A stretch of DNA of 64,000 nucleotides from a virus, in the IMG/VR virus record IMGVR_UViG_3300032516_000009, positions 46,923-110,922 of that record. One strand, given 5' to 3'. How positions within the stretch are numbered: the stretch's first letter is position 1; every line of letters starts with the position of its first letter. The position numbers were made by a program, and so were the translations under genes. This document shows positions 1-64,000 of this stretch, piece by piece. Under the pieces are notes generated by a model. That model was not told the origin of the DNA, searched no databases, and was given only the letters and a program-made list of their open reading frames with translations.

Positions 1-1309
1 GACATACAGAATTGATGGTATTCTTAATTTTGTGTTCAGGAATGCTGGCCCCACGAAGTTTACGGAGAGCAAAATTGTGCAGCCTATGAACCCGTGGTAC
101 GCGTATGCCTGATTGTTCCGCATATTGTCGAACAGTCATCTCAAGGATATCTACGGATCGAATAACCTCTAACTCTTCTGGAGTGAGATTAGCCCCATTA
201 AGTAACCTCTCAACGTCATTTTGGATATCGACAATATCAAATTGCATTCTAGCTTTAGGATCCAACACCACACACTGACGTGATCCGTCTTCCTCATCGG
301 ATTCCCATCCAACTAATTCAGATTCATCCTCTCCAGATGATACCCCATCATTTAGAATCATCTTCGCGAGATCGTCATTGCGAGTCAACGATTTGAAGTT
401 ATTTATAACTTCGTGTTGAATGATATAACTTGTATACTTCAACAGCCCGGCATCTATTCCAGGAGTGAGCGGGTATTTATTTCCGCATTTATCGCAACAA
501 GCGACGGGCCCGTGAAATTCATCCAATTCTTTGACGATAATATGAGTTTCGGCATTCGCCCGACACTTTGGGCATTTCTTAGGACAAGGCTCCGCCTGAC
601 GCATAATATAAAGAGGAACAGTCGATACAATATTGTCTCTACGCCAATGACGTAAGAATGGTGTTAATTGCGCGTCATTCCATCGTAATTTTTTAACATC
701 AGCCTCAACATCAGGATCATCCCATCTATGGGCCAAAGATAATTTCTTGGCCTTCAGAGATGCACGCCCCCTTTTACACTCTGGACATTTATCCCCGATG
801 CATGCATGCTCTGTCAGTTCAGCTGGCTTCAATCTCCCCTGTCTATAGAGAGAGGCCAACGACTCATAGGACTTCAAAGGGTAACCTAATAATCTCAGCA
901 CATGATCGCTATCGATAGTGTGCTTTTGAATTGAATAATAATATCGTTCATAATCAAATTTGGCATAATTTAGCAGATCGATGACCCGCCATAACGAGTC
1001 CGGACTGGACCTCGGGAGGCTATCTTCGACTGGATATAAAGATCCGATATATATAATTGGGGCGCCGCCGAGAATACGCTCAGCCTGTGTTCTATCAACA
1101 AGCTCTTGATCGAGCCTATGTTTAGGGCTGAAAAACCATCGTCCAATAGAATCCTTTGCTAAGAAACGGAGGCGAGCCCTCTGTACCGTATCATCGATTC
1201 TATCCTTATTTCTCTTGAAACTCCTGGATACTTGTAAATGTATCCAAGGGTGCCATTGCACCAGGAAAGACTGATTACTCGGAATATCGACACGGCAATA
1301 CTTCATCAT
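1..1309 (-). CDS. Sigma70-family-like transcription factor with large Zn-ribbon insertion (partial; runs off the window; not in ORF track)
   Basis: Hand-translated open frame of 436 codons from ATG 1309. Region-2-like FLVQWHPWIHLQVSRSFKRNKDRIDDTVQRARLRFL ... LLKYTSYIIQHEVINNFK and region-4 HTH LTPEELEVIRSVDILEMTVRQYAEQSGIRVPRVHRLHNFALRKLR. Confidence 0.6.
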   Translation of the reverse strand, partial: MMKYCRVDIPSNQSFLVQWHPWIHLQVSRSFKRNKDRIDDTVQRARLRFLAKDSIGRWFFSPKHRLDQELVDRTQAERILGGAPIIYIGSLYPVEDSLPRSSPDSLWRVIDLLNYAKFDYERYYYSIQKHTIDSDHVLRLLGYPLKSYESLASLYRQGRLKPAELTEHACIGDKCPECKRGRASLKAKKLSLAHRWDDPDVEADVKKLRWNDAQLTPFLRHWRRDNIVSTVPLYIMRQAEPCPKKCPKCRANAETHIIVKELDEFHGPVACCDKCGNKYPLTPGIDAGLLKYTSYIIQHEVINNFKSLTRNDDLAKMILNDGVSSGEDESELVGWESDEEDGSRQCVVLDPKARMQFDIVDIQNDVERLLNGANLTPEELEVIRSVDILEMTVRQYAEQSGIRVPRVHRLHNFALRKLRGASIPEHKIKNTINSVC

Positions 1310-1412
1310 GTCCCCATGCGGCAACCACTGTGCCGGCTTCGGAATTTGGTCCCAGAATACTGGAGACCGTCTGGCTCTACATCTTACACTCTAACACGGT
1401 CGATTTTCGCGT

Positions 1413-2267
1413 TCAAGATTTTGGATGAAGACCTATAACAATTTCGGTTTTAGCAAGCGGGCTCGAGTTTATTATCCCACCATGTAGGATATCCATGACT
1501 TCCCGATCAGTCAAGGGGGGTTTGTCGTTAGTCAACCAGTCCTGTGCCTTTTTAACTCTATATCGCGAAGGCGCCCAATTGACAAGACATTTACCAGCTC
1601 CATATACACTAAGCCGATCTTCGATCGGAATTTGTGTACACGAGAAAAAAGATTTCCGAATAAGATTCAACCCTATACGGAAACACTTCATACGGTCAGT
1701 AACCAATTCATTCCCACCCCACCCTTCATTGGGATCAGATGTCATTTTATAGGCATGCCCATTGAGTAATATGCGAGTTCTAGTATTACCATCTAGTCCG
1801 GGTCTGCCTAATAGCACCTGCATCATGCACCATGATTGGCCGTTATCCCCTCGAGCCAGCGGACCTATTCCTAAATCAACGTCTTTGCGAAATCCACTTT
1901 CAAAATAAGCCACAGATAGTATTAGAGCTAGTGTTCTGGCACGGCCATATTTGCCAGAAAATATAGGTGGCTCCTCGGGATCATATATTACAGAAATAAG
2001 TGCATTAGCAATCTCTTCATATCTTTGTTTGCCAACTTCAGGAGTCTCTCTGGCATCTTTAACCAGAGATCGTCCCGGGGGCAACCACGATACCATTCGG
2101 TTGACAACCCATTGATGTAGAGAAGTGACGCTAATAGTCTGCGCTTGAATCGCTTGAATGGGGTTAATCAATATTACTTCATTTTGGTTTTCCTCTTGTG
2201 CCTGGGTTGATCCTGTCAGTCCGATCAATCCTAACATCAAAATAACTAAGATCACCTTTTTGAACAT
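1413..2267 (-). CDS. Secreted lytic transglycosylase/lysozyme-like (SLT-type) protein
   Basis: N-terminal signal peptide; SLT-like motifs AYFESGF and GDNGQSWCMMQV. Confidence 0.6.
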   Translation of the reverse strand: MFKKVILVILMLGLIGLTGSTQAQEENQNEVILINPIQAIQAQTISVTSLHQWVVNRMVSWLPPGRSLVKDARETPEVGKQRYEEIANALISVIYDPEEPPIFSGKYGRARTLALILSVAYFESGFRKDVDLGIGPLARGDNGQSWCMMQVLLGRPGLDGNTRTRILLNGHAYKMTSDPNEGWGGNELVTDRMKCFRIGLNLIRKSFFSCTQIPIEDRLSVYGAGKCLVNWAPSRYRVKKAQDWLTNDKPPLTDREVMDILHGGIINSSPLAKTEIVIGLHPKS

Positions 2268-2327
2268 AGCTTTACCTGTTCTTGTACATGATAGGACTCA
2301 ATAATTTGATCACAAACCATGACAAGA

Positions 2328-2606
2328 TTATAAAACGCGAATTAACTCGATGTACTGAGTAAGACCGGTTAGCGATGGCTTATCCGTTCTATATACCAGT
2401 TTGCAACGAGTCACTTCGTACGGTCCTTCAACTAATCGAGAATGACTTGTGCGCGGATCTTTTAACGTAAGGTAAAATTCCACTACCAATCCTTTCGTTA
2501 GTACTGGTAAATCCGGAGCCCTGTATTCATAATGAACTGGGAGGTCCAGAAAAACCAAAAACGTCCTGATGTTCCCACCTACGCTAGTCGATCCACCAAA
2601 AGTCAC
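2328..2606 (-). CDS. Hypothetical protein
   Basis: ORF co-oriented with neighbours; start uncertain. Confidence 0.45.
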   Translation of the reverse strand: MTFGGSTSVGGNIRTFLVFLDLPVHYEYRAPDLPVLTKGLVVEFYLTLKDPRTSHSRLVEGPYEVTRCKLVYRTDKPSLTGLTQYIELIRVL

Positions 2607-2760
2607 TCCCTCCTCACTTTCTATTTGTTATTCGTCTCCAATTTTAAATTTGATGATCCAATGTTCACTCTACTGTAACTGCTGTCTCTACTGCCGTTTC
2701 ACGTGTTCAGACTTCAACATTCAATTTCTTCGAAATTGGAATAACATAGGATAGATCGAA

Positions 2761-3015
2761 ATGAGAAAAAGAAAAAGAAAACAGTGTTTTCTTTTGAATG
2801 AAAGAGGCGACAACGTTCAGTTGGCTGCTTTCATCGAGCAATTTGCTCTGCGTTTTTCTCGAGATCTTCAGAGTGACTCCCTCCGTCAGTTGAATGAGGT
2901 AACCTATGTTTTCCTCACTGAGGTTCCCATGACATTGTATCGTCATGTAGTGCCTCACGGTCCGACCCTATGCGCATCACTCTACACTCACAAACAGTCT
3001 ATTCGTTATGAATAA
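2761..3015 (+). CDS. Hypothetical protein
   Basis: ORF overlapping the start of the next gene. Confidence 0.5.
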   Translation: MRKRKRKQCFLLNERGDNVQLAAFIEQFALRFSRDLQSDSLRQLNEVTYVFLTEVPMTLYRHVVPHGPTLCASLYTHKQSIRYE

Positions 3016-3712
3016 AGATCGATCAAATATTATTGATCAAATAGATAAATGTCTCAAGAGAATGTCCGGATCTAAGGATCGCCCTTATTTCAAACAATTT
3101 CTAGAAAGAATTATAATAAATAATATCGTTCCTGTTGAATTATTGGAAACGATCCCAAAATTAGTTACTTCGGCTGGTAAAACACGGTTTGATCAAATTT
3201 ATGATGCTGCGCTATATTTAGTCTTCCCTAAATATAGAAGAGAAACACTAAACAAATTACTTGGGCCAGAGTTGAATAAAAATGATATTAAGATCTGGCG
3301 GATAATGCTGCCAGATAAATTCAAAATCAGTCATGTACTAATCAGGGCAGATTCTTGTCAACAAGCCTTTGCCCTTGGTTGTGACTATGCATGTCGGATG
3401 TCGTTAAGAATGTATGGAAGAATCCCGACTGATTTGACCATTCGAGTTCAATTTGTGAGTGAGAAAGCTGTTAGACGAATGCTTGATCTCAGATGGGCAA
3501 ATCGAGTGCATAAAAGGAAACAATTGCAATTAGTCGGTAGAGAGTATTCATCAAAGGAGATAGTTGGGGCTCGTTTAGCCGCTATCGGCCATCCGATACA
3601 GTCCAACTATTCAATAGCTAAATATGCTGAAAACAAGGATCTCAAACGATTGTTATGTAAGAAAGGAATACTGCGCATATCATCAGTTGAAACAGAAATA
3701 TTTAAAAAGTGA
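3008..3712 (+). CDS. Hypothetical protein (basic)
   Basis: 234-aa ORF. Confidence 0.7.
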   Translation: MNKDRSNIIDQIDKCLKRMSGSKDRPYFKQFLERIIINNIVPVELLETIPKLVTSAGKTRFDQIYDAALYLVFPKYRRETLNKLLGPELNKNDIKIWRIMLPDKFKISHVLIRADSCQQAFALGCDYACRMSLRMYGRIPTDLTIRVQFVSEKAVRRMLDLRWANRVHKRKQLQLVGREYSSKEIVGARLAAIGHPIQSNYSIAKYAENKDLKRLLCKKGILRISSVETEIFKK

Positions 3713-3717
3713 TCTAT

Positions 3718-4107
3718 TTATAGATATATAACCATGGTTTTTTGGGCATTACACGTAGCAATAACAGGTTTTTCCGATTTTGGTCCAATTTGATTTGAAG
3801 TATAACCAAATTGTTTTAATGTCTCAATCTCATCTATAGAGTTATGTCCTTTCTTTGAATATGAATTGAAAAATTCTATCGGATTTAACTGTTCGCTATT
3901 ATTTTTCTTCCAATTTGATTTGATCTGATCACATTTTGTACACGCATGTGGAAAACCAGACCTAGATGGTTTTATCATTTGACATTTTCGTCTTGAAAAT
4001 TCTTTTGAACAGAAATCACATCTAAGCACAATCAATTTGATGCTACATCGACTGATGTCTTCAATACGATAACCATAAATTTCATGTGTACGGTTTGATA
4101 ACAACAT
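3718..4107 (-). CDS. Zn-ribbon protein resembling a truncated homing-endonuclease-associated domain
   Basis: CxxC pairs and two similar YGY/FGY..I...S.K.. units; ends abruptly. Confidence 0.45.
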   Translation of the reverse strand: MLLSNRTHEIYGYRIEDISRCSIKLIVLRCDFCSKEFSRRKCQMIKPSRSGFPHACTKCDQIKSNWKKNNSEQLNPIEFFNSYSKKGHNSIDEIETLKQFGYTSNQIGPKSEKPVIATCNAQKTMVIYL

Positions 4108-4119
4108 AGGGAGTACTCC

Positions 4120-5286
4120 ATGCAACAGGGAAAAATTAATTTTATCATCGACCAGGCACATGGGTCAAGTGGAAAAGGTAAACTATCACCATGGTTGGTT
4201 GATCATTTCAATTTTAAAAATGTCAGTTCAAGTAACTTCCCGAATGCTGGCCACTGTCTTAGATATACAGATGAATATAAATTCATGGCCAAAGTTATAC
4301 CAACATCGGCTGCATTAAAGAAATTTCAAAATCGTGACATTGTATGCTGGTTAAGCCCAGGGTCTGGCTTCGATCCTGAAAGACTAATATTAGAATGGAA
4401 TGAATCTGGCAGACCACAAATATTTATTCACGAAAGAGCCAGCATAGTAACAAAAGAACATAAATTAAGAGAACAGTCTGGTATTGATTCAACAAAGCAT
4501 ATTGCATCAACTATGCAAGGATCAGCCACTGCGCTAACAGACAAAATACTCAGAAAAGCCAATTGCGTTCTAGCTAAAAATGTTGATTGGAATAAATATG
4601 TGAATCAAAATGATTTATCAGAATTCATGAAGACAGTGAAAATTATGACTGGACAAGAATTTAGAAACAGAACACATGATGAATTAAATAAGATGAACGG
4701 ATTCTGCCATGAAGTATCCCAAGGATACGCACTTTCAATTGATCATGGATCACATTATCCAATGTGCACGAGTAGAAACTGCACACTTCAAGCTGGAATG
4801 GATCAAATGGCAATTCCACCAAAAATGGTGGGTGATGTTTATTTGAATATCAGATCAATACCGATTCGCGTTGGCAACGTGATTGAAAACGGAGAACAAA
4901 AGGGATATTCAGGTGATTTTTATCCGGATAGTATTGAATTAACCTGGGAACAGGTGGCCAAAAATGCTAAGATGCCAGATGAAGAAGTTGAAAAATTAAA
5001 GAAATCTGAGCTAACATCAGTTACAAAACGTCAGCGCAGATGTGCAACTTTTTCATGGATAAACCTTAAAGATGCCGTTCGGGTCAATGGGGCTACTAGA
5101 CTCTGCGTCAATTTCATCCAGTATATTAACTGGAATGACCGTGGGTTAAAAGGCGGAAGAGAAGCTTTTGAGAAGTTATCCAGAGAAAGTCGTGGTTTCA
5201 TTTCTAAGATTGAAGAGGAAGTAAATGTTCCTGTGGTTCTGGTCGGAACCGGTGCTCTCCACGATGAGGTTATCTCTCTTTTATGA
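4120..5286 (+). CDS. purZ: Adenylosuccinate synthetase paralog, PurZ-like
   Basis: DQAHGSSGKGK (Ser where PurA has GDEGKGK Asp), PNAGH, SQGYAL, YPMCTSR, IRVGN, ELTSVTKRQRR, and NFIQY in place of TKLD. Confidence 0.65.
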   Translation: MQQGKINFIIDQAHGSSGKGKLSPWLVDHFNFKNVSSSNFPNAGHCLRYTDEYKFMAKVIPTSAALKKFQNRDIVCWLSPGSGFDPERLILEWNESGRPQIFIHERASIVTKEHKLREQSGIDSTKHIASTMQGSATALTDKILRKANCVLAKNVDWNKYVNQNDLSEFMKTVKIMTGQEFRNRTHDELNKMNGFCHEVSQGYALSIDHGSHYPMCTSRNCTLQAGMDQMAIPPKMVGDVYLNIRSIPIRVGNVIENGEQKGYSGDFYPDSIELTWEQVAKNAKMPDEEVEKLKKSELTSVTKRQRRCATFSWINLKDAVRVNGATRLCVNFIQYINWNDRGLKGGREAFEKLSRESRGFISKIEEEVNVPVVLVGTGALHDEVISLL

Positions 5287-5340
5287 GACTATTTGATTAA
5301 AGTAGAATTCTAATTTGTTCTTGTGTTGGAGGTACTTCAA

Positions 5341-5619
5341 ATGCTTCGTGTCACTTTCATTCTTTGTGCTCTCGCGCTCGTAGCCTGTACCGAGGAATCG
5401 ACTTCGAATGTCGGCGGCTCCGGTGGAACCACTGTAGTTGGAGGATCCGGAGGATCCGGAGGTGCTACTGGCGGCAGTACGGCCGGCGGGATGGGCGGAG
5501 TTGGCGGAGTTGGCGGAGTCGTTGTTGGAGGGGCCGGTGGATCTGGCGGCGCCGTAGTAGGAGGGAATGGTGGTGAGTCTCCTACTGGGGGATCTGGCGG
5601 AGCAGCTGGCAACGGATAA
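5341..5619 (+). CDS. Gly-rich lipoprotein
   Basis: GGAGG RBS, signal peptide with LVAC lipobox, GGxGG repeats. Confidence 0.7.
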   Translation: MLRVTFILCALALVACTEESTSNVGGSGGTTVVGGSGGSGGATGGSTAGGMGGVGGVGGVVVGGAGGSGGAVVGGNGGESPTGGSGGAAGNG

Positions 5620-5680
5620 TATAAATCCGTTGACACCCGACAGGACTTTGGGAATAGGCCATATAACCTATTTCCTCTCC

Positions 5681-6196
5681 TTACGCGACGGCTGTCACAA
5701 AGCCCGTCCACTGTTCAGGGATATCAGTACCCTGAACTCTTAGCGGGCCTACTGGAAGGGCATCCGGACGGCGAGGAACGGTATGCAAGCGCATACCGGC
5801 TTCTTCCGGAGTCTTGTCTCCTTTACCCATATTACAGGCACGGCAAGCGCATACTACATTCTCCCACGTTGTCTCACCTCCGCGAGATTTCGGAAAAACG
5901 TGGTCAAAAGTTAAACGGGAAATTGGAAACTTCTCCAAGCAGTATTGGCAACGTCCGCCATCTCTGGTTACGACGTTAAGCTTGGAAAACTTGACCTTGG
6001 GCTTGATCACCTTAGTCTTACGATGGATACGGACCACCGCTGGAACCTTCATCGATATGGATGGAGAACGAACTTCCTCATCATAATCGATGATAGATTC
6101 AACCTTCTTCTGATACAGATCCACGATGGCATCACGCCAAGTGATGATCTGTATTGGCATATACCAACTTGTTAGCACCAAGGTCCTGCGTTCCAT
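5681..6196 (-). CDS. HNH endonuclease
   Basis: RDGGRCQYC...LTFDHVFPKSRGG...WENVVCACRACN..K. Confidence 0.9.
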   Translation of the reverse strand: MERRTLVLTSWYMPIQIITWRDAIVDLYQKKVESIIDYDEEVRSPSISMKVPAVVRIHRKTKVIKPKVKFSKLNVVTRDGGRCQYCLEKFPISRLTFDHVFPKSRGGETTWENVVCACRACNMGKGDKTPEEAGMRLHTVPRRPDALPVGPLRVQGTDIPEQWTGFVTAVA

Positions 6197-6296
6197 AGCT
6201 TAAGCCTCCTCCGCTCGTTGCTTCAGTCTCCACATGATTCTTCCCTCTGTCTAAGTACACTACAGTGTACTAGAGTTTTAGTGCAATTTACAAGAT

Positions 6297-6461
6297 ATGA
6301 AGCCGTCACAAACTGCAGGTAAACTACGTCAAATTGCTACTGCTATTGAGAACTCAAAGCGACCCGACCGTAATCTGGTTGCAGAAGATCTCAAGAAAAT
6401 AATTGCAAGTTTAACAGAGCCGGATACTGCCGATAAGCCTGAGGCAGAAAATAAAGAATAA
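6297..6461 (+). CDS. 54-aa protein consisting almost only of the shared PS-LRxIA leader (not in ORF track)
   Basis: Translates as MKPSQTAGKLRQIATAIENSKRPDRNLVAEDLKKIIASLTEPDTADKPEAENKE. Confidence 0.7.
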   Translation: MKPSQTAGKLRQIATAIENSKRPDRNLVAEDLKKIIASLTEPDTADKPEAENKE

Positions 6462-6465
6462 TACG

Positions 6466-6541
6466 TGGTGCGGGCGATTGGACTCGGACCAACGACTTCC
6501 AGCTTGTCGAGCTGGCGTTCTACCAACTGAACTACGCCCGC
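6466..6541 (-). tRNA. tRNA-Val(GAC), atypical (C33, C55)
   Basis: Cloverleaf; anticodon arm CCAGC-TCGACAA-GCTGG; encoded CCA. Confidence 0.85.
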
Positions 6542-6582
6542 GATAAATAGTAGGCTGGGACTTGAACCCACAAGCTAAGTAG

Positions 6583-6666
6583 TGGGCGCGGAGGGAATCG
6601 AACCCTCACATCCTTGCGGATCTCCGGGTTTGAGCCGGAGGCGGCTGCCTGTTACGCCACGCGCCC
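6583..6666 (-). tRNA. tRNA-Leu(CAA)
   Basis: TCCGG-CTCAAAC-CCGGA, long variable arm. Confidence 0.9.
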
Positions 6667-6675
6667 ATAAGATAG

Positions 6676-6760
6676 TGGGATCGGAGGGACTCGAACCCTC
6701 ACGCCGATGAACGGCACCAGACTCTGATTCTGGCTTGGCTACCAGTTACAACACGATCCC
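6676..6760 (-). tRNA. tRNA-Leu(CAG)
   Basis: CCAGA-ATCAGAG-TCTGG, long variable arm. Confidence 0.9.
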
Positions 6761-6765
6761 TTGAG

Positions 6766-6849
6766 TGTCTAGGGCGGGAGTCGAACCCGCAAGCCCTTTC
6801 GGGCGCTCGCACCTGAAACGAGAGCGGTTACCTGTTTCGCCACCTAGAC
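6766..6849 (-). tRNA. tRNA-Leu(CAG), second copy
   Basis: CTCGT-TTCAGGT-GCGAG, long variable arm. Confidence 0.9.
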
Positions 6850-6904
6850 AAAAGACTTTTCGAATTGGTACGGTATGGAAGACGCATAATGAAGGAGGAA
6901 CTTC

Positions 6905-7690
6905 ATGTCTTCCAAATATACTATTGAGTCGCTAGAACCAATAGTGAAGAATTCCATTAGCATGTACGGAGTCTTGCGATCTCTTGGTCTTAGATACGCA
7001 GGAGGAAATTGGAAACACATTGCCGATCGTATTAAGTATCTTGGAATAGACACGTCGCATTTCCGCGGGTTGGGATCCAATCATGGTATTAATCATGTTG
7101 GAGGGGTAAAACGAATTGAGTGGCGTGATGTATTGGTCTATAATAGGAAAAACGGTAGACGTGAAACTCAAAGAGTATTGCGTCGTGCTTTAATTGAGTC
7201 TGGTATCAGTGAGAGATGTGAAATATGTAATCTTGACCCGATATGGCATGATAAACCACTAAGCCTACAGATTGATCATAAAAATGGGGATTTTTTAGAC
7301 AATAGACCGGGCAACCCCCGGTTTTTATGTCCGAATTGCCATACTCAAACAGAAAATTACGGATCTAAAAAATTCAAACTACACAAAATGTGTGCATCAT
7401 GTGTACCAAGAACTAAAACCGTACGAACTTGTCTTAAATGTGGTAAACAAATTAACATTAAGTCAAAATACTGTGTTGAATGTGCACGAATCGAAATCCC
7501 GTCCGCTACCAAAATAACTTGGCCAAATGATGGAGAATTACAGTTATTAGTATGGCAGCGTCCGATGACAACTCTTGCAAAGGAATTTGGGGTTTCAGAT
7601 AAAGCAATTCTAAACCGATGCAAAAAACATGGAATTAAAAACCCTCCAACTGGTTATTGGTCGAAAATCAAACACGGAATCATGCCTTAG
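6905..7690 (+). CDS. HNH homing endonuclease with C-terminal HTH
   Basis: LQIDHKNGDFLDNRPGNPRFLCPNCH; LAKEFGVSDKAI. Confidence 0.9.
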   Translation: MSSKYTIESLEPIVKNSISMYGVLRSLGLRYAGGNWKHIADRIKYLGIDTSHFRGLGSNHGINHVGGVKRIEWRDVLVYNRKNGRRETQRVLRRALIESGISERCEICNLDPIWHDKPLSLQIDHKNGDFLDNRPGNPRFLCPNCHTQTENYGSKKFKLHKMCASCVPRTKTVRTCLKCGKQINIKSKYCVECARIEIPSATKITWPNDGELQLLVWQRPMTTLAKEFGVSDKAILNRCKKHGIKNPPTGYWSKIKHGIMP

Positions 7691-7773
7691 TGCGGATGAT
7701 AGGAATCGAACCTACACGGGATCTCTCCCACTTCCACCTCAAAGAAGCGCGTATTCCATTTCGCCACATCCGC
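7691..7773 (-). tRNA. tRNA-Leu(GAG)
   Basis: CTTCT-TTGAGGT-GGAAG, long variable arm. Confidence 0.9.
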
Positions 7774-7800
7774 ATAAGCTTTTGTTCAGGTTAATTTAAT

Positions 7801-8130
7801 ATGCAAAATCAATTGCATAAAATTGCAATATTACTAACTACTCCTAAAGAGTATATTGTTATTCATCGGAGTATGGATGATGTATATACTATCGTAATCA
7901 GTACGGATCAGGTTAGACCAGCGTCTGGAGATTATGCTATCATAAATTTACCCAATGGTGATTCTGTCACCATTGCTAAAGATTTAGATACTATCAAGGC
8001 AAATGAAGATATGACAAACACGGATCTATTGGAAGCATTGCACGAATTTGGAATTATTACGATGGATGATAACGGTAATTATGTTGATAAGGACGGCAAT
8101 CCTGTCGGTCAGGGTAAATCGTCCCCATAA
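7801..8130 (+). CDS. Hypothetical acidic protein with short LxKIA leader
   Basis: 109-aa ORF. Confidence 0.65.
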   Translation: MQNQLHKIAILLTTPKEYIVIHRSMDDVYTIVISTDQVRPASGDYAIINLPNGDSVTIAKDLDTIKANEDMTNTDLLEALHEFGIITMDDNGNYVDKDGNPVGQGKSSP

Positions 8131-8234
8131 TATTTGAGATCCATCTGAATTCCTGATCTCATATCCACCCAAATCTTAGAATTTGAATGGAAAAATTGAG
8201 AAATTCCAAAAATACTTCAGTAACAAAGTGTAAG

Positions 8235-8303
8235 TCGCGGTGAGGGGATCTCGAACCCCTGCGGTCAGACGTATGAAATCCGCCGACAACCCTGATCACC
8301 GCG
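8235..8303 (-). tRNA. tRNA-like gene with CAT anticodon and truncated D arm
   Basis: Perfect acceptor CGCGGTG/CACCGCG, loop TTCATAC, 8-nt T loop; only 69 nt. Confidence 0.6.
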
Positions 8304-8338
8304 GATAGTTAATTCTCCATAGCTACACAGCCATGTAG

Positions 8339-8412
8339 TGTCCCCGACGCGAGTCGAACTCACAACCTTCGGCTCCGGAGGTCGACGCTCTTTCCAATTG
8401 AGCTACGAGGAC
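8339..8412 (-). tRNA. tRNA-Arg(CCG)
   Basis: Loop CTCCGGA; cloverleaf. Confidence 0.9.
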
Positions 8413-8660
8413 CCGAACAGATTATCCCACAGGCTATGCCACGATTCTGCGTCATGCGTGCCATCGCAGAGAAGAGCCCCAACGAACTTTCCTGCATCAC
8501 CACTACACGGCTTGGAGTACTGCAACAGCGCGTCTCGGCGCTTGTCGAAATCTGCTTCATCATACAGGCTCTTCAACCGCTCCCTAGGAATGCGCCGATA
8601 GTTGGTTTCTTCAGATGCGATAACTTGCAGAACGAGGTGACCTGGTACTGGAATCGGCAT
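8403..8660 (-). CDS. Hypothetical protein downstream of the fibre-like gene
   Basis: Starts 10 nt after the upstream stop; same GC-rich composition. Confidence 0.55.
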   Translation of the reverse strand: MPIPVPGHLVLQVIASEETNYRRIPRERLKSLYDEADFDKRRDALLQYSKPCSGDAGKFVGALLCDGTHDAESWHSLWDNLFGSS

Positions 8661-8669
8661 GACGCGCTC

Positions 8670-11600
8670 CTAGACGTAGTCGAGCTTCAGTGTGCCGAGG
8701 AAGGTTCCGACGTATGAGGACCAAGACTTGGTCAGACCAGCCGTTCCACCGCTGTTGATGGCGGTCCACACGAGCGGAGTGGACTTGTACGCCAACCCAG
8801 CTAGAACCAAGCCGGGTCCACACGAACTTGGTGTAACAGTCAGGAACCGTGCATCTACCAAATAGACCTTTCCGGTCCCACCCGCATCACTGACGTGAAC
8901 GTAACCACCTCCACCTACGATGTTTGCTGCATTGGCACAGCCCGGGAGAGCCACAGTGGCCAGGAGAGAGCCGGGGGCAGGAAAGGTCGAGATGTCGAAC
9001 TTCAGAGCGTTACCACCTACTCCTGTACAGGCCCACAGGTGCCAACCACCCGAGCCATCACTGGCATAGACGAGACCACTGATGGTCTCTGAAGCGTGCG
9101 TGTAGGTCGAGACGATGGCAAGCGTGCCCAGATTGATCTTGAAGATCTTTTTGCTTGTGCCTCCTGCAACCCAAAGGAAGCCCCCACCGATGCAACAGTC
9201 CACCATCTCAGTACCAGGACCGGGGTTCGTAGTCGTTGCCTCGGCGTTCATCTGGCTCTTGTAGTCTCCCCAGCAGCGCAAGAGGTCAGACTTGGCAAAT
9301 CGGCGCACGCTGGAATTGAACGCTTCCGTGGTGCCCGAGCTGACGGCGTAGATCTTGTCACCACTAATGGCAACGCCCAATACGTTTCCATTCGTGACAT
9401 ACCTTCCGCAGCTCCCATACCCAGCAAGTGTGTAGTATTGACCGTCGAAGCTGCTCTTTCTCACCAAGGTGATCATGCTGTCGGAGTCATTGGCAATTAC
9501 GATATGGGTCTCATCATGGGTAACACGACCACCCTTGGTCACCAGCCCGAAAAGCGCCGGGTAGCTCATGTCCACTTTGTGGACCGAAGTCTCGCCAGAG
9601 TAGAGATATAGGATCGATGACGAACTGTCCGTTATGATTAACTTGCCGTGACTAGAATCGTAGTCGACCCCCTTGGGCGCTGTGGGAATGTCATGAACCA
9701 CGGTCAAGACTTTACCAACGGCGGCATTGGTCATGTCCGCAACAGGCATCCCCTTGATGCTGCGAAGGACTGGTACTGGAGCATAGTTGCGTTGGTCTAC
9801 AGACATATCCCCCTTCGGTGAGCCGAAGTTCATCCAGTCCAGGTTGCCGGGTCTATAGTCCTCAAAGTTATTGACGACATAGGAGCCGGCTCCTGGGTAG
9901 GTCGAACACCACGTGGCCTCGCCCGTTTCATCTTGGGCAATCCAGTAGATGTAGTCCCAACTAGGGTCAAAGAGGACTCCGCGCAGTACTGCGTTCTGCG
10001 ACCAGAAGTCTCCAAGAGCCATAGTGCCGAATGGAACCGTGATGTTCTGGATCCCCACGTAGTCCATTGTGACCATGATCGTGGGCGTGTCGGCCTCGTA
10101 GCACAAGTCGTAGGTCGGACCCTGGATCGTGATGCTGTCGATGATAGAAAACGTGGTGGGATCGAACCTACACAGGTTGGTGCCTCTCTCAGAAACGAAG
10201 AAGATGATTCCCTTCTCACAGATAGCCCGCACGCGATTCGACGTTGCGCTTGGGATGGGCAGCGACGTGGAAGAACTCCACGAGGCCAGGTCGAACTTAA
10301 ATACATTGGCCGTGCCAAAGAAGAACGCAGCCGAACCGACTACAATGATTCCACGTCCTTCCTCACCCAATACCAAGTCATGCCGCTTGACCTGATTCGT
10401 CTCGGCGTCGATCTCGATGACGATCCCGCTGTCATGCTCAAGAGTCGTCAAGACTCGATTTCCAACAGGGTCCCACGCTAGACCTTGTCCCCCGTACCTA
10501 AAATCAGGGCTCGGGATCGGGATGCCATACTCCAATACGTCCCAGGTGTTCCGGTCGATCTTGACCAAGTTAGGTAAGTTGGTGAGCACCCACACGTAGT
10601 TGGGAGTCATCAGCAACGTGTGAGGACGACTGTCTGCTCCCAGGCCCGTCCGGAGTGGGATGCTGTAGTGCGAGGAATCCGTGTCGAGGTCATGTACGAG
10701 AATGTCACTCACTCCCTCACGACACATCCACGCATAGGGGCCCTCCCATTTTTGCGCCGAGGGGTTGTAGGTCCGGTCTAGAAGCATGTGACCACAGACG
10801 ACCCTACTCTGCCCACGTTCTGCGCCCACAATGGGAACGTAGCCAACTCCCGGCTTGTACTGACCCTGTAGACCTTCCAGAAGGTCTAAGCGGCCACTCG
10901 ACGCAACACGCTTCGGCACCGAGCCATAGGCCTGTTCCGTCACATAGCCGACTAACCCCGAGCCCCCATCAGGGTAGTTAACGTAGTAGATTCCAGTTCT
11001 ACTGCCCTGAATGCCTGGTAGGAAGCCTCCAATGTACGCAATATTCCCGATGGCCGCTGCGCCCTCGCTGTGGAATTCACCAGGCGTGAACGTAGCCTCT
11101 ACCGTGTTCGTATTCGGGTCGATGACCCACACAAAGGCGGAGTCTTCATCCGTCACATATAGCCGCGTGTTTAGAGTGCCCGCGCTATCAGGCCCAAGCG
11201 CAATCTCACTGGTCGCGCTGGCATTCGGAAGTGTGACAGCCGCGAGCGAAGATAAATCCACCGTGCTTAGTCGCTGGACCTGAGTCCCATCCGAAATCCA
11301 TAAATCACCGAACGCAAGACAAGAGGACAGAGCCGCTGTGGTGCCGTCTGCAACCACTAGCGTCATCGTGCCCGGATCGACTTTTTGCGTACCCGTGCCG
11401 TCGAACATACCCCCCTGCGTGAACCAGATATATCCTCCGCCGTAGCGAATGAAACGTCCTCGCGCATTGTAGCTTGCAACCCGCGTGATCGTGCTTGGGG
11501 GCTGGCCAAGGCAGGCTACCGTACTGAACTTGGCAATTCCCTTTGGTGTCCCATTGCCGTAGCAGTAAAAATTACCCGCCCCATCCGCACAGACGCTCGT

Positions 11601-12584
11601 GGCCTGCTGACCAGCTCCTAGCCACCCCCAGCCCGCAATCGTCATCGTGGCCTTGTCAATGATGGCCACATTTTCGGAAGTCCAACATGCAGCGTAAATA
11701 TACGTACTGTCAACAGCTAAATCACGAACGCGGTCGATTGTAGGGAGCACAGTCCTCAGGTCAACTCGTTTAACCACGGACAGCGCAGGGCCCCCATTCA
11801 TCGGCAACATCTTTACGACCAGGCCAGAACCGGCAAGGCTGTTGGAGGTGTCGCTGACGGTTGTTGACTCGGCCGCGTAGAGATAGGTTCCATCCGACAC
11901 GAGCGAGCGAGGCGAATACAGACCTGATCCTTTGTCTTGTGGAGCAACAATCAAACCTCTACCCGCAAGTGCTGAGTCAGGTGATGGAATACGGTTAATT
12001 GACGCAACGGTTTGCTCTATACTTGTGCCTGTTAAATCTCCATCGGCTGTAAATCCGCCACCCGTAGGATCTTGTGCGGTCCATCCAGTTGATATTACTT
12101 CTCCTCCTCCCACTGCCCATGTCAGTACTTGCCCTATTCCTGGTGTACAACTTAATGCAGCATTGCCTTGAATACCAACTACAGTTTGATTCGTACTGGT
12201 GCCACTCAAATCACCACCAGCTGTGAATCCACCAGTAGCGGTTACAGCTGTTATTCCTGCTGGTCCTTTAGGCCCAATAAATCCTGGTGGACCTTGGAAT
12301 TGTCGAGCGAGAGAATCTATTGTGCCTTTCTGGACGTATCGAACTCCAAATTCATATGCAGTTTGTCCAGTAAATGGACTTTTAACTTCTAAGAACGATA
12401 ACTGCGATAAATCATGGGATCCAGAAGTGATGCCCAAACCTGTTAAAACTTGAGAATATATAGTAGAACTCATAAGTGTCGCATAAGGATTGGATAAAAT
12501 TTCATCAGTGCTCAGGAGTATGACTCCTTGCACTACATTGAATAGACCTGAAGCAATTTTCTGTACACCTACAGTTGTAGCCAT
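8670..12584 (-). CDS. Large virion fibre/receptor-binding-like protein with multiple beta-propellers
   Basis: Short GPP collagen stretch, GGDLSGT/DGDLTGT repeats, then YncE/NHL-like beta-rich repeats. Confidence 0.65.
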   Translation of the reverse strand: MATTVGVQKIASGLFNVVQGVILLSTDEILSNPYATLMSSTIYSQVLTGLGITSGSHDLSQLSFLEVKSPFTGQTAYEFGVRYVQKGTIDSLARQFQGPPGFIGPKGPAGITAVTATGGFTAGGDLSGTSTNQTVVGIQGNAALSCTPGIGQVLTWAVGGGEVISTGWTAQDPTGGGFTADGDLTGTSIEQTVASINRIPSPDSALAGRGLIVAPQDKGSGLYSPRSLVSDGTYLYAAESTTVSDTSNSLAGSGLVVKMLPMNGGPALSVVKRVDLRTVLPTIDRVRDLAVDSTYIYAACWTSENVAIIDKATMTIAGWGWLGAGQQATSVCADGAGNFYCYGNGTPKGIAKFSTVACLGQPPSTITRVASYNARGRFIRYGGGYIWFTQGGMFDGTGTQKVDPGTMTLVVADGTTAALSSCLAFGDLWISDGTQVQRLSTVDLSSLAAVTLPNASATSEIALGPDSAGTLNTRLYVTDEDSAFVWVIDPNTNTVEATFTPGEFHSEGAAAIGNIAYIGGFLPGIQGSRTGIYYVNYPDGGSGLVGYVTEQAYGSVPKRVASSGRLDLLEGLQGQYKPGVGYVPIVGAERGQSRVVCGHMLLDRTYNPSAQKWEGPYAWMCREGVSDILVHDLDTDSSHYSIPLRTGLGADSRPHTLLMTPNYVWVLTNLPNLVKIDRNTWDVLEYGIPIPSPDFRYGGQGLAWDPVGNRVLTTLEHDSGIVIEIDAETNQVKRHDLVLGEEGRGIIVVGSAAFFFGTANVFKFDLASWSSSTSLPIPSATSNRVRAICEKGIIFFVSERGTNLCRFDPTTFSIIDSITIQGPTYDLCYEADTPTIMVTMDYVGIQNITVPFGTMALGDFWSQNAVLRGVLFDPSWDYIYWIAQDETGEATWCSTYPGAGSYVVNNFEDYRPGNLDWMNFGSPKGDMSVDQRNYAPVPVLRSIKGMPVADMTNAAVGKVLTVVHDIPTAPKGVDYDSSHGKLIITDSSSSILYLYSGETSVHKVDMSYPALFGLVTKGGRVTHDETHIVIANDSDSMITLVRKSSFDGQYYTLAGYGSCGRYVTNGNVLGVAISGDKIYAVSSGTTEAFNSSVRRFAKSDLLRCWGDYKSQMNAEATTTNPGPGTEMVDCCIGGGFLWVAGGTSKKIFKINLGTLAIVSTYTHASETISGLVYASDGSGGWHLWACTGVGGNALKFDISTFPAPGSLLATVALPGCANAANIVGGGGYVHVSDAGGTGKVYLVDARFLTVTPSSCGPGLVLAGLAYKSTPLVWTAINSGGTAGLTKSWSSYVGTFLGTLKLDYV

Positions 12585-12611
12585 AGCATAAATACATCAT
12601 AGGAAGCGTAT

Positions 12612-12688
12612 TGGTACCCCCGGTGCGAGTCGAACGCACAAACCTCGTGATCCGTAGTCACGCGCTCTATCCATTGAGCTACGGGGGC
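12612..12688 (-). tRNA. tRNA-Arg(ACG)
   Basis: CGTGA-CTACGGA-TCACG; CCA. Confidence 0.9.
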
Positions 12689-12692
12689 ATAG

Positions 12693-12766
12693 TATCCTCG
12701 GCGAGAGTCGAACTCGCAACATTCGGATCCGAAGTCCGACGCTCTTTCCAATTGAGCTACGAGGAC
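12693..12766 (-). tRNA. tRNA-Arg(TCG)
   Basis: TCGGA-CTTCGGA-TCCGA. Confidence 0.9.
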
Positions 12767-12770
12767 ATAG

Positions 12771-12842
12771 TGATCCCAACGGGATTCGAACCCGTATTGC
12801 CGGCGTGAGGGGCCGGATTCCTGGCCGTTAGAAGATGGGATC
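12771..12842 (-). tRNA. tRNA-Glu(CTC), C33
   Basis: CCGGC-CCCTCAC-GCCGG. Confidence 0.9.
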
Positions 12843-12845
12843 GAA

Positions 12846-13445
12846 TTACTGATCCATTACATATTCAGTAGCATCATTACTATTATCTATGAACATTGAT
12901 GATATGACACTAGTCATGAATTTTCGATATCTGGGTTGCTGATTATGTTTTCTAGTCGGACTTCTACCAGACATCGGATATGAACGAAATGAAAGGACTT
13001 TTCGTTTTGAACTTTTTTCAATACCAACTCGTCTATATTCAACTGCTATATAAATGAATTTATGCGGGATGAAAATCCGCTGACAGTATGGATAAGATGG
13101 AGAACGAATTTTTCGCACCTGAATGAACTTTTGAGCAAGAAAATGAATTTCTCCAGTAAATGTTCCTTTATATGAAAAAGTCATATTGCATCTGAATGTT
13201 TTCTCAGATCTCGAAATATTATTTATGTTGACCAAAAATGCGCGCTTGCGGAACAGCACCTTCATTATTGAAGTGAATGGCATTACTGCATAAGACGGGA
13301 TGGTGTCTTGTATTTGATTAAGAAATGGTTGAAATTCATCAAAACTGATAAAAATTGTCTTACCAAACGCTGCCATTGCAGTAGATATATTAATTTTTTG
13401 CAGGCAATCCGTCGCCATTGCAGCTTCACGTACGGAAGTTTCCAT
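12846..13445 (-). CDS. Hypothetical protein with C-terminal VM tag
   Basis: 199-aa ORF ending TEYVMDQ. Confidence 0.6.
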   Translation of the reverse strand: METSVREAAMATDCLQKINISTAMAAFGKTIFISFDEFQPFLNQIQDTIPSYAVMPFTSIMKVLFRKRAFLVNINNISRSEKTFRCNMTFSYKGTFTGEIHFLAQKFIQVRKIRSPSYPYCQRIFIPHKFIYIAVEYRRVGIEKSSKRKVLSFRSYPMSGRSPTRKHNQQPRYRKFMTSVISSMFIDNSNDATEYVMDQ

Positions 13446-13638
13446 GCACCAGAATTTACATTTGATGTATAAATGCTGCTATTGCAATCTAGCAAATTGC
13501 TGAACAGGAGAACCGTAACACGGTTTCGAAATCACGTTACGCCATATTGGGCAGTCCATCGTCATCGCAGCTTCACGTATGGGTGTATCCAAAAGGCGAG
13601 GGCAATCTACATTGACAACGGATTGATCTAATATTTTG

Positions 13639-13711
13639 AGGCGGAGGTGGGTTACGATCCCACGCATGTCGCTTTTGCAGAGCGATACCTTCCCAACTTG
13701 GCTACTCCGCC
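13639..13711 (-). tRNA. tRNA-Cys(GCA)
   Basis: TCGCT-CTGCAAA-AGCGA; T loop ATCGTAA. Confidence 0.9.
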
Positions 13712-13722
13712 AGATTGAATAG

Positions 13723-13795
13723 AGCTCCCGGTGAGATTTGAACTCACGACCCGCGACTTACGAAATCGCTGCTCTACCTACTGAGCTACAGGAGC
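13723..13795 (-). tRNA. tRNA-Thr(CGT)
   Basis: GCGAT-TTCGTAA-GTCGC. Confidence 0.9.
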
Positions 13796-13817
13796 AAACA
13801 ATCTACTTTACAATTAG

Positions 13818-13904
13818 CGGAGAGAGTGGGATTTGAACCCACGGACGGGTTTATTCGTCGCTCGCTTAGCAAGCGAGTGCCATAGGCCACTCGGCCATCT
13901 CTCC
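13818..13904 (-). tRNA. tRNA-Ser(GCT)
   Basis: CTCGC-TTGCTAA-GCGAG, long variable arm. Confidence 0.9.
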
Positions 13905-13910
13905 AAAGTT

Positions 13911-14543
13911 TTATAGTGTTTTATGATACTCTTCGAAAATTTGTTGTACTATTGAGTTATTGTCTAATTCTTCAATAAACGCTGGCACCTCTGATTCGTA
14001 GATCACATTCGGATCTGGTTCAAATTCGATATAAGGGGCGTCCATATCCATAATAAAATCACTATCTAAATAATGATCATAAAAACCGCCTTTTACATGA
14101 AATGCATGGAATTTATGAGATGACTTATATTTATGTGATACATCACCAATATCTGTTATAATAATGTTTACTACTGGTATTAGAAAACTATTGTGTGTCT
14201 TTATTTCCTCTTCTAAATCATCCACTAAATCTGGAGGTAAAGGGCTTGGGTCTGGGTTCCATTGAGCAGACCCGCCCCGATCATTTTTGGTATTAAAGAT
14301 AATGTCATGATCTATTGGAATTCCTTTATACATCCCTTTTGCATGAACGGTAAACTCAAATTTTTTGTCATCTCGACGGAATCTATCAACCGTCAGACCG
14401 TCAATTTTGGCCGTAGGATTATGCAACATTATGGCGATGAGCGTTCTAAGATCTTTAGCTACCAAAGTTTTACTTGGTTTACAAGAATTATCAATCATTT
14501 TAGCAATCTGACGTAATCTATTTACAATTTGTGATGGTTGCAT
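13911..14543 (-). CDS. PS-LRxIA leader family protein
   Basis: MQPSQIVNRLRQIAKMIDNSCKPSKTLVAKDL followed by an unrelated acidic domain. Confidence 0.75.
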   Translation of the reverse strand: MQPSQIVNRLRQIAKMIDNSCKPSKTLVAKDLRTLIAIMLHNPTAKIDGLTVDRFRRDDKKFEFTVHAKGMYKGIPIDHDIIFNTKNDRGGSAQWNPDPSPLPPDLVDDLEEEIKTHNSFLIPVVNIIITDIGDVSHKYKSSHKFHAFHVKGGFYDHYLDSDFIMDMDAPYIEFEPDPNVIYESEVPAFIEELDNNSIVQQIFEEYHKTL

Positions 14544-14627
14544 AACAATTCGATATAATTAAAAATTGATGTAGCTTGGTATAGTTTGGTTAACCTTGGG
14601 AAGCACCCCAAGAAGTATGGAGACCAA

Positions 14628-16964
14628 ATGAAACCCTCATCTTTCAAGGTAGCAGAGTCATTATTCATCGTAAAACAAATCGTTAGCAAAAAGGCCCCCG
14701 CGAAGCCGGTTGAAATACCGACAAATCACATCGCGGTAATAGACTGTTCCGGGTCAATGTCCTGGGATTTGCCGAAAATCCGGGAACAGCTTAAGAAGAA
14801 ATTACCAAAGATCCTTCGAGAGCAAGATACAATTTCAATAATCTGGTTCTCGGGCAGAAAAGAATTCGGTGTTTTGCTCGAGGCCGAACCCGTTGCAACA
14901 TTAGTTGATCTGTCCAACGTCAACAAAGCTATCGACCGTTGGCTCAAACCCAATTGCCTTACAGGATTCAAAGAGCCGTTGGAAGAAGCCAAGGATCTTG
15001 TCGAACGTGTCAGTAAAAAGCGTAAAGGTAGCGTCTGTAACCTATTCTTTATGTCTGATGGTATGGATAACTGTTGGGGCCGTCCTGAAATACTAAAGGC
15101 CGTTGAACAAGCTGCTGGTGGACTGGCATCGGCTACCTTTGTTGAATATGGATACTATGCCGATCGTCCATTACTGACGGCAATGGCCGAAAAAGCTGGC
15201 GGAACACTTATATTTAGTGAAGACTTCGATAAATACGCTCCATTATTCGAAGCTGCTATGCAGAAGAAGTTATCTGGAGCACTTCGCATCGAAGTGAAAG
15301 TCGACGGCGATCCTATTGGCGGATTCGTTTACGCACTCGTTGGCGGAGACCTCATGACTTTCTCCGTTACCGGAGATACCGTGTCAGTTCCGGAGGATAT
15401 GTCGGCCGTCTTCTATTTGTCTTCGTCCGCAATTGGTGCCGAGACTGAGATCGTATCGGTCTCAAAAAAGAAGGATAAAGCGGATGACGACGTCATGGCT
15501 CCTGCCTATGCAGCGGTGTCATTATTTAGTTTACGTATGAAATCTGACGTCGTCTTCCCGTTACTTAAGGCGCTCGGTGATATAGACTATATAGATCGCT
15601 TTAGTTCATGTTTCGGGAAGCAGCGATATTCAGAATTCATGGACGCGACCAAAGCTGCAGCATTTGATCCATCTAAACGATTTACTAAGGGTTGGGATCC
15701 CAACAAGGTCCCGCGAGAAGATGCATTCACCATTCTCGAATTATTGCAGCTTTTGTCCAAAGATGACGGGAATCGGGTTCTACTCGATCATCCAGACTTC
15801 AAGTATAGCCGTATTGGACGTGGGCGTGTTGATGCTAGCACACAGTTAACTGAAGCGGAAATCGAGGAAATCCAGAAGCTCACTCTCCGCATCGCAGCTG
15901 AGCGTGACGTCAAGAAATTGAAGATTCTTCAGGAGCAACTCGCTGACATCACGGATAAGAAATCAGACGCGCTCAAATTTGAAACTGATCCGGCTCCAGA
16001 TGGTTATCCAATTTCTTCCCTTACGTTCAATGAAGAGCGGCCCAATGTCAGCTTCCTGGTCAAGAAACCCGGGGTTGTTGATATTTCGAGCCGAGTCCCG
16101 AAAGAATTCAAAGGAAAGATTCCAGAGAAATTCCAGACGTTCATCTACCGTAACTACACGGTGGTAAAGGATGGACTTGTCAACGTCGAATTCCTTCCGG
16201 TTAAAGTTACCGCGGAAACCCTGGATAAATTGGTAGAAGCAGGAGTGATCGACAAGGATCACGTTAAAAATTTCAAGCTTTGTGATTCCATCACGATTAA
16301 CCTTAGAGATCTTCCTATCATCAACCGTAAGATGGTGAAGGCTACGAGTGCAAAGACGCTGTTTGAACTCGAGTACGAGCTTACTAAAGCCCGCGCTGCT
16401 CAGAAAGTTTATAATAGCGTCAAAAAAGAGAAGTTCCCGCGTAAAGCCGAAGGCTTCGTTGTCATGTATGGGGACGACGCAGCGAAATGGCTCAAAGAGC
16501 ATGGTTTCACCGACTATTCAGGATTTTCGCCTAAGACCGTCCAGGCGGAAGCTACGGACTTCTATCTTGGAAAATGTCTAGAAATTTCTCTTAAGGGGTT
16601 ATCAACTCTCCCATCACTCAAAGATCTGCATGAACAAATTAAAAAGAATAAACTGAATGCATGCGGCCGGCTTATGAAACCCCATCTTGATCGTATCGAG
16701 TCTTTTTTGGCCAGTGATATTTATAATAAGGCAGCGGATAAAGATGGTGTTTTTGAAGCATGGCTAGACGGAGAAGCCAAATCGGTAAGACAGCAAACGC
16801 AGACGCTTATTTATCAAGTTGCCCAAACCACGTTCTGCTTGATTGTCGGACAGATATGGCCAATAGAATTCTCCAGTTTGGATGAGAATTCCATGACCAT
16901 CGATTTCGATGGCCAAAAGATTGTATGTTCGATGAATTTGAAAGAAATTCAAATTAAGATTTAA
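14628..16964 (+). CDS. vWA (MIDAS) domain protein
   Basis: IAVIDCSGSM, FFMSDG; GGAG RBS before ATG 14628. Confidence 0.85.
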   Translation: MKPSSFKVAESLFIVKQIVSKKAPAKPVEIPTNHIAVIDCSGSMSWDLPKIREQLKKKLPKILREQDTISIIWFSGRKEFGVLLEAEPVATLVDLSNVNKAIDRWLKPNCLTGFKEPLEEAKDLVERVSKKRKGSVCNLFFMSDGMDNCWGRPEILKAVEQAAGGLASATFVEYGYYADRPLLTAMAEKAGGTLIFSEDFDKYAPLFEAAMQKKLSGALRIEVKVDGDPIGGFVYALVGGDLMTFSVTGDTVSVPEDMSAVFYLSSSAIGAETEIVSVSKKKDKADDDVMAPAYAAVSLFSLRMKSDVVFPLLKALGDIDYIDRFSSCFGKQRYSEFMDATKAAAFDPSKRFTKGWDPNKVPREDAFTILELLQLLSKDDGNRVLLDHPDFKYSRIGRGRVDASTQLTEAEIEEIQKLTLRIAAERDVKKLKILQEQLADITDKKSDALKFETDPAPDGYPISSLTFNEERPNVSFLVKKPGVVDISSRVPKEFKGKIPEKFQTFIYRNYTVVKDGLVNVEFLPVKVTAETLDKLVEAGVIDKDHVKNFKLCDSITINLRDLPIINRKMVKATSAKTLFELEYELTKARAAQKVYNSVKKEKFPRKAEGFVVMYGDDAAKWLKEHGFTDYSGFSPKTVQAEATDFYLGKCLEISLKGLSTLPSLKDLHEQIKKNKLNACGRLMKPHLDRIESFLASDIYNKAADKDGVFEAWLDGEAKSVRQQTQTLIYQVAQTTFCLIVGQIWPIEFSSLDENSMTIDFDGQKIVCSMNLKEIQIKI

Positions 16965-17012
16965 TTTGATGTGGACAATATTCATATAGACCTTTGGACA
17001 TATTGCAATTAG

Positions 17013-17099
17013 CGGAGGAAGTAGGATTCGAACCCACGGTAGACTTACGCCTACAACGGTTTTCAAAACCGTCGCCTTCGACCACTCGGCCATTCCTCC
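17013..17099 (-). tRNA. tRNA-Ser(TGA)
   Basis: ACGGT-TTTGAAA-ACCGT, long variable arm. Confidence 0.9.
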
Positions 17100-17108
17100 A
17101 ATTATTCG

Positions 17109-17191
17109 CGGAGGGAAGAGGAATCGAACCTCGTGCCTTGCGGCACCCCGGGATTTCCAATCCCGTTACCGACCAATCAGAGGTACCCTCC
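17109..17191 (-). tRNA. tRNA-Ser(GGA), atypical D arm
   Basis: CGGGA-TTGGAAA-TCCCG, long variable arm. Confidence 0.8.
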
Positions 17192-17198
17192 TTTCTAG

Positions 17199-17271
17199 AG
17201 CGAACGACGGGGTACGATCCCGTGACCTCAACTTTGGGAAAGTTGTGCTCTACCAACTGAGCTACGTTCGC
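17199..17271 (-). tRNA. tRNA-Gly(CCC)
   Basis: CAACT-TTCCCAA-AGTTG; T loop ATCGTAC. Confidence 0.9.
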
Positions 17272-17345
17272 AAAATTTTTTGACAGTGGTTCCACTTATA
17301 TTAAATTCTCTACCGACCAGAGTGTAATTTTGCATTTTCAAGTAC

Positions 17346-17423
17346 ATGGGTAAACCACTGTCCCTCCAATTAGATCACAAGAACGGCGATCATCATGACA
17401 ATAGAGTTTCAAATCTGAGATTT
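17346..17423 (+). pseudogene. HNH endonuclease remnant
   Basis: Translates as MGKPLSLQLDHKNGDHHDNRVSNLRF, matching the HNH core of 6905 and 36150; truncated at a tRNA. Confidence 0.8.
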
Positions 17424-17425
17424 AG

Positions 17426-17497
17426 AGCGGCCTGCGAGTAACGATCTCGCCTCTTTAGGTTGGAAACCTAAGGCCCATCCGTCTAGACCAAGGCCGC
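17426..17497 (-). tRNA. tRNA-Gly(TCC)
   Basis: TTAGG-TTTCCAA-CCTAA; T loop ATCGTTA. Confidence 0.85.
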
Positions 17498-17514
17498 AGA
17501 GTCTTTGATCTACT

Positions 17515-18186
17515 TTACTTTAAAAAATCTTTATCAAGATAAGCTGGATCTATTCTTTGTATTTCAGCTAAAGCATAGTCAACTTCTTTGTTTCCCCGAA
17601 GTTTCACAAGAGTAGAGACCGCTATTTTTATAGCTGTGGTGATATTATGACGAGAATTGTTGCTGTTATTTATGGCTCCAGCTAATCTCTCTTTAATCTG
17701 TGTTTCCTGCCTTTTTGATGCTAAATATTCACGCATTATTTGATAACGCACCATCTCTATTCTATTTTCAGCTGCAATTCTCTGTTGCTCAAGTTCAAAA
17801 CGCTGTGTCAAAGTCAGGGTTTCTAGTAATAACTGTTCTTCTGTTTTAGCATGCTGCTGTTCTATTTTTTTATTTCTATCAGATGCCCTATCATCTGCAT
17901 ATTCCTGCATCAACTCTATTTCTTCTTCTGGAATGCCTTTAAATTCAGCTTCCGGCAGAATCGTTTTACAAATAACTCTTCCTCTAACATATTTACCAAC
18001 TAATACAATGTCAGGATTAGATATTTGCCATTGATTATCACCATTAATTGTTTTTTGCTTTAACGGAACGGCATCAAGCGAACGTCTAATTAATAATGAT
18101 TTCGCTTCATTAAACGACATCTCAGGAGCATGTCGTTGAACGAAACGTTCAACAGCATGATCACTTATGACAATGTCTCCGATCAT
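17515..18186 (-). CDS. Hypothetical protein (ISDHAVERF N-terminal domain plus coiled coil)
   Basis: Start moved to ATG 18186 to avoid overlapping the tRNA. Confidence 0.7.
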   Translation of the reverse strand: MIGDIVISDHAVERFVQRHAPEMSFNEAKSLLIRRSLDAVPLKQKTINGDNQWQISNPDIVLVGKYVRGRVICKTILPEAEFKGIPEEEIELMQEYADDRASDRNKKIEQQHAKTEEQLLLETLTLTQRFELEQQRIAAENRIEMVRYQIMREYLASKRQETQIKERLAGAINNSNNSRHNITTAIKIAVSTLVKLRGNKEVDYALAEIQRIDPAYLDKDFLK

Positions 18187-18191
18187 GATAG

Positions 18192-18264
18192 TAGGTCCGG
18201 CCAGGATCGAACTGACGACATCTACCGTGTAGGGGTAGCACTCTACCGACTGAGTTACGGACCC
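18192..18264 (-). tRNA. tRNA-Val(TAC), C33
   Basis: CTACC-CCTACAC-GGTAG. Confidence 0.9.
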
Positions 18265-18350
18265 GTAGCGCAATAGCGAAACATTCATGTCCCCTATTCA
18301 GTATGAATTTGACTTGAAATTTACATCTAGATAAATGTAATTTTCGCTAG

Positions 18351-18426
18351 TGGGACAGGGCAGGATTGAACTGCCGACCTCGACCTTATCAGGATCGCGC
18401 TCTGAAACCAACTGAGCTACTGTCCC
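18351..18426 (-). tRNA. tRNA-Ile(GAT)
   Basis: CGATC-CTGATAA-GGTCG. Confidence 0.9.
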
Positions 18427-18433
18427 GTGAGTT

Positions 18434-18982
18434 TTATATAACATGTGGTATTATCCATAAAGACCGTGGAAAATTTTGCAATTTTTCTCGCATCTTAACA
18501 AACGCAGAGTTGATTTTATTAGTTGGTACTACACCGCCATGAATCTCTCCATGACAATTATGGCATATTAATATACATTTCTTCATTTCTGCTAGAACTC
18601 GGCTGAATGATAACTGAAAACCACGTTCTGATATTGAAAAAGATTTGTCTTTTATATTTACATGATGAAATGATAAACTACCGTTATACTTAAAATATCC
18701 ACATATAAAACATTTTCCGCCCAAGTGTGCTACACAATTTGATTTTCTTCCCTCTCTAAGAATTCTTGTATAATCAACACCATTTGATTCTTTGAAACGC
18801 CAATATCTATTTCTAGCTTGTGTCGCTCTGTCTGCCTTTAGTTGTGTTATTTCTCGTTTTGGGTGTGGAAACTGACCAAATGGCAAACACTTTAAGCATT
18901 TCTTCCTGTTTTTCAGGTTATGGCTTTTCTCGCCAATTTTTATTCTGTACGGAATATAATTACCGCATGCACATGTTCTCAT
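18434..18982 (-). CDS. HNH endonuclease
   Basis: GGKCFICGY...LSFHH...KCILICHNCHGEIH. Confidence 0.85.
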   Translation of the reverse strand: MRTCACGNYIPYRIKIGEKSHNLKNRKKCLKCLPFGQFPHPKREITQLKADRATQARNRYWRFKESNGVDYTRILREGRKSNCVAHLGGKCFICGYFKYNGSLSFHHVNIKDKSFSISERGFQLSFSRVLAEMKKCILICHNCHGEIHGGVVPTNKINSAFVKMREKLQNFPRSLWIIPHVI

Positions 18983-19021
18983 ATTTCCATGTGCTATAAA
19001 ACACCTACCATTAAGCTATAG

Positions 19022-19091
19022 AGCAGCTGCGGGGAATCGAACCCCGATCATCAGAGTGGCACTCTGAGTTCGTCACCATCCGATCAGCTGC
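19022..19091 (-). tRNA. tRNA-Gly(GCC), short D arm
   Basis: TCAGA-GTGCCAC-TCTGA; 70 nt. Confidence 0.75.
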
Positions 19092-19149
19092 CAATGAAGG
19101 GTCGCCACCTGTAATTTGAGCGCTACAGGCGGAGCCTTTGACGACCCAG

Positions 19150-19221
19150 AGCTGACGGCGAGATTTGAACTCGCGGCCTTCGCCTTACCAAGGCGCTGCA
19201 CCACCACTGTGCTACGTCAGC
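19150..19221 (-). tRNA. tRNA-Thr(GGT)
   Basis: Loop TTGGTAA. Confidence 0.9.
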
Positions 19222-19314
19222 AAGCGCACTGTCAATTACTTCATAGGCGCCTACTTTTCATCGACTTCTTCTGGACAGTTAAGACCAACCGTCACCGCCA
19301 GTGCGTTGGCGCGG

Positions 19315-19386
19315 TGGAGCTGAAGGGGTACGATCCCTCGACTCAGGCTTGCAAAGCCTGCGCTCTCCCAACTGAGCTACAGCCCC
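19315..19386 (-). tRNA. tRNA-Ala(TGC)
   Basis: CAGGC-TTTGCAA-GCCTG; G3:U70. Confidence 0.9.
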
Positions 19387-19392
19387 GAATTG

Positions 19393-19466
19393 TGGACCTG
19401 GCCGGACTTGAACCGGCGACCTCCTGACTGCCAGTCAGACGCTACTCCCAACTGAGCTACAGGCCC
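19393..19466 (-). tRNA. tRNA-Ala(GGC)
   Basis: Loop CTGGCAG; G3:U70. Confidence 0.9.
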
Positions 19467-19471
19467 ATTTG

Positions 19472-19544
19472 TGGATCGACCGGGATTCGAACCCGGATTT
19501 GATCGCTGCGAACGATCTGTGCTGCCCATTATCACTATCGACCC
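19472..19544 (-). tRNA. tRNA-Ala(CGC)
   Basis: GATCG-TTCGCAG-CGATC; G3:U70. Confidence 0.9.
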
Positions 19545-19546
19545 AT

Positions 19547-19620
19547 TGGCAGACGGTGAAGGAATCGAACCCTCTCGACGCGAGATTTGGAATCTCGCCG
19601 GCTGCCTTAGCCTACCGCCT
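19547..19620 (-). tRNA. tRNA-Trp(CCA)
   Basis: CGAGA-TTCCAAA-TCTCG; CCA end. Confidence 0.85.
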
Positions 19621-19774
19621 TTAATAACCGATACCACCCCTGTTCACGGGCAGTTATCCCCCTAATTGCAGCCATCTTGATCTTCCGATGGCTAAAATCT
19701 TTGGATTTTCTATGACAAATAGACTATGAATTGGGTCTTGTAATTGGGTTATCAACCCGATATATGGAGTAGCT

Positions 19775-20188
19775 ATGACCACCCCCGCAACATTAACTGC
19801 GCAATTAACCTATACTCCGCCTGGCGGCGGGGCAAATGCCGGTGTTGAGCCATTGGGTTTAGCCCCAACTTATTTAGTAATGAATGCGGCCATACTGGAT
19901 GTTCCGGGTCTTACTGCTGCCGTTACTACATTCAATGTTCCTTTCGGTAGCGTCAGCAAACCAAAGATGGTTGTCATAAAGAATAAAGTGGGTCAGGCCA
20001 TGAGTCTTGTGCTCAATGGGGCGCCCACCACTATTGATATACCAACAAATGGTGAATTCATTTTTGGAGCACCACTCGTTCTTGCTGCTCCTGCCACCGG
20101 GTTTATGACATCAGTCGCTTTAATCACCACAGATACTCAGGGTGCAACGGCGGGTTATATTGAAACCTTTGTATTTGGCGACGAGTAG
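19775..20188 (+). CDS. Putative virion structural beta-sandwich protein
   Basis: GGAG RBS; Ala/Thr/Gly-rich; paralog of the next gene. Confidence 0.6.
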   Translation: MTTPATLTAQLTYTPPGGGANAGVEPLGLAPTYLVMNAAILDVPGLTAAVTTFNVPFGSVSKPKMVVIKNKVGQAMSLVLNGAPTTIDIPTNGEFIFGAPLVLAAPATGFMTSVALITTDTQGATAGYIETFVFGDE

Positions 20189-20200
20189 GAGATTTGAATC

Positions 20201-20824
20201 ATGTCTAACGCAATATTGACAGCCTCTCTTGGTTATACTCCCCCTGGTGGCGGCTCTGGGAGTGCCACGGCAGTATTAACTGCAACTGCTCCATATACAG
20301 CCGAGAGTATCGGTATTATGGACATTCCGGCTAGTACAATAGAAGGTGTAGAATTTCAGATCCCATTCGGTACAATTAGCGAAGCTTTTTGTCTAGTTAT
20401 TAAAAATACCAATAGTCAGAGCATGGGTGTTCGTTTCAATGCAGTTGTGGGCGTTGGACCTGATGAATACCAAATGCCGCCTGGTGGTGAGTTAATTATC
20501 AATCATCCTGTTGGTGCTGGTACGACTGTTGCTGATGGTGTAACTAATACTGATGTATCATTCGTATCAGCAACAGCTGCATTCGTGACAGCCGATGAAA
20601 CTAAACGAATCATCATAGCGGGAGCTGGCGCTGGTGGTACTGATCTGGATACCACAATCGATACAGTCACTAATCCAACCACCATCATACTGACTGACCC
20701 CACTTCTTCTACTGATACCGATGTAACAGCCACATGGTCTACTCCTATGGCGAAAGCATCAGTAGTAACGACCGCCGTTCAAGGTGCTTCTGGAACTGTT
20801 CAATATTTCGTATTCGGTATATAA
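20201..20824 (+). CDS. Putative virion structural protein, paralog of 19775 with a Thr-rich insertion
   Basis: Shares LTAxLxYTPPGGG, PFG, VIKN and FVFG motifs. Confidence 0.6.
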   Translation: MSNAILTASLGYTPPGGGSGSATAVLTATAPYTAESIGIMDIPASTIEGVEFQIPFGTISEAFCLVIKNTNSQSMGVRFNAVVGVGPDEYQMPPGGELIINHPVGAGTTVADGVTNTDVSFVSATAAFVTADETKRIIIAGAGAGGTDLDTTIDTVTNPTTIILTDPTSSTDTDVTATWSTPMAKASVVTTAVQGASGTVQYFVFGI

Positions 20825-20831
20825 TATTTAG

Positions 20832-20904
20832 CGGGGATGACGGGGTACGATCCCGCAACCTCTGGATCGACAATCCAGCGCGCTGCCAATTGCGCCACAT
20901 CCCC
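20832..20904 (-). tRNA. tRNA-Asp(GTC)
   Basis: CTGGA-TTGTCGA-TCCAG; T loop ATCGTAC. Confidence 0.9.
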
Positions 20905-21028
20905 AAAAGCCGGTTTCGCAAGGTACGGGCCCGGCAACCCGATTTCTAAACACTCGTACCTAGACCCCAGCAAGTGGGTAACCTACGAGCGGCCTTGCTG
21001 AAGAAACTTTTTATATATTATATATAAT

Positions 21029-21790
21029 TTATTGCTCAATAAAACTATGGCATTTTGGATGAGTTTTTCGATATCTAGCTTTTGTTCTATTAGCTATGCA
21101 TCGTTTACATCGGTAGAGAATATGCCCAGTATTTCGTACATATGTTTCATAGCATTCTGTAAATGGTACGAGTCCGTGTTTCCCACATGAAACGTACCCA
21201 TCCACTTCTCTTCGGAAAGCAGAAGTGGCTTTAGAAAGTGCTAAGCGAGTAGCTTGAGAACACGGTTTACCGATTTGTTGTAACCTAATCTTCTCACGCC
21301 ATTCCAACCACTCCGGTCTAGAAAACACTTCAGATAACGTAGCCGAGATTTTGGCTTTTACAATCGGATCATTAACTATGGTACGCATCTTTTCTCCATG
21401 TTTTCGTCGATACTCAGGATCATTCCAGACATAATTCGGATCTCTCCACGGATTTTTTCGTTCTGGATTAGGTAGATATTTACCGCCTTTTGCTAAATTA
21501 AATCCCTTTTCCGGATTCCTGGCATCATAAAATTCGATCCATTTTTCTTCAGCTAAATTGGCCGCTTCTAATGTATTACATGTCTCCAATATTTCATGAG
21601 AAAATGCATCTTTCCCATATTTACGAATAGCATTCCAGAAATGAGCGCATCTTCTACCCATACCCCTCTTACATGCGTTGTAAACATGTTCATTCCAGCG
21701 TTGAAGCATGCGCTTCTTTGTTAATCCAACGTATTGACGTCCAGACTCAATATGAATATGACAATAAATTGTCCATTTTGAAGATTCCAT
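21029..21790 (-). CDS. GIY-YIG homing endonuclease (Seg-like)
   Basis: TIYCHIH...YVGLT...RWNEH...AIRKYG...GFNLAKGG. Confidence 0.85.
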   Translation of the reverse strand: MESSKWTIYCHIHIESGRQYVGLTKKRMLQRWNEHVYNACKRGMGRRCAHFWNAIRKYGKDAFSHEILETCNTLEAANLAEEKWIEFYDARNPEKGFNLAKGGKYLPNPERKNPWRDPNYVWNDPEYRRKHGEKMRTIVNDPIVKAKISATLSEVFSRPEWLEWREKIRLQQIGKPCSQATRLALSKATSAFRREVDGYVSCGKHGLVPFTECYETYVRNTGHILYRCKRCIANRTKARYRKTHPKCHSFIEQ

Positions 21791-22334
21791 TCTTAAACTG
21801 TACCAGATCAACAATCTTCAGAGAACGGCAGCACCGCATCCCCGTCTCATAAAATTGAAACGCTGGCTCATGAAAATCATTTGATTTGTAGCAAGAACTG
21901 ACGGCGTGAGCCCACCACCCGCCTTTTAAAGTATAAGGCCAGTCACGACCTTTACGTGAAATTACCCATTCTTCAACATTTCCAATTAAGTCATAAACTC
22001 CGCTTGAGGTTCTACAATTAACATATGACCCTGACCTTGAACCCTGCCATAATTCATCATGTCGCCAATTTTTGGACCAAGGAATCCATTGTTTGTCGTT
22101 ATTGCATGGTCCGCTAGAAATTTCGCAAGCGGTGTCCCATTCATATTCAGTGCAGAGCCGCTTACCACGCTCCTTACACCATGTCTGAGCATCAATGGCT
22201 GATTGCATAACTAGCGGAAACGCCCCTTTAACATTGGGCGCTTCATATTTATCTATGCAAAAATATTTAATCGGGGCCATGTCCGCTGGACAAAGCCCCA
22301 AAAAATTAACTACTACAGCGATTAAATCCCACAC
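21747..22334 (-). CDS. FGE-sulfatase (SUMF1-like) domain protein
   Basis: GKRLCTEYEW, GVYDLIGNVEEWV, KGGWW, GMRCC. Confidence 0.85.
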   Translation of the reverse strand: MWDLIAVVVNFLGLCPADMAPIKYFCIDKYEAPNVKGAFPLVMQSAIDAQTWCKERGKRLCTEYEWDTACEISSGPCNNDKQWIPWSKNWRHDELWQGSRSGSYVNCRTSSGVYDLIGNVEEWVISRKGRDWPYTLKGGWWAHAVSSCYKSNDFHEPAFQFYETGMRCCRSLKIVDLVQFKNGIFKMDNLLSYSY

Positions 22335-22423
22335 TCTAGTAGACTACATTCATCAAAGATTATAGCAGTTATAAGTTGGGTATCGAAATTATCGTTTTCA
22401 ATTTCTTATTGCTATTTCTAAGT

Positions 22424-23047
22424 ATGGAGACAATAATTCTGACATGCGAAAAATGTGGCAAGATTTTCGAACGTAATGCATCATTGTATAGATCTGATAT
22501 AAATCGAGGTCGGAGTAGAACGTTTTGTTCCAAATTATGCATCGGGATAACAGGCGCCCCACCTCTTAAGACTAAATGCGATAACTGTGGCAAAGAAATC
22601 ATCAAAACACTTAAAGATGCCAAGAAGTCTTTAAGTGGTAGACATTATTGTTCTATCTCTTGTTCTGTATCAAAAAATAATAAATATAGACTAAATAGGT
22701 CAAAAATACGAATCTGTATTGATTGTGGTTCTACATTTAATAAATGTAGAACCACAAGATGTTCTCATTGTCTTAAAGAATGGAGCAATAGATTATTGAA
22801 ACGGAAAAAGTCAGAAGCTAATAGACAAGATATTGGTTCTCATGCTAGATACGTTGCCAATAAAAATGGGTTATTAGAAAAATGTATGATATGCGGATAT
22901 TCATTTCATGTAGACACGTGTCATCGTAAGGCAGTTAGATCATTTCCTGGCGATACGTTAATTAGAGACATAAACAACATTTCAAATTTATTAGGATTGT
23001 GTAAAAACCATCACTGGGAATTCGATAATAAATTGTTAGCGCTCTAG
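22424..23047 (+). CDS. HNH endonuclease with N-terminal Zn-finger repeats
   Basis: CxxCGK repeats; VDTCH...NLLGLCKNHHWEFD. Confidence 0.85.
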   Translation: METIILTCEKCGKIFERNASLYRSDINRGRSRTFCSKLCIGITGAPPLKTKCDNCGKEIIKTLKDAKKSLSGRHYCSISCSVSKNNKYRLNRSKIRICIDCGSTFNKCRTTRCSHCLKEWSNRLLKRKKSEANRQDIGSHARYVANKNGLLEKCMICGYSFHVDTCHRKAVRSFPGDTLIRDINNISNLLGLCKNHHWEFDNKLLAL

Positions 23048-23182
23048 TGGGGGATTGGGACTCGAACCCAGTGCTTGTTAGGACCACATATTGCTTCCTT
23101 TAATGGGAAGCGAGGAATGGACCTGGGAGCTTGCGCTCCAGCTTGTATGGCTGGCGAGGGAACCACACCCTCTGTATCCCCC
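23048..23182 (-). ncRNA. tRNA-framed Y-RNA-like RNA A1
   Basis: Acceptor GGGGGAT/ATCCCCC, D-like arm and TTCGAGT T arm enclose AGGTCCAT-TCCTC-GCTTCC...GGAAGC-AATAT-GTGGTCCT-AACAAGC. Confidence 0.8.
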
Positions 23183-23186
23183 GAAC

Positions 23187-23312
23187 GAGATCAGAGATTG
23201 GTTGAACGTTCGAGACGTGGTACTTTTGGTTTTGTGCTCCACATTGAGAGCACAAAGGCTGACTTAGACAGTTAGCTTGTTAGCACCACAAATTGAACGC
23301 CCAACTGATCTC
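23187..23312 (-). ncRNA. Y-RNA-like RNA B1
   Basis: GTTC-AATTT-GTGGTGCT-AACAAGC...two hairpins...ACCA..AGTACCAC-GTCTC-GAAC; G:U pairs fix the strand. Confidence 0.8.
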
Positions 23313-23346
23313 CTACTCCGTGACGTGATCTGTCCGTCGCTTTTCC

Positions 23347-23375
23347 ACTTTACACTTGAAAAACCCAAGTGTCAA
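23347..23375 (-). promoter_or_regulatory. Sigma70-type promoter for RNA B1/A1
   Basis: TTGACA-17 nt-TAAAGT. Confidence 0.65.
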
Positions 23376-23386
23376 GTGTCAAAAAA

Positions 23387-23514
23387 TTTGGTGTCCGAGA
23401 TGCGGCGCTGGACTTGGTTGCAATACCGGGTTTGAACCGGCGACTTTCTGTACCAAAACAGATGCCCTACCAACTGGGCGAATTGCGTGTTAGCACCGCT
23501 AGTTGGACACCGAA
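23387..23514 (-). ncRNA. Y-RNA-like RNA B2 enclosing a tRNA-Pro(TGG)-like cloverleaf (23415-23487)
   Basis: GTCC-AACTA-GCGGTGCT-AACACGC [D, anticodon and T arms, ACCA] AGCGCCGC-ATCTC-GGAC. Confidence 0.8.
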
Positions 23515-23612
23515 AATATTTTACACCGAGACTGGTTTATTACGCAAGGTGTAGCGAAATAGTGGAATCGAATAAATTCCCAACATTTCGACTTTTAATT
23601 CTTGCTACAGGT

Positions 23613-24227
23613 ATGAAAATGATTACTCTAGTATGTACGGGATGTGGGAAAAATTTCCAACGAAGAGAATCGTGTTACAAAGCAAACATAGCTCGTGGAA
23701 GAATTAAAGTTTACTGTTCGAGAATTTGTCTAGGGGAGTCTCAACGGGTTCCGATAGCTGAGATTGAATGTAAAAACTGTGGAAAAATAATAGATAGATT
23801 AAATAAAGATGTGAACAGGTCTAAAAATCATTTCTGTTCGATATCATGTTCTACAGTATATAACAATAAACATCGTCAACATAAATTATATACATGTGCA
23901 TGCGGTACTAAATTCATTAGACATAATGGAAGTATAAAATGCAACAAATGTATAGAAACATGGAAAAATAGATTGTTAAAACGAGAAAAATCTAAAGTCG
24001 CTAAACGCGATATTACAGGCAGTGCAAGAATAATAGCAAAAAAACATGGGTTACTAAAACAATGTGCAGTTTGCAGTTATTCTCTACATGTAGACGCGTG
24101 TCATCGTAGATCAATAAATTCATTCCCCGACAATACACTAATTCAAGAAATCAATAATGTAAAAAATCTAATTGGATTGTGTAAAAATCATCATTGGGAA
24201 TTTGATCATGGACATCTTACAATTTAG
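23613..24227 (+). CDS. HNH endonuclease, paralog of 22424
   Basis: VDACH...NLIGLCKNHHWEFD. Confidence 0.85.
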   Translation: MKMITLVCTGCGKNFQRRESCYKANIARGRIKVYCSRICLGESQRVPIAEIECKNCGKIIDRLNKDVNRSKNHFCSISCSTVYNNKHRQHKLYTCACGTKFIRHNGSIKCNKCIETWKNRLLKREKSKVAKRDITGSARIIAKKHGLLKQCAVCSYSLHVDACHRRSINSFPDNTLIQEINNVKNLIGLCKNHHWEFDHGHLTI

Positions 24228-24303
24228 TAGCGGAGGTGAGATTCGAACTCACGATCTCTTGGTTATGAGCCAAGTGGGAACGACCAGACTTCCCTACCCC
24301 GCA
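24228..24303 (-). tRNA. tRNA-Met(CAT), initiator-like
   Basis: CTTGG-CTCATAA-CCAAG; 1:72 mismatch, but only two G:C pairs in the anticodon stem. Confidence 0.8.
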
Positions 24304-24309
24304 ATATTT

Positions 24310-24423
24310 GGAATTGAACGTTCGAGGTGCGACGCTTTTGGGAGTCGGTCATCATTGTGTGACCGACTGTATATTCCTTATGAGGGAATGCGTGTTAGCG
24401 CCGCGAATTGAACATCCATTTCC
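24310..24423 (-). ncRNA. Y-RNA-like RNA B3
   Basis: GTTC-AATTC-GCGGCGCT-AACACGC...two hairpins...CCCA..AGCGTCGC-ACCTC-GAAC. Confidence 0.8.
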
Positions 24424-24433
24424 ACTTTACATT

Positions 24434-24976
24434 TTAGCACCGATTGTTTACGGTGACAAGAATTGATCGCCAAGGCTGGGATCGCCATTCCCCAAATATC
24501 CCCATCTCTGTTACCAGTTTTATTACCGGTATGAACTGTTTCCAGGCTTCATACGGCATATCATTGCGAACGTAATTACACCTAATGCATGCCGGTATAA
24601 CATTATCTTTCATATGAGCCTTATTATTGTCTATCCTATCTAGTGTTATACGTAAAGATTTGCTTCCGCAGTATGAACACCCGTTCTGAATCAGATCGCG
24701 AACGAACTCGCGGTCTAAATCATTACCCTGCCTACCATGTCTCTGATCCGACTGTTTACTATCGTGCACAATAAACGTATGCGGATATTTTTGTCGTCTT
24801 AGGGACCTATACTCTTTTTCCTGTATGGCAGTCTTATTTTTCTGACATTTATTGCATACTCTAGCTCTATGGCCATTCCATATACGACCACGTGACCCTG
24901 TAGGTCTAAGCCAACTCTTGGGAAACGCAGTAATCTTTTTCTTTAGAAGACATTTAGTACAGACTCTATGATCCAT
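24434..24976 (-). CDS. HNH-like endonuclease
   Basis: CSYCG...LDRIDNNKAH...NVIPACIRCN. Confidence 0.8.
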   Translation of the reverse strand: MDHRVCTKCLLKKKITAFPKSWLRPTGSRGRIWNGHRARVCNKCQKNKTAIQEKEYRSLRRQKYPHTFIVHDSKQSDQRHGRQGNDLDREFVRDLIQNGCSYCGSKSLRITLDRIDNNKAHMKDNVIPACIRCNYVRNDMPYEAWKQFIPVIKLVTEMGIFGEWRSQPWRSILVTVNNRC

Positions 24977-25039
24977 ACTAACAAGCACTATGAAAGGTTT
25001 AGCACATGCTTGTTAGGTCTCCCTGATGGACGCGAGTAG

Positions 25040-25166
25040 CGGGGTGTTCCGGATTCGAACCGGTGCTTGTGAGGACTACCGAGTGCTTCCTTAATAGAAG
25101 CGAGGAGCAATCCTGGTTGTTCCCAATTGCAAATAACTGGTGGGCTGCCATTGCCCTGTACACCCC
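25040..25166 (-). ncRNA. tRNA-framed Y-RNA-like RNA A2
   Basis: Acceptor GGGGTGT/ACACCCC, D and T arms; AGGATTGC-TCCTC-GCTTCT...GGAAGC-ACTCG-GTAGTCCT-CACAAGC. Confidence 0.8.
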
Positions 25167-25170
25167 AAAA

Positions 25171-25257
25171 TGTAAACGTTCGAGACGCGGTGCTTGGTTT
25201 CAGCTTCTTTACCTTAGCAGGGTATTGCTTGTTAGCACTGCAATTTGAACGCCTACA
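25171..25257 (-). ncRNA. Y-RNA-like RNA B4
   Basis: GTTC-AAATT-GCAGTGCT-AACAAGC...ACCA-AGCACCGC-GTCTC-GAAC. Confidence 0.8.
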
Positions 25258-25279
25258 TCAAACTTTACATTGAGCCATA

Positions 25280-25855
25280 TTAAATGCGAGTGGCCCCGCC
25301 CGGGAAGATTTGATATCCGATTTTCTTCCCGTGTTCGATGAAAATCTGAACTGACATGGCCATATATGACGAAACTATTGAAATAAATGGCAAATGTTCC
25401 CCATTTTCACAGGTAGCAGCCCCGGCATTAGTTTCATCGTCAATTTGGAAGCTTTCGTCCCAAATGGATCGACCGAATTGTCCATCGGCAGCCAGCGCGC
25501 CATGAAGACATGGAACCTTATTCTGGCGTGCGAAATTTTGCACCAGCCTTCGAGCTTCACCATTATCTAAACAATCAACGATAAGATCTGACTGTGAAAG
25601 AAGTTGACTATCGTTATTAGCTACGAGTTTGTGAGGAATTACCTGAACCTTCAAACCAAATAGAAATTGCAGTGTCTGCTGAAGTGCCACCACCTTGGCC
25701 TTCCCGACGGAAGATTTGGCGTGGAACTGGGACATTACGTTCTTCTGTTCAATTCTATCAAAGTCAATAACGCGGATGGACACGCCTAGATTCCGCAGCA
25801 AAGGAACCAAATGAGAACCCAGTGCCCCAACACCAACGATCGTTACAATCTTCAT
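25280..25855 (-). CDS. ThiF/MoeB-family E1-like adenylyltransferase
   Basis: IVGVGALGS, IDFDRIEQKN..SQ, GKAKV, IVDCLDN, candidate catalytic Cys in ATCE. Confidence 0.9.
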   Translation of the reverse strand: MKIVTIVGVGALGSHLVPLLRNLGVSIRVIDFDRIEQKNVMSQFHAKSSVGKAKVVALQQTLQFLFGLKVQVIPHKLVANNDSQLLSQSDLIVDCLDNGEARRLVQNFARQNKVPCLHGALAADGQFGRSIWDESFQIDDETNAGAATCENGEHLPFISIVSSYMAMSVQIFIEHGKKIGYQIFPGGATRI

Positions 25856-26088
25856 TTATTCTTCTTGGTCTTTATGCGTTTACGAACATTAGTCTTTCCG
25901 CGCCACCGGCAATTTTGTTCGTGTTTCTTAGCGCTCTTCTCAGCAGATTCCTGGGTGAAGAACTTATAACTGGATCCCCAATAAGCTTCACATACCCCAT
26001 CGAAATCTGCTGAGAAGCACCCGTGTCGATTGTCTCGCCCATCACAGCGGTATTCCCAATCACGGGTCTTTTTACGTGCAGTAGCCAT
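25852..26088 (-). CDS. Small basic Cys/His protein between Ubl and E1
   Basis: GAGGA RBS, ATG 26088, ATGA overlap with E1. Confidence 0.6.
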   Translation of the reverse strand: MATARKKTRDWEYRCDGRDNRHGCFSADFDGVCEAYWGSSYKFFTQESAEKSAKKHEQNCRWRGKTNVRKRIKTKKNK

Positions 26089-26098
26089 GAATTCCTCG

Positions 26099-26467
26099 TT
26101 ACCCCCGGAGCCGGCGCCGACGTCCGAATGGCGTCTTAGGTCGAAGCATGCAACGTGCGACAGGCACGGCCTCATTCGCCGGGAACCTATCGACCACGAA
26201 ATCCGTGAAATCCGCATTCGGATCGGCCGGAATTCCCGGCACGCTCCCAGCACGTACAGCCTCGGTCGCCCAACGCTTAATGTCTGCGTCACTGGCGTCC
26301 CTAGTTACTGGATCGGGCAAATCCCCGTTGGCGCCATTGTAGGTTACGTTGAGTCTGGCCATGTCGGCTTCCATGACCTCAGCAACCATACTCATGCGCT
26401 CTCCAGGCTCCCCAACTAGGTCAACAGCCGCCTCAATCCTATCAACCGCGTCGTTTCGATCTACCAT
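26099..26467 (-). CDS. Ubiquitin-like (beta-grasp) protein with C-terminal extension
   Basis: AGGAGGAG RBS; strand-strand-helix-strand pattern ending LRPKTPFG-RRRRLRG; operon context. Confidence 0.65.
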   Translation of the reverse strand: MVDRNDAVDRIEAAVDLVGEPGERMSMVAEVMEADMARLNVTYNGANGDLPDPVTRDASDADIKRWATEAVRAGSVPGIPADPNADFTDFVVDRFPANEAVPVARCMLRPKTPFGRRRRLRG

Positions 26468-26513
26468 TTGCGTCTCCTCCTGTTATTTACACCGGAAGTC
26501 TTGAAATTTACGA

Positions 26514-26726
26514 CTATCGTGAATGAATATATTCTTTCCACATATCATCCCAATAATCAGCGTATTCTTTTGAACAATCTTCGCAGAACCAATATCCCGC
26601 ACCAACCTCTTCATCAGCATAGGCCGTAAGAGACGGGTGAAACGCTATCTCTTTCGTATCGCCACATCGTTCACATTCGACTTCCATCACCTCAGTAACT
26701 ATGGCAATGGCGTCTGTGGCATTCAT
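26514..26726 (-). CDS. Small Zn-finger protein
   Basis: CERC...CEDC. Confidence 0.6.
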   Translation of the reverse strand: MNATDAIAIVTEVMEVECERCGDTKEIAFHPSLTAYADEEVGAGYWFCEDCSKEYADYWDDMWKEYIHSR

Positions 26727-27235
26727 GTAACTGGATGCAACTGCTGGATCATTTGTTCCATATATTCAAGCTGATCCTGCGGCCCAATAACTTCACGCCG
26801 CGTATCACCTGCTTTAACTAGGATGATGATTTTATCTGATGCAAGATGATTCAGTAAATCTTGTGATTTATCAAAAGAGCCCGGAATAACCTCCCTGGCA
26901 ACCAATGCCTGCCCTCCGGGATAAATAATGGCTCTATCATTTGCCAATGTCACATCAAATACGATCCCCAAGGAGTCAGGTCGATCCTTATTAGTAAGTA
27001 ATCCTAATCGCCAAAGACAACTCCATGCTCTGCATCCAGATGGGCGCTTGTTGTAAATAGCGCAGCCATCTTGGCCAACGTGCGGACATGATTCGAATGC
27101 GGGTTTATTGATTTCTCCAACAGCCTGAGAAAAACAACAAGCCGTACAGGGGCCACAGCAGCGATTCTTCATCGCTTGCTTGATCGAATGCTGCATCTGT
27201 TTTTTAGATGCCCTGCGAGCCGCTCTATTACTCAT
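26723..27235 (-). CDS. YkgJ-like CxxCxxCC cysteine-cluster protein
   Basis: CGPCTACC...CPH...CAIYNKRPSGCRAWSCLW. Confidence 0.8.
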   Translation of the reverse strand: MSNRAARRASKKQMQHSIKQAMKNRCCGPCTACCFSQAVGEINKPAFESCPHVGQDGCAIYNKRPSGCRAWSCLWRLGLLTNKDRPDSLGIVFDVTLANDRAIIYPGGQALVAREVIPGSFDKSQDLLNHLASDKIIILVKAGDTRREVIGPQDQLEYMEQMIQQLHPVT

Positions 27236-27439
27236 CTAGCTATCCTGTATTGATTCGACGATTGCGACACTACATTCTCCGATAATGCTATCTTCTAAAC
27301 CATCACCCGTAACATAAGTTGTGCTGTTATTGTAGCTTACTGGAGGGTTCCCGCGTAAAACTAAGAGATGCCACCCGCAGCGGCATTCCCATTCGTCATT
27401 GGGCCCATTTCTTCCTATCCATTTCCATTTGTGTGACAT
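27236..27439 (-). CDS. HxW-CxxC-C Zn-finger microprotein with C-terminal tag
   Basis: MSHKW...CRCG...ECSVAIVESIQDS. Confidence 0.65.
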   Translation of the reverse strand: MSHKWKWIGRNGPNDEWECRCGWHLLVLRGNPPVSYNNSTTYVTGDGLEDSIIGECSVAIVESIQDS

Positions 27440-27645
27440 TATTCGTTCTGTATTGATCTAACAATTTTTACATCACATTCATCATACATATTTTCAACTG
27501 GTTCTCCTATAATCGTTAAATCAATTTCTGGAGATAACCCCGGTCTTGTCATAATGTAACTGCCGCATCTTTTACATGTCCATTCATCGTACATGGGGGT
27601 AGCACCCTTGTGCACTCTGGTTGATTTTTCCCATTCATGTGCCAT
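27439..27645 (-). CDS. HxW-CxxC-C Zn-finger microprotein with C-terminal tag
   Basis: MAHEW...CKRCG...ECDVKIVRSIQNE. Confidence 0.65.
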   Translation of the reverse strand: MAHEWEKSTRVHKGATPMYDEWTCKRCGSYIMTRPGLSPEIDLTIIGEPVENMYDECDVKIVRSIQNE

Positions 27646-28015
27646 ATGAGGCTTTACGTAGATCGTCGACCCAATCTAAACAATCACTCAATTCCGATTC
27701 CAGATTTGATACTTGATAATCACATTTATCCGGTCCTTTCCACATAACTAATGAAACATAATACTGATTGATTATCCACCAGTTGAGTCTTCGACCTAAA
27801 GCCGCTTCGACTGCGGCAAAAGTCGTAATATCTTCCCAGGAAGGCCCAACAGGCCCGCTACCTGGATGGGAATGAGCAAATCCATCCAAGGTGTGCCTGA
27901 ATTTCCAAAATTGATTCCATAATTCAGTACTATCTGGTAGACATGAAGTACTGCGATCCGGTGGTATGTGCCAGTATAATGGTTCACCTTTACTAATTAT
28001 TACACCTGCTTCCAT
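27635..28015 (-). CDS. JAB/JAMM (MPN+) metallopeptidase
   Basis: N-terminal Glu plus HSHPGSGPVGPSWED (HxH-x-S-x2-D). Confidence 0.85.
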   Translation of the reverse strand: MEAGVIISKGEPLYWHIPPDRSTSCLPDSTELWNQFWKFRHTLDGFAHSHPGSGPVGPSWEDITTFAAVEAALGRRLNWWIINQYYVSLVMWKGPDKCDYQVSNLESELSDCLDWVDDLRKASYGT

Positions 28016-28071
28016 AACTAAAAATACATGAATGAAATAACCATTTTCGGATTTTAATCATTATTTCAGTT

Positions 28072-28857
28072 ATGAGAAAATGGCGAGACGATCAATTGAT
28101 CGAAGCTGTTAAAGCATCCCGTAATATATCAGAAGTAATAACTAGATTATATGATACGGAATGCGGTGGTCATTTTAAAACAGTTTGGAAATATGTTAAC
28201 CAATTACAATTAGATGTATCTCATTTTTCTAAGATCCCGGGTCCTACCGGTGTTGAATACCAGCCACAATATACGGATTCAATTCTATGTGAAAATAGTT
28301 CTATAAGTCATGGTACATTGCGTGCGTATTTATTACGTAATCGGATTATTCCATATACATGTATTCTATGTAATAATGACGGATATCATAATGGCAACAG
28401 GTTAGTATTACAATTAGACCACATAAATGGCATTAAAAATGATAATAGGACAACGAATCTTAGATTTTTATGCCCAAACTGTCATAGTCAAACGAAGACT
28501 TTCGGTAGAAAATCGCCAAAACCCTGCCCGAAGGGTCGAATTGGATCACTAAAATCGCCATGCCCACCACGCAGAAAATTAGACCATTCAAAAATATTAT
28601 CATTATATGAACAAGGCATAAGCATGCCAATTATAGCTCATCAATTTGGAGTTAAACACGCCGCTATACGGTACATATGTAAAAAATCACATATGTATAA
28701 GGGCAGAAATGAACATAGAGACCTAGTTAATTTGCGTAAACAAGCAATCTCCATGGTAAACTCCGGTCACAGTAGACGCAAAGCAGCAAGTTTACTTGGG
28801 GCTTCTAATAATTCAGTGGCTCGATGGATACGTGAACAAAATCACATCACTTCATAG
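28072..28857 (+). CDS. HNH homing endonuclease with two HTHs, inserted antisense in the operon
   Basis: LQLDHINGIKNDNRTTNLRFLCPNCHSQT. Confidence 0.9.
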   Translation: MRKWRDDQLIEAVKASRNISEVITRLYDTECGGHFKTVWKYVNQLQLDVSHFSKIPGPTGVEYQPQYTDSILCENSSISHGTLRAYLLRNRIIPYTCILCNNDGYHNGNRLVLQLDHINGIKNDNRTTNLRFLCPNCHSQTKTFGRKSPKPCPKGRIGSLKSPCPPRRKLDHSKILSLYEQGISMPIIAHQFGVKHAAIRYICKKSHMYKGRNEHRDLVNLRKQAISMVNSGHSRRKAASLLGASNNSVARWIREQNHITS

Positions 28858-29039
28858 ATTCTACGAGTCACTTGGGGAATTGAAGCTTCCCGGAACTTGT
28901 AGTCCGTGCGTTCGTCTACGGCCTCGATTTCAAGCATTGACCCGTCGGTGAACTCAATGGAGCCATACTTAATGTCTAGGTTTACACTCTTGATGGTCTT
29001 ATTTGCGATCTTCTCCGCAATCTCATAGCTTTTCGTATA

Positions 29040-30017
29040 TTACCAATCCTCGTCTTCATCTCTATCATCGTCCACGTGTCTGAACACATGAAGTACCCTC
29101 TTGTGTTCCGCTTCTCTAATTACACCCGGAAGGGATTCTAGCGTGAAGTACGCATCCCCTCTCTCCCCAGTGTGGTGATCAGTTAAACAAATACCAGCTT
29201 CAATTATCTGAAGAGTGCGTGCATCACACGTACATTCGAATCGTCTTTGGTTTATCCTGAATGTAACAACCATTTCACCACGATTGTATGAACATCGGTG
29301 ATCTAAGTACTCAGCGCCTCCAATAGCCAGAGCCGCTCGAGCCGCTTCCCCGAAATCGACTTGTGCCATGGTGCGACGACCAGCGGCATCACCAAGCTGT
29401 TTGACTAATTGCGCTCGCCGTTCTTCCTTTGCTCGCCGTTCTTCCTCTTCTACTCGGCGTCGTTCGGCTTCAGCTCGGCGTCGTTCGGCTTCAGCACGAT
29501 ACCAAGTCTCCATTCTGAACGCTGCATCGAGTGCTGGCGAAACACCTTGAACATCATTGACAGAATCAGCTCTGTTTTGATATGCTTCTGCGACTTTCTC
29601 TTCCGGTCCTAATGGCATTTCTTGATTTTGGTAGATCAGCGGGCCATCGTCACAAACTCGACCGGCAGCAATACGAACAAACCTATCGAGTCCAGGTTCG
29701 ATCAAATAAACTTGTTCTGAACAACTGATAAGTTGTGTGGGATCCGGGTCAACTCGAACATTATCGAGGACAATCCGATCTCCAATTAGATACCCATGAA
29801 CTACGGACCTTAGGATTTCTGGTATTGCGTCAGCAGTTCCTTTAACCGTAGCTTTGCGAGCGGAAATTTTGAAACTAAACCATCCATGCTCGCGGGGTAA
29901 TGCCCCGTCAATATGCCATACACGATCGATAGATCGGAGAGATCTACTTCCAGTCCAAGGAAGAACTGTAACTTCTTCGTTAGATTGTAGTAGATCTCTC
30001 CAACCCATCACTGTCAC
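29040..30017 (-). CDS. Putative E2/UBC-like protein with coiled coil
   Basis: C-terminal AGICL motif then LESLPGVI helix, reminiscent of the UBC GxICL catalytic Cys; coupled to the TROVE-like gene. Confidence 0.5.
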   Translation of the reverse strand: MTVMGWRDLLQSNEEVTVLPWTGSRSLRSIDRVWHIDGALPREHGWFSFKISARKATVKGTADAIPEILRSVVHGYLIGDRIVLDNVRVDPDPTQLISCSEQVYLIEPGLDRFVRIAAGRVCDDGPLIYQNQEMPLGPEEKVAEAYQNRADSVNDVQGVSPALDAAFRMETWYRAEAERRRAEAERRRVEEEERRAKEERRAQLVKQLGDAAGRRTMAQVDFGEAARAALAIGGAEYLDHRCSYNRGEMVVTFRINQRRFECTCDARTLQIIEAGICLTDHHTGERGDAYFTLESLPGVIREAEHKRVLHVFRHVDDDRDEDEDW

Positions 30018-31876
30018 GCAGCAAATGATGGCTTAGCTAGAAGATCCGTTTGTAGGATCGTCTCGACCAAAGATACACGGTGAACCGTGCGACTTACAGT
30101 GGTCTTCGACTGCCCGACCGGAGTAGACGCTACGAGCGCCCTGATCGTACGCGGAATCGCGTACACATCCTCGAACGTCTTTTCATCGATCAAGAAGCAT
30201 GGGATCTTCAGCTGATCTGCCGTGTCCTGAACCGCCCTGTAGTGAGGATTGTTCCTGACTTTGACAAATCCGAATGCCATCGGGTTCAGGCCCGACGCAT
30301 TCACCGCTGCAGTGAATGGCCCCGCTTCCTCATCCCCAATGAACATAAATAGTGTGTCTTCGTTTGGAAGAGGCTGATACTTCATCAAGGCCCTGACGCC
30401 AGCGCCGTAATCGGTCCCGCCGCCCGCGGAAATACCACGGAAGGCGTTCTCGACCCCGGCAGCGGAGGGATGCTTCAAGGGGAGTTCACGTCCTGCCGTA
30501 TTGAAGACGGAGATGTGAACCTTATCCGGTGGAAACGCCTGGAGAAACTTAGCTACGTGGCTCTTCGCCTGGACAATAGCATCCTCCATGGACCCGGAAA
30601 TATCAACCATGAAGTAGACTCGGATTCCCTTCATGACTTCCTCTACCGCCTTTTGAACGGCGGTGTCAGCAGCCTCTTGAAGTTTTTCCTTCGTCTGCTT
30701 GTTCTTCACCCTGGATGCGATATTGGCAGCGCGCATGTCATCTGCAGACTTAACTGCCTTTTCCCAACGGTTCTTGACTTCCTGTACCTTCAGTAGGCCA
30801 AGCTCTTCAAGTGTTGGCGTTGCGATGATCAAGTCCTTGTCAGACATGGCCCCGGATTCGATGGCCGCTGTGACGATGGCTCGAGTGAGTCCAACGCTCT
30901 TCGGCACCAGTCCGACAATGCGCTTATACCCGGGCTTCTCCTTGATGATTTGTTCGCAGATCTGCATCTCATTAAGATCGCCCCAGTTGTCCGCCGCCTT
31001 CACCGCTTGTCCGATGGCCATCGTGCGACGACCATCCTTGGCCTGGGACTGCTTCCAGCGCAAAGCTTCAAAGAATTGCGGCATGATAGGCTTGTAACCT
31101 ACCCGACGCGCCAATTCCATGACAGTCGTGCGGAATCCCGCCTTCATAAGCCCCCGCATCAGATTCGGATTGGCCTCTCGGTGTTCCAGCCATTTCGTTA
31201 CAACCTTTGGCCATCGACCGAGGAACGGATGACGAGCCGACTTGCCGAAACCAAGCTCGCGATTGATCTCGGCCACTTGAGGCATGGACAAGATATCGTG
31301 AATACGCAGAAGTAACTTGGGATTTAGGTCCTTACCGTCACGACGAATGATCAGCGCCATGGCTTCTCCGACGTCTCTATAGTCTTCGTCATGAAATGCG
31401 ACGGTGTCACCATCCTTAACCGGATCGCCCTTACGGCTCTGTACAAGCATCAATGCCGCAAGAACGACTTTGAGATCCCGATGCTCCTGAGCGAAAGCGT
31501 AAGACGCCCATCGAGCGGAGAACTCGTTGTCAAGTCGCCAAACCTCAACGACTTGGCGATACATCCAGGTAACAACTTCAGGAAAGAGTCCTGCCGGTCG
31601 GTAGTCACCGACCTTCCTGCGGTCTTCGGTACGAATAGTATTATCGGCCCAAAGAGTACCAATCTTGACCTTGTTTGTCTTTCGTCCAACCTTGGTCAGT
31701 TGATACACAACCTTTTGACCGTTCTCCTCCTTATGGGTTACGGGAGTCCATTTCACTCCAACAACCGCAGTGGGATCGGGAACCACGATCCCCGGCCTTC
31801 CGTGATATGCATGATCCACATATGACAAAATGGACTGAATAGTGCGCTCGGCTGGTCCTAAATTCTCATTTTGCAC
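30014..31876 (-). CDS. Ro60/TROVE-like helical domain plus vWA protein
   Basis: C-terminal VDISGSM...GGGTD...FIGDEE; N-terminal DNEFSARWASYA..E.RDL..VLAAL and LARRVGYKP resemble TROVE motifs; GTG start with AGGAG RBS. Confidence 0.7.
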   Translation of the reverse strand: MQNENLGPAERTIQSILSYVDHAYHGRPGIVVPDPTAVVGVKWTPVTHKEENGQKVVYQLTKVGRKTNKVKIGTLWADNTIRTEDRRKVGDYRPAGLFPEVVTWMYRQVVEVWRLDNEFSARWASYAFAQEHRDLKVVLAALMLVQSRKGDPVKDGDTVAFHDEDYRDVGEAMALIIRRDGKDLNPKLLLRIHDILSMPQVAEINRELGFGKSARHPFLGRWPKVVTKWLEHREANPNLMRGLMKAGFRTTVMELARRVGYKPIMPQFFEALRWKQSQAKDGRRTMAIGQAVKAADNWGDLNEMQICEQIIKEKPGYKRIVGLVPKSVGLTRAIVTAAIESGAMSDKDLIIATPTLEELGLLKVQEVKNRWEKAVKSADDMRAANIASRVKNKQTKEKLQEAADTAVQKAVEEVMKGIRVYFMVDISGSMEDAIVQAKSHVAKFLQAFPPDKVHISVFNTAGRELPLKHPSAAGVENAFRGISAGGGTDYGAGVRALMKYQPLPNEDTLFMFIGDEEAGPFTAAVNASGLNPMAFGFVKVRNNPHYRAVQDTADQLKIPCFLIDEKTFEDVYAIPRTIRALVASTPVGQSKTTVSRTVHRVSLVETILQTDLLAKPSFAA

Positions 31877-32507
31877 TTGCTTTCTCCTGTTTTCGTTTGT
31901 GTGTACGTATCTTATGACAGTTGGCACATACTACGTCACACTTTTTAATTTCATCAAGTAATTGTCTTAATGATCCTTTGAATATGAGCGTACTAACCTT
32001 AGTTATTTTGGTTGAAGGATCACGATGGTCGAAATCCATGACATATGTTGGGTACGTTTCTTTACAGTCCATGCATGGCTGTTCTTTAAATGTTTCAACT
32101 ACATGTTTTAACTTCGCTACCGTTCTAGCCTTTGACAAATATTCACCACGTTTATTTAGATACTCAGCCTTTCTTTTGGAAGATTGACATTTTCGACATC
32201 TAATGCTGCGTCTACCAAGTGACTTTCCATTCCAGCCGAATTCAATTGTGAGTTTCTTACACCCACAGTCACAACATTTAGTATATTTTGGTTCGATAAT
32301 GCCAGATTTCACTGCTTCTCGACATTTTTGTCTATAACGTTCTTCCCGAGCCTTAACAACGTTTAAATGTGATGCACGGTATTCTCTCCTGTAAACAATA
32401 GAACATTGTTTACAGCGAGCATGTCTTTCTTGCCTTGCTTTCGATCTCCAATGGAATTCAGATTCCGATTTTAAAATTTTACATTGGATGCATTGTTTAT
32501 TAACCAT
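31866..32507 (-). CDS. HNH endonuclease
   Basis: PCMDC...MDFDHRDP...KCDVVCANCHKIRT. Confidence 0.85.
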   Translation of the reverse strand: MVNKQCIQCKILKSESEFHWRSKARQERHARCKQCSIVYRREYRASHLNVVKAREERYRQKCREAVKSGIIEPKYTKCCDCGCKKLTIEFGWNGKSLGRRSIRCRKCQSSKRKAEYLNKRGEYLSKARTVAKLKHVVETFKEQPCMDCKETYPTYVMDFDHRDPSTKITKVSTLIFKGSLRQLLDEIKKCDVVCANCHKIRTHKRKQEKASAK

Positions 32508-32545
32508 GAGTTACTATACCATACGATTTCGTTACTCATAATTAC

Positions 32546-32599
32546 ACCAGACTTCACTCGATTTTCGGTCTGCACATCGAAAATCGAGTGAAGTCTGGT
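32546..32599. repeat. 22-bp perfect inverted repeat
   Basis: ACCAGACTTCACTCGATTTTCG-10 nt-CGAAAATCGAGTGAAGTCTGGT. Confidence 0.95.
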
Positions 32600-32621
32600 A
32601 CAGCGTACAAATTTACACCAG

Positions 32622-32694
32622 CACCCCCTATTGGATTCGAACCAATGTGATCCTCTTTAGGAAAGAGGTGCCTGATCCGCTAGGCTAAGGGGGC
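32622..32694 (-). tRNA. tRNA-Arg(CCT)
   Basis: CCTCT-TTCCTAA-AGAGG. Confidence 0.9.
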
Positions 32695-32699
32695 GATAG

Positions 32700-32773
32700 G
32701 GTGATGTACCGGTAACGATCCGGCCAATCCTGGAGCCACAATCCAGTGGGTTCTCCTGCTCCCTCACATCACC
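32700..32773 (-). tRNA. tRNA-His(GTG)
   Basis: CTGGA-TTGTGGC-TCCAG; G-1:C73. Confidence 0.85.
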
Positions 32774-32800
32774 ATAAATTTTTGGTTGGATGACTAATAT

Positions 32801-33232
32801 ATGAAACCGAGTCAAGTTGTATTAAAATTACGTCGGATTGCCGCCGCTATTGAGAATTCGAAAAAACCAGATAAATTACTGGTGGCAAAAGACTTAAAGA
32901 AGTTAATGGCCGCTATAAACCCACCCGATCTACCCTCATGGGATGAAGTAGAAAATTCCCTTTCCAATGCGTTCGATAATCTGGATTGGGAAGCCGTAGC
33001 TCAGCAAGAGAAGGGTTCACTCCTTTTAACTAGTGAACCAGCCTACACTATCTATAAAACACATAGTGTAGCTATCCAAGCCCATAATATTGGCGGAAAG
33101 TATTCTGTATCGGTATCTGAACCGGGTGATTTCGAGCAGGTATATTCAGCAACACCTGATACATTCAATGCAGATGCCGCTGCTAAAGAAGTCGTCGAAG
33201 TTCTTCGTAATATTCTTGAATCTGGAGAATAG
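32801..33232 (+). CDS. PS-LRxIA leader family protein
   Basis: MKPSQVVLKLRRIAAAIENSKKPDKLLVAKDL followed by an acidic domain. Confidence 0.75.
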   Translation: MKPSQVVLKLRRIAAAIENSKKPDKLLVAKDLKKLMAAINPPDLPSWDEVENSLSNAFDNLDWEAVAQQEKGSLLLTSEPAYTIYKTHSVAIQAHNIGGKYSVSVSEPGDFEQVYSATPDTFNADAAAKEVVEVLRNILESGE

Positions 33233-33247
33233 GTTTTTATATCACAG

Positions 33248-33320
33248 CGCTCCCGGCGGGAATCGAACCCGCGCCTCCAGATTGAGGGTCTGGCCACCTA
33301 ACCGCTAGTAAGACGGGAGC
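33248..33320 (-). tRNA. tRNA-Glu(CTC), second copy, C33
   Basis: CCAGA-CCCTCAA-TCTGG. Confidence 0.85.
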
Positions 33321-33403
33321 AAGCGCCTCACTTTCTAATCAAGGTGGTTCACTTTCAGCTGCTCGCGAGACAGCACCCATTCCTCAAATAGAAAGCAAGG
33401 CGG

Positions 33404-33476
33404 TCGGACTGGCCGGTCACGATCCGGCGACCTCGACGTCCCCGACGTCGCGCTCTTCCAACTGAGCTACAGCCCG
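33404..33476 (-). tRNA. tRNA-Pro(GGG), C33
   Basis: CGACG-TCGGGGA-CGTCG; T loop ATCGTGA. Confidence 0.9.
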
Positions 33477-33536
33477 GAAATCTGTTTATTTGAACTGTTT
33501 ATATTGTATTGTTAATATAACCGATTGGAGGTTCGA

Positions 33537-34244
33537 ATGACAGAATGGAAAAGAAATATGAAGAGGAATAGTAGAATCAGAGAATTGCGAAAGAAGGGCT
33601 ACAGTATTCCGGAAATAGCCAGAAAACTTAATATCAGCAAATCAACTACATCGTTACATTGTAAGAATGTCACAATAGAAAATCCGGAAAGAATGAAGAA
33701 GAGAATTAAAGAGAACGGAATGAATGGTTGTAAAGCAGCAAAGAAAAAATGGGATGATAAGAAGACAGAGATCAAAAAATTAGCGGAGAAAGAATGGACA
33801 CTGATTAGAAAAGACCCCGAGATGATGGGGTTTCTCGGATTGTATTGGGGAGAAGGTAGTAAACGCAATGGAAAAGTAGAAATAGTCAATAATGATTATG
33901 GAGTAATATTAGCTGCGATTAAAATATTTGAGCGGCTATGTCCAGATAAGAATTTCGAAATTACTGTGAAGTACTATCCCGAACAAAAACCTGAACAATG
34001 CAGGAAATTTTGGGAGAAAATTCTCAGAAAGCCAATAAGACTACGAGAAAAGAAATGGTTAGGGAAAACTAGAAGAATTTATTCAATTAATGGATTATGT
34101 ACTGTCAGATTCAGTGATTGGTCAACGTATACAAGAATCGTGACCTGGCTAAATTTATGGAAAAAAGAATTATTAAATGAGTCGGGCAGGGCGGATTCGA
34201 ACCGCCGATCTCGAGTACCCAAAACTCGCGCCTTACCAAACTAG
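33537..34244 (+). CDS. HTH plus LAGLIDADG-like protein
   Basis: GYSIPEIARKLNISKST; FLGLYWGEGSK. Confidence 0.7.
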   Translation: MTEWKRNMKRNSRIRELRKKGYSIPEIARKLNISKSTTSLHCKNVTIENPERMKKRIKENGMNGCKAAKKKWDDKKTEIKKLAEKEWTLIRKDPEMMGFLGLYWGEGSKRNGKVEIVNNDYGVILAAIKIFERLCPDKNFEITVKYYPEQKPEQCRKFWEKILRKPIRLREKKWLGKTRRIYSINGLCTVRFSDWSTYTRIVTWLNLWKKELLNESGRADSNRRSRVPKTRALPN

Positions 34245-34255
34245 GCCACTGCCCG
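34182..34255 (-). tRNA. tRNA-Pro(TGG)
   Basis: CGAGT-TTTGGGT-ACTCG. Confidence 0.9.
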
Positions 34256-34262
34256 GAAAATT

Positions 34263-34580
34263 TTACGTTACCATTATTTCTTCGATAGAAGCTAATCGAT
34301 AAGCGTCACAATCCTTAGCAAAAATTGCGTGAATACCAACCTCTTCGGTTCCCCCATACCTACGTCTAACTTCTTTCGTACGGCTTTCACTATCATGTAT
34401 GCTGTTAATCTTATTCGCTAATTCTGTAAATGCTAAAATCAATTGTAGTCTCTTTTGAAATTCAGACATTCCGTCCCAGTAAAAAACTTCTCCACCACAC
34501 CTGGTGCATTTATACCAATCACCAGGATCATTTTGATGATTTATTCCACGACGATCAAACATCCAATTATGAGGTCTCAT
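34263..34580 (-). CDS. HxW-CxxC-C Zn-finger protein with C-terminal tag
   Basis: PHNW...CTRCG...DCD..IEEIMVT. Confidence 0.65.
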   Translation of the reverse strand: MRPHNWMFDRRGINHQNDPGDWYKCTRCGGEVFYWDGMSEFQKRLQLILAFTELANKINSIHDSESRTKEVRRRYGGTEEVGIHAIFAKDCDAYRLASIEEIMVT

Positions 34581-34581
34581 A

Positions 34582-34917
34582 TTATCGCTCGATAAAATTT
34601 GCTAATTCGGGTTTTGGTTCATCTGTATCCGTACATTTTATGCTAATAGCATCGCATTCACGACATTTAAAATGTCTGTGAACACCCGACAACGGACATC
34701 GTTTACGCCAGAACCAAAAACCTTTTACTATAACACGTTTGGTTGGGTAACAAGCTTTACCTTCGCTAGTATCACCAACCCAGTTCGTAAACCGTTTACC
34801 GCACACTGGGCAATAAGACGCGGAATATCCGTCTTTTTTGACAACATAATATGTGAAAATATTAGCTAAAGGTTTCTCGTATTCGACAATAGCTTGTGTG
34901 CGATAGGGCACTGCCAT
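34582..34917 (-). CDS. Small Zn-finger protein
   Basis: CPVCG, CREC. Confidence 0.6.
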   Translation of the reverse strand: MAVPYRTQAIVEYEKPLANIFTYYVVKKDGYSASYCPVCGKRFTNWVGDTSEGKACYPTKRVIVKGFWFWRKRCPLSGVHRHFKCRECDAISIKCTDTDEPKPELANFIER

Positions 34918-34935
34918 GTTTCACATTACAATCAG

Positions 34936-35551
34936 TGCCCCTGGCGGGATTCGAACCCGCGAAATTCAGACACCTAATTGGATCGAATTCCATACGCAGT
35001 ATGTTTCCGGTGACAATTTGAACAAATCAATTCACATTTAGAAAGTTCCTTTACAATATTATCCCAACTCTGACGCATTAAATTAGTCCAGTCCATTTCC
35101 TTTTCTTTTATATGGTGGAAATCATAAATGCATGGGTCATCTACAATATTACAACAGACGCATTTTCCGCCTAGAAATGCAACTGCTTTTGCTTTAACTT
35201 TTTTCCATCGATTTGCTTGATATTCATCCTGGCAAACTCTACAATACGCACATAAATATGTTCGTTTTGAATTGTAGAATCTGAATTCCGTAGCAGGTTT
35301 AGTATCTTTACATTTGGCACAATGTTTTGGTTTCATCCCTTCATAATATGGCGCTAATTTAGCCCGAGCCAGACGGACTTTATTATTCTGAGCACAAACT
35401 CCACCACAAAATTTTCCTCTTGCCGATCTATTACGTTTACGAAGTACTTTTAAATCAAATTCTTGTTTGCATTCGATACATATCATACACTACTTTAGTC
35501 ATAGAAAGACTAAAGATGTCTCAGGTGCTCGAACCTCCGAGCGTCGTGGGC
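34936..35551 (-). tRNA. Interrupted tRNA-Arg(TCT)-like gene enclosing an HNH ORF
   Basis: 5' acceptor plus D arm at 35551-35525, hairpin with loop TTTCTAT, T arm plus 3' acceptor at 34961-34936; flanking helix AGACAT/GTGTCT. Confidence 0.6.
34974..35486 (-). CDS. HNH endonuclease inside the interrupted tRNA
   Basis: GGKCVCC...YDFHH...KCELICSNCHRKH. Confidence 0.85.
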   Translation of the reverse strand: MICIECKQEFDLKVLRKRNRSARGKFCGGVCAQNNKVRLARAKLAPYYEGMKPKHCAKCKDTKPATEFRFYNSKRTYLCAYCRVCQDEYQANRWKKVKAKAVAFLGGKCVCCNIVDDPCIYDFHHIKEKEMDWTNLMRQSWDNIVKELSKCELICSNCHRKHTAYGIRSN

Positions 35552-35557
35552 AAAAAA

Positions 35558-35884
35558 TCACGGCATTTCAGCAGAAATTGTAACGATGCCGTCCGTAGCT
35601 TCAAAATACACGTTCGTCTCTAGATCTTCGACAAACTTAGCATCGGTATCAAGATTAAATACAACATTATTGTTATCGACAATTTGTTCTATCTGATATT
35701 CACCAGTCGAATAGCCTTTGCTCTCTATAATAACTTTGGCCACCTTTATTGCGTCATCAGCACTCATAGTAGAAGGGTGCTCGACTCCCATGAAAATAAC
35801 ATTTTCACCAGTTTCGAACCCGAGATCCTCGTCTTCATCAATTGCATGGGCTGCAACACGCATGGCTATCTTGACGAGATCCAT
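35558..35884 (-). CDS. Acidic protein with short LxKIAxRVAA leader
   Basis: MDLVKIAMRVAA...; the upstream part of the track ORF overlaps tRNAs. Confidence 0.65.
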   Translation of the reverse strand: MDLVKIAMRVAAHAIDEDEDLGFETGENVIFMGVEHPSTMSADDAIKVAKVIIESKGYSTGEYQIEQIVDNNNVVFNLDTDAKFVEDLETNVYFEATDGIVTISAEMP

Positions 35885-35913
35885 ACTAATTGTTTCCATA
35901 ACAGACTTATAGG

Positions 35914-35982
35914 TCGGACTGGCCGGACTCGAACTGGCGACTGGTCCCGAACCACGCGCGCTACCAACTGCGCTACAGCCCG
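35914..35982 (-). pseudogene. Degenerate tRNA-Pro(CGG)
   Basis: About 4 nt deleted from the 3' anticodon stem/variable loop. Confidence 0.7.
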
Positions 35983-36027
35983 TGAATCGCGGAACATTCC
36001 GCGATAAACAGCTTTGACTGACGTCGG

Positions 36028-36100
36028 TGCCCCAGGCCGGATTTGAACCGGCGACGCCTACCTCTTCAGGGTAGCGCTCTACCAACTGAGCTACCGGGGC
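36028..36100 (-). tRNA. tRNA-Phe(GAA)
   Basis: CTACC-CTGAAGA-GGTAG. Confidence 0.9.
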
Positions 36101-36149
36101 ATATTCGAACTAAATTCGAATATTAGACTTGTTGTAAAATTGGTTCGAT

Positions 36150-36881
36150 ATGGGGTATCGAACTTGGACAGATAAAGATCTAGAGTTAGCGGTTAAATCA
36201 AGTAAGACCAAATCAGATGTTATTCGTAAACTTGGACTAAAATCCAATAGTTCTGGTAATTTTCAGGTTATCGACATCCATATTAAACGACTCGGGTTGG
36301 ATATAGCACATTTTCACGAAGTCGTATTAGGAAAACCTAGCAAACCGAAACAGATTGAGGATTTATTAATTAAAAACAGTACTTATACAAATACTGGAAA
36401 ACTCAAGTCTAGATTAATTAGAGCTGGTCTTCTTAGAGAAGAGTGTTATGAATGTAAAACAACCACATGGATGGGTAAAAAGTTATCTCTACAACTTGAT
36501 CACATAGACGGTGATCGAAGTAATAATGAATTAAACAATCTTAGACTGTTATGCCCAAACTGTCACTCTCTAACATCAACTTATTCCCGTTCCCGTACTA
36601 AAATGCAGAATAAACTATCAGAAAATAAGTGTAAATGCGGAGCATTTATTTGTCGGCGTTCCAGCATGTGTATTACTTGTGATGCTATTTCTAGGAGAGG
36701 TAAAAATTTAAAAATTAAATGGCCAAACATGAAAACATTACTAAATATGGTGGAAGAAGCCGGATATGTTCAAACTGGTGTTAAATTAGGCGTTTCGGAT
36801 AGAGCCGTAAAAAAACATATTCTCAGAAATAACAAGAACTGCGCACCGAATGGCAGTAGAAAATTGACAGTACCCGAGTAA
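36150..36881 (+). CDS. HNH homing endonuclease with HTH
   Basis: LQLDHIDGDRSNNELNNLRLLCPNCHS; LGVSDRAVKK. Confidence 0.9.
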   Translation: MGYRTWTDKDLELAVKSSKTKSDVIRKLGLKSNSSGNFQVIDIHIKRLGLDIAHFHEVVLGKPSKPKQIEDLLIKNSTYTNTGKLKSRLIRAGLLREECYECKTTTWMGKKLSLQLDHIDGDRSNNELNNLRLLCPNCHSLTSTYSRSRTKMQNKLSENKCKCGAFICRRSSMCITCDAISRRGKNLKIKWPNMKTLLNMVEEAGYVQTGVKLGVSDRAVKKHILRNNKNCAPNGSRKLTVPE

Positions 36882-37023
36882 TGAAGCTGGATCTTTGACA
36901 GATTGAATATCTGTTGCCTTACCATTAGGCTATTCCCCCATTGTAGAGTCAGATGACTCGGCGGGGAAAGGGGACTCGAACCCCCATAGCTTTTGCTTGT
37001 GAGCTTCACGTAGTGGGTACTGC
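36867..37023 (-). ncRNA. YrlA-like RNA C1 (circularly permuted tRNA on the shared module)
   Basis: GTACCC-ACTAC-GTGAAGCT-CACAAGC, then T arm, acceptor closed by a GAGTC/GACTC hairpin, D arm, anticodon-like arm, then AGCTTCAT-TACTC-GGGTAC. Confidence 0.85.
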
Positions 37024-37025
37024 GG

Positions 37026-37099
37026 TGCTCCCACCGGGGTACGATCCCGGACCTCCAGCTTGAAGGGCTGGCCACCTATCCGTTTAGTTAGATGGGAGC
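37026..37099 (-). tRNA. tRNA-Glu(TTC), C33
   Basis: CCAGC-CCTTCAA-GCTGG; T loop ATCGTAC. Confidence 0.85.
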
Positions 37100-37417
37100 A
37101 AGTTCGTTCCTACGGAACTCGTTACCGTCAATGATACGAACGAATGTTCGTTGAAAATCTTGTTTATTCCATACTATGATATCTCCACCACAGCGAACAT
37201 CAATCAAATTGTCACTAAATTTATCTCCCAAATCGGTTATATCGACTTTAACGCCAACTCTTAAAAACTTAAGAAATCGAGGATCCTTTTTCGCATCATT
37301 GCATTCAGATTGCGTCGGTGGTCGGATACGTACGTAATCGCCTAATTTAATAGAACCTTGCATGAAGGAGTTAATGACTTCTTCACCATATCTTGACAGT
37401 CTGTCCCAATTTTTCAT
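37088..37417 (-). CDS. Hypothetical protein
   Basis: 109-aa ORF with upstream GTGTATAGT motif. Confidence 0.6.
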   Translation of the reverse strand: MKNWDRLSRYGEEVINSFMQGSIKLGDYVRIRPPTQSECNDAKKDPRFLKFLRVGVKVDITDLGDKFSDNLIDVRCGGDIIVWNKQDFQRTFVRIIDGNEFRRNELAPI

Positions 37418-37458
37418 GAATTACTATACACGTAGAGCTTTGTTTGTACGGTCTAAGT

Positions 37459-37956
37459 ATGTCAGATCAAATTAAGTCATGGGGACAATTGCTCAAAGAA
37501 TGGATGGTAAATTTCTTTGGTGCGCTTTCTAAGAAGCCTAATATCATGCTACTTTACTTGCTTGTAATCGGAGGTTGGGTGTCAGGTATAAAAACCTGTA
37601 ACAAGGTCGATGTTGCCTCCGGAAAAGCTGCTGGGGCAGCTCAAGTAGCAGATGAAGCTAAAAAGACAGCAGAGAACAAGGATTTAGAACAGGCATCTTA
37701 TGAAGCTTTGGCTAAAACAATTGAAGATTTGCAGACGGAAAATGACGCGGTAAAAGAGCGGTTAGCGTTATTATTAGGACATGTCCAGAATATCGCAGCT
37801 CAACCGCCAGCAGTTGTTAGAGTGTTTACTCCAACAGGACCCGTGTCAGCTGCGCCACCTATTAAGCCACCGTTAGTTCCATCTTCAATAATAGATGAAC
37901 CGGCTCCGCCCCCACCTCCTGCATGGGAGACACTCAAATCTCAGATGAAGAAGTAG
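37459..37956 (+). CDS. Membrane-anchored coiled-coil, Pro-rich protein
   Basis: One TM segment, coiled coil, poly-Pro tail. Confidence 0.65.
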   Translation: MSDQIKSWGQLLKEWMVNFFGALSKKPNIMLLYLLVIGGWVSGIKTCNKVDVASGKAAGAAQVADEAKKTAENKDLEQASYEALAKTIEDLQTENDAVKERLALLLGHVQNIAAQPPAVVRVFTPTGPVSAAPPIKPPLVPSSIIDEPAPPPPPAWETLKSQMKK

Positions 37957-38007
37957 AGCCCGCTGCGACTTACGAAATCACTGCTCTACCTGCTGAGCTA
38001 TGTGGGC
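37957..38007 (-). pseudogene. tRNA-Thr(CGT) remnant lacking the T arm
   Basis: D and anticodon arms nearly identical to the 13723 tRNA; 51 nt. Confidence 0.75.
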
Positions 38008-38015
38008 AAAAGCTG

Positions 38016-38176
38016 AGTATCCGAGGAGAAGGACGTTGTCTTTACTCAAGACGGATTGAAAGATCCGTTGCCTATTCCATTCGGCCACTCCGGCAGATTT
38101 AGAGTCTAAAGACTCGGAGCCGGAGGCAGGAGTCGAACCTGCATTTTGTGCGTGTTTGTCCATCGAATCGGATACC
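38016..38176 (-). ncRNA. YrlA-like RNA C2 (circularly permuted tRNA on the shared module)
   Basis: GTATCC-GATTC-GATGGACA-AACACGC, T arm GCAGG-TTCGACT-CCTGC, acceptor CTCCGGC/GCCGGAG closed by a GAGTC/GACTC hairpin, D arm, then CGTCCTTC-TCCTC-GGATAC. Confidence 0.85.
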
Positions 38177-38205
38177 GATAGCGCCAGAGGTTGGGTTCGC
38201 ACCAA

Positions 38206-38868
38206 CTAAGTGTCTCCTATATGAGACTCACTAGCTTTCTTGGCCCAGTAACCTGGACCGGGAGTTGGAATACCTCGTTTATCACAGTGTTTTTTAACGG
38301 CCTTATCAGAAACGCCAAGTTGTTTAGATATCGTAGTCATTGGTTTTTTCCAGACCAGAAGTCGTAACTTGGCGTTTATTGGCCATATTGTTCTAATTTT
38401 TCTACCTTTCTCTTGTACTATTAATCTATGCGCTTGATGCATATTTTGACATATTTTATTACAAAAGTGTAATGCATATTTCATTTGTGATGGTATTTTA
38501 TATATTTCTTTATTACAGTATGCACATAAAACCAAGCTACCTTTGGGCTTCTTAAATTCTGAAAGTTTGCGCTGATACTCTTTAATTCTCGACAAATTCA
38601 ACTCATAGTGCATTTCCTTATGGCAGTTAGAACATAATAAATCACATTTATCCAATTCTTTTACAACCCTTTCCCACTTAATGGATCTACCATTTGATAT
38701 TCTAAAATCTTTCTGTGAAGGATCTCTATGGTGGAATTCCATCGCCGCCATACACTTAAAATATCCGCATTTAATACATTTACCGCCCAAGTAATCAACA
38801 GCTTTGATTTTCATTTGACGTCGAAATTCAGCCACTGCCATTCGAAAATATTCTCTTCTGGTTCCCAT
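38206..38868 (-). CDS. HNH endonuclease with C-terminal HTH
   Basis: MEFHHRDP...KCDLLCSNCHKEMH; LGVSDKAVKK. Confidence 0.9.
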   Translation of the reverse strand: MGTRREYFRMAVAEFRRQMKIKAVDYLGGKCIKCGYFKCMAAMEFHHRDPSQKDFRISNGRSIKWERVVKELDKCDLLCSNCHKEMHYELNLSRIKEYQRKLSEFKKPKGSLVLCAYCNKEIYKIPSQMKYALHFCNKICQNMHQAHRLIVQEKGRKIRTIWPINAKLRLLVWKKPMTTISKQLGVSDKAVKKHCDKRGIPTPGPGYWAKKASESHIGDT

Positions 38869-38891
38869 CCTTAACTTTACCAAAGAGGAAA

Positions 38892-38967
38892 TGGCGACCG
38901 CGGCAGGGTATGATCCTGCGACCATTCGCTTAACAGGCGAACGCTCTACCAACTGAGCTACGCGGTC
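38892..38967 (-). tRNA. tRNA-Asn(GTT)
   Basis: TTCGC-CTGTTAA-GCGAA; CCA. Confidence 0.9.
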
Positions 38968-38968
38968 G

Positions 38969-39042
38969 TGGTAGGGGAACCGGGATTCGAACCCGGATTC
39001 TAGGCTTCAAAGGCCTATGTCCTGCCATTGGACGATTCCCCT
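38969..39042 (-). tRNA. tRNA-Gln(TTG)
   Basis: TAGGC-CTTTGAA-GCCTA; CCA. Confidence 0.9.
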
Positions 39043-39044
39043 GT

Positions 39045-39076
39045 AAAAGGAGTCCTCCTCGGGTGAAGAGGACTCC
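39045..39076 (-). terminator. Intrinsic-terminator-like hairpin inside the tRNA array
   Basis: GGAGTCCTC/GAGGACTCC stem followed by TTTT. Confidence 0.5.
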
Positions 39077-39166
39077 CAGGAGAGGTACGATCACTCGCTT
39101 GCGCGGCGACCGCCCAAAGTCCTGTCAGGTTGTCAGAGAGCAAGGGGTTTTTGCAAAACCCCCGGT

Positions 39167-39241
39167 TGGCTGGGGAAGAAGGGGTCGAACCTTCAACTTC
39201 TAGTTCCAGAGACTAGCGTTCTGCCATTGAACTATTCCCCA
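39167..39241 (-). tRNA. tRNA-Gln(CTG)
   Basis: CTAGT-CTCTGGA-ACTAG; CCA. Confidence 0.9.
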
Positions 39242-39246
39242 ATTTC

Positions 39247-39322
39247 TGGTGGGCCAAGACGGGGTCGAACCGTCGACCTGTCGGTTAAGAGCCGACTGCT
39301 CTACCGATTGAGCTATTGACCC
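39247..39322 (-). tRNA. tRNA-Lys(CTT)
   Basis: GTCGG-CTCTTAA-CCGAC; CCA. Confidence 0.9.
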
Positions 39323-39330
39323 GTTGCGAG

Positions 39331-39403
39331 TGGGACCGGTCGGATTTGAACCGACGACCCGCCGGTTAAAAGCCGGCAGCTCTACCAACTGAGCTACGAT
39401 CCC
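39331..39403 (-). tRNA. tRNA-Lys(TTT)
   Basis: GCCGG-CTTTTAA-CCGGC. Confidence 0.9.
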
Positions 39404-39575
39404 GCAGTAAGTCGTTGCTCTATTGGTTTTATCTTTGTCACGACGATCTCCTTTTCCCAACAACTGATGTAGAGAAAATCTCCGTTTTTGTCCAAGTGAA
39501 CATGAGAATTAGCGCTAGGGAATTGTGCGCTAAGTTTCTGTTCCAGTCGTTTTGCTTCTATCTTAGTCATTGTTT

Positions 39576-39661
39576 TGGTGGGGCGTGAGGGATTTGAACC
39601 CCCGTGGGACTATGCCATCTGGTTTACAGCCAGACCTCATCAACCGCTCGAGCAACGCCCC
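39576..39661 (-). tRNA. tRNA-Tyr(GTA)
   Basis: TCTGG-CTGTAAA-CCAGA; variable arm; CCA. Confidence 0.9.
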
Positions 39662-39880
39662 ATGAATCAAGGGTGCGCGCACGCGCTGCGGTATAATATG
39701 TCCTGACTTTTCCCATTTGCCGAGTCTTTCTGTTGTGAAGTCTCTTACGAACCGCTTTCATTCCGCTGGTCAGCAGGCCCGAGCCTCGGCCCTGCGTTCT
39801 TGTCTCGCACGGAAGCATTTTGAACGCTGGAAAACTGTGTCTGTTGTGACTTCGTATCATCTTGAACTCCAATAACGCTG

Positions 39881-40105
39881 AGGGCCACCGGGAATCTCTT
39901 CCGGGCGGCCCTCTGTGTCGTTACCGACTAACTGACACTAAGGGCCGCCGGGATCCTCCTTGAGATTGCGGGCCTGGCAGCTTTCGTGAATCAAACTAAA
40001 CAGGCCCGCTTGCGCTTTATAGGAGGTACCGGGCACACACGGGACCGTCATGGTTGCCAATGATGGCGACCACAAGGTCATAGTTTGTGTCCGTCCTAGT
40101 GTCAT
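39881..40105 (-). promoter_or_regulatory. Candidate leader-peptide attenuator of the tRNA array
   Basis: 55-codon ORF 40105-39938 ends on a segment that competes with hairpin 39881-39912. Confidence 0.5.
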
Positions 40106-40154
40106 CGAACTTGGTGTCCCTTAGTCGAACTATACAACGACCAACGTCTAGTTT

Positions 40155-40183
40155 AACATAGCATATCCGCGCTCATTTGTCAA
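40155..40183 (-). promoter_or_regulatory. Sigma70-type promoter at the 5' end of the tRNA array
   Basis: TTGACA-17 nt-TATGTT with extended TG. Confidence 0.7.
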
Positions 40184-40210
40184 TACATCGCATTCAGTGT
40201 AATTTTCGAA

Positions 40211-40444
40211 ATGGTCGAATTGCCTCGCGTTTTTGAAAACGGAACGATTACGTTAACGGTAAATCCTGATGGGTTTAGGCTTTATGTCGGATCGCTCGAG
40301 GTCGATCGCGTTGACGATGTCAAGATAGATCTCAATAGGTTAAATAGGCCTGATATATCCGTCAAAATAGGTGATGGGACATCGCTCGAAATAGATGAGA
40401 CGATGCGTATATTAAAAACGTTTCCGTGGCTGAAGATTGTCTAA
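40211..40444 (+). CDS. Small beta-rich protein, resembles 52887
   Basis: LYVGSLEVDRVDDVKIDL...LKTFPW versus IFVDEERINLISRLDIKI...LAKIPY. Confidence 0.6.
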   Translation: MVELPRVFENGTITLTVNPDGFRLYVGSLEVDRVDDVKIDLNRLNRPDISVKIGDGTSLEIDETMRILKTFPWLKIV

Positions 40445-40460
40445 TATCTATCTGTGATCT

Positions 40461-41021
40461 TTATTTATGCTTCTGTCTTTTTAAATGTATTCCGATTTGG
40501 TCCGGGTATTTTATCATGTAATCATACGCCGATTTGAAGTATCCCTTAATCGGAATGGCGGTATCTCTTTTCATTAATTTTTCGAATATTAACTCCCCGT
40601 CAGACTCTGACCATATCCATTCTTCAGTTATCGGAACATCTGGTTCGGCCTGACTCCAAACATTTCCGTATGGAAACATCAATAATATAAATTCAATTTT
40701 TTCAAATCTGGGTTCAGGATCAGAATAATATTTTTCACGTCTCTTAATCGACAGGTATGCTCCTTCTGGTAGCTTTATTCCTTCCGGAGACGTGGTTATC
40801 CATCTCTTTATGGACATCCATTTGACTTCCGGAGCTTTATATCCCATTTTCTTTCGGTAGGGGAGAGAACAGTTGTAAAGCGCCGATGGCGACAACCCGC
40901 TCAACCAAGGACGGAAATTTCTTGGTATTCCGTTGCATGAATGTACAGACTCAATCCAAATTGGATTTAATCTATCAATCCGTTGCTGAATTTTTTCTCT
41001 TAATTCGTTGTCCATACTCAT
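40461..41021 (-). CDS. Hypothetical protein
   Basis: ATGA overlap with the upstream gene. Confidence 0.65.
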   Translation of the reverse strand: MSMDNELREKIQQRIDRLNPIWIESVHSCNGIPRNFRPWLSGLSPSALYNCSLPYRKKMGYKAPEVKWMSIKRWITTSPEGIKLPEGAYLSIKRREKYYSDPEPRFEKIEFILLMFPYGNVWSQAEPDVPITEEWIWSESDGELIFEKLMKRDTAIPIKGYFKSAYDYMIKYPDQIGIHLKRQKHK

Positions 41022-41377
41022 CGTTCACATTGATTCTTGATCATCATCATTCTCATCTGATCATCATTCAATGTTTCGCGCTCATGCAAAACTGGCGGAG
41101 AAAATATTTTAGTTATTTGATATGTTTCTAATCCAGAACATTCATCGATAATTGGCACTTCAGCAATGGTTAGACATGGCCCATGCTCTACAGCCAATTT
41201 CTTACTTTCCTCAGATAATACACCAGGATCAACCGGTTTTTTACCGTACCCGCCAATCAAACGACATAACATCATCTGTCCACTGGGTAGCACCAGAGGT
41301 GAAGATCCTGATTTTGGACAATGACTAGATACTCGACAATTTACACACTCAACAGATAAAATATGCGGTAATGACAT
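41018..41377 (-). CDS. Hypothetical Cys-containing protein
   Basis: 119-aa ORF. Confidence 0.6.
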   Translation of the reverse strand: MSLPHILSVECVNCRVSSHCPKSGSSPLVLPSGQMMLCRLIGGYGKKPVDPGVLSEESKKLAVEHGPCLTIAEVPIIDECSGLETYQITKIFSPPVLHERETLNDDQMRMMMIKNQCER

Positions 41378-41403
41378 ATAATTACATTACCGACTGATAT
41401 AAT

Positions 41404-41865
41404 TTAAGATTCCATAATCGTAACTAAATCTTTGGCTAGCCTATCGGCCTCGAGCATATCCACCGGACCCGCAGGTCGGACTACAAGCCTGACTTCATTT
41501 AAAAGATTTTGAAATCTCCCAAGTTCTTTATCTGCAGACTGGATGGCTTCAAAATTTAAAGGGTTATACAACAATCTAGTATCTTTGTCGAGATTGTATA
41601 ATAACTTAATATCCTCACTGGACAAATTAGATAAGTATATAGTCTCTTCCGTATTCTGAGATACAATTTCATAACACATACGGGACATGATATGTATAGC
41701 CCTTAGTACATTCTTCATTGGGCCATTACCATTCACGACATCTTTATAATTCGGACCAACAATCACTGTCCGAATTTTGGAGCGCATGATACTGAACAGA
41801 ATTTCAGCTGTTCGATTATCTAATTCGATTGTGGCCAACCCGTTAGTTATTGTAACGCCATTCAC
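41404..41865 (-). CDS. Hypothetical protein with C-terminal tag
   Basis: Ends DLVTIMES. Confidence 0.6.
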   Translation of the reverse strand: MNGVTITNGLATIELDNRTAEILFSIMRSKIRTVIVGPNYKDVVNGNGPMKNVLRAIHIMSRMCYEIVSQNTEETIYLSNLSSEDIKLLYNLDKDTRLLYNPLNFEAIQSADKELGRFQNLLNEVRLVVRPAGPVDMLEADRLAKDLVTIMES

Positions 41866-41904
41866 AATATATTATACACACCTTTACCCCAAATTTACAA
41901 TTAA

Positions 41905-42705
41905 CTATCTTTCGGTAGGTGGCTTGGTGGATATTTGATCCTCTCTTTCAGCATCTCGATTATATTGTTCGGCGGCTTCTTGAAATTTATCGGAGTGGAA
42001 TCTCCACTGTTCAAATTCATGAATAGGGTCTTTGGTTTTACCTTTTTCTTTTGACTTAGGATACCCATCTAATTCGAATTCATAATCATACATTATACTA
42101 TCGACACCTATAGTTACATCAAAATCATGGGTAACCATGTGTAATACTGGAGGTTCGTCATTAGTAATTTCAAACTTCCATCCCTTTTGTTTTGCCTCGG
42201 TTTGAAGGTTAATTAAAATACGTTCTTCCATCCTAAAATCCGCGGGGTTCGCAGCAGCATAGTGTTTAACTATAGAATGAAGTAAATCGAAATTGGGCAA
42301 TATTATCATTCGTCGCATTAATTTGGATGAACATTGTCCGGAATGTTCTATATCAGATGCTATGCGCCGAAGCATGACAGCATATGCACCAGGGTCAATC
42401 GATGCTTTTTGTTTAAGAGTTTCTTCCTCATCCTCTTCTCCAGGCATGCCCTTCCTGAGAAATTTTGTGAGCACGTCAAGAGGCTTATTGGTAATCTTAT
42501 GCGTAGAATCTGATGGATCATCCTCTGCTTCGACATCTACATTATACATAACATATTTCGCATCTATCTTTACTGATATGTCAGTAAGATCTTGACCAAA
42601 GAATGCCCCATCTTTCGTTATTTCCGATCGCCACTTGGGCGGTGGGAAATAATCTTTAATATCCTTCATTATCACTAATGCAAATCTACTACGCATATCA
42701 TACAA
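41905..42705 (-). CDS. Acidic protein with an internal duplication and an internal LRRIA motif
   Basis: Two similar halves (VMYNVDVE..TNKPL and IMYDYEFE..TKDPI). Confidence 0.65.
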   Translation of the reverse strand: MYDMRSRFALVIMKDIKDYFPPPKWRSEITKDGAFFGQDLTDISVKIDAKYVMYNVDVEAEDDPSDSTHKITNKPLDVLTKFLRKGMPGEEDEEETLKQKASIDPGAYAVMLRRIASDIEHSGQCSSKLMRRMIILPNFDLLHSIVKHYAAANPADFRMEERILINLQTEAKQKGWKFEITNDEPPVLHMVTHDFDVTIGVDSIMYDYEFELDGYPKSKEKGKTKDPIHEFEQWRFHSDKFQEAAEQYNRDAEREDQISTKPPTER

Positions 42706-42719
42706 TATTTATAGGAGAG

Positions 42720-43646
42720 CTATCTATAACCCAGGAATGCATGCATAACCTGTTTAATTAGAATGTCTGGACTCGGAAGCCCCTGCATATTGCATCCGGC
42801 GGCCTTATCGTGCCCTCCACCGCCAAATTTTTCGGCAATCAATCTAACATTGACTTTATCATTTGAACGGAATGAGACGACCGTACGAGGGTTGTCTCCA
42901 TGCATATAGAAATATGAGACAGCTACATCGATCCCATAATCTGTCCGTAAGAACTCAGCCGTGTCACTGAATGTCGGTTCTGTTAAATTAAAGAATGCAA
43001 ATTCGCATTGTTGATAGTTAATAATCTCTATCTGCGTGTGGGCAGTTTTCGCAATGACCTTGGTCTTACGTTTGATCTTATCGATAACTAACTTTCCTAA
43101 TTGATATATTTTATCGAAATCGAGAAAATTTATGGATTCCAGCAATGAATCATGGCCTGCAGATAATAGGCCGTGGCCCATTGCTGCAGCATGATACCAA
43201 TCAGGGTGTTTCGTATTCCAGGTATCACGAATAGCACATAACTTTGCAAAATTTTCCCACCGATGTAATTCGTCTTCAGAAATTAAGTCCCTGATCGGAT
43301 ACATCAAATATTCATAGGCCAGTAACGCTCCTGATTTACTTTCGTCTCCAAATACTCCGTTGAGCATGCGCGTTACAGTTTCGGCCGTTTTATGGTGGTC
43401 CAGTACGATCGGATCGAGATTAACCCAATCTTGCCATCGGGTTAATGGGGGCGTGATGTCCACAAACAACTGATGGGGCTTGGCTTCTAGATTCTTGTGT
43501 TCTGGTGTCTGATATTGAATAAAATGAATTTCTGGTTTAATACCTATGATTTCAGCGACTTTCGCACATATGAGTGCCGAAGCTATCCCATCAGGACAAG
43601 ATGCGTGAACGTAAATCTCAGTTATTTGTTTGAATCTTTCGATCAT
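42720..43646 (-). CDS. DHH/DHHA1 family phosphoesterase
   Basis: HASCPDG, FVD, LDHH, SFRS, FGGGGHDKAAG. Confidence 0.9.
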   Translation of the reverse strand: MIERFKQITEIYVHASCPDGIASALICAKVAEIIGIKPEIHFIQYQTPEHKNLEAKPHQLFVDITPPLTRWQDWVNLDPIVLDHHKTAETVTRMLNGVFGDESKSGALLAYEYLMYPIRDLISEDELHRWENFAKLCAIRDTWNTKHPDWYHAAAMGHGLLSAGHDSLLESINFLDFDKIYQLGKLVIDKIKRKTKVIAKTAHTQIEIINYQQCEFAFFNLTEPTFSDTAEFLRTDYGIDVAVSYFYMHGDNPRTVVSFRSNDKVNVRLIAEKFGGGGHDKAAGCNMQGLPSPDILIKQVMHAFLGYR

Positions 43647-44518
43647 ATGCTTACCATAGACCCAGGACGTCCGGACTCCAGTATATACTTCATGGCTTTG
43701 TCCACTTTCAAATCCAAGTCATGTATGCTACCATCATTATTCAGTACAAAGTCAAATTCTGAATCCGGAATAGTAGCTTGTTCAAGCTCTGATCTGTGTT
43801 GATATGGTGGCTTCGGAATACTTGGCATTTTGACCCTAATAATAATTGGAATAACATCACCTTTCCCATATTCTCTTGTTAATTTGATCTCATGCTTATG
43901 TCTAAAATCTGGTGAACAAGTAACAATATATTCGGGGTCGATCAATAAAGGAATAACTATATATGATATTCCTTTCATATTTGAATAACAACAATGACGC
44001 CATTCTCTAGCTACTTGTATTTGAGTTTCGATTGATTTCCTAATCCAAGTATTTAAGTACATAGTATTCATTAATTCGCAATGTCCCTGCAATGTCTCTC
44101 TTGGAGATAACCAAAAATTTGGGTCTCCTTTTTCCACATAATAAATTTTATGCCTTTTTACATTTTCACATGGAAGTTGGTAATACGAATTATCGACACA
44201 GGAGAATAAATAATATTCTTTATTTGGATCGAGCTTTGTCGGTTTGCCATCCAAAGATAAATTCCCAGTGTCACTTGGATCAATAACTTTGATTAATTCG
44301 AATTTATGATGTTTTGGATATCTCAAATCGCCAGCATTGCGTTTTTCACTTGGACCGAATAGCTGTTCTTCAGTAAACCCATACAAATCGGCCATGTGGC
44401 GCTTGGCTGGATCAGCAAGCCCTATTCTGATGGCTTTAAATTGTTCTATTAACCTATTGGCTATAGTATCTTTTCCAGTACCAGAAAAACCGGATATTCC
44501 TATCATATAATGTCGCAT
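43643..44518 (-). CDS. Deoxynucleoside monophosphate kinase
   Basis: GISGFSGTGKDT, LADPAK, SPRETLQ, DFRHKHE, HRSE. Confidence 0.85.
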   Translation of the reverse strand: MRHYMIGISGFSGTGKDTIANRLIEQFKAIRIGLADPAKRHMADLYGFTEEQLFGPSEKRNAGDLRYPKHHKFELIKVIDPSDTGNLSLDGKPTKLDPNKEYYLFSCVDNSYYQLPCENVKRHKIYYVEKGDPNFWLSPRETLQGHCELMNTMYLNTWIRKSIETQIQVAREWRHCCYSNMKGISYIVIPLLIDPEYIVTCSPDFRHKHEIKLTREYGKGDVIPIIIRVKMPSIPKPPYQHRSELEQATIPDSEFDFVLNNDGSIHDLDLKVDKAMKYILESGRPGSMVSI

Positions 44519-44565
44519 TATTTCTCCGACTTTATTGTTCTGCGTTATTATACAATGGGAAATGT

Positions 44566-45750
44566 ATGACAACTATTGACGATATAAAATGGGTACCATT
44601 CGATAAATTTGAAGGGCCAATGTATTTAGGTCAATATAGATATAAACTCCCGGATAATCCAGATTTTCTAGACAAAGCTCTCTACGTTTTTTCTCACGTT
44701 GAATCTGGCAGGTACGATGCCATAAACATGTATGATAAATGCATTGTTTCATTAGGTTTGATTCAAAGATGTGAAGCTGCACCGATTTTTGGCACAAGTG
44801 AAATGTTGAGCAAATGTGCTAAAATTAACCCAGATGAATTTAATAAATGCATAGATCTTATGCCCGCCCATCCAGTTTTTCAGGAGACAAAACTCGGGTG
44901 GAGATTTTTCCAAGATGGGAATGAAGTAAATAACAGGTCAGCTCAACAAAAGCTATTTTTGAGCACTAATGGACTACGCGAGAATTGGAATGATGAATCG
45001 AAAGAATATGCAAAGGCCACAGCCGTCGCTTTATGTTCGATATATAACAATGAATCATTTAGAAGTATTCAAATGGAATATGCAAAATCTCTACTAATGA
45101 AATTCGTATATAAAAATGCACAGGATGCGTTATTCACAAGAACGGATGAAGACGGATTGTGGGGAGCACTAAAAGCTGCTTATATTTCGTTTGCGGGGAA
45201 TTCACCATCCATGGCCAATAACTGTGTGCGATCCATAATGGAAAATGGCGTATGGAATTTGATGGACGATAGAGATAAATGTATCGCTGTGTTACAATCT
45301 CTTGTATTTGATTCAGAAATATCAATTTGGCCAATTCGATACAACGACATACGAGGCCCACTCGAGAATTTATTTAATGTTGATCTGCCAGATTTTGCTA
45401 GTGAGCTCAAACAATGGAATGATAATTATAAGTATGGACGAACTGTACATGAAGTCCAAGCAGGACTCCAGTATTTAGGATACGATATCGGCCCCGAAGG
45501 AGTGAATGGGAAGATCACTCGTGGAACCAGTGCAGCTATTGCTGAATTTAAAAGGGATCAGCATCTAACTCCGGATAATATATTGGATATAGTTACAGTT
45601 GAATTGTTACACCAGATGGTAGAATCGCTAGATTCTATAGCGGCGGGAAGGTTGATAGATTTATCCAATGCTGTGATGAACGGAAAAGATGATATAGTGG
45701 CAATACTAGACGATATTACAAATCGGCAAAAGAAATCTCCGGAAGCCTGA
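44566..45750 (+). CDS. Putative endolysin with a peptidoglycan-binding domain
   Basis: ES..YDAINMYD..VSLGLIQ lysozyme-like N-terminus; VQAGLQYLGY..GVNG..TSAAIAEFKRDQHL PG_binding_1 motif. Confidence 0.7.
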   Translation: MTTIDDIKWVPFDKFEGPMYLGQYRYKLPDNPDFLDKALYVFSHVESGRYDAINMYDKCIVSLGLIQRCEAAPIFGTSEMLSKCAKINPDEFNKCIDLMPAHPVFQETKLGWRFFQDGNEVNNRSAQQKLFLSTNGLRENWNDESKEYAKATAVALCSIYNNESFRSIQMEYAKSLLMKFVYKNAQDALFTRTDEDGLWGALKAAYISFAGNSPSMANNCVRSIMENGVWNLMDDRDKCIAVLQSLVFDSEISIWPIRYNDIRGPLENLFNVDLPDFASELKQWNDNYKYGRTVHEVQAGLQYLGYDIGPEGVNGKITRGTSAAIAEFKRDQHLTPDNILDIVTVELLHQMVESLDSIAAGRLIDLSNAVMNGKDDIVAILDDITNRQKKSPEA

Positions 45751-46264
45751 TGGGCTTCGCATTTTTTTCCTCTTCATCCTTGATGATTTGACGAAGAGTC
45801 TTTTGCAAGGCGTCTATGGCCTTTTGAAAACTATCAACCGTGGATAATATGATATCCTTATCTTGAGTTTTACTCCAATTGTCTATATGTGTTTGCCCCT
45901 TTTCGATAGCGTCTATTAGTGCATCCGATAGATATGCAGGCCCAACCGGGATGCATGTTGAATTGATTAATTCTAAAAATATCCAATTGCTTCTAGAAGA
46001 CCCATCATATGGAGCATGATAATAGCTGCGAATCCCGTCTACTAACCCGGTCTTCTTATTCCTGGTTTTACCAATTCGAGTCTGGCCACTAACTCTAACC
46101 CAATCCCCGATAGACACCTTGCCCGACATTTCAAGTCTGTAGCCCGATATTTCAAGTCTGTAGGCCACCTTGGATGTATAGCATTCTACGGTTGGAAATT
46201 TACCCTGTTTATTCAGATAACAAACTCGACCGAATACTGGCGGAATATCTACTGTAATCAGCAT
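45716..46264 (-). CDS. Hypothetical protein
   Basis: 182-aa ORF. Confidence 0.6.
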   Translation of the reverse strand: MLITVDIPPVFGRVCYLNKQGKFPTVECYTSKVAYRLEISGYRLEMSGKVSIGDWVRVSGQTRIGKTRNKKTGLVDGIRSYYHAPYDGSSRSNWIFLELINSTCIPVGPAYLSDALIDAIEKGQTHIDNWSKTQDKDIILSTVDSFQKAIDALQKTLRQIIKDEEEKNAKPIRLPEISFADL

Positions 46265-46345
46265 TCAATTAACTTACATTGAGAAGAATATTTACACAAA
46301 CAGTTCAAAAAGCTTGCTAATCACATTCTATTTTCCTATAATTGT

Positions 46346-46579
46346 ATGGATATTCTATGGGATCCGGAAATTGCTATATGCACTGAATGTGGTAATAGAC
46401 GCGTTGTCAGAAGATATACTTCTGATAATTTGCACAGAATCTTCTGCTATACATGCTGGCATAAAATGCAAAAAGATATGGAATTAGATGATTCAGAATG
46501 GACTGAGCGTAGTTGTATAGTCATGGAGTGTGAGCAGCAGCATAAAAATGGAACCACACAAGATTATTCCTTCCATTGA
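46346..46579 (+). CDS. Small Zn-finger protein
   Basis: CTECG...CYTC. Confidence 0.5.
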   Translation: MDILWDPEIAICTECGNRRVVRRYTSDNLHRIFCYTCWHKMQKDMELDDSEWTERSCIVMECEQQHKNGTTQDYSFH

Positions 46580-47228
46580 TATTAATGATATACCAATTCT
46601 AAGTTTAGGGGCTAAAGATTATTTTATTAAAGCACATAAATTCGCTTATCACTATTACTATGATGTAATAGAAAAAATAGCATCTACTAGATTTAACCAA
46701 CTCAGTCCAGAATATTTTTTCAGAGAATATATTTGGGTAGTCTATACTTCCGGATTTTCGGCTAAAGCTGTTAGTAGATTCTATGATAAATTAACTACAA
46801 CTTATGGTAACTATTCCGAATTGAGTAAAGAATCACTAGATTCAATTATGCCTAGAATTAAACCTATATGCAATAATAAACAAAAAGCGAATTCAGTATT
46901 TAGAACTTCCAAAATCTTGAATGATGCAATTGCTAAATTTGGTTGGGAGACTTATCGAAATAAATATTTATCATCAACATCATCATTGACCAGTTTACCT
47001 CATATTGGACCGATTACTTGTTTTCATCTTGCCCGGAATATTGGATTATTAGATTCAGTAAAACCAGATCTTCACCTGGTTAGAGCAGCTAAATATTGGG
47101 GGTATAGCAATTGCGAAGAAATGTGCAAAGATGTTCAACCAGAAGGCATGCCGCTCGGAATCGTAGACTTGATTTTGTGGTATTCATTATCTTCGTTTGG
47201 TTCATCACCGATACAGAAATCTAAATAA
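46548..47228 (+). CDS. HhH-GPD DNA glycosylase-like protein
   Basis: LTSLPHIGPIT...KPDLHLVR. Confidence 0.7.
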   Translation: MEPHKIIPSIDINDIPILSLGAKDYFIKAHKFAYHYYYDVIEKIASTRFNQLSPEYFFREYIWVVYTSGFSAKAVSRFYDKLTTTYGNYSELSKESLDSIMPRIKPICNNKQKANSVFRTSKILNDAIAKFGWETYRNKYLSSTSSLTSLPHIGPITCFHLARNIGLLDSVKPDLHLVRAAKYWGYSNCEEMCKDVQPEGMPLGIVDLILWYSLSSFGSSPIQKSK

Positions 47229-47336
47229 ACTGATTGACCTATTAAATTGTGGTGAAGATATTAACTAACTTAGTATTTTCATCCTCTGCAGATTCGGGTT
47301 CAATAATTATGAAAAGCGGATCTTGAAATATACCCA

Positions 47337-47654
47337 TTATGCTTCGTAACATATTAGACGCTTCTTTTTTGATTTATACTCTTGAGTCATGAGAGCGCTT
47401 ATTAATTGTGCGCGATCTAAAGATATGTCGCATGATTTCAATAATTCAGAACAAATAATGAACTGCACTTGAATAGTATCACATACTGACGACATGTATC
47501 TAGTTGGGATGAATAACTCGAATTCAGCTAATTTCAAAAAAACGTAATCTTTATTCTCGATCTTCCTTTTGGATACTAATACTTGAGAATCATTCACGTA
47601 CGAAGAAAATCCTTCGCGTGACTTCTTGGTTGAATTTAAGACTTTTTCTCTCAT
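47337..47654 (-). CDS. Hypothetical protein
   Basis: GGAGG RBS. Confidence 0.65.
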   Translation of the reverse strand: MREKVLNSTKKSREGFSSYVNDSQVLVSKRKIENKDYVFLKLAEFELFIPTRYMSSVCDTIQVQFIICSELLKSCDISLDRAQLISALMTQEYKSKKKRLICYEA

Positions 47655-47727
47655 ACGAATACCTCCGTATGACGATAATAACCTACACTTAAAATTATAA
47701 ATCAGTCAAATTCTTTTTACAATATTT

Positions 47728-48027
47728 CTATTTTTCTTCAGTTTCTTCGGTCGGCTGATCCACAACATGACTAATCGCATTTTCCATATTATCAATGAAT
47801 TCTTTAAATTCTTTAAACTGTGAGTCCATATAATCTGGAACCCATTGTAAAGAAGATTCAGCGTAAAGACCTCTACTATGCTGACGGGCTAATGCCATTG
47901 CTTCTTTGGCCGTATTCATCAATTCGATCATAGATTCAACGTTTCTTTTGATATTCCCTTCAATAGCTACGCGATTAATCAAATATTTAGCCGCCACTCT
48001 TTTGGCTAAATTCGATATATTTGGCAT
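47728..48027 (-). CDS. Helical protein with LAKRVAA leader
   Basis: 99-aa ORF. Confidence 0.6.
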   Translation of the reverse strand: MPNISNLAKRVAAKYLINRVAIEGNIKRNVESMIELMNTAKEAMALARQHSRGLYAESSLQWVPDYMDSQFKEFKEFIDNMENAISHVVDQPTEETEEK

Positions 48028-48041
48028 ACTTCAATACATTA

Positions 48042-48578
48042 TTAGAGAGATAACACTCCAATATAGTCTAGATTTCTATATTTCTGAGCATAATCCAACC
48101 CATAACCAATGACGAATTTATCATCAATCATAAAACCAAGAAAATCCATTGGCACACGCACCTTCATTCTTGACGGTTTGTGTAGTAAAGAACAAACTTT
48201 TATGCTATTCGGACCTCGAGTTCGAAGCATCTTGATTAGATAATCCATAGTTAATCCAGTATCTATGATATCTTCAATGATTATTACATCCCTATTCTTT
48301 ATTGGTTCGGATAAATCTTTCGTAATTTCAACCACTCCCGATGACTTGGTATCTGCCCCATATGAAGAAGTGCCGAGGAAGTCTACAGTTACAGGTAAAT
48401 CGATGTATCGAATTAAATCAGCTATGAAAATGAAGCTACCCTTTAATATACATATTAAGACCGGGGCCTCTTTCGCCTCTGCATATGCTTTAGTTATTTC
48501 GGCACCAAGTTCTTGCACGCGTGATAATAATTTATCAGTCGGTATCAGGATCTCTATAGTCTTGTCGATAATCTTCAT
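48042..48578 (-). CDS. hpt: Hypoxanthine phosphoribosyltransferase
   Basis: ILKGSFIFIADL, SSYG, IIEDIIDTGLT, FVIGYGLDY. Confidence 0.95.
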   Translation of the reverse strand: MKIIDKTIEILIPTDKLLSRVQELGAEITKAYAEAKEAPVLICILKGSFIFIADLIRYIDLPVTVDFLGTSSYGADTKSSGVVEITKDLSEPIKNRDVIIIEDIIDTGLTMDYLIKMLRTRGPNSIKVCSLLHKPSRMKVRVPMDFLGFMIDDKFVIGYGLDYAQKYRNLDYIGVLSL

Positions 48579-48746
48579 AGTAAACGGTACATTCTTTTCG
48601 AATGTTTGATGCAGCTACTCTTCGACAGCGTCGATTGTACCCACGTTTAGTAGAACGCCGCGCTTTGGTGTGCCAGTGCAGAGATTTGCGCCAGTGAGTG
48701 AGTGCGTCGTACTCGTCGCCTGAGATCATTGGTAGTTCGTGCATAG

Positions 48747-49313
48747 CTAATGTTCCGGATTATCGATGAAATTTGACAGATTTTCAAAGTCTAAGTTATT
48801 ATTCTCTTGATATTCAATCAGTTGTTGTCGATCTTCTTCATCCACAGATTGTGGATCCAAAGCAGCAATTAAACAAAATTCAGATTGACTGATGTTAATT
48901 ATTGACCCCTCTCCCGCCTTAATAACATCCCAAAACGATACCCAAGGCGACCACCCATCTAACTCAGTACTCGGCCCCCATTCATCAACAGAATACGCTG
49001 TCATATGTATTAGCCAAACATTATATTCATCAAAATCCAGAGACGGATCTATAGACTTTCCACATTGTGGACAGAATTTAAAGTCCGGGCTGTTCTTGGA
49101 AAAAGCAGTACAACAGGCAGATTTTTGGTATGCATTATTTGCTTTATATTTTCCATACATTTGCAAAGCTAGGTCTCTAAGTGCATTCTGTGGAGTACTG
49201 AACCCACACTCAGAGACGAACCAGACATGCGCTAATGAACTATCTTCTGAGTACCCGAATCCGAGTACAACACAGGTATACATTCTAGTCTTTCGTCGCG
49301 TAGACATTAACAC
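48747..49313 (-). CDS. Zn-ribbon protein
   Basis: FCPQCG. Confidence 0.6.
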   Translation of the reverse strand: MLMSTRRKTRMYTCVVLGFGYSEDSSLAHVWFVSECGFSTPQNALRDLALQMYGKYKANNAYQKSACCTAFSKNSPDFKFCPQCGKSIDPSLDFDEYNVWLIHMTAYSVDEWGPSTELDGWSPWVSFWDVIKAGEGSIINISQSEFCLIAALDPQSVDEEDRQQLIEYQENNNLDFENLSNFIDNPEH

Positions 49314-49351
49314 TCCTCATCAAGGATTGATTGATCAACTTTACATTTTGA

Positions 49352-49855
49352 ATGAAGATTACCGGTATGGATAACAATAGGTTAATACGCATTGCTATTC
49401 TTTTATCTCAAGTTAGTGGTAGACGCAAATATTTTGTATGTGATTTTGAAGCTGATGAACCTGATTTTTTGATGTATCCATTCAGTTCTAAATCGGCGGC
49501 TAATAAGAAAGCATTAGAAATTATAGCATTATTTAATGATAATACTAAAGATAAATACCGTAAAACACTAGGTTTAGATCCGAATGATGATTTGTCAAAT
49601 ATTAATGTAGAGAGAAAAATTTATTTACCCGTATTTACTATATTTGGAGTTAGTGAAGGTAGTGAAGGAGTGGTAGTTATGTCGGACTTTTCTACTGGGA
49701 TCGAGTTTTATTCGTGGCCAGAATCAAAATCGAGCATACCAGCACATGAACATCCGCATGCGCTCTTCCCAACTACCGGAACTCCAGATGGGGCCGCAGT
49801 AGCTGGAAAAAGGTTACTTCCCAATTTCCTAAAATCTCAGCCGTCTAAGCCGTGA
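49352..49855 (+). CDS. Hypothetical protein with LIRIA leader
   Basis: MDNNRLIRIAILLS resembles the 7801 N-terminus. Confidence 0.6.
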   Translation: MKITGMDNNRLIRIAILLSQVSGRRKYFVCDFEADEPDFLMYPFSSKSAANKKALEIIALFNDNTKDKYRKTLGLDPNDDLSNINVERKIYLPVFTIFGVSEGSEGVVVMSDFSTGIEFYSWPESKSSIPAHEHPHALFPTTGTPDGAAVAGKRLLPNFLKSQPSKP

Positions 49856-49869
49856 TTGTATGATTATAT

Positions 49870-50613
49870 GTGCGTATTATTGAACCATCATTTGAAATAA
49901 TTCAATGTCCAGATGGCGAAGAATGCCTCGCATTTTTAGAAAAATGCGCCAGGACTTGTTATAAAAGCGAAGGTAAGATCGACGAAGGTTTTGGAACATG
50001 TGGGGATTGTGATGGAAGTGGATGGGTTGAAGTAGACATTCATAGGAATAGCCGATGTCCAGCTTGCCAGGGTACTGGTAAATCCGATATTCGAATAAGT
50101 GAACCATCCAGTCATAAGCTCATCAGACGCATTGTTAAAAGCGGCCACGAATCTGTTATTGAGCACATGGTCATCAGTGTGCGATTCATTTTTGATCGTG
50201 GCGTAAGCCATGAGATGGTGCGTCACAGAATAGCCAGTTTCTCGCAAGAATCAACGAGATATTGTAACTATTCCGATGATCGTTTTGGTAACGAACTCAC
50301 CTTTATCCGCCCTTGTTTCTGGCCTGTGGGGTCGGAACTCTACAATGAATGGGTCGAAGATATGGAGTACGCTGAAAGGCGTTATTTATCCAAGATCGAG
50401 AAAGGTGCAAAGCCAGAGGAAGCTCGGTCAATTCTACCTAATAGCTTGAAGACCGAAATCGTCGTTACCGCTAATCTCAGGGAATGGAGATCAGTAATCT
50501 TTACGCAACGATCTTCAAACCCCAAAGCGCATGTACAAATGCGTCAAGTGATGCAACCTCTACATGGAGAATTGTGTAGGCGCATTCCTGTCATATTTGA
50601 TGGGGCTAACTGA
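49870..50613 (+). CDS. thyX: FAD-dependent thymidylate synthase with Zn-finger insertion
   Basis: GHESVIEH, RHRIASFSQESTRY, EEARSILP, NLREW. Confidence 0.95.
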   Translation: MRIIEPSFEIIQCPDGEECLAFLEKCARTCYKSEGKIDEGFGTCGDCDGSGWVEVDIHRNSRCPACQGTGKSDIRISEPSSHKLIRRIVKSGHESVIEHMVISVRFIFDRGVSHEMVRHRIASFSQESTRYCNYSDDRFGNELTFIRPCFWPVGSELYNEWVEDMEYAERRYLSKIEKGAKPEEARSILPNSLKTEIVVTANLREWRSVIFTQRSSNPKAHVQMRQVMQPLHGELCRRIPVIFDGAN

Positions 50614-50879
50614 TGAAGTTACTCTCTCCGGTTTGTTATGATTGTGGACGCGCTCCTAGCGATTATATGGTAAGAGACGTTATATGGAACCAGGCATTTC
50701 CTAATTATCGGGAAGTAAAATCCAAGTTACCGATAGCTCCTGGTTTCAATAAACCCCACGTCTTACTGTGCTTCGATTGTCTAGAAAAGAGATTAGGTAG
50801 AAATTTAAGGAAGAATGATTTTGATCTTGAGATCCCTGTAAATGCCGGTATTAAACTCGGTATTAGATTCTCTTCTTGA
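50613..50879 (+). CDS. Small Zn-finger phage protein
   Basis: CYDC..YMV...LCFDCLEKRLGR. Confidence 0.65.
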   Translation: MKLLSPVCYDCGRAPSDYMVRDVIWNQAFPNYREVKSKLPIAPGFNKPHVLLCFDCLEKRLGRNLRKNDFDLEIPVNAGIKLGIRFSS

Positions 50880-50880
50880 T

Positions 50881-51162
50881 TTATTCTTCCATTATTTTAT
50901 TTACTTTTGCCCAATTAGGCTCGAGTTCAAACTCTGGCCATCCGTATACAGCAATATTGCCTTCCTCATGTTCTACCCAGTAAATATCACCACCGTGACC
51001 AGGAACACAGCCTAGGATCGTACCAGGAGCCCCCGGTTTCCTGGTTTGAATATATTTATCTTTGACAAGCACCCCAGCTTGTTTAATAGGTTTGACATCT
51101 GTATTTGTAATAATGGGAGTGCCGTCCCTTAGAATGGAATTTGGTTCTTTCATATTAGTCAT
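50881..51162 (-). CDS. SH3-like small protein with C-terminal tag
   Basis: VPGHGGDIYWV; ends VNKIMEE. Confidence 0.6.
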   Translation of the reverse strand: MTNMKEPNSILRDGTPIITNTDVKPIKQAGVLVKDKYIQTRKPGAPGTILGCVPGHGGDIYWVEHEEGNIAVYGWPEFELEPNWAKVNKIMEE

Positions 51163-51709
51163 CCATAACCTTCTTCACAATCGATTCTCTCACAATATCA
51201 TCCCAGACACTGATAATATCTTGTTTTCGAATTCCATCGTTAAACGCATTAAATAACCCTTTCTTCAATTCCATCAGAGAATCACTTCTATGTTTCTTGT
51301 TTGCGAATTTATCAATCCGAGAAGTGATAGCTTTCCGTCTAGCGGCTGTTTTGATTTTCTTTTCAATCTGTCGACGGATCTTATCGCTAATATAGGTTAT
51401 CCACATGCGATTTACCGACTCTTTAGCTGGCTTAGATATTATATGCCCTTGCACGAGATATAAAATAGCAAGACCTAATCTAGATAGTTCGCCATCTTTA
51501 GCTTTGCTAGCATTCCTTGGAAAATGAGTAGAAACCCTTCTGATTTTTCCTTCGAGTTCTAAAACATAGATAGCATAAAGACATTTATCATACTGAAGTT
51601 TCAAATGTTGTCTATCGTGATATAATTCAACTATTTTCCAATTTATATGAATAGCGACACTCTGGACCTTAATATTTTTAGCTCGTTCCCCAAACGCATT
51701 AGCATCCAT
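51155..51709 (-). CDS. Hypothetical protein with C-terminal tag
   Basis: Ends IVKKVMDD. Confidence 0.65.
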   Translation of the reverse strand: MDANAFGERAKNIKVQSVAIHINWKIVELYHDRQHLKLQYDKCLYAIYVLELEGKIRRVSTHFPRNASKAKDGELSRLGLAILYLVQGHIISKPAKESVNRMWITYISDKIRRQIEKKIKTAARRKAITSRIDKFANKKHRSDSLMELKKGLFNAFNDGIRKQDIISVWDDIVRESIVKKVMDD

Positions 51710-51726
51710 CTCATGTTATATACACG

Positions 51727-52284
51727 TCATAATTTAGAATTTTCAAGAATTCTAGTTAATACATCCGCGAATTCATTATGATTTCCGGCACGTAATGATT
51801 CAATGACTGAACCTAGTTCGTTCAATTTGATTTCACATGTTTCACTTGTGAATTTATATGGTATAGCAATAGACACCATTACATGATCAGGAGGCAATCT
51901 ATTACATGGCTCAAGCAAACTTGAATGCTTTACCACATCCTGCACCAAAGCCGTAGGCCATTTTTCAGCTTTATCCGGTTTCTTCAGTAAACAAACCCAT
52001 TGATCATCTCGGAGTAACATTATATCTAATACGTCATTGAATGCATCATCCGGCTTGGGAGAAATCGCCCAAGATTCGGCAATCAACCCTTCTTTATAAC
52101 GCCGAATTGGAACTAACATACAAAGTTTTCCATTTGGGAATTCAATGATGTATGATGGTACTTCCAGTTCCCCTATCACATTGAAATGTTCGTTGAAATC
52201 CTGGTGCAATTCTACTTTTATCGGAGAAGATTTAATTAACTTGGCGCCAAGAGCTTCATATAACTCCATAGATGTAATATACAT
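51727..52284 (-). CDS. Hypothetical protein
   Basis: 185-aa ORF. Confidence 0.6.
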   Translation of the reverse strand: MYITSMELYEALGAKLIKSSPIKVELHQDFNEHFNVIGELEVPSYIIEFPNGKLCMLVPIRRYKEGLIAESWAISPKPDDAFNDVLDIMLLRDDQWVCLLKKPDKAEKWPTALVQDVVKHSSLLEPCNRLPPDHVMVSIAIPYKFTSETCEIKLNELGSVIESLRAGNHNEFADVLTRILENSKL

Positions 52285-52291
52285 TTATAAT

Positions 52292-52525
52292 ATGAAACAC
52301 GAATGGGAGCCGATGGGGTCATATGAAACTCTTGGAGGAATTGGGCGTCTGAGTACATGGAAATGCAAGCGATGTGGATTAAAGGTGACTAAAATCGGGC
52401 GTCACATGCCACATGCCGGAACCGAAGTAGAGTATAGCCCGATGGATCATTATGCTTCACTCGGAATCAAGCGAGTGAAAGATGATTGTGACAGAGTAAT
52501 AACGTCTTACGTTATGGAATCATAA
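52292..52525 (+). CDS. HxW-CxxC-C Zn-finger microprotein with C-terminal tag
   Basis: MKHEW...CKRCG...DCDRVITSYVMES. Confidence 0.65.
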   Translation: MKHEWEPMGSYETLGGIGRLSTWKCKRCGLKVTKIGRHMPHAGTEVEYSPMDHYASLGIKRVKDDCDRVITSYVMES

Positions 52526-52526
52526 C

Positions 52527-52886
52527 ATGAATGATAAATTATCAGAATTGGCGGACAAACTCATAGTCCATGAAGTCATGGAAGGATCCGATGAAGAATT
52601 ATACTCCATAATAGATGAATGTGAAGATTACCTATTGGTTATGTTGTGGGATCATGAACCATCATTACCGAATATGCCAGATACGAGTTCCAACAAACAC
52701 GAATGGGTATGTATTAAAGAAAGCGTGAAACAATCTATAGAAATCAATGCGTCATGGCGAGCTTTTACTTATGAATGTAGAAAATGCGGTTCAAAAATAA
52801 TGGTCCCGGCTAGTGAAGATGATCTGAGTTTGTATGGTGCTCCAACCTGTAATGAATGTCTCGTATCTGATGTGATGAATAAATAA
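52527..52886 (+). CDS. HxW-CxxC-C Zn-finger protein with C-terminal tag
   Basis: KHEW...CRKCG...TCNECLVSDVMNK. Confidence 0.65.
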   Translation: MNDKLSELADKLIVHEVMEGSDEELYSIIDECEDYLLVMLWDHEPSLPNMPDTSSNKHEWVCIKESVKQSIEINASWRAFTYECRKCGSKIMVPASEDDLSLYGAPTCNECLVSDVMNK

Positions 52887-53105
52887 CTACGTATCGGTAT
52901 AATCAACATCAACATACGGAATTTTAGCCAATATAGATGCATTGCGTCTTCCACTATCGGTATTGGGAAGACTAATATTAACTATCGGAAGCGGATCATC
53001 CCCATCGATTTTAATATCTAACCGTGAAATCAAATTAATACGTTCTTCATCGACGAATATACGGGTAATGCCGGTGTGATCTATGTAGATTTTTAACTGG
53101 GCCAT
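52887..53105 (-). CDS. Small beta-rich protein
   Basis: Resembles 40211. Confidence 0.6.
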   Translation of the reverse strand: MAQLKIYIDHTGITRIFVDEERINLISRLDIKIDGDDPLPIVNISLPNTDSGRRNASILAKIPYVDVDYTDT

Positions 53106-53245
53106 ACGCCCATGACGTATTACACATCTAACAATTAACGAGACCCGATATTAGATATAATTTGTCTCGTTTTCGTAGCCGTTCATAGTCTGCATGAGCT
53201 ATTCTGAAAAAGATTTTATCTGATAACATCTTGTGCATTGAGCAG

Positions 53246-53836
53246 TCAACGAGACCGGATATGATGCACCCTCGGAATCGATATTAGAGTCTCGATCAAT
53301 TTCCGATTCGCGATCCGTTGATCTTCTGTTAGAGATGCTGACACCCTCTTGTAATACGGATGCTCTAGCCATGAGGAATATGATATACTACCTCTAGCAC
53401 GATTGCAAGCTTTATCCGCAGTTAACAAATTGTCCTCCGTGGTAGGACCCCCCTCTTCCCAACAGATAATATGATCCACCGTTAGTGGTGCGTCATCACG
53501 TCCACAATATCTACACTTGTATTGATCTCGCTTAAACACTTTCCAGGAAATGCTTGCATCGATTTGGCGTTGGCTTTTACGCAAGATGGCTTTGGTTATT
53601 GTGCCGTCGACAGCCTTAACTAGAGTCTCAGTTTCCATGGTATCGGACTGGCGTAGAAATACTTGCCAATCTTCAACATTCATATCTAGCGTTTCAATTG
53701 CTTCTGAGAATATGACTTCACCATCATCCTCTGATGGGAAGAAACATAAATAATGTTTACCATTCCCAGAGTATATCGCACCAGAAATGGTTATAACATT
53801 ACCGATATCAAGGATATTTAATTCTGATAGCTTCAT
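53246..53836 (-). CDS. HNH endonuclease domain protein
   Basis: RDQYKCRYCG...LTVDH...GG...NLLTA..ACN. Confidence 0.85.
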   Translation of the reverse strand: MKLSELNILDIGNVITISGAIYSGNGKHYLCFFPSEDDGEVIFSEAIETLDMNVEDWQVFLRQSDTMETETLVKAVDGTITKAILRKSQRQIDASISWKVFKRDQYKCRYCGRDDAPLTVDHIICWEEGGPTTEDNLLTADKACNRARGSISYSSWLEHPYYKRVSASLTEDQRIANRKLIETLISIPRVHHIRSR

Positions 53837-53868
53837 ACTTCACGTCTTTCTTGATCGACTTACCATGA

Positions 53869-54591
53869 TCAATTTCTATAGCGCGTCTCATTAGCTACAC
53901 GCAAAAATTCCTGTTCATTGGCCTCGAGCATGAGTTTCTGCGCTATCAAATTGTCGGCTTCAGGCATGCGCTGTCTTGGATGTATGCAGTAACTCGATAA
54001 TACATTGCCCTTTTCTTCGACAAGTTTGACGTTACCCGCCCAGCCTTTGTCGATACGATATTTCTTGTTGCCGACATACATATGGAAACGGCCCTTCTCT
54101 TTATATTCTTGGGCCTGTTTCTCATCGAGTAACTGTAGAAGCAACTTCTCAGCCTTAGCGTCCGCCAATTTGCGCTTACGCTCTTCCTCGGCATATAATA
54201 ATTGGCGTTGTTTTTCAGCTTCCGCCCGACGTTGGCGTTCTTCCTCAGATATTCTAGGAGGAACGAGTATGTTATGTGCCTTGACTAGATAATTGTCATT
54301 CCAGGCACTCCAAGTCGCAGTGATGATATTCGATGTAGTTGATGCAGTATAGGATGTGTATATATGATTGCTTGTCGTTGCCGTATATATTTGATTCCAC
54401 TCCGTCCATGTATCCCCGGTGGTGGACGTTAGATAGGCATTGGATGTTGTGGTTGCTGCGGCTGTTATAGGAGTCATAGTAGATGTACCGAAATCCTGAT
54501 TCCATATAATCCAGGTTTGGACTATATTACTATTTCCAGGGACCAATGAACCGACTGTCGTCGATGACGACAGTTCATGTAGGTACATCAT
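53869..54591 (-). CDS. Hypothetical protein (Thr-rich N-terminus, coiled coil, globular C-terminal domain)
   Basis: 240-aa ORF. Confidence 0.65.
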   Translation of the reverse strand: MMYLHELSSSTTVGSLVPGNSNIVQTWIIWNQDFGTSTMTPITAAATTTSNAYLTSTTGDTWTEWNQIYTATTSNHIYTSYTASTTSNIITATWSAWNDNYLVKAHNILVPPRISEEERQRRAEAEKQRQLLYAEEERKRKLADAKAEKLLLQLLDEKQAQEYKEKGRFHMYVGNKKYRIDKGWAGNVKLVEEKGNVLSSYCIHPRQRMPEADNLIAQKLMLEANEQEFLRVANETRYRN

Positions 54592-54608
54592 GTTAAATGG
54601 ATATTATA

Positions 54609-54890
54609 TTACCCGCCCACGATCATTGGAGCCATAATCATGCGCTCGGCATTCGGATCAAATTCTTTCATGATTTCGCCTTTGTCGGCCTTGTCGACAA
54701 CACGGTAGGCGACATAATTTTTAGCTTTCAATTCGTTAAACGTACGGCGAGCGTTCTCGACTTCGACGGTGTTATTCTTATCCCAAATTGTCTTAGTATC
54801 ACCCTGATCACAAAGAATAGCCATCGTGTGATCGGTGGGCTGAATGGGGCGGGTTTGGTCTTGACCGATGTTTCCAATATTAGTATCCAT
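54609..54890 (-). CDS. Small protein ending in GG (possible second Ubl-type protein)
   Basis: AGGAG RBS; ends MIMAPMIVGG. Confidence 0.6.
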   Translation of the reverse strand: MDTNIGNIGQDQTRPIQPTDHTMAILCDQGDTKTIWDKNNTVEVENARRTFNELKAKNYVAYRVVDKADKGEIMKEFDPNAERMIMAPMIVGG

Positions 54891-54956
54891 GTGCGTCTCC
54901 TATTAGTAGAAGTATACATTCGAAAATTCTCATAGACTTGATGTATACTATAGTAG

Positions 54957-55250
54957 ATGGCGTCCACTATTAAGGCAATATGGTTAAAAATATGCGGTGA
55001 TGGATCTGTGATCAAAATGGAGCCAGTAATCCTAAACCCACTGTTGCCATATCCCAAATATAGGCATGAAAGAAGATATGTAGTTACCCATCAACGAACA
55101 ATCAGTTCAGCAAATAAGATTGTATGTATTATCGGAGAGAGTGGGAGGATTGAATGGCGTACCAACTCTGATCAGATACGTGATTCAATGCACGCGATTT
55201 TACCGGAACTGATGAATTTCATATCCGTAGATGTTATACAAAATTGCTGA
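54957..55250 (+). CDS. Hypothetical protein, paralog of the next gene
   Basis: W.TnS..IR....LPE; ends VDVIQNC. Confidence 0.55.
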   Translation: MASTIKAIWLKICGDGSVIKMEPVILNPLLPYPKYRHERRYVVTHQRTISSANKIVCIIGESGRIEWRTNSDQIRDSMHAILPELMNFISVDVIQNC

Positions 55251-55567
55251 ACATCATGTGTGAAAATCCAAAAATGTCTCATGTATTAGAAAGTATGACG
55301 TTAGTCCATAGGCATAAGACTCCACCATTATGGAAAAAGAAATTGGGTGGAATAACCATCTCAATAGTGCATAAAGGCATATCAGGATATCTAATTACAT
55401 ACACGGACCCCAAGTTATCAACTGTCGATTTGGCAGTATGCAAGATAAATAACGCCGGTCAAATCTCGAAATGGTACACTGATTCCAAAGATATACGTAG
55501 TATACTCGATAAATGTATGCCGGAAATTTTAGCCTATATAATGGCTGATTTCGTGCACGAGTGTTAG
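55244..55567 (+). CDS. Hypothetical protein
   Basis: W.TDS..IR....MPE; ends ADFVHEC. Confidence 0.55.
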   Translation: MLNIMCENPKMSHVLESMTLVHRHKTPPLWKKKLGGITISIVHKGISGYLITYTDPKLSTVDLAVCKINNAGQISKWYTDSKDIRSILDKCMPEILAYIMADFVHEC

Positions 55568-55568
55568 A

Positions 55569-56405
55569 TTACAGGAGATTGAAGCCTTTTAGTTGATTCC
55601 TAATCTTCTTCTCTACCATGAGACGAGATCCTGCGCCCGGATTGCGCTTTATGTAATTATCTACGACTTCTTTAAATTCTTTTGGAGTTATATCCCAACT
55701 ATTCTGTTGTAGTTTATAATCCACTAGATTTTTGACACTATAAGTGGGTGATTCTCGTTCACGTTCCAGTCTGTAAGCAACACCTTTAGCTCCCTCAGGA
55801 GGCGTAGTTACTACATCATCGATCACTTTTTGAATACCAGGCACAAACTTATTTGAAACATCCACATCCACGATTTCTTCAAAATTATCGATCTCAATAA
55901 CTGTCTCACCTAGATCCTGATAATAACCACCTGTGGGATCAATTGCATGACCTAACTTATGGCTGTAAAAACCGCAAGCGGTTTTGAATCCTATGATATC
56001 GTGTTGTATAGGATTGCCACCTTCATCTAATCTACCGGGCCAATTCTCAGACGGATCTGGTTCTTTAGATTTGAAATCGATATACACCATCTCAACATGT
56101 AATCCGCCTATCAGACCATTTTTCAGCCAGGTGTCTACTGGAGCACCGAATGATACACGACCAGCTACCCACCCCTTGCCGCTCGGGTTAGTATCATAAG
56201 TAACGCCTTCTTTGAAATCCTTGGGTAACAGTCTAGCCATTTCAGAAAGCATCGCCTTTTGGACTTTCAAGGCAAAAGTCTTATCTGTAGCTAAGATCAA
56301 TCTGAATAAATCACCAGCTACAAGCGATTTACTAGGATGATCGGCAGCATAAATAGCAGCTGCCATGCGTCGGAGACACATAACTACTTCATTCGGAGTA
56401 ATCAT
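55569..56405 (-). CDS. PS-LRxIA leader family protein
   Basis: TPNEVVMCLRRMAAAIYAADHPSKSLVAGDL. Confidence 0.7.
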   Translation of the reverse strand: MITPNEVVMCLRRMAAAIYAADHPSKSLVAGDLFRLILATDKTFALKVQKAMLSEMARLLPKDFKEGVTYDTNPSGKGWVAGRVSFGAPVDTWLKNGLIGGLHVEMVYIDFKSKEPDPSENWPGRLDEGGNPIQHDIIGFKTACGFYSHKLGHAIDPTGGYYQDLGETVIEIDNFEEIVDVDVSNKFVPGIQKVIDDVVTTPPEGAKGVAYRLERERESPTYSVKNLVDYKLQQNSWDITPKEFKEVVDNYIKRNPGAGSRLMVEKKIRNQLKGFNLL

Positions 56406-56433
56406 ATATATATATTAACAATTAAAAATTTTA

Positions 56434-56742
56434 TTATCCTAACAGAGCCAATGCTGTGAGAGCTAAGATTATGCCTATTCCTTGTTGTGTTGTTAGACGT
56501 TCATGAAAGATAAAGAGACCGACAACACAGTTACCCATTACTGTGCAAATAGACCAGATTGTTCCAGCTCTAGTTAATTCACCACGCTCTTTGATGATAC
56601 ATAACCAGCAAATACTGGCTATCATATAAATTAATAACGCCATCATAGCAAACGAGTAACGCCCAGATTGAGCGAACCGTTTGGACATCCAATCCGCGAT
56701 GGAGCTTAATATGGCCCCTATGGTTAACCAAATGGGTATCAC
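56434..56742 (-). CDS. SMR/EamA-like four-TM membrane protein
   Basis: Four hydrophobic helices; GLFIFHERLT..QGIGI. Confidence 0.75.
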   Translation of the reverse strand: MIPIWLTIGAILSSIADWMSKRFAQSGRYSFAMMALLIYMIASICWLCIIKERGELTRAGTIWSICTVMGNCVVGLFIFHERLTTQQGIGIILALTALALLG

Positions 56743-56966
56743 TGTTCTTTGTGCTCTGCACAGCGTCTTGTATTTTTGCGGCTGTGTACCGCCAAATTGG
56801 TGCACCCAGGTATAGAACAGATGTATGGGATTATCTGATTTATTCGAGCGCCTTTCACTTCTCCAACGACTGTGCCTCGATAAGCCAAAGCGTGACACCA
56901 GGTACAACGATATCTGCCATACCAGGTGGGGATCGGTTTCCAGTCGTGTCCGCAGGGCACCATCAT
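56739..56966 (-). CDS. Small Zn-finger protein
   Basis: CGHDW..CTWC..CSIPGC..CAEH. Confidence 0.55.
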   Translation of the reverse strand: MMVPCGHDWKPIPTWYGRYRCTWCHALAYRGTVVGEVKGARINQIIPYICSIPGCTNLAVHSRKNTRRCAEHKEQ

Positions 56967-57189
56967 CGATATTTAGCGTTGTGTGAAACGGTGCCCGGGT
57001 TCTTCGATATACAACTTAGCAACGCTAGACGGACGATCGTCATCCGTCGGAATCAACATGATCGGGCAATCGTCTAGTAGTTGAAGTATATCATCGCCCG
57101 ATAAGTCGGCGTAACCCTCAGTCGACATACGATACTTTAGCCACATAGGATGTAGCGCTACCACACCAGTTGATTATTTGGAACAGCAT

Positions 57190-57492
57190 CTAACTCACGG
57201 CGTCTTTAATCGCCTTCACGGGCTTGATTTTCACGGCGACAGACGCCGGTTTGGCCTTGAGCGTAGTGAGCTGTTTCGTGAAGGGGGATATACCCTGGCG
57301 TTCGGGCATAGCCGCTCTTTTTACTAATGTAAGTCTCGCCAAACCGGGAATTATTACGGCGCCGTTGGACTTGAGCTCATCGACGCAGACCTTGCATATG
57401 GCATCGAGTACGGATAGTACGCTAGACTTATCCATATCGCCTGCAATGGTTTGGACTTTGGCTATGAACTCTGGCTTAGTGAGATTCTTCAT
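57190..57492 (-). CDS. HU/IHF family DNA-binding protein
   Basis: LTKPEFIAKV...IPGLARL..VKRAA..RQGISPFT..KAIKDAV. Confidence 0.9.
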   Translation of the reverse strand: MKNLTKPEFIAKVQTIAGDMDKSSVLSVLDAICKVCVDELKSNGAVIIPGLARLTLVKRAAMPERQGISPFTKQLTTLKAKPASVAVKIKPVKAIKDAVS

Positions 57493-57527
57493 GATGACAC
57501 TATACACTGATAACCACCGGATTTTCA

Positions 57528-57767
57528 CTATTCTGACATAACTTCATGCACTATTTCTTCTTCAACTGTCATACCTTCTAATACAATCTTATAATATTCC
57601 TTCATCGGCCCTCTCTTTTTCCAGAACAATAATCTAGATTGCCCATCAGGAGTACAGGCAGTAACAGTGTATAACCCATCAGCCTCTCTGAATATGGTGC
57701 CTGGACTATAATATCGAAACGAGTTACGTCGAATTTTAATTTTTCGACTCACAAATCTATCCCTCAT
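57528..57767 (-). CDS. Small protein with C-terminal tag
   Basis: Ends EEIVHEVMSE. Confidence 0.6.
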   Translation of the reverse strand: MRDRFVSRKIKIRRNSFRYYSPGTIFREADGLYTVTACTPDGQSRLLFWKKRGPMKEYYKIVLEGMTVEEEIVHEVMSE

Positions 57768-57982
57768 GATTTCATGATTTCATAGATACAGCATAAATTA
57801 ACATATTCTTCTTCAGATAAATCGGTATACTGTGTGTGAAGATGAGTGAAGGCCTCCAGCGTATCATTTAGACAAGCATCGCAACGTGCTATTATCCAAG
57901 TATTAGATGCCATGAAATGTGATGCCTTATTGCGATGACCGTTGATATTGGCACAATGAGGACGTGTGCAATATTGGATCAT
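57764..57982 (-). CDS. Small Cys-rich protein with C-terminal tag
   Basis: Ends IYEIMKS. Confidence 0.6.
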   Translation of the reverse strand: MIQYCTRPHCANINGHRNKASHFMASNTWIIARCDACLNDTLEAFTHLHTQYTDLSEEEYVNLCCIYEIMKS

Positions 57983-58281
57983 GTGTGCATGACTTTGTAC
58001 ACTACATTGTACGTGATATAATCATCCAGAGTTTGTTCTTTTAAACTGAAATATTTTGCGTATGCTCGTATGTCCTTCGCATGTTCTTCGCACACAATAT
58101 AATTATGCCTGGAACAAGATATATCGTGGAACCAGATGACTCCAGGTTTGCGGCACTTATGATATCCATGCCCATTATTCATTCTCATATTGCATAAATG
58201 CTTATTATCATCTTCCCTTACACGGGCCGATCCCATATCCTTCATTATACGTTGTAATTTGTTATATAGTACGTTGTCCAT
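57979..58281 (-). CDS. Small Cys/His protein with C-terminal tag
   Basis: Ends VVYKVMHT. Confidence 0.6.
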   Translation of the reverse strand: MDNVLYNKLQRIMKDMGSARVREDDNKHLCNMRMNNGHGYHKCRKPGVIWFHDISCSRHNYIVCEEHAKDIRAYAKYFSLKEQTLDDYITYNVVYKVMHT

Positions 58282-58291
58282 CAGTCGTCCA

Positions 58292-58525
58292 TCAGTCGGT
58301 TACTGTCAGGTGTGACTTTTTCCTATGACCACAATAAAAGCACTCAAGCAAGACCCATTTATCGTCAATACTTAACGGCTCATAGTCGTGCCGACCGATT
58401 TTGCATAGAATCTTCGAAATAGTTGGCTGCTTATGCCAATTATCTATGAATCGTAGATACCCGAAACTGCTATTTTCCAACCAATCATCGAACATCAAAT
58501 TATTGTACACCATATAACCTTTCAT
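58292..58525 (-). CDS. Small Zn-finger protein
   Basis: LCKIGRHDY...CFYCG. Confidence 0.55.
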   Translation of the reverse strand: MKGYMVYNNLMFDDWLENSSFGYLRFIDNWHKQPTISKILCKIGRHDYEPLSIDDKWVLLECFYCGHRKKSHLTVTD

Positions 58526-58712
58526 ATACCACTCTACTATCGAGTAAAACTATATATCATGTACGTAAGCTATGAATAGTGACTCATATATATATCGTAG
58601 ACTTGGTGTCTTTCACACCTACATCTTCACTCATATGCATTGTCAAATATACGACGGGACCCAAAAACGTATATACTTTGAAGTATATACGCCATATATA
58701 CAAAACTTTATC

Positions 58713-59141
58713 TTATAATCCTGGGTGTCCTGTCATATATTCTGTCATTGGGATCTTAGTAAACCCATTTAAGATACCTGTAAGCATATCCTCAGCCTCT
58801 TGATTATTAACCAATCCGCCATATTCCTCAGCTCTATCAACTCCACCTGGAAATTTGTCTAAAATACTTGGTTCATCAGCAAGAAGAGCGCCCCCACCCA
58901 ATTTTCTGTTATAGGAGTTAACAAGTAACGCTAACTCATCTATGTCGGAATCATCGCCCAGTTCCCAAACAGCGTCCATAATCTTCGATCTAAAAACTAA
59001 AAACTGACGGCCAGATTGTAACGCCGCGAGGATCTGCTTAATATCATCAATAACCAGTGATTTATCTGGTTTACGAGATTTCTCAATAGTCGTAGCAATT
59101 TTACGAAGATAATTTGCAACCTTAGATGGCTTCATATTCAT
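58713..59141 (-). CDS. PS-LRxIA leader family protein
   Basis: MKPSKVANYLRKIATTIEKSRKPDKSLVIDDI. Confidence 0.75.
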   Translation of the reverse strand: MNMKPSKVANYLRKIATTIEKSRKPDKSLVIDDIKQILAALQSGRQFLVFRSKIMDAVWELGDDSDIDELALLVNSYNRKLGGGALLADEPSILDKFPGGVDRAEEYGGLVNNQEAEDMLTGILNGFTKIPMTEYMTGHPGL

Positions 59142-59420
59142 GGTGATTAAAAAAACCTAGTATGGGACCCGAGAATTTAGCTAAGAATAGTCATCATAAC
59201 CATGACTTTATAGTAGAGATTCTTCTTCAGTTAATATATTATACCATATTTGCCAATAATCATAGTAGTCATGATTGTCGATTGATAAAAATATATTGGA
59301 CGAAGAACAATATCAAACGCTTTTGGGTATATTCGACCAATGGTCGAATGAGCTAAATAATCGAGTAATAGATTATTATACAAAACATACAATCACCAGC
59401 AAATATTAAATAACCGAACT

Positions 59421-59476
59421 GTTGGGTCGTTGGGTCGTTGGGTCGTTGGGTCGTTGGGTCGTTGGGTCGTTGGGTC
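59421..59476 (+). repeat. Tandem repeat (GTTGGGTC)x7
   Basis: Seven perfect 8-mers. Confidence 0.95.
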
Positions 59477-59524
59477 CTCCGAATAATATACATACAATTT
59501 GAAGATTTTCATATAAAAGTTTTG

Positions 59525-59573
59525 CCTTGAATGACTATATATGTATTACAACGATATATATAGTCATTCAAGG
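59525..59573. repeat. 18-bp perfect inverted repeat
   Basis: CCTTGAATGACTATATAT / ATATATAGTCATTCAAGG. Confidence 0.9.
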
Positions 59574-59957
59574 AGAATTATATAAAACGGGAACGGCCCC
59601 GCGTAAATTGAACGATGTAGGTTCGAGTGCGAGGAGGTAAGTTTTTATCATACATGCGGTTCCCCTCCACCCACAATATCACACCGTGTGGGTGTGTATC
59701 CATCCCATACATACACCACCATACATAGTAATATATGGATACATAATAGTATGGTGTAGGTATGGGTAGGTAGATGTGGGGGCACCGGGGCCGGTGTGGG
59801 GGCGCAGGGGCCGCCGCGAAGATCGGGCCGCGGCGCGTGTCCCCGGGATCGGCCGCGGCGCGGCCCCGCTGAGAGGCGGGGAGCGGCGCGACAGGCCGGG
59901 TGTTCCGGCCTCCCGGGCGCAGGCGGGCGATCCCGCGCAGTCACAAGGAGCCATCCG

Positions 59958-60314
59958 ATGAACAGCAACCTCTACCCCTTCGCGACCAAGTCCCAGATCA
60001 AGACCCAGATCGACTCCGACCCCGAGTTCGCCCGCGAGTGCCTTCTCGTGATCCATGCCCGACAGACCGAGGTCGAGCAGGAGCGCAAGGAGACCATCAA
60101 CCGCAATCGGCGTGGCTTCATGTCCTCGCACGCCGTCCGCGGCACCGAGCTGGCCCGCAAGATCCTGGGCGCGGAATACCTCAATCCGGAAGAGGAGGAG
60201 TTGGTGGTCTCGATCGCCAGGTCGTACACCAAGCAGCTCGCCTCTCACTTCCGCCAGGTGACCCTGGAAGAGAAGCCCGAGCTGGCCGAGCAGGCGAAGG
60301 TCTTCGGGCTCTGA
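59958..60314 (+). CDS. Hypothetical protein in a GC-rich island
   Basis: AAGGAG RBS; high GC3 codon usage. Confidence 0.8.
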   Translation: MNSNLYPFATKSQIKTQIDSDPEFARECLLVIHARQTEVEQERKETINRNRRGFMSSHAVRGTELARKILGAEYLNPEEEELVVSIARSYTKQLASHFRQVTLEEKPELAEQAKVFGL

Positions 60315-61346
60315 TGCCCTGAGGGCCGCGGCGACTCCGCCCTGGATCAGGGTCCGATCCCCTGCCCAGGGCGCCTCGGCGCCTCGGCGCCTCGGCGTAT
60401 CTGGGATAGATCCCTTTACCACAGTCCAGTCCTGCCCGCGATATGTGGGTGGATGTGGGCGGGCGAGCGCTTAATGAGTATATCTGGCAAGAATTCATTG
60501 GTTTTGCCAGATATTCGTTCAAAGACAGTGGATTGATTCCTGTCTTTCGAAGGACACTCCTATCTTTTGAAGTAGACACCTGGTGACAGGTGTCGGCGCA
60601 GACGTGTATATTCAATCCGTATTTCAACTATGAATCGTAAAATATGGAGGTTAACGACCCTTACCATTATGAGTTAATACCATGATTAACTTGATCATAT
60701 GGCAGGGGTGAATCAGATATGTAGGATACAGTTCTGGCGTCGGGCATAGCATAAGCGGCCCTGGCATAGTACTTGGCGGCTTATATACCGCATATTATGC
60801 CCAAGTGTTAGCTTAATACTTTCGGTCGACTCCCGGCATATGATCAAGTCACATATAATATATAGAATGGACGACGAATAATAAAATATCAGACGACAAC
60901 ATCCGAAATTATACGCCACATATATTCAACCGACACGCCACATCTGGCATATATTATCATCCTGGGTGAATAATGGATGTGCCGGAGCCCGGATAAATCA
61001 TTCGACTACTGGGAATGATATACTTTACGTAAATATAATATAGATCATTCATGTATGTGGCATACTTACATTTACAAATAATTTTAAAGTATAAAATGTT
61101 CTCCAAATATATTTCGAATGTATTTAGTTGTAAATTTGTAAATGTATGAACATGTACGATTTTGCATGACACGGTAATCGTTTCCGCTCTTTGAAATATA
61201 ATATGATAATTCGGAGTATTGAATGTGACATCGACCGTGACTCGGGCCAAATGCTGACCAAATTATCGATATCATACTAAATATCTGCCGAATATCTGCC
61301 ATATATTCAAGCCGTAAATGAAATACCTGGCCGGGTACAATGTGAT

Positions 61347-61541
61347 ATGGCACACGTACTCAAGGACAGGGGCGGCAACAAGATCGGTGAGATCAAGACC
61401 CACGGAAATAAGCAGCTGCTCTATGACCGGCACGGGTCCAAGCTCGGTGAGTACGACGAGAACACCGATGTCACACACGATAGGCACGGCAAGCGGGTCG
61501 GCACAGGCAACCTGCTTTCGTCGTTGATCATCGACGCATAA
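61347..61541 (+). CDS. Small beta-repeat protein (DRxG repeats)
   Basis: Three DR.G.K.G repeats. Confidence 0.7.
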   Translation: MAHVLKDRGGNKIGEIKTHGNKQLLYDRHGSKLGEYDENTDVTHDRHGKRVGTGNLLSSLIIDA

Positions 61542-61543
61542 AA

Positions 61544-61570
61544 CCGCAGACCGCCGGGCGCAGCGCGTAC
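61544..61570 (+). promoter_or_regulatory. Repeated promoter-like motif CCGCAGA-N12-GCG(C/T)GTA
   Basis: Same spacing at 61544, 62316 and 63091; degenerate copy at 59814; all intergenic, upstream of + genes. Confidence 0.6.
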
Positions 61571-61856
61571 CTTCGATCGGACGCGGGGCACTCCCCGCCA
61601 GCGAATCGGAGAGCGCGCGGACAGTCAGGCACCCACTGGCGGTCGCAAGGTCGAGATCGCTGAGATGAAGACCCTCTCGGCGGAGGATCGTGTGGAGCTG
61701 GGATCGCTCGCTGCGGCCGAGCTTGGTGAGGAGGTGTCCACCGACCGTCCGGTGGCCTTGCCCGTGGCGGCGTAGTCGCCCGCAACAAATCTGGACGTGA
61801 CAAGCCGCCGCTCCCCGGATAAAACCGGTGGCGGCCTCACGTGTATAAGGAACGAA

Positions 61857-62075
61857 ATGATTCGCTGCGACTTGGTGGTCAACATTGAAGGGGAAGGGGA
61901 AGGCGAGGACAGAATTGTCAACATCTGTCCGAACGAAGCTGTCGCCTTCATCAGATCGGCACTTGGTGATGTTTACGCTTATTGTGAGAAGCATTCCAAA
62001 ACCCGTGTTCTGACCAATCGCAGTACGCCAATCACTCGAGAAGAGTACTTAGTCCACAAGATCATGGAGTGTTGA
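61857..62075 (+). CDS. Small Cys/His protein with C-terminal tag
   Basis: MIRCDLV...YAYCEKH...REEYLVHKIMEC. Confidence 0.7.
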   Translation: MIRCDLVVNIEGEGEGEDRIVNICPNEAVAFIRSALGDVYAYCEKHSKTRVLTNRSTPITREEYLVHKIMEC

Positions 62076-62076
62076 A

Positions 62077-62310
62077 GTGATCCGCTGCGATTTGGTGTTG
62101 ACCGTTGCAGGGGCAATGACAGATAACCTCAAGGTCACCACCTGTCCGTGCGAAGCCACCATCTTTGTCAGATCAGCATTTGGTAGAGTCTACGCATATT
62201 GCGAGATGCATTCCAGAATGCCGAGCCTTGGGGCTGGTTATTACTCAGCGGGAGGGGAAGCGTTCATTACTCGAGAAGAGTACTTAGTTCATAAGATCAT
62301 GGAATCGTAG
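62077..62310 (+). CDS. Tandem paralog of 61857
   Basis: MIRCDLV...YAYCEMH...REEYLVHKIMES. Confidence 0.7.
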   Translation: MIRCDLVLTVAGAMTDNLKVTTCPCEATIFVRSAFGRVYAYCEMHSRMPSLGAGYYSAGGEAFITREEYLVHKIMES

Positions 62311-62351
62311 GCAAAGCCGCAGATGACGCAGTGCGGCGTGTATAACGCGAC

Positions 62352-62684
62352 ATGAAGATCACCCATGTTCTCTGCGCCATCGTTGTCTGCGCGTCTCCGG
62401 TCCTCGCGGCTTCCGTTCAGAACGGAACCTTCGATGAACCGGTGCTGCTGACAGCGAATGCAGTGCTGCCGGACGTCACCTTGCATACGCCGGATCCAGC
62501 GGATCCGCCGCAGCCCGTGGTTCAGCAAGCGGTCGTAAAGCGCACGGTCACCGCAGCACCGAGATACCAGACCCACTGCTACAGTCGCAAGGTGGAGCTG
62601 AACGCCAACGGTGGCACTGTGAGGATCTGCGAACGATCGTCCGCTTCAACCATCGCCCGGCGCACCGCATCCGATCTCATGTGA
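62352..62684 (+). CDS. Putative secreted protein
   Basis: Signal peptide; Cys pair. Confidence 0.6.
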   Translation: MKITHVLCAIVVCASPVLAASVQNGTFDEPVLLTANAVLPDVTLHTPDPADPPQPVVQQAVVKRTVTAAPRYQTHCYSRKVELNANGGTVRICERSSASTIARRTASDLM

Positions 62685-63088
62685 GAGACATGATCATCTA
62701 CCGTGATGACGATGATCGTCCAACCCATGTAGCCAATCTGATCCCCAGCGAACTCGGGGCAGTGTTGAACTGGGCTCGAATTCATGGGTTTGAATTGGGG
62801 CGGGACATCATCCAACTCCATAGGGAGTATGTTGCAAGGGTGGCAGAGTACTGTCACGGCTTGAAGTTTCTGTGTATTAGCAGTCGTGGACCGGACTTGC
62901 CATGTGCCGAAGTTTGGCACGTTTACGAATTGGTGCAGTTGACACCCTATCAACTGCACGTCCCAGAAACCGAGGAAGACGACAGGGGCGGAATCGTCAA
63001 GACGTTTGTCGGATCTTTCACGAGTGCCAATGACGACGGTCTCTATTCGAACGAGACCAACGACGTTCTCTACGTCCCCATCGGCTAA
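62681..63088 (+). CDS. Hypothetical protein
   Basis: GTGA overlap with the upstream gene. Confidence 0.6.
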   Translation: MRDMIIYRDDDDRPTHVANLIPSELGAVLNWARIHGFELGRDIIQLHREYVARVAEYCHGLKFLCISSRGPDLPCAEVWHVYELVQLTPYQLHVPETEEDDRGGIVKTFVGSFTSANDDGLYSNETNDVLYVPIG

Positions 63089-63165
63089 AGCCGCAGACGA
63101 TCAGACTCAGCGCGTACCGTAGATCGGACCGGATCTGGCCCGATCAACCAATTCGAGGTGATATC

Positions 63166-63585
63166 ATGGACGAACAGCAGCCGAGGGTCGCGTGGTACGA
63201 AGGCGCAGTGTACAGCAGCAACGGTACGACCGTGCGCGTCAACGTTCTACCTCTCCGCGTTCCGCAGTTCAGTGTCACGCTGAGCTACGAGATGGAGGGC
63301 AAGAACCCGTCCCGCTTCCTCCGCGTGAACTGCCGATACAACCTTGGCAAAGTCACCGTCGACCCCTTCGATGAGACCGTTCACGGTCTCATGCAGCAAG
63401 CCTTCATGTTCATATCAGAGAAGGCTCAGGAAGTCGCCGACAGCAACATCGTCGCACGCATCAAACGTGAGAGGTCCCAGCTGGAGCGTGGACCCAAGCC
63501 CGTGAAGGGCCTCAGCGGCGGTGCCGGATCTGGCAAGACGGCAAGGCGACGCGAAGCCAAGCGGCTCGCGAAGACTGCGGCCTGA
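63166..63585 (+). CDS. Hypothetical protein with basic tail
   Basis: GAGGTG RBS. Confidence 0.7.
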   Translation: MDEQQPRVAWYEGAVYSSNGTTVRVNVLPLRVPQFSVTLSYEMEGKNPSRFLRVNCRYNLGKVTVDPFDETVHGLMQQAFMFISEKAQEVADSNIVARIKRERSQLERGPKPVKGLSGGAGSGKTARRREAKRLAKTAA

Positions 63586-64000
63586 CATCACACCACTCAC
63601 TGGGCACGGCGCCCAGTGAGTATCGAAGTGTCTTCAACCATTCGGGGTTAACCATGATCTGTACACGAGACACTCTCACTCGGGCCTTGATTGCCTATAA
63701 CTACTACAAGCCGACGGCATCGAATCACTTACAACAATGCCGGGACAAGTGGATTCCAGTCCATGTGAAGTCGGCCGTCGACAGGAGTCGAGTGCGGTCC
63801 TGCGCTGAAGCCGTTCTCAATGGCAAGCCGTATAAGGCTCAGTACAAAGCACTTCGTACCGAGCACAAGATCGCCGTAGCACTGTGCATGATGCACGGTT
63901 GGTCTGAAATTCTGTGGATCATGGACGAGAAGGAGCGACCGGTGGTTCACAACTACACCGATCGTGTCTTCACGTTCCTCAACGAGGTCCACATCGACCA

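What the first reader, a model, noticed from the sequence alone, without database searches (positions are those of the whole stretch)
23048..32599. Phage-encoded Ro60/TROVE + ubiquitin-like conjugation operon coupled to a family of Y-like, tRNA-mimicking RNAs
Seen: on the minus strand, in order, a TROVE-like/vWA protein (31876-30014), an E2-like protein with a GICL cysteine (30017-29040), a JAB peptidase (28015-27635), a Ubl (26467-26099) and a ThiF/E1 (25855-25280). Six structured RNAs with one shared module follow directly, and two more lie 5-6 kb upstream, all inside a tRNA array. Established: Ro60 orthologs bind the stem of Y RNAs, whose other end is often tRNA-like. E1-E2-JAB-Ubl sets form prokaryotic protein-conjugation pathways, some of them antiviral (CBASS Cap2/Cap3, Bil). 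Inference: the TROVE RNP could act as an RNA-guided substrate adaptor (E3-like). Interchangeable tRNA-mimic baits would recruit tRNA-binding proteins, such as host anticodon nucleases, for Ubl tagging. I do not recognise a characterised system with this combination but cannot verify novelty.
Basis: partly seen in the sequence, partly recalled or inferred. Interest (0 to 1): 0.95.

Follow-up and report, generated by a model that had tools for sequence, protein, structure and literature searches.

The report
Huge-phage Ro-like RNP with ubiquitin-like genes
A clade of huge phages always carries the same gene set, namely a very divergent Ro60-like RNA-binding protein, a small ubiquitin-like protein with its activating and trimming enzymes, and a new family of tRNA-mimicking RNAs that share one protein-binding-type module; I found no published description of this combination.

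Summary
All five ORFs and eight RNAs exist at the stated coordinates. The 620-aa protein is vWA (intact MIDAS) plus a helical domain. Its best fold matches are Ro60/TROVE structures, but no TROVE HMM matches. ThiF is solid. The JAB has all JAMM residues. The Ubl has an invariant C-terminal Phe-Gly followed by 0-14 variable residues, as in a trimmed precursor. The "E2" (325 aa) has a conserved GxCL cysteine, but no tool found a UBC fold; its N-terminus is OB-like.

The order TROVE-like > p325 > JAB > Ubl > ThiF is kept in about 60 of 66 related huge-phage loci. A covariance model of the RNA module hits 52 of 66 loci, always on the operon strand, with heavy covariation (91.7% paired against 28-40% in slid controls). 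The same module occurs in three topologies on tRNA-like bodies.

Best reading: a Ro60/Y-RNA-type RNP that is genetically tied to a minimal Ubl pathway. A sulfur-carrier role is a live rival. This scan reached similar readings earlier on other genomes. I found no published description. Interest is high; I class it as a new variant of known kinds.

The parts
30014..31876 (-). Ro60-like protein (620 aa). It has an N-terminal beta domain (res 29-93), a helical-repeat TROVE-like domain (99-414) and a vWA domain with an intact MIDAS (418-584; D425, S427, S429, T488, D515).
29040..30017 (-). p325, the conserved partner; its start overlaps the stop codon of the Ro-like gene. It has tandem OB-like barrels (res 14-137), a long helix (161-208) and a C-terminal alpha/beta domain with conserved C264, G275 and C277-L278 ('GICL').
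27635..28015 (-). JAB/JAMM metallopeptidase (126 aa), motif E...HSHPGSGPVGPSWED.
   Evidence: Pfam Prok-JAB 2.3e-3. E, HxH, S and D are at least 95% conserved in 47 homologs. Syntenic in 61 of 66 loci.
26099..26467 (-). Ubiquitin-like modifier precursor. The likely start is 26395. The core ends at the invariant Phe-Gly (Gly codon 26123-26125) and is followed by a 7-residue tail, RRRRLRG.
   Evidence: Alignment A8: invariant F-G followed by 0-14 variable residues. Always between JAB and ThiF, in 61 of 66 loci. The fold was not predicted. No HMM or PDB hit.
25280..25855 (-). Minimal ThiF/MoeB-type E1 adenylating enzyme (191 aa).
   Evidence: Pfam ThiF 5.9e-26. PADLOC E1-E2 models match through the E1 part at 5e-17. 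NCBIfam ThiF/MoeB/UbaA. GxGALGSH, DxD, DCxDN and TCExG are conserved.
25171..25255 (-). Y-like RNA, type 1a. The open module (basal stem, CA.. / ..CUCG loop, upper stem, AACAAGC) closes a non-tRNA insert.
   Evidence: CM R1 65 bits, E 1e-13. Fold z -3.5.
25036..25168 (-). Type 2 RNA. A tRNA-shaped RNA with its ends at the acceptor stem; the same module sits as a capped hairpin (25065-25114) just 5' of the T arm.
   Evidence: Fold z -3.4. Capped-module scan.
24313..24418 (-). Y-like RNA, type 1a.
   Evidence: CM 80 bits, E 1e-17. Fold z -6.2.
23386..23513 (-). Y-like RNA, type 1b. The module closes a tRNA-like body in normal order: a 5-bp acceptor-like stem, D arm, an arm with a 6-nt loop, T arm and an encoded CCA.
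   Evidence: CM 111 bits, E 1e-25. ARAGORN 'tRNA-???' at 23416-23488. Rfam tRNA 41.8 bits.
23201..23303 (-). Y-like RNA, type 1a.
   Evidence: CM 81 bits, E 8e-18. Fold z -6.1.
23046..23184 (-). Type 2 RNA, tRNA-shaped, with the capped module at 23073-23124 before the T arm.
   Evidence: Fold z -3.1. Capped-module scan. After in-silico removal of the hairpin, ARAGORN calls a tRNA-like with a 'tac' loop.
36865..37023 (-). Type 3 RNA. The open module closes a permuted tRNA-like body (T arm, closed acceptor stem, D arm, anticodon-like arm), which is the YrlA-type topology.
   Evidence: CM 20.4 bits, E 0.046. Rfam YrlA 23.9 bits, below gathering. The fold shows the arms.
38012..38178 (-). Type 3 RNA, a divergent module with a short upper stem, plus a permuted tRNA-like body.
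   Evidence: CM 20.8 bits, E 0.037. Sequence inspection. Fold.
26514..27645 (-). Variable filler genes that are not part of the conserved set: two paralogous Zn-ribbon proteins (27439-27645 and 27236-27439), a CxxCxxCC protein (26723-27235) and a Lar-like Zn ribbon (26514-26726).
   Evidence: Translations. PHROG hits. No homologs at this position in related loci.

Best explanation
This is a conserved huge-phage cassette with two welded parts.

(1) A Ro60/Y-RNA-type ribonucleoprotein.
- The protein is a very divergent Ro60-like protein: a helical TROVE-like domain, a MIDAS-intact vWA domain and an extra N-terminal beta domain.
- It most likely binds the one module shared by all eight RNAs. The module is a 7-bp basal helix, an internal loop with invariant 5'-A and 3'-CUC, an 8-9-bp upper helix, and then ACA(A/C)GC.
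- The module is grafted onto tRNA-like bodies in three topologies. In the first it sits at the acceptor end. In the second it is a capped hairpin in the variable-arm position. In the third it closes a permuted, YrlA-like tRNA body.
- The RNP would therefore display tRNA shapes to tRNA-binding factors, or tether them to the ring protein, as Y RNAs tether Ro60 to PNPase.

(2) A minimal ubiquitin-like pathway.
- The JAB peptidase trims the variable tail to expose the Phe-Gly end of a Ubl of about 75 aa.
- The ThiF-type E1 adenylates that end.
- The co-translated Cys-bearing partner p325 (OB-like RNA/protein-binding N-terminus, GxCL C-terminal domain) is the best candidate for the next carrier or the target-binding subunit.

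Shown here: the gene identities for E1, JAB and vWA; the Ubl end signature; the RNA structure and its covariation; the strict synteny.

Inferred: that the Ro-like protein binds the module, that the Ubl is conjugated, and that the two parts act in one process.
For: Fold: Ro60/TROVE structures are the top PDB and viral matches over about 550 columns. The Atlas features of the helical part point to TROVE/DUF2828 clusters, score 0.85. hhalign to canonical Ro60 is colinear, E 0.0025. The MIDAS is invariant.

RNA:
- The CM hits 52 of 66 related loci at E<=1e-3, and all 90 hits at E<=1 lie on the operon strand.
- 91.7% of cells are paired, with 380 double-sided changes, against 28-40% paired in slid controls.
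- In three complete or near-complete genomes of 377-619 kb, the hits lie only beside the operon.
- The capped form of the module occurs 59 times on the operon strand, and 58 of these are followed by a T arm. It occurs 2 times on the other strand and 0 times in shuffled sequence.
- The bodies are tRNA-like with varied loops.

Synteny: the order TROVE-like > p325 > JAB > Ubl > ThiF is kept in 58-62 of 66 loci, while the filler genes vary.

Ubl: invariant C-terminal FG plus variable tails. JAMM and E1 motifs are conserved.

Precedent: YrlA genes lie beside Ro60 in bacteria and 22 phages (PMC4201824). Thermus phage phiRo60 binds phage Yrl RNAs and host PNPase (PMC12135203).
Against: - No TROVE HMM match. 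Foldseek TM is only about 0.3, and the model's pTM is 0.47. The hhalign probability is only 12%.
- Rfam YrlA is far below its gathering score, and the canonical GNCGAAN0-1G Ro-site motif is absent.
- The RNAs and the operon both sit in a tRNA array, so part of the linkage could reflect clustering of RNA genes.
- The Ubl fold was not predicted.
- No recognisable E2, so conjugation is not shown.
- There are no expression or binding data.
Confidence: 0.55

Rival explanations
1. The Ro-like RNP is an RNA-guided, E3-like substrate adaptor. Interchangeable tRNA-mimic baits recruit tRNA-binding host proteins, such as anticodon nucleases, and p325 acts as the E2 that tags them with the Ubl.
Against: No UBC/E2 match by Foldseek, VIA-wide, Pfam, PADLOC or the Atlas. 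No evidence for any target. No host nuclease is identified. Everything beyond synteny is inference.
Confidence: 0.12
2. Sulfur relay. Ubl/E1/JAB is a ThiS/MoaD-type sulfur-carrier set, like TtuB-TtuC, SAMP2-UbaA, Urm1-Uba4 or QbsE-QbsD-QbsC. It supplies a thiocarboxylate for thiolation of the phage's many tRNAs or of the tRNA-like RNAs. In this model p325 (OB folds plus conserved cysteines) and the Ro-like protein hold the RNA substrate.
For: The E1 is a minimal ThiF/MoeB type, and its best NCBIfam matches are ThiF and MoeB. No recognisable E2 was found. JAB-trimmed carrier precursors are known in sulfur pathways (established: QbsE/QbsD, CysO/Mec). The cassette lies inside a tRNA array. Cysteines are conserved in both the E1 and p325.
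Against: The carrier ends in Phe-Gly, not the Gly-Gly typical of sulfur carriers. There is no rhodanese domain on the E1. No TtuA/NcsA-type PP-loop enzyme scores above the cut-off in the own contig, in three near-complete relatives or in Rctr197k.
Confidence: 0.15
3. Neighbours without a shared function. In this model the module RNAs are processing or decoy elements of the phage tRNA operon and are bound by some other factor. The vWA protein is not an RNA binder. The Ubl set serves an unrelated task such as host takeover or assembly.
For: No TROVE HMM hit. Low TM scores. Everything lies within a tRNA gene region. In this window two of the RNAs lie 5-6 kb away, behind tRNAs and homing-endonuclease genes.
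Against: Five genes stay in a fixed order across loci that are only 44-85% identical, despite variable insertions. The RNAs hug either end of the gene set in 52 of 66 loci and occur nowhere else in three large genomes. Ro60-type folds are the top structural matches.
Confidence: 0.15

Closest known systems
Ro60/Rsr with YrlA-type Y RNAs in bacteria and phages (mycobacteriophage Bxz1-group Ro; Thermus phage phiLo phiRo60 with Yrl1/Yrl2; PMC4201824, PMC12135203)
   Same: The protein has a helical ring-type domain plus a vWA domain with a MIDAS. The ncRNA genes lie on the same strand next to it. The RNAs have a long closing stem with an internal loop plus a tRNA-like domain. Two of the RNAs here even have the permuted T / closed-acceptor / D order of YrlA.
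   Different: No TROVE or vWA_Ro60 HMM match. An extra N-terminal beta domain. The conserved module is different: A / CUC loop plus ACAMGC, instead of GNCGAAN0-1G. Rfam YrlA fails. There are up to eight RNAs per locus, in three topologies. The cassette is always accompanied by p325, JAB, Ubl and E1, which canonical rsr loci lack; those loci pair with RtcB/RtcA or PNPase.
Prokaryotic Ubl-E1-JAB(-E2) operons (Iyer, Burroughs & Aravind 2006, PMC1779556; Bil and CBASS Cap2/Cap3 defence systems)
   Same: A ThiF-type E1, a JAMM peptidase, and a small protein with a conserved C-terminal glycine and cleavable tails. They are encoded side by side.
   Different: The set is phage-encoded rather than a host defence system. 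The Ubl ends in Phe-Gly. The E1 has only 191 aa and no fused E2. No recognisable UBC-fold E2 was found. PADLOC models match only the E1 part. The set is tied to a Ro-like protein and ncRNAs.
Sulfur-carrier / dual-function Ubl systems (TtuB-TtuC-TtuA, SAMP-UbaA-HvJAMM1, Urm1-Uba4)
   Same: A three-part set of Ubl, E1 and JAMM without a classical E2, and a functional link to tRNA.
   Different: No Gly-Gly end, no rhodanese domain, and no PP-loop thiolase in the phage genomes searched.

Membership tests
Ro60 / TROVE (Pfam PF05731 + PF25045) | Significant match to the TROVE profile | tested here: not met
   No Pfam hit at E<=0.01. No six-frame hit in the own contig at E<=10, while Bxz1 and the control genomes do ring. 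Distant family members also lack it.
Ro60 / TROVE (Pfam PF05731 + PF25045) | Alpha-helical repeat ring followed by a vWA domain (fold level) | tested here: met
   The AF2 secondary structure shows helices at 99-414 and vWA at 418-584. Ro60/TROVE structures rank first in PDB and BFVD over about 500-600 columns, E 2e-8 to 1e-6, but TM is only about 0.3. Ring closure itself could not be judged (pTM 0.47).
Ro60 / TROVE (Pfam PF05731 + PF25045) | Profile-profile homology to canonical Ro60 | tested here: inconclusive
   hhalign of A5 against A4: E 0.0025, probability 11.8%, 283 colinear columns.
Ro60 / TROVE (Pfam PF05731 + PF25045) | Binds Y RNA stem and misfolded RNA ends | not testable with these tools
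   Needs EMSA, RIP-seq or a protein-RNA structure.
Y RNA / YrlA (Rfam RF02553) | Reaches the Rfam gathering score | tested here: not met
   The best YrlA scores are 23.9 and 23.3 bits, against a gathering score of 69.
Y RNA / YrlA (Rfam RF02553) | 5' and 3' ends pair into a long stem with an internal loop; gene next to the Ro-type gene on the same strand | tested here: met
Y RNA / YrlA (Rfam RF02553) | tRNA-like domain with D and T arms | tested here: met
   54 of 71 aligned members carry a T-arm motif, and 30 carry D before T. ARAGORN and Rfam tRNA hit 23416-23488. Permuted T / acceptor stem / D order at 36872-37016.
Y RNA / YrlA (Rfam RF02553) | GNCGAAN0-1G motif near the 5' end (proposed Ro site, PMC4201824) | tested here: not met
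   The conserved positions are instead 5' C-A, 3' CUCG and ACA(A/C)GC.
Ubl conjugation cascade (E1-E2-JAB-Ubl; Bil, CBASS Cap2/Cap3) | E1 adenylation domain | tested here: met
Ubl conjugation cascade (E1-E2-JAB-Ubl; Bil, CBASS Cap2/Cap3) | JAMM peptidase with E, HxH, S, D | tested here: met
   Motif conservation. The Pfam score is below the cut-off, 18.2 against 25 bits.
Ubl conjugation cascade (E1-E2-JAB-Ubl; Bil, CBASS Cap2/Cap3) | Beta-grasp modifier with an exposed or exposable C-terminal Gly | tested here: inconclusive
   The C-terminal F-G is invariant and has variable tails. No HMM or PDB hit.
Ubl conjugation cascade (E1-E2-JAB-Ubl; Bil, CBASS Cap2/Cap3) | UBC-fold E2 with catalytic Cys | tested here: inconclusive
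   A conserved GxCL Cys follows a helix plus a four-strand meander. No UBC chain appears among the Foldseek or VIA-wide matches, and the C-terminal domain was barely tested. No Pfam, PADLOC or Atlas hit.
Sulfur-carrier Ubl systems (ThiS/MoaD/TtuB type) | C-terminal Gly-Gly | tested here: not met
   The family ends in Phe-Gly.
Sulfur-carrier Ubl systems (ThiS/MoaD/TtuB type) | Associated sulfurtransferase or PP-loop thiolase | tested here: not met
   PF01171 finds nothing above the cut-off in G000-G003 and Rctr197k. The E1 has no rhodanese domain. Host enzymes could substitute.

The most novel reading that the evidence does not exclude
The cassette is an RNA-programmed tagging machine. The Ro-like ring holds interchangeable tRNA-mimic RNAs through the shared module. 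Proteins that grasp the tRNA-like bodies, for example host tRNA-cleaving defence nucleases, are then modified with the phage Ubl through E1 and p325. A variant of this reading is that the Ubl is transferred onto the RNA itself. Either would be the first RNA-guided ubiquitin-like targeting system, and a new phage counter-defence principle.
Probability: 0.12. Interest if true: 0.95.

Novelty: new variant of a known kind. Interest (0 to 1): 0.8.

Why it matters
Ro60/Y-RNA particles are conserved from bacteria to humans, yet their core function is still debated. Here a large, uncultured clade of huge phages (more than 1600 protein homologs) keeps a divergent Ro-like protein, multi-copy tRNA-mimic RNAs and a ubiquitin-like pathway as one unit.

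That gives a compact five-gene-plus-RNA system in which two questions become directly testable. The first is what the tRNA-like domain of Y RNAs is for. The second is whether Ro-type RNPs can be coupled to protein, or RNA, modification.

It also adds three things. One is a well-supported new ncRNA family that is not in Rfam. Another is a striking case of one RNA module transplanted into three tRNA topologies. The third is a phage-encoded Ubl pathway, at a time when bacterial Ubl systems (Bil, CBASS Cap2) are emerging as antiviral.

Tried and rejected
- Near-identity DNA search of the phage database found nothing. Only Rctr197k was found, by protein search.
- PDB sequence searches with the single 620-aa and 325-aa proteins gave nothing useful, and the A1 profile matched only vWA chains.
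- VIA second look at the 620-aa model: the list was filled by vWA domains, so it says nothing about the helical part.
- Predicted complex of the Ro-like protein with p325: score 0.31 against the mark of 0.32, so no verdict. It is not used as evidence either way.
- E2 hunt. No UBC chain was listed by Foldseek or VIA-wide for p325. Pfam on all 34 family members gave only coiled-coil noise. PADLOC gave none. The Atlas gave no usable hit. The UQ_con six-frame search was uninformative because nothing rang in the controls.
- Ubl family against Pfam and PDB profiles: no hit.
- MAFFT alignment of the four type-2 RNAs was out of register. I therefore used a descriptor scan instead of a second covariance model.
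- A pattern scan of IMG/VR for the module-plus-T-arm junction gave mostly noise: 76 of 80 loci had neither a validated module nor the genes. The three loci with a validated module all came from operon-bearing contigs. The sample is too small to weigh.
- I rejected the idea that the module is an archaeal-type BHB intron or a k-turn. The loop sizes and conserved bases do not fit. This is by inspection only.

Full report
**Context.** The window is part of a 110.9-kb IMG/VR viral contig that CheckV rates 26% complete. It carries 38 tRNA genes, all on the minus strand. The only relative in the phage database is the uncultured Virus Rctr197k, found by protein search at 59% identity. Rctr197k has the same layout: tRNA array, vWA protein, several genes, a ThiF-like gene, then more tRNAs.

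**Proteins: the Ro-like protein.**
- The 620-aa protein (30014-31876) matches only vWA profiles by Pfam. It has no TROVE HMM hit even at E<=10 in a six-frame search. The same search does find the Ro gene of mycobacteriophage Bxz1.
- An AF2 model built on 34 homologs has pLDDT 77 and pTM 0.47. It shows an N-terminal beta domain, helices from residue 99 to 414, and a vWA domain.
- Foldseek ranks TROVE/Ro60 structures first in the PDB: 9kop, 1yvp, phage phiLo 9l5y and Rsr 2nvo, with E from 2e-8 to 5e-5 over about 550 columns. It ranks Ro-like and TROVE phage proteins near the top in BFVD. TM is only about 0.3.
- Language-model features of residues 95-415 point to TROVE/DUF2828 clusters at 0.85, which is only a lead.
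- Profile-profile comparison with canonical Ro60 is colinear but weak: E 0.0025, probability 12%.
- The MIDAS residues are invariant, even in distant family members.
- I therefore call it Ro60-like at fold level. It is not a TROVE-family member by sequence.

**Proteins: p325.**
- The 325-aa neighbour (p325) begins on the stop codon of the Ro-like gene.
- Its model (pLDDT 82.5) has two OB-like barrels, a long helix, and a small C-terminal alpha/beta domain.
- C264, G275 and C277-L278 are conserved. The 'GICL' motif does resemble the E2 active-site string.
- However, nothing from Foldseek, VIA-wide, Pfam, PADLOC or the Atlas supports a UBC fold. The E2 label stays open.

**Proteins: the Ubl set.**
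- ThiF is unambiguous.
- The JAB has every JAMM residue conserved.
- The Ubl family has a core of about 75 aa. It ends in an invariant Phe-Gly, followed by 0-14 unconserved residues. This is the signature of a modifier precursor that a peptidase trims.

**Synteny.**
- Both large proteins have more than 1200 homologs, on contigs up to about 660 kb.
- In 66 related loci, the order Ro-like > p325 > JAB > Ubl > ThiF is kept on one strand in 58-62 loci. The gaps are truncated contigs.
- The Zn-ribbon, CxxC and HNH genes that lie between them in this window are not conserved.

**RNAs: the shared module.**
- Downstream of ThiF, four RNAs share one layout: a basal helix, an internal loop, an upper helix, and then AACA(A/C)GC.
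- A covariance model built from seven sequences found 90 hits at E<=1 in the window and the loci. Every hit is on the operon strand. 52 of 66 loci have a hit at E<=1e-3. The hits usually lie 0.3-2 kb after ThiF or just before the Ro-like gene.
- On 70 distinct sequences, 91.7% of cells pair, all 16 pairs show double-sided changes (380 cells), and the slid controls pair at 28-40%.
- The invariant unpaired bases are a 5' A, a 3' CUC and ACA(A/C)GC.
- In three complete or near-complete genomes of 377-619 kb, the hits lie only beside the operon.

**RNAs: three topologies.**
- Most members enclose a tRNA-like body in normal order, often with an encoded CCA.
- Two further RNAs in the window are tRNA-shaped, with the same module present as a capped hairpin just before the T arm.
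- A descriptor scan finds this capped form 59 times on the operon strand, and 58 of these are followed by a T arm. It finds 2 on the other strand and none in shuffled sequence. Some loci hold up to six copies.
- After the hairpin is removed in silico, ARAGORN reads 22 of 53 as tRNA-like, with varied anticodon loops.
- The two upstream RNAs combine the open module with a permuted body in the order T arm, closed acceptor, D arm, anticodon arm. This is the YrlA arrangement.
- Rfam YrlA scores only about 24 bits there.

**Interpretation.**
- The RNA side and the protein fold both point to a Ro60/Y-RNA-type RNP. Phage precedents exist (PMC4201824, PMC12135203).
- Its invariable company, a JAB-trimmed Ubl, a minimal E1 and p325, is what sets it apart.
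- I found no paper that describes this combination.
- Whether the Ubl is conjugated is open.
- A sulfur-carrier role is a serious rival because no E2 is recognised. Three points argue against it: the Phe-Gly end, the lack of a rhodanese domain, and the absence of a phage PP-loop thiolase.

**Earlier findings of this scan.** Earlier notes on other genomes describe the same association and reached similar verdicts. I re-derived each point here independently.

Noticed in passing
window 8670-12584 (-): A 1304-aa ORF with no Pfam match sits in a stretch of 54% G+C, inside the tRNA array, which is otherwise 41-44% G+C.
   Followed up: partly
window 21029-21814 (-), 22376-23047 (+), 23487-24227 (+), 24434-24988 (-), 28072-28857 (+), 31866-32507 (-), 36150-36881 (+): GIY-YIG and HNH homing-endonuclease-type genes are scattered between the tRNA and ncRNA genes and inside the conserved cassette. 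The two HNH_2 genes on the + strand are paralogs, and a 130-nt direct repeat (74%) covers the 5' ends of both, extending just upstream of the second (22900-23029 and 24080-24209).
   Followed up: partly
window 37907-38007 (-): A 101-nt sub-threshold Rfam tRNA match (26 bits). It has a normal acceptor, D arm and anticodon-arm 5' half, and then extra sequence. It may be an interrupted or intron-bearing tRNA gene.
   Followed up: no
window 35914-35982 (-): Rfam calls a tRNA here at 44 bits, but ARAGORN did not list it.
   Followed up: no
window 24970-25035 (-): A further copy of the CCUAACAAGC motif forms a perfect 10-bp hairpin with its complement just upstream of, and reaching the start of, the HNH ORF at 24434-24988. 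It lacks the rest of the module.
   Followed up: no
L046 3273-3648 (+): A related huge phage encodes a tmRNA within the same RNA gene region, upstream of its Ro-like cassette.
   Followed up: no
window 4120-5286 (+): An adenylosuccinate-synthetase-like gene (Pfam 3e-27) lies at the edge of the tRNA array.
   Followed up: no
L025 16248-16568 and L027 7103-7420 (+): In some relatives the Ubl tail after the Phe-Gly is a small CxxC zinc-ribbon-like peptide rather than a few residues. In those phages the JAB would release two products.
   Followed up: no

What the first reader, a model, noticed from the sequence alone, without database searches (positions are those of the whole stretch)
23187..25257. 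B-type RNA cargos display anticodon-loop and NCCA mimics
B2 encloses a near-complete tRNA-Pro(TGG) cloverleaf ending ACCA. B3 has hairpin ATTCC-CTCATAA-GGAAT, the same loop as the adjacent tRNA-Met. B4 has TACC-CTGCTAA-GGTA, a Ser(GCT)-type loop. All four B cargos contain NCCA at or near their 3' end, and B1 and B3 share CAATG in a second hairpin loop. Inference: a modular decoy library for anticodon- or CCA-targeting toxins.
Basis: partly seen in the sequence, partly recalled or inferred. Interest (0 to 1): 0.7.

Follow-up and report, generated by a model that had tools for sequence, protein, structure and literature searches.

The report
Phage Y-like RNAs displaying tRNA pieces
The four "B" elements are small structured RNAs of a huge phage that share one conserved two-helix handle and each display a tRNA look-alike or just an anticodon hairpin; they lie beside a hidden relative of the RNA-binding ring protein Ro60, so they are probably an undescribed kind of Y RNA, and their use as decoys is still untested.

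Summary
The sequence features are real. B2 holds a tRNA-like cloverleaf, B3 a perfect tRNA-Met-type anticodon hairpin and B4 a Ser(GCU)-type one. Two such hairpins in three short heads has a shuffle probability of 5e-5. All four B elements read CCAA near the 3' end of the head.

B1-B4 belong to a family of about 96 RNAs in 40 related huge-phage contigs. All share a handle: a 9-bp helix, an internal loop with conserved A and CUC, a 7-bp helix, then YACAMGC. All lie on the strand of a conserved 620-aa protein. That protein has no Pfam TROVE hit, but its N-terminal model matches the three Ro60 structures best among 48,161 chains, and it carries a vWA domain.

Most heads are whole or circularly permuted tRNA mimics with canonical anticodon loops. 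The anticodon is the fastest-changing part between close relatives.

CCA is not enriched family-wide. It is one variant of an A/C-rich junction strand.

Best reading: Ro60-partner Y-like RNAs with tRNA-piece heads. The decoy idea is compatible but unproven. The CCA half is unsupported.

This scan has already found the same kind of handle-tagged tRNA-mimic RNAs beside Ro60-like genes on other phage DNA. I found no paper or Rfam family describing it.

The parts
23189..23311 (-). B1: handle RNA with a short head. The head is hairpin GCUAACU-GUCUA-AGUCAGC, then a 10-bp hairpin with a UCAAUG loop, then ACCAAAA.
   Evidence: Fold -47.6 kcal/mol, z -7.5. Descriptor score 16. Absent from the near relative in run X5, joint 23185->23387.
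23388..23513 (-). B2: handle RNA with a class I head. The head is a tRNA-like cloverleaf with a 5-bp acceptor, a D arm, an anticodon arm with the 6-nt loop UUUGGU and a T arm, followed by AACCAAGUCC.
   Evidence: Rfam tRNA 41.8 bits. Aligns with 37 class I relatives, and RNAalifold recovers P1, P2, D, AC and T helices.
24305..24425 (-). B3: handle RNA with a short head. The head is anticodon-arm mimic AUUCC-CUCAUAA-GGAAU (24373-24389), a 9-bp hairpin with loop CACAAUGA (24343-24368), then CCCAAAA.
   Evidence: P2 pair 24331/24402 changes G-C to A-T in a near relative.
25169..25260 (-). B4: handle RNA with a minimal head. The head is anticodon-arm mimic UACC-CUGCUAA-GGUA (25210-25224), then an A-rich stretch ending AACCAA.
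   Evidence: The near relative reads 25217 G>T, so the anticodon changes GCU to GAU.
23048..23184 (-). A1: oversized tRNA-shaped RNA. Its long variable arm is a capped copy of the same handle (…CCUCG-hairpin-…GUGGUCC-UAACAAGC). It lies 6 nt downstream of B1.
   Evidence: Fold. Shares the 27-nt repeat family D18 with the B elements. About 75 such RNAs occur in relatives.
25038..25166 (-). A2: second oversized tRNA-shaped RNA with the handle as its variable arm. It lies 3 nt downstream of B4.
24227..24303 (-). tRNA-Met(CAU), directly downstream of B3 on the same strand.
   Evidence: ARAGORN. Rfam 56.5 bits.
36867..37023 (-). F: handle RNA with a circularly permuted tRNA-like head (T arm, closed acceptor, D arm, anticodon arm).
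   Evidence: Descriptor score 16. Sub-threshold Rfam YrlA hit of 23.9 bits over the T-acceptor-D core.
38017..38175 (-). E: second handle RNA with a permuted tRNA-like head. Its anticodon loop is CUUUCAA.
30014..31876 (-). Gene of a 620-aa divergent Ro60-like protein: an N-terminal helical-repeat (TROVE-like) ring plus a C-terminal vWA domain with an invariant D-x-S-x-S.
   Evidence: Pfam VWA_2 8e-8, no TROVE hit. AF2 models. N-terminal domain against 48,161 chains: the top three are Ro60 structures (Z 10.6, 9.8, 9.2) and the next is 6.0. vWA Z 16. Invariant D425, S427, S429.
25280..25855 (-). ThiF/E1-like gene, the last gene of the cassette between the Ro60-like gene and the RNA array. B4 starts about 20 nt after its stop.
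   Evidence: Pfam ThiF 5.9e-26.
22424..23047 (+). HNH homing-endonuclease-like gene on the opposite strand, abutting A1.
   Evidence: Pfam HNH_2 8.9e-6.
23613..24227 (+). Second HNH endonuclease-like gene, lying between B2 and tRNA-Met. It is missing in a near relative.
   Evidence: Pfam HNH_2 1.9e-6. Joint 23510->24087 in run X4.
24431..24459 (-). Sigma-70-like promoter match (TTGTCA-17-TAAAAT) ending about 6 nt before B3.
   Evidence: Consensus scan only.
23347..23375 (-). Sigma-70-like promoter match (TTGACA-17-TAAAGT) about 35 nt before B1.
   Evidence: Consensus scan only.

Best explanation
B1-B4 are four members of a large family of small structured RNAs of huge phages.

What the sequences show. 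Each RNA has a constant handle. The 5' and 3' ends pair into a 9-bp helix (P1), closed by a C-G pair. An asymmetric internal loop follows, with a conserved A on the 5' side and CUC on the 3' side. Then comes a 7-8-bp helix (P2) and the motif YACAMGC. The handle carries a variable head. In most members the head is a tRNA mimic, either in normal order and joined through a 5-bp acceptor (as in B2) or circularly permuted (as in E and F). In B1, B3 and B4 the head is reduced to one or two hairpins. In B3 and B4 one of these hairpins is a faithful anticodon arm.

What is inferred. By analogy with Y RNAs, the handle docks the phage's own divergent Ro60-like ring protein, which is encoded a few kb upstream on the same strand. 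The head would then bring in, or hold, proteins that recognise tRNA or its anticodon arm. The RNAs are probably cut out of short transcripts together with the neighbouring tRNA or tRNA-shaped A RNA.
For: Family and strand.
- A structure descriptor finds 96 elements in 40 related loci plus the window. At the top score there are 52 hits on the strand of the Ro60-like gene and 1 on the other strand.
- In the whole 111-kb contig there are only six hits, all on the minus strand, all within 7 kb of that gene.
- Median distance downstream of the gene is 3.6 kb.

Structure.
- RNAalifold on 38 class I members predicts P1, P2, D, anticodon and T helices on its own. 27 of 31 pairs show compensatory changes.
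- ACA-GC, CUC and the C-A step are invariant.
- A near relative shows a G-C to A-T double change in P2 of B3.

Partner protein.
- The N-terminal domain model matches 1yvp, 2nvo and 9l5y (all Ro60) at Z 10.6, 9.8 and 9.2. The next chain scores 6.0.
- There is a C-terminal vWA domain with DxSxS.
- More than 1,600 homologs exist, mostly on contigs of 100-600 kb.

Heads.
- 35 of 38 class I heads have 7-nt anticodon loops, with C32 in 30/35, U33 in 29/35 and a purine at 37 in 34/35.
- The B3 and B4 hairpins have a shuffle probability of 5e-5.

Known precedent. Bacterial and phage Y RNAs lie near Ro60 on the same strand and mimic tRNA (PMC4201824). Thermus phage Ro60 binds two phage Y-like RNAs (PMC12135203).

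Transcription. Promoter-like sites lie directly upstream of B1 and B3 on the minus strand.
Against: - No RNA data exist for this virus, so transcription, strand and RNA ends are inferred.
- Binding of the handle to the Ro60-like protein is inferred from gene neighbourhood and analogy only.
- The handle lacks the GNCGAA / CGAA motif that marks the Ro60 site on the 5' strand of known Y RNAs. Its conserved CUC lies on the 3' strand.
- The protein fails the Pfam TROVE model. The full-length model has TM of only about 0.3 to Ro60.
- P1 and P2 covariation is partly built in, because members were selected for pairing.
- P2 of B4 has an A-C mismatch on the minus strand that would be a G-U on the plus strand.
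- A ubiquitin-like cassette (E1, JAB) lies between the gene and the RNAs and could be the real partner.
Confidence: 0.6

Rival explanations
1. Decoy library. The heads are baits that soak up or block host anticodon nucleases or other tRNA-targeting toxins, and each RNA copies one target tRNA.
For: - Heads copy the anticodon-loop frame of many different tRNAs.
- B3 and B4 display a bare anticodon arm.
- In the seven closest pairs, the anticodon triplet differs at 76% of positions, against 6% in the handle core.
- Near relatives of B4 and B2 change only the loop letters between kept stems: GCU to GAU, and UUUGGU to CUACGAA or CAGAAA.
- Position 34 is A in 14/35 heads and G in 3/35. Asp-, Asn- and His-type loops carry G34 to A (AUC, AUU, AUG) and none carries GUN, as expected of a bait that binds but is not processed.
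- The phage carries a large tRNA array, a known answer to tRNA-cleaving defences (established knowledge).
Against: - There is no nuclease, no cleavage data and no binding data.
- Fast change of the triplet could equally mean that the triplet is unconstrained.
- Short heads in the 12 related cases of this clade carry no anticodon-type loop.
- The CCA half is not supported.
- Known Y RNAs act as tethers or gates, not decoys.
Confidence: 0.2
2. Processing or precursor elements. The handle is a leader-trailer duplex that guides maturation of a real tRNA or tRNA half from the head, or of the downstream tRNA or A RNA.
For: - B elements sit 3-6 nt upstream of A1, A2 and tRNA-Met.
- Relatives pack A and B RNAs 4-10 nt apart.
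- Class I heads score as tRNA at 41-61 bits.
Against: - Class I heads have 5-bp acceptors, no free CCA end, frequent C33 or A34 and some 6-nt loops.
- B1, B3 and B4 have no D or T arm.
- The internal-loop bases are invariant across distant phages, which points to a bound factor rather than a disposable flank.
Confidence: 0.08
3. DNA-level repeats: inverted-repeat mobile elements or homing-endonuclease target sites that spread within the tRNA array, with no RNA function.
For: - Two HNH genes and one GIY-YIG gene lie in the array.
- B1 and HNH-2 are present or absent between near relatives.
Against: - Helix sequences differ freely between copies while pairing is kept.
- G-U pairs outnumber A-C on the gene strand, 83 to 33.
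- Hits are almost exclusively on one strand.
- Mobile-element terminal repeats would be conserved in sequence, not in pairing.
Confidence: 0.04

Closest known systems
YrlA-type bacterial and phage Y RNAs with Ro60/Rsr (Rfam RF02553; Chen et al. 2014, PMC4201824; Wang et al. 2018, 10.1101/312249)
   Same: - Small RNAs encoded near a Ro60-type gene and on its strand.
- The ends pair into a long stem with an internal loop.
- The other end mimics tRNA. Class II heads share the T arm, closed acceptor, D arm order, and score 24-25 bits on the YrlA model over that core.
   Different: - No member reaches the Rfam cut-off of 69 bits, and B1-B4 give no hit at all.
- The conserved handle bases are A / CUC plus YACAMGC, not GNCGAA on the 5' strand.
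- Heads keep an anticodon arm, which YrlA lacks.
- The stem joins at the acceptor (class I) or at the variable-arm position (class II and A RNAs), not at the anticodon stem.
- There are two to six or more copies per genome, with different heads, some reduced to bare hairpins.
Thermus phage phiLo Ro60 with Yrl1/Yrl2 (PMC12135203; PDB 9KOP, 9L5Y)
   Same: A phage-encoded Ro60 with several phage-encoded partner RNAs near its gene. The phiLo protein is among the three best structural matches of the window's protein.
   Different: - Yrl1 and Yrl2 were picked by a CGAA motif in a large bulge, and the paper does not describe them as tRNA mimics.
- Sequence identity is only 15-18%.
- The window's protein has an extra N-terminal beta-rich part.
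Handle-tagged tRNA-mimic RNAs beside Ro60-like genes, noted earlier by this scan in other phages (handle: 7-bp stem plus ACAGCAA)
   Same: - The same design: a short conserved helix followed by an ACA-GCA-type motif.
- Cargo of whole tRNA bodies or bare anticodon arms.
- A Ro60-shaped protein gene next door.
- Anticodon letters swapped between relatives.
   Different: - Those are AI notes that I could not check.
- The motif here has one more base (ACA[A/C]GCA).
- There is a second outer helix with a conserved CUC loop.
- A ubiquitin-like cassette lies between the gene and the RNAs.
- No sequence look-alike was found in the index.
Ordinary phage tRNA genes and tRNA pseudogenes
   Same: B2 and the other class I heads have D, anticodon and T arms and score above the Rfam tRNA cut-off.
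   Different: - 5-bp acceptor.
- No free 3' end.
- Enclosed by two conserved helices.
- A34 is common and G34 rare.
- B2 is no closer to tRNA-Pro than to other tRNAs.

Membership tests
Y RNA / YrlA (Rfam RF02553) | Encoded close to a Ro60 gene and on the same strand | tested here: met
   All six handle RNAs of the contig lie within 7 kb of the Ro60-like gene on its strand. 52 of 53 top-score hits in relatives are on the gene's strand.
Y RNA / YrlA (Rfam RF02553) | 5' and 3' ends form a long stem interrupted by an internal loop | tested here: met
   Single folds. RNAalifold gives P1 of 9 bp and P2 of 8 bp with compensatory changes.
Y RNA / YrlA (Rfam RF02553) | GNCGAAN0-1G (CGAA) motif near the 5' end, the proposed Ro60 contact | tested here: not met
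   On the 5' side only the C-A step is conserved. The invariant CUC(G) lies on the 3' strand.
Y RNA / YrlA (Rfam RF02553) | Score at or above the Rfam gathering cut-off (69 bits) | tested here: not met
   No YrlA hit to B1-B4 at E<=10. Class II members give partial hits of 23.9 and 25 bits.
Y RNA / YrlA (Rfam RF02553) | tRNA-like domain in the order T arm, closed acceptor, D arm, with the Ro60 stem in place of the anticodon stem | tested here: not met
   B2 has normal tRNA order, is joined at the acceptor and keeps an anticodon arm. B1, B3 and B4 have no T or D arm. Class II has the permuted order but keeps an anticodon arm.
Y RNA / YrlA (Rfam RF02553) | Bound by Ro60 in the cell | not testable with these tools
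   No RNA-protein binding tool was available, and no RNA run holds this DNA.
Ro60 / TROVE protein (partner gene 30014-31876) | Helical-repeat TROVE ring | tested here: met
   At fold level only. The N-terminal model (pLDDT 82) against 48,161 chains gives 1yvp Z 10.6 (285 aligned, rmsd 4.9), 2nvo Z 9.8 and 9l5y Z 9.2. The next chain scores 6.0.
Ro60 / TROVE protein (partner gene 30014-31876) | Match to the Pfam TROVE profile (PF05731) | tested here: not met
   No hit in the contig or in the protein at E<=1. A profile search against PDB sequences finds only vWA proteins.
Ro60 / TROVE protein (partner gene 30014-31876) | C-terminal vWA domain with a MIDAS motif | tested here: met
   VWA_2 at 8e-8. 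Z 16 to vWA domains. Invariant D425, S427, S429.
tRNA (RF00005), for the head of B2 | Cloverleaf scoring above the cut-off, with a 7-bp acceptor, a 7-nt anticodon loop and a free 3' end | tested here: not met
   The score of 41.8 bits passes the 29-bit cut-off. However, the acceptor has 5 bp, the loop has 6 nt, and the 3' side runs on into the handle.
Anticodon stem-loop consensus (5-bp stem, loop Y32-U33-NNN-R37-N38), for the B3 and B4 hairpins | Stem plus 7-nt loop with the conserved frame | tested here: met
   B3 has 5 bp and CUCAUAA. B4 has 4 bp and CUGCUAA. The shuffle probability is 5e-5.
3'-terminal NCCA mimic | CCA conserved after a helix across the family, and above chance | tested here: not met
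   CCA is in 19 of 96 tails, against about 34% expected from composition. The consensus is N-[A/U/C]-C-A-A-A-A, and it is internal.

The most novel reading that the evidence does not exclude
Huge phages run a programmable bait system. A diverged Ro60 ring holds a set of handle RNAs whose heads copy the anticodon arms or whole bodies of chosen host or phage tRNAs. These include uncleavable G34-to-A copies of the queuosine-family tRNAs. The system would capture, block or hand over to degradation the host's tRNA-cutting defence enzymes or tRNA-modifying enzymes. The anticodon letters would be re-written quickly as the targets change.
Probability: 0.17. Interest if true: 0.85.

Novelty: new variant of a known kind. 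Interest (0 to 1): 0.62.

Why it matters
Ro60 and Y RNAs are known from animals, some bacteria and a few phages, but what decides which partners a Y RNA brings to Ro60 is still open.

Here one handle carries many different heads: whole tRNA mimics, permuted ones and bare anticodon arms. This is a natural series in which head and handle can be separated and tested.

If the heads are baits for tRNA-directed enzymes, this would be an RNA-based counter-defence in the phage-host conflict over tRNA. It would also explain why these RNAs sit inside large phage tRNA arrays.

Even without that, the family is large: about 100 copies in 40 contigs sampled here, and over 1,600 homologs of the protein. It is absent from Rfam and from the papers I could search.

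Tried and rejected
- Plus-strand reading. On the plus strand B2 begins GGUGUCCGAG, which recalls the GGUCCGA / CGAA Ro60 site of known Y RNAs. I rejected this because the T loops (UUCRANY), D loops and tRNA-model scores of the heads fit only the minus strand, which is the gene's strand.\n- Exact-motif scans of viral contigs. One gave only chance or coding matches and the other gave none.\n- Megablast of 10 kb against phage records gave no match.\n- Pfam TROVE and RtcB searches in the contig found nothing. The contig is an estimated 26% of the genome.\n- The full-length protein model in the second-look structural search was swamped by vWA hits. There is no tandem G-A, no reverse transcriptase nearby, no Rfam hit, and the elements are too short.\n- The apparent mini-ORF (UUG UGG UGC UAA) across P2 and the motif was dropped, because UAA is not kept in A2 or in relatives.\n- PMC10870794 (a Ro60 review) is not held.
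Full report
**Context**

The window is part of a 110,922-base virus record judged about 26% complete, that is, a huge phage. It carries 38 tRNA genes, all on the minus strand. Homing-endonuclease genes are scattered among them (HNH_2 at 22424-23047 and 23613-24227; GIY-YIG at 21029-21814). Rfam at its curated cut-offs finds only tRNAs.

**The observation**

On the minus strand the four B elements have one plan:
- an outer helix P1, for example GGGCGUUC / GAACGUUC;
- an internal loop, 5' side AAUUUG, 3' side CGUCUC;
- a second helix P2;
- the motif UAACA(A/C)GC;
- a variable head;
- an A/C-rich strand ending CCAA.

All four fold far better than shuffles (z -3.7 to -7.5).

B2's head is a cloverleaf that scores 41.8 bits on the tRNA model. 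It differs from a real tRNA in three ways. Its acceptor has 5 bp. Its anticodon loop has 6 nt (UUUGGU). It is only 63% identical to the phage's tRNA-Pro(UGG), no closer than to Lys or Phe tRNAs.

B3 carries AUUCC-CUCAUAA-GGAAU. The loop is identical to that of the adjacent tRNA-Met. B4 carries UACC-CUGCUAA-GGUA. The phage's tRNA-Ser(GCU) loop is UUGCUAA.

In 20,000 dinucleotide shuffles of the three short heads, two or more such hairpins (stem of at least 4 bp, loop CU-NNN-AA) arose with frequency 5e-5. B1 has no credible anticodon-type hairpin. CAAUG does lie in the second hairpin loop of both B1 and B3.

**What the elements belong to**

Earlier notes of this scan pointed to a TROVE-vWA gene nearby. 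Pfam finds only a vWA domain in the 620-aa product of 30014-31876. I therefore tested the fold.
- The full-length model (pLDDT 77) has Ro60 structures as its top full-length Foldseek matches, but with TM of only about 0.3.
- The N-terminal 410 residues were modelled alone (pLDDT 82) and aligned to 48,161 representative chains.
- The three Ro60 representatives came out as the three best matches: 1yvp Z 10.6, 2nvo Z 9.8, 9l5y Z 9.2, each over 256-285 residues. The next chain scored Z 6.0.
- The C-terminal domain is a vWA fold (Z 16) with an invariant D-x-S-x-S.

The architecture is therefore that of Ro60, strongly diverged. The protein has more than 1,600 homologs at E below 0.001, mostly on contigs of 100-600 kb.

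**Relatives**

I fetched 65 related loci through this protein and searched them with a structure descriptor: P1, 5' loop, P2, [A/C/U]ACA[A/C]GC, head, P2', loop ending CUC, P1'.
- At the top score there were 52 hits on the strand of the protein gene and 1 on the other strand. At the next two scores there were 23 against 4 and 38 against 7.
- After removing overlaps and hits inside coding regions, 96 elements remain in 40 loci plus the window. They lie a median of 3.6 kb downstream of the gene.
- In the window's own 111-kb contig the descriptor finds only B1-B4, E and F, all on the minus strand.

MAFFT plus RNAalifold on 38 members with whole tRNA-like heads predicts P1, P2 and the D, anticodon and T helices without my structure. 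27 of 31 pairs show changes on both sides. Selection for pairing biases the P1/P2 counts, but not those of the head helices.

The invariant bases are ACA-GC, CUC and the C-A step after P1.

A near relative seen in sediment metagenome contigs changes the B3 P2 pair 24331/24402 from G-C to A-T.

**Heads**

Of the 96 members:
- 40 have a tRNA-like head in normal order, joined through a 5-bp acceptor whose first two pairs are the GC of the motif. This is class I, and B2 belongs here.
- 35 have a circularly permuted tRNA-like head (T arm, closed acceptor, D arm, anticodon arm). This is class II, and the window's E and F belong here.
- 15 have short heads (B1, B3 and B4 among them), and six have long heads with no recognisable T loop.

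In the class I alignment, 35 of 38 anticodon loops have 7 nt. C32 occurs in 30/35, U33 in 29/35 and a purine at position 37 in 34/35.

The 12 short heads of relatives in this clade carry no anticodon-type loop. Bare anticodon arms are therefore a peculiarity of the window's B3 and B4 within this sample.

**The CCA**

After the acceptor 3' strand the class I consensus is N-[A/U/C]-C-A-A-A-A-Y-C. CCA is present in 8 of 38 class I members and in the last 12 nt of 19 of 96 heads overall. The composition of that strand (A 43%, C 31%) predicts about 34%. The string is internal, not a 3' end.

B1, B3 and B4 share nearly the same P1, so they are recent paralogs and not independent cases. The NCCA-mimic part of the finding is therefore not supported.

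A weaker form remains open. In B1, B3 and some relatives, a long hairpin followed by an A/C-rich single strand may imitate an acceptor minihelix.

**Variation**

- In the seven closest class I pairs (70-88% identical), the anticodon triplet differs at 76% of positions. The motif and the CUC loop differ at 6%, and positions 32-33 at 14%.
- Contigs of near relatives show the same pattern. B4's copy has 25217 G>T, which turns the loop CUGCUAA into CUGAUAA, the phage's own tRNA-Ile loop. B2's copies have CAGAAA or CUACGAA between the same stems.
- One relative lacks B1 altogether. Another lacks the second HNH gene.
- Position 34 is A in 14 of 35 class I loops and G in 3. The phage's own 37 tRNAs have A34 once and G34 14 times. 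AUC, AUU and AUG loops keep the frames of Asp, Asn and His tRNAs, and no head has GUN.

These patterns fit display of chosen anticodons under selection. They come from small, related samples.

**Mechanism**

Shown:
- a conserved handle with variable tRNA-derived heads;
- strand-specific linkage to a Ro60-fold gene;
- tight packing with tRNA-shaped A RNAs whose long variable arm is a capped copy of the handle.

Inferred:
- The handle binds the Ro60-like ring, as Y RNA stems bind Ro60 (PMC4201824; PMC12135203).
- The head engages tRNA-recognising proteins.
- The RNAs are transcribed from the minus strand. Promoter-like sites lie just upstream of B1 and B3 (consensus matches only).
- Their ends are set by processing of the adjacent tRNA or A RNA.

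Whether the heads tether enzymes to Ro60, gate it, or act as decoys cannot be told from sequence.

**Comparison with known families**

The closest family is YrlA. The resemblances are the same-strand linkage, the terminal stem and the tRNA mimicry. Class II heads give partial YrlA hits of 24-25 bits over the T-acceptor-D core.

Membership fails on three tested features:
- the Rfam score (cut-off 69 bits);
- the GNCGAA motif;
- the attachment point and the absence of an anticodon arm in YrlA.

I therefore file this as a new variant of the Ro60/Y-RNA kind, not as YrlA.

I found no paper describing it. A jumbo-phage survey notes only that a few such phages have a TROVE protein with a tRNA-like partner (PMC7824862).

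This scan has already reported the same design on other phage DNA: a short helix plus an ACAGCAA-type motif, tRNA or anticodon-arm cargo, and a Ro60-shaped neighbour. Those notes are unchecked leads. No sequence look-alike of B1 is in the index.

**Verdict**

Interest is moderate to high for the family as a whole. This particular finding adds the bare anticodon arms of B3 and B4, and the loop hypervariability.

Noticed in passing
alignment A4 (38 class I heads from L084-L149 and window 23388-23513): Position 34 of the displayed anticodon loops is A in 14/35 and G in 3/35. Loops of Asp, Asn and His type read AUC, AUU and AUG, and none reads GUN. The phage's own tRNAs have A34 once and G34 14 times.
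   Followed up: partly
window 23048-23184 and 25038-25166; about 75 copies in L084-L149: Oversized tRNA-shaped RNAs (A type). They have a 7-bp acceptor, D, anticodon and T arms, often an encoded NCCA end, and the handle as a capped long variable arm. They alternate with B-type RNAs at 4-10 nt spacing.
   Followed up: partly
window 24978-25016: Perfect palindrome CTAACAAGCA...TGCTTGTTAG, a duplicated handle motif. It lies at the start of the minus-strand ORF 24434-24988 (weak HNH-like match), just downstream of A2.
   Followed up: no
window 25280-30017: A ThiF/E1-like gene, a weak JAB-like gene (27635-28015) and small ORFs lie between the Ro60-like gene and the RNA array. An HNH/HTH gene is inserted on the other strand (28072-28857). 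Earlier notes call this a ubiquitin-like cassette.
   Followed up: partly
window 33247-33320: The phage's own tRNA-Glu(CUC) has the anticodon loop CCCUCAA, that is, C instead of the near-universal U at position 33.
   Followed up: no
window 17101-17130, 34926-34962, 35912-35982, 36956-37097, 37907-38016: Further tRNA-like stretches that ARAGORN did not call. Some score 24-44 bits on the tRNA model, and one has a long insert.
   Followed up: no
L112:11691-11814: A class I-like member whose T arm is replaced by a second anticodon-type hairpin (GUGGU-CUCAUAA-ACCAC), in addition to CUGAUAA in the normal place.
   Followed up: no
L106:19111-19202, L110:21533-21627, L112:11294-11386, L130:8709-8807: A separate short-head type shared by four relatives: a small GC hairpin plus CUUCC-UACCAUCU-GGAAG. 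L121 and L144 share a long hairpin with loop CGGAGU.
   Followed up: no
window 59413-59484: Nine or so tandem copies of the 8-nt unit GTTGGGTC.
   Followed up: no
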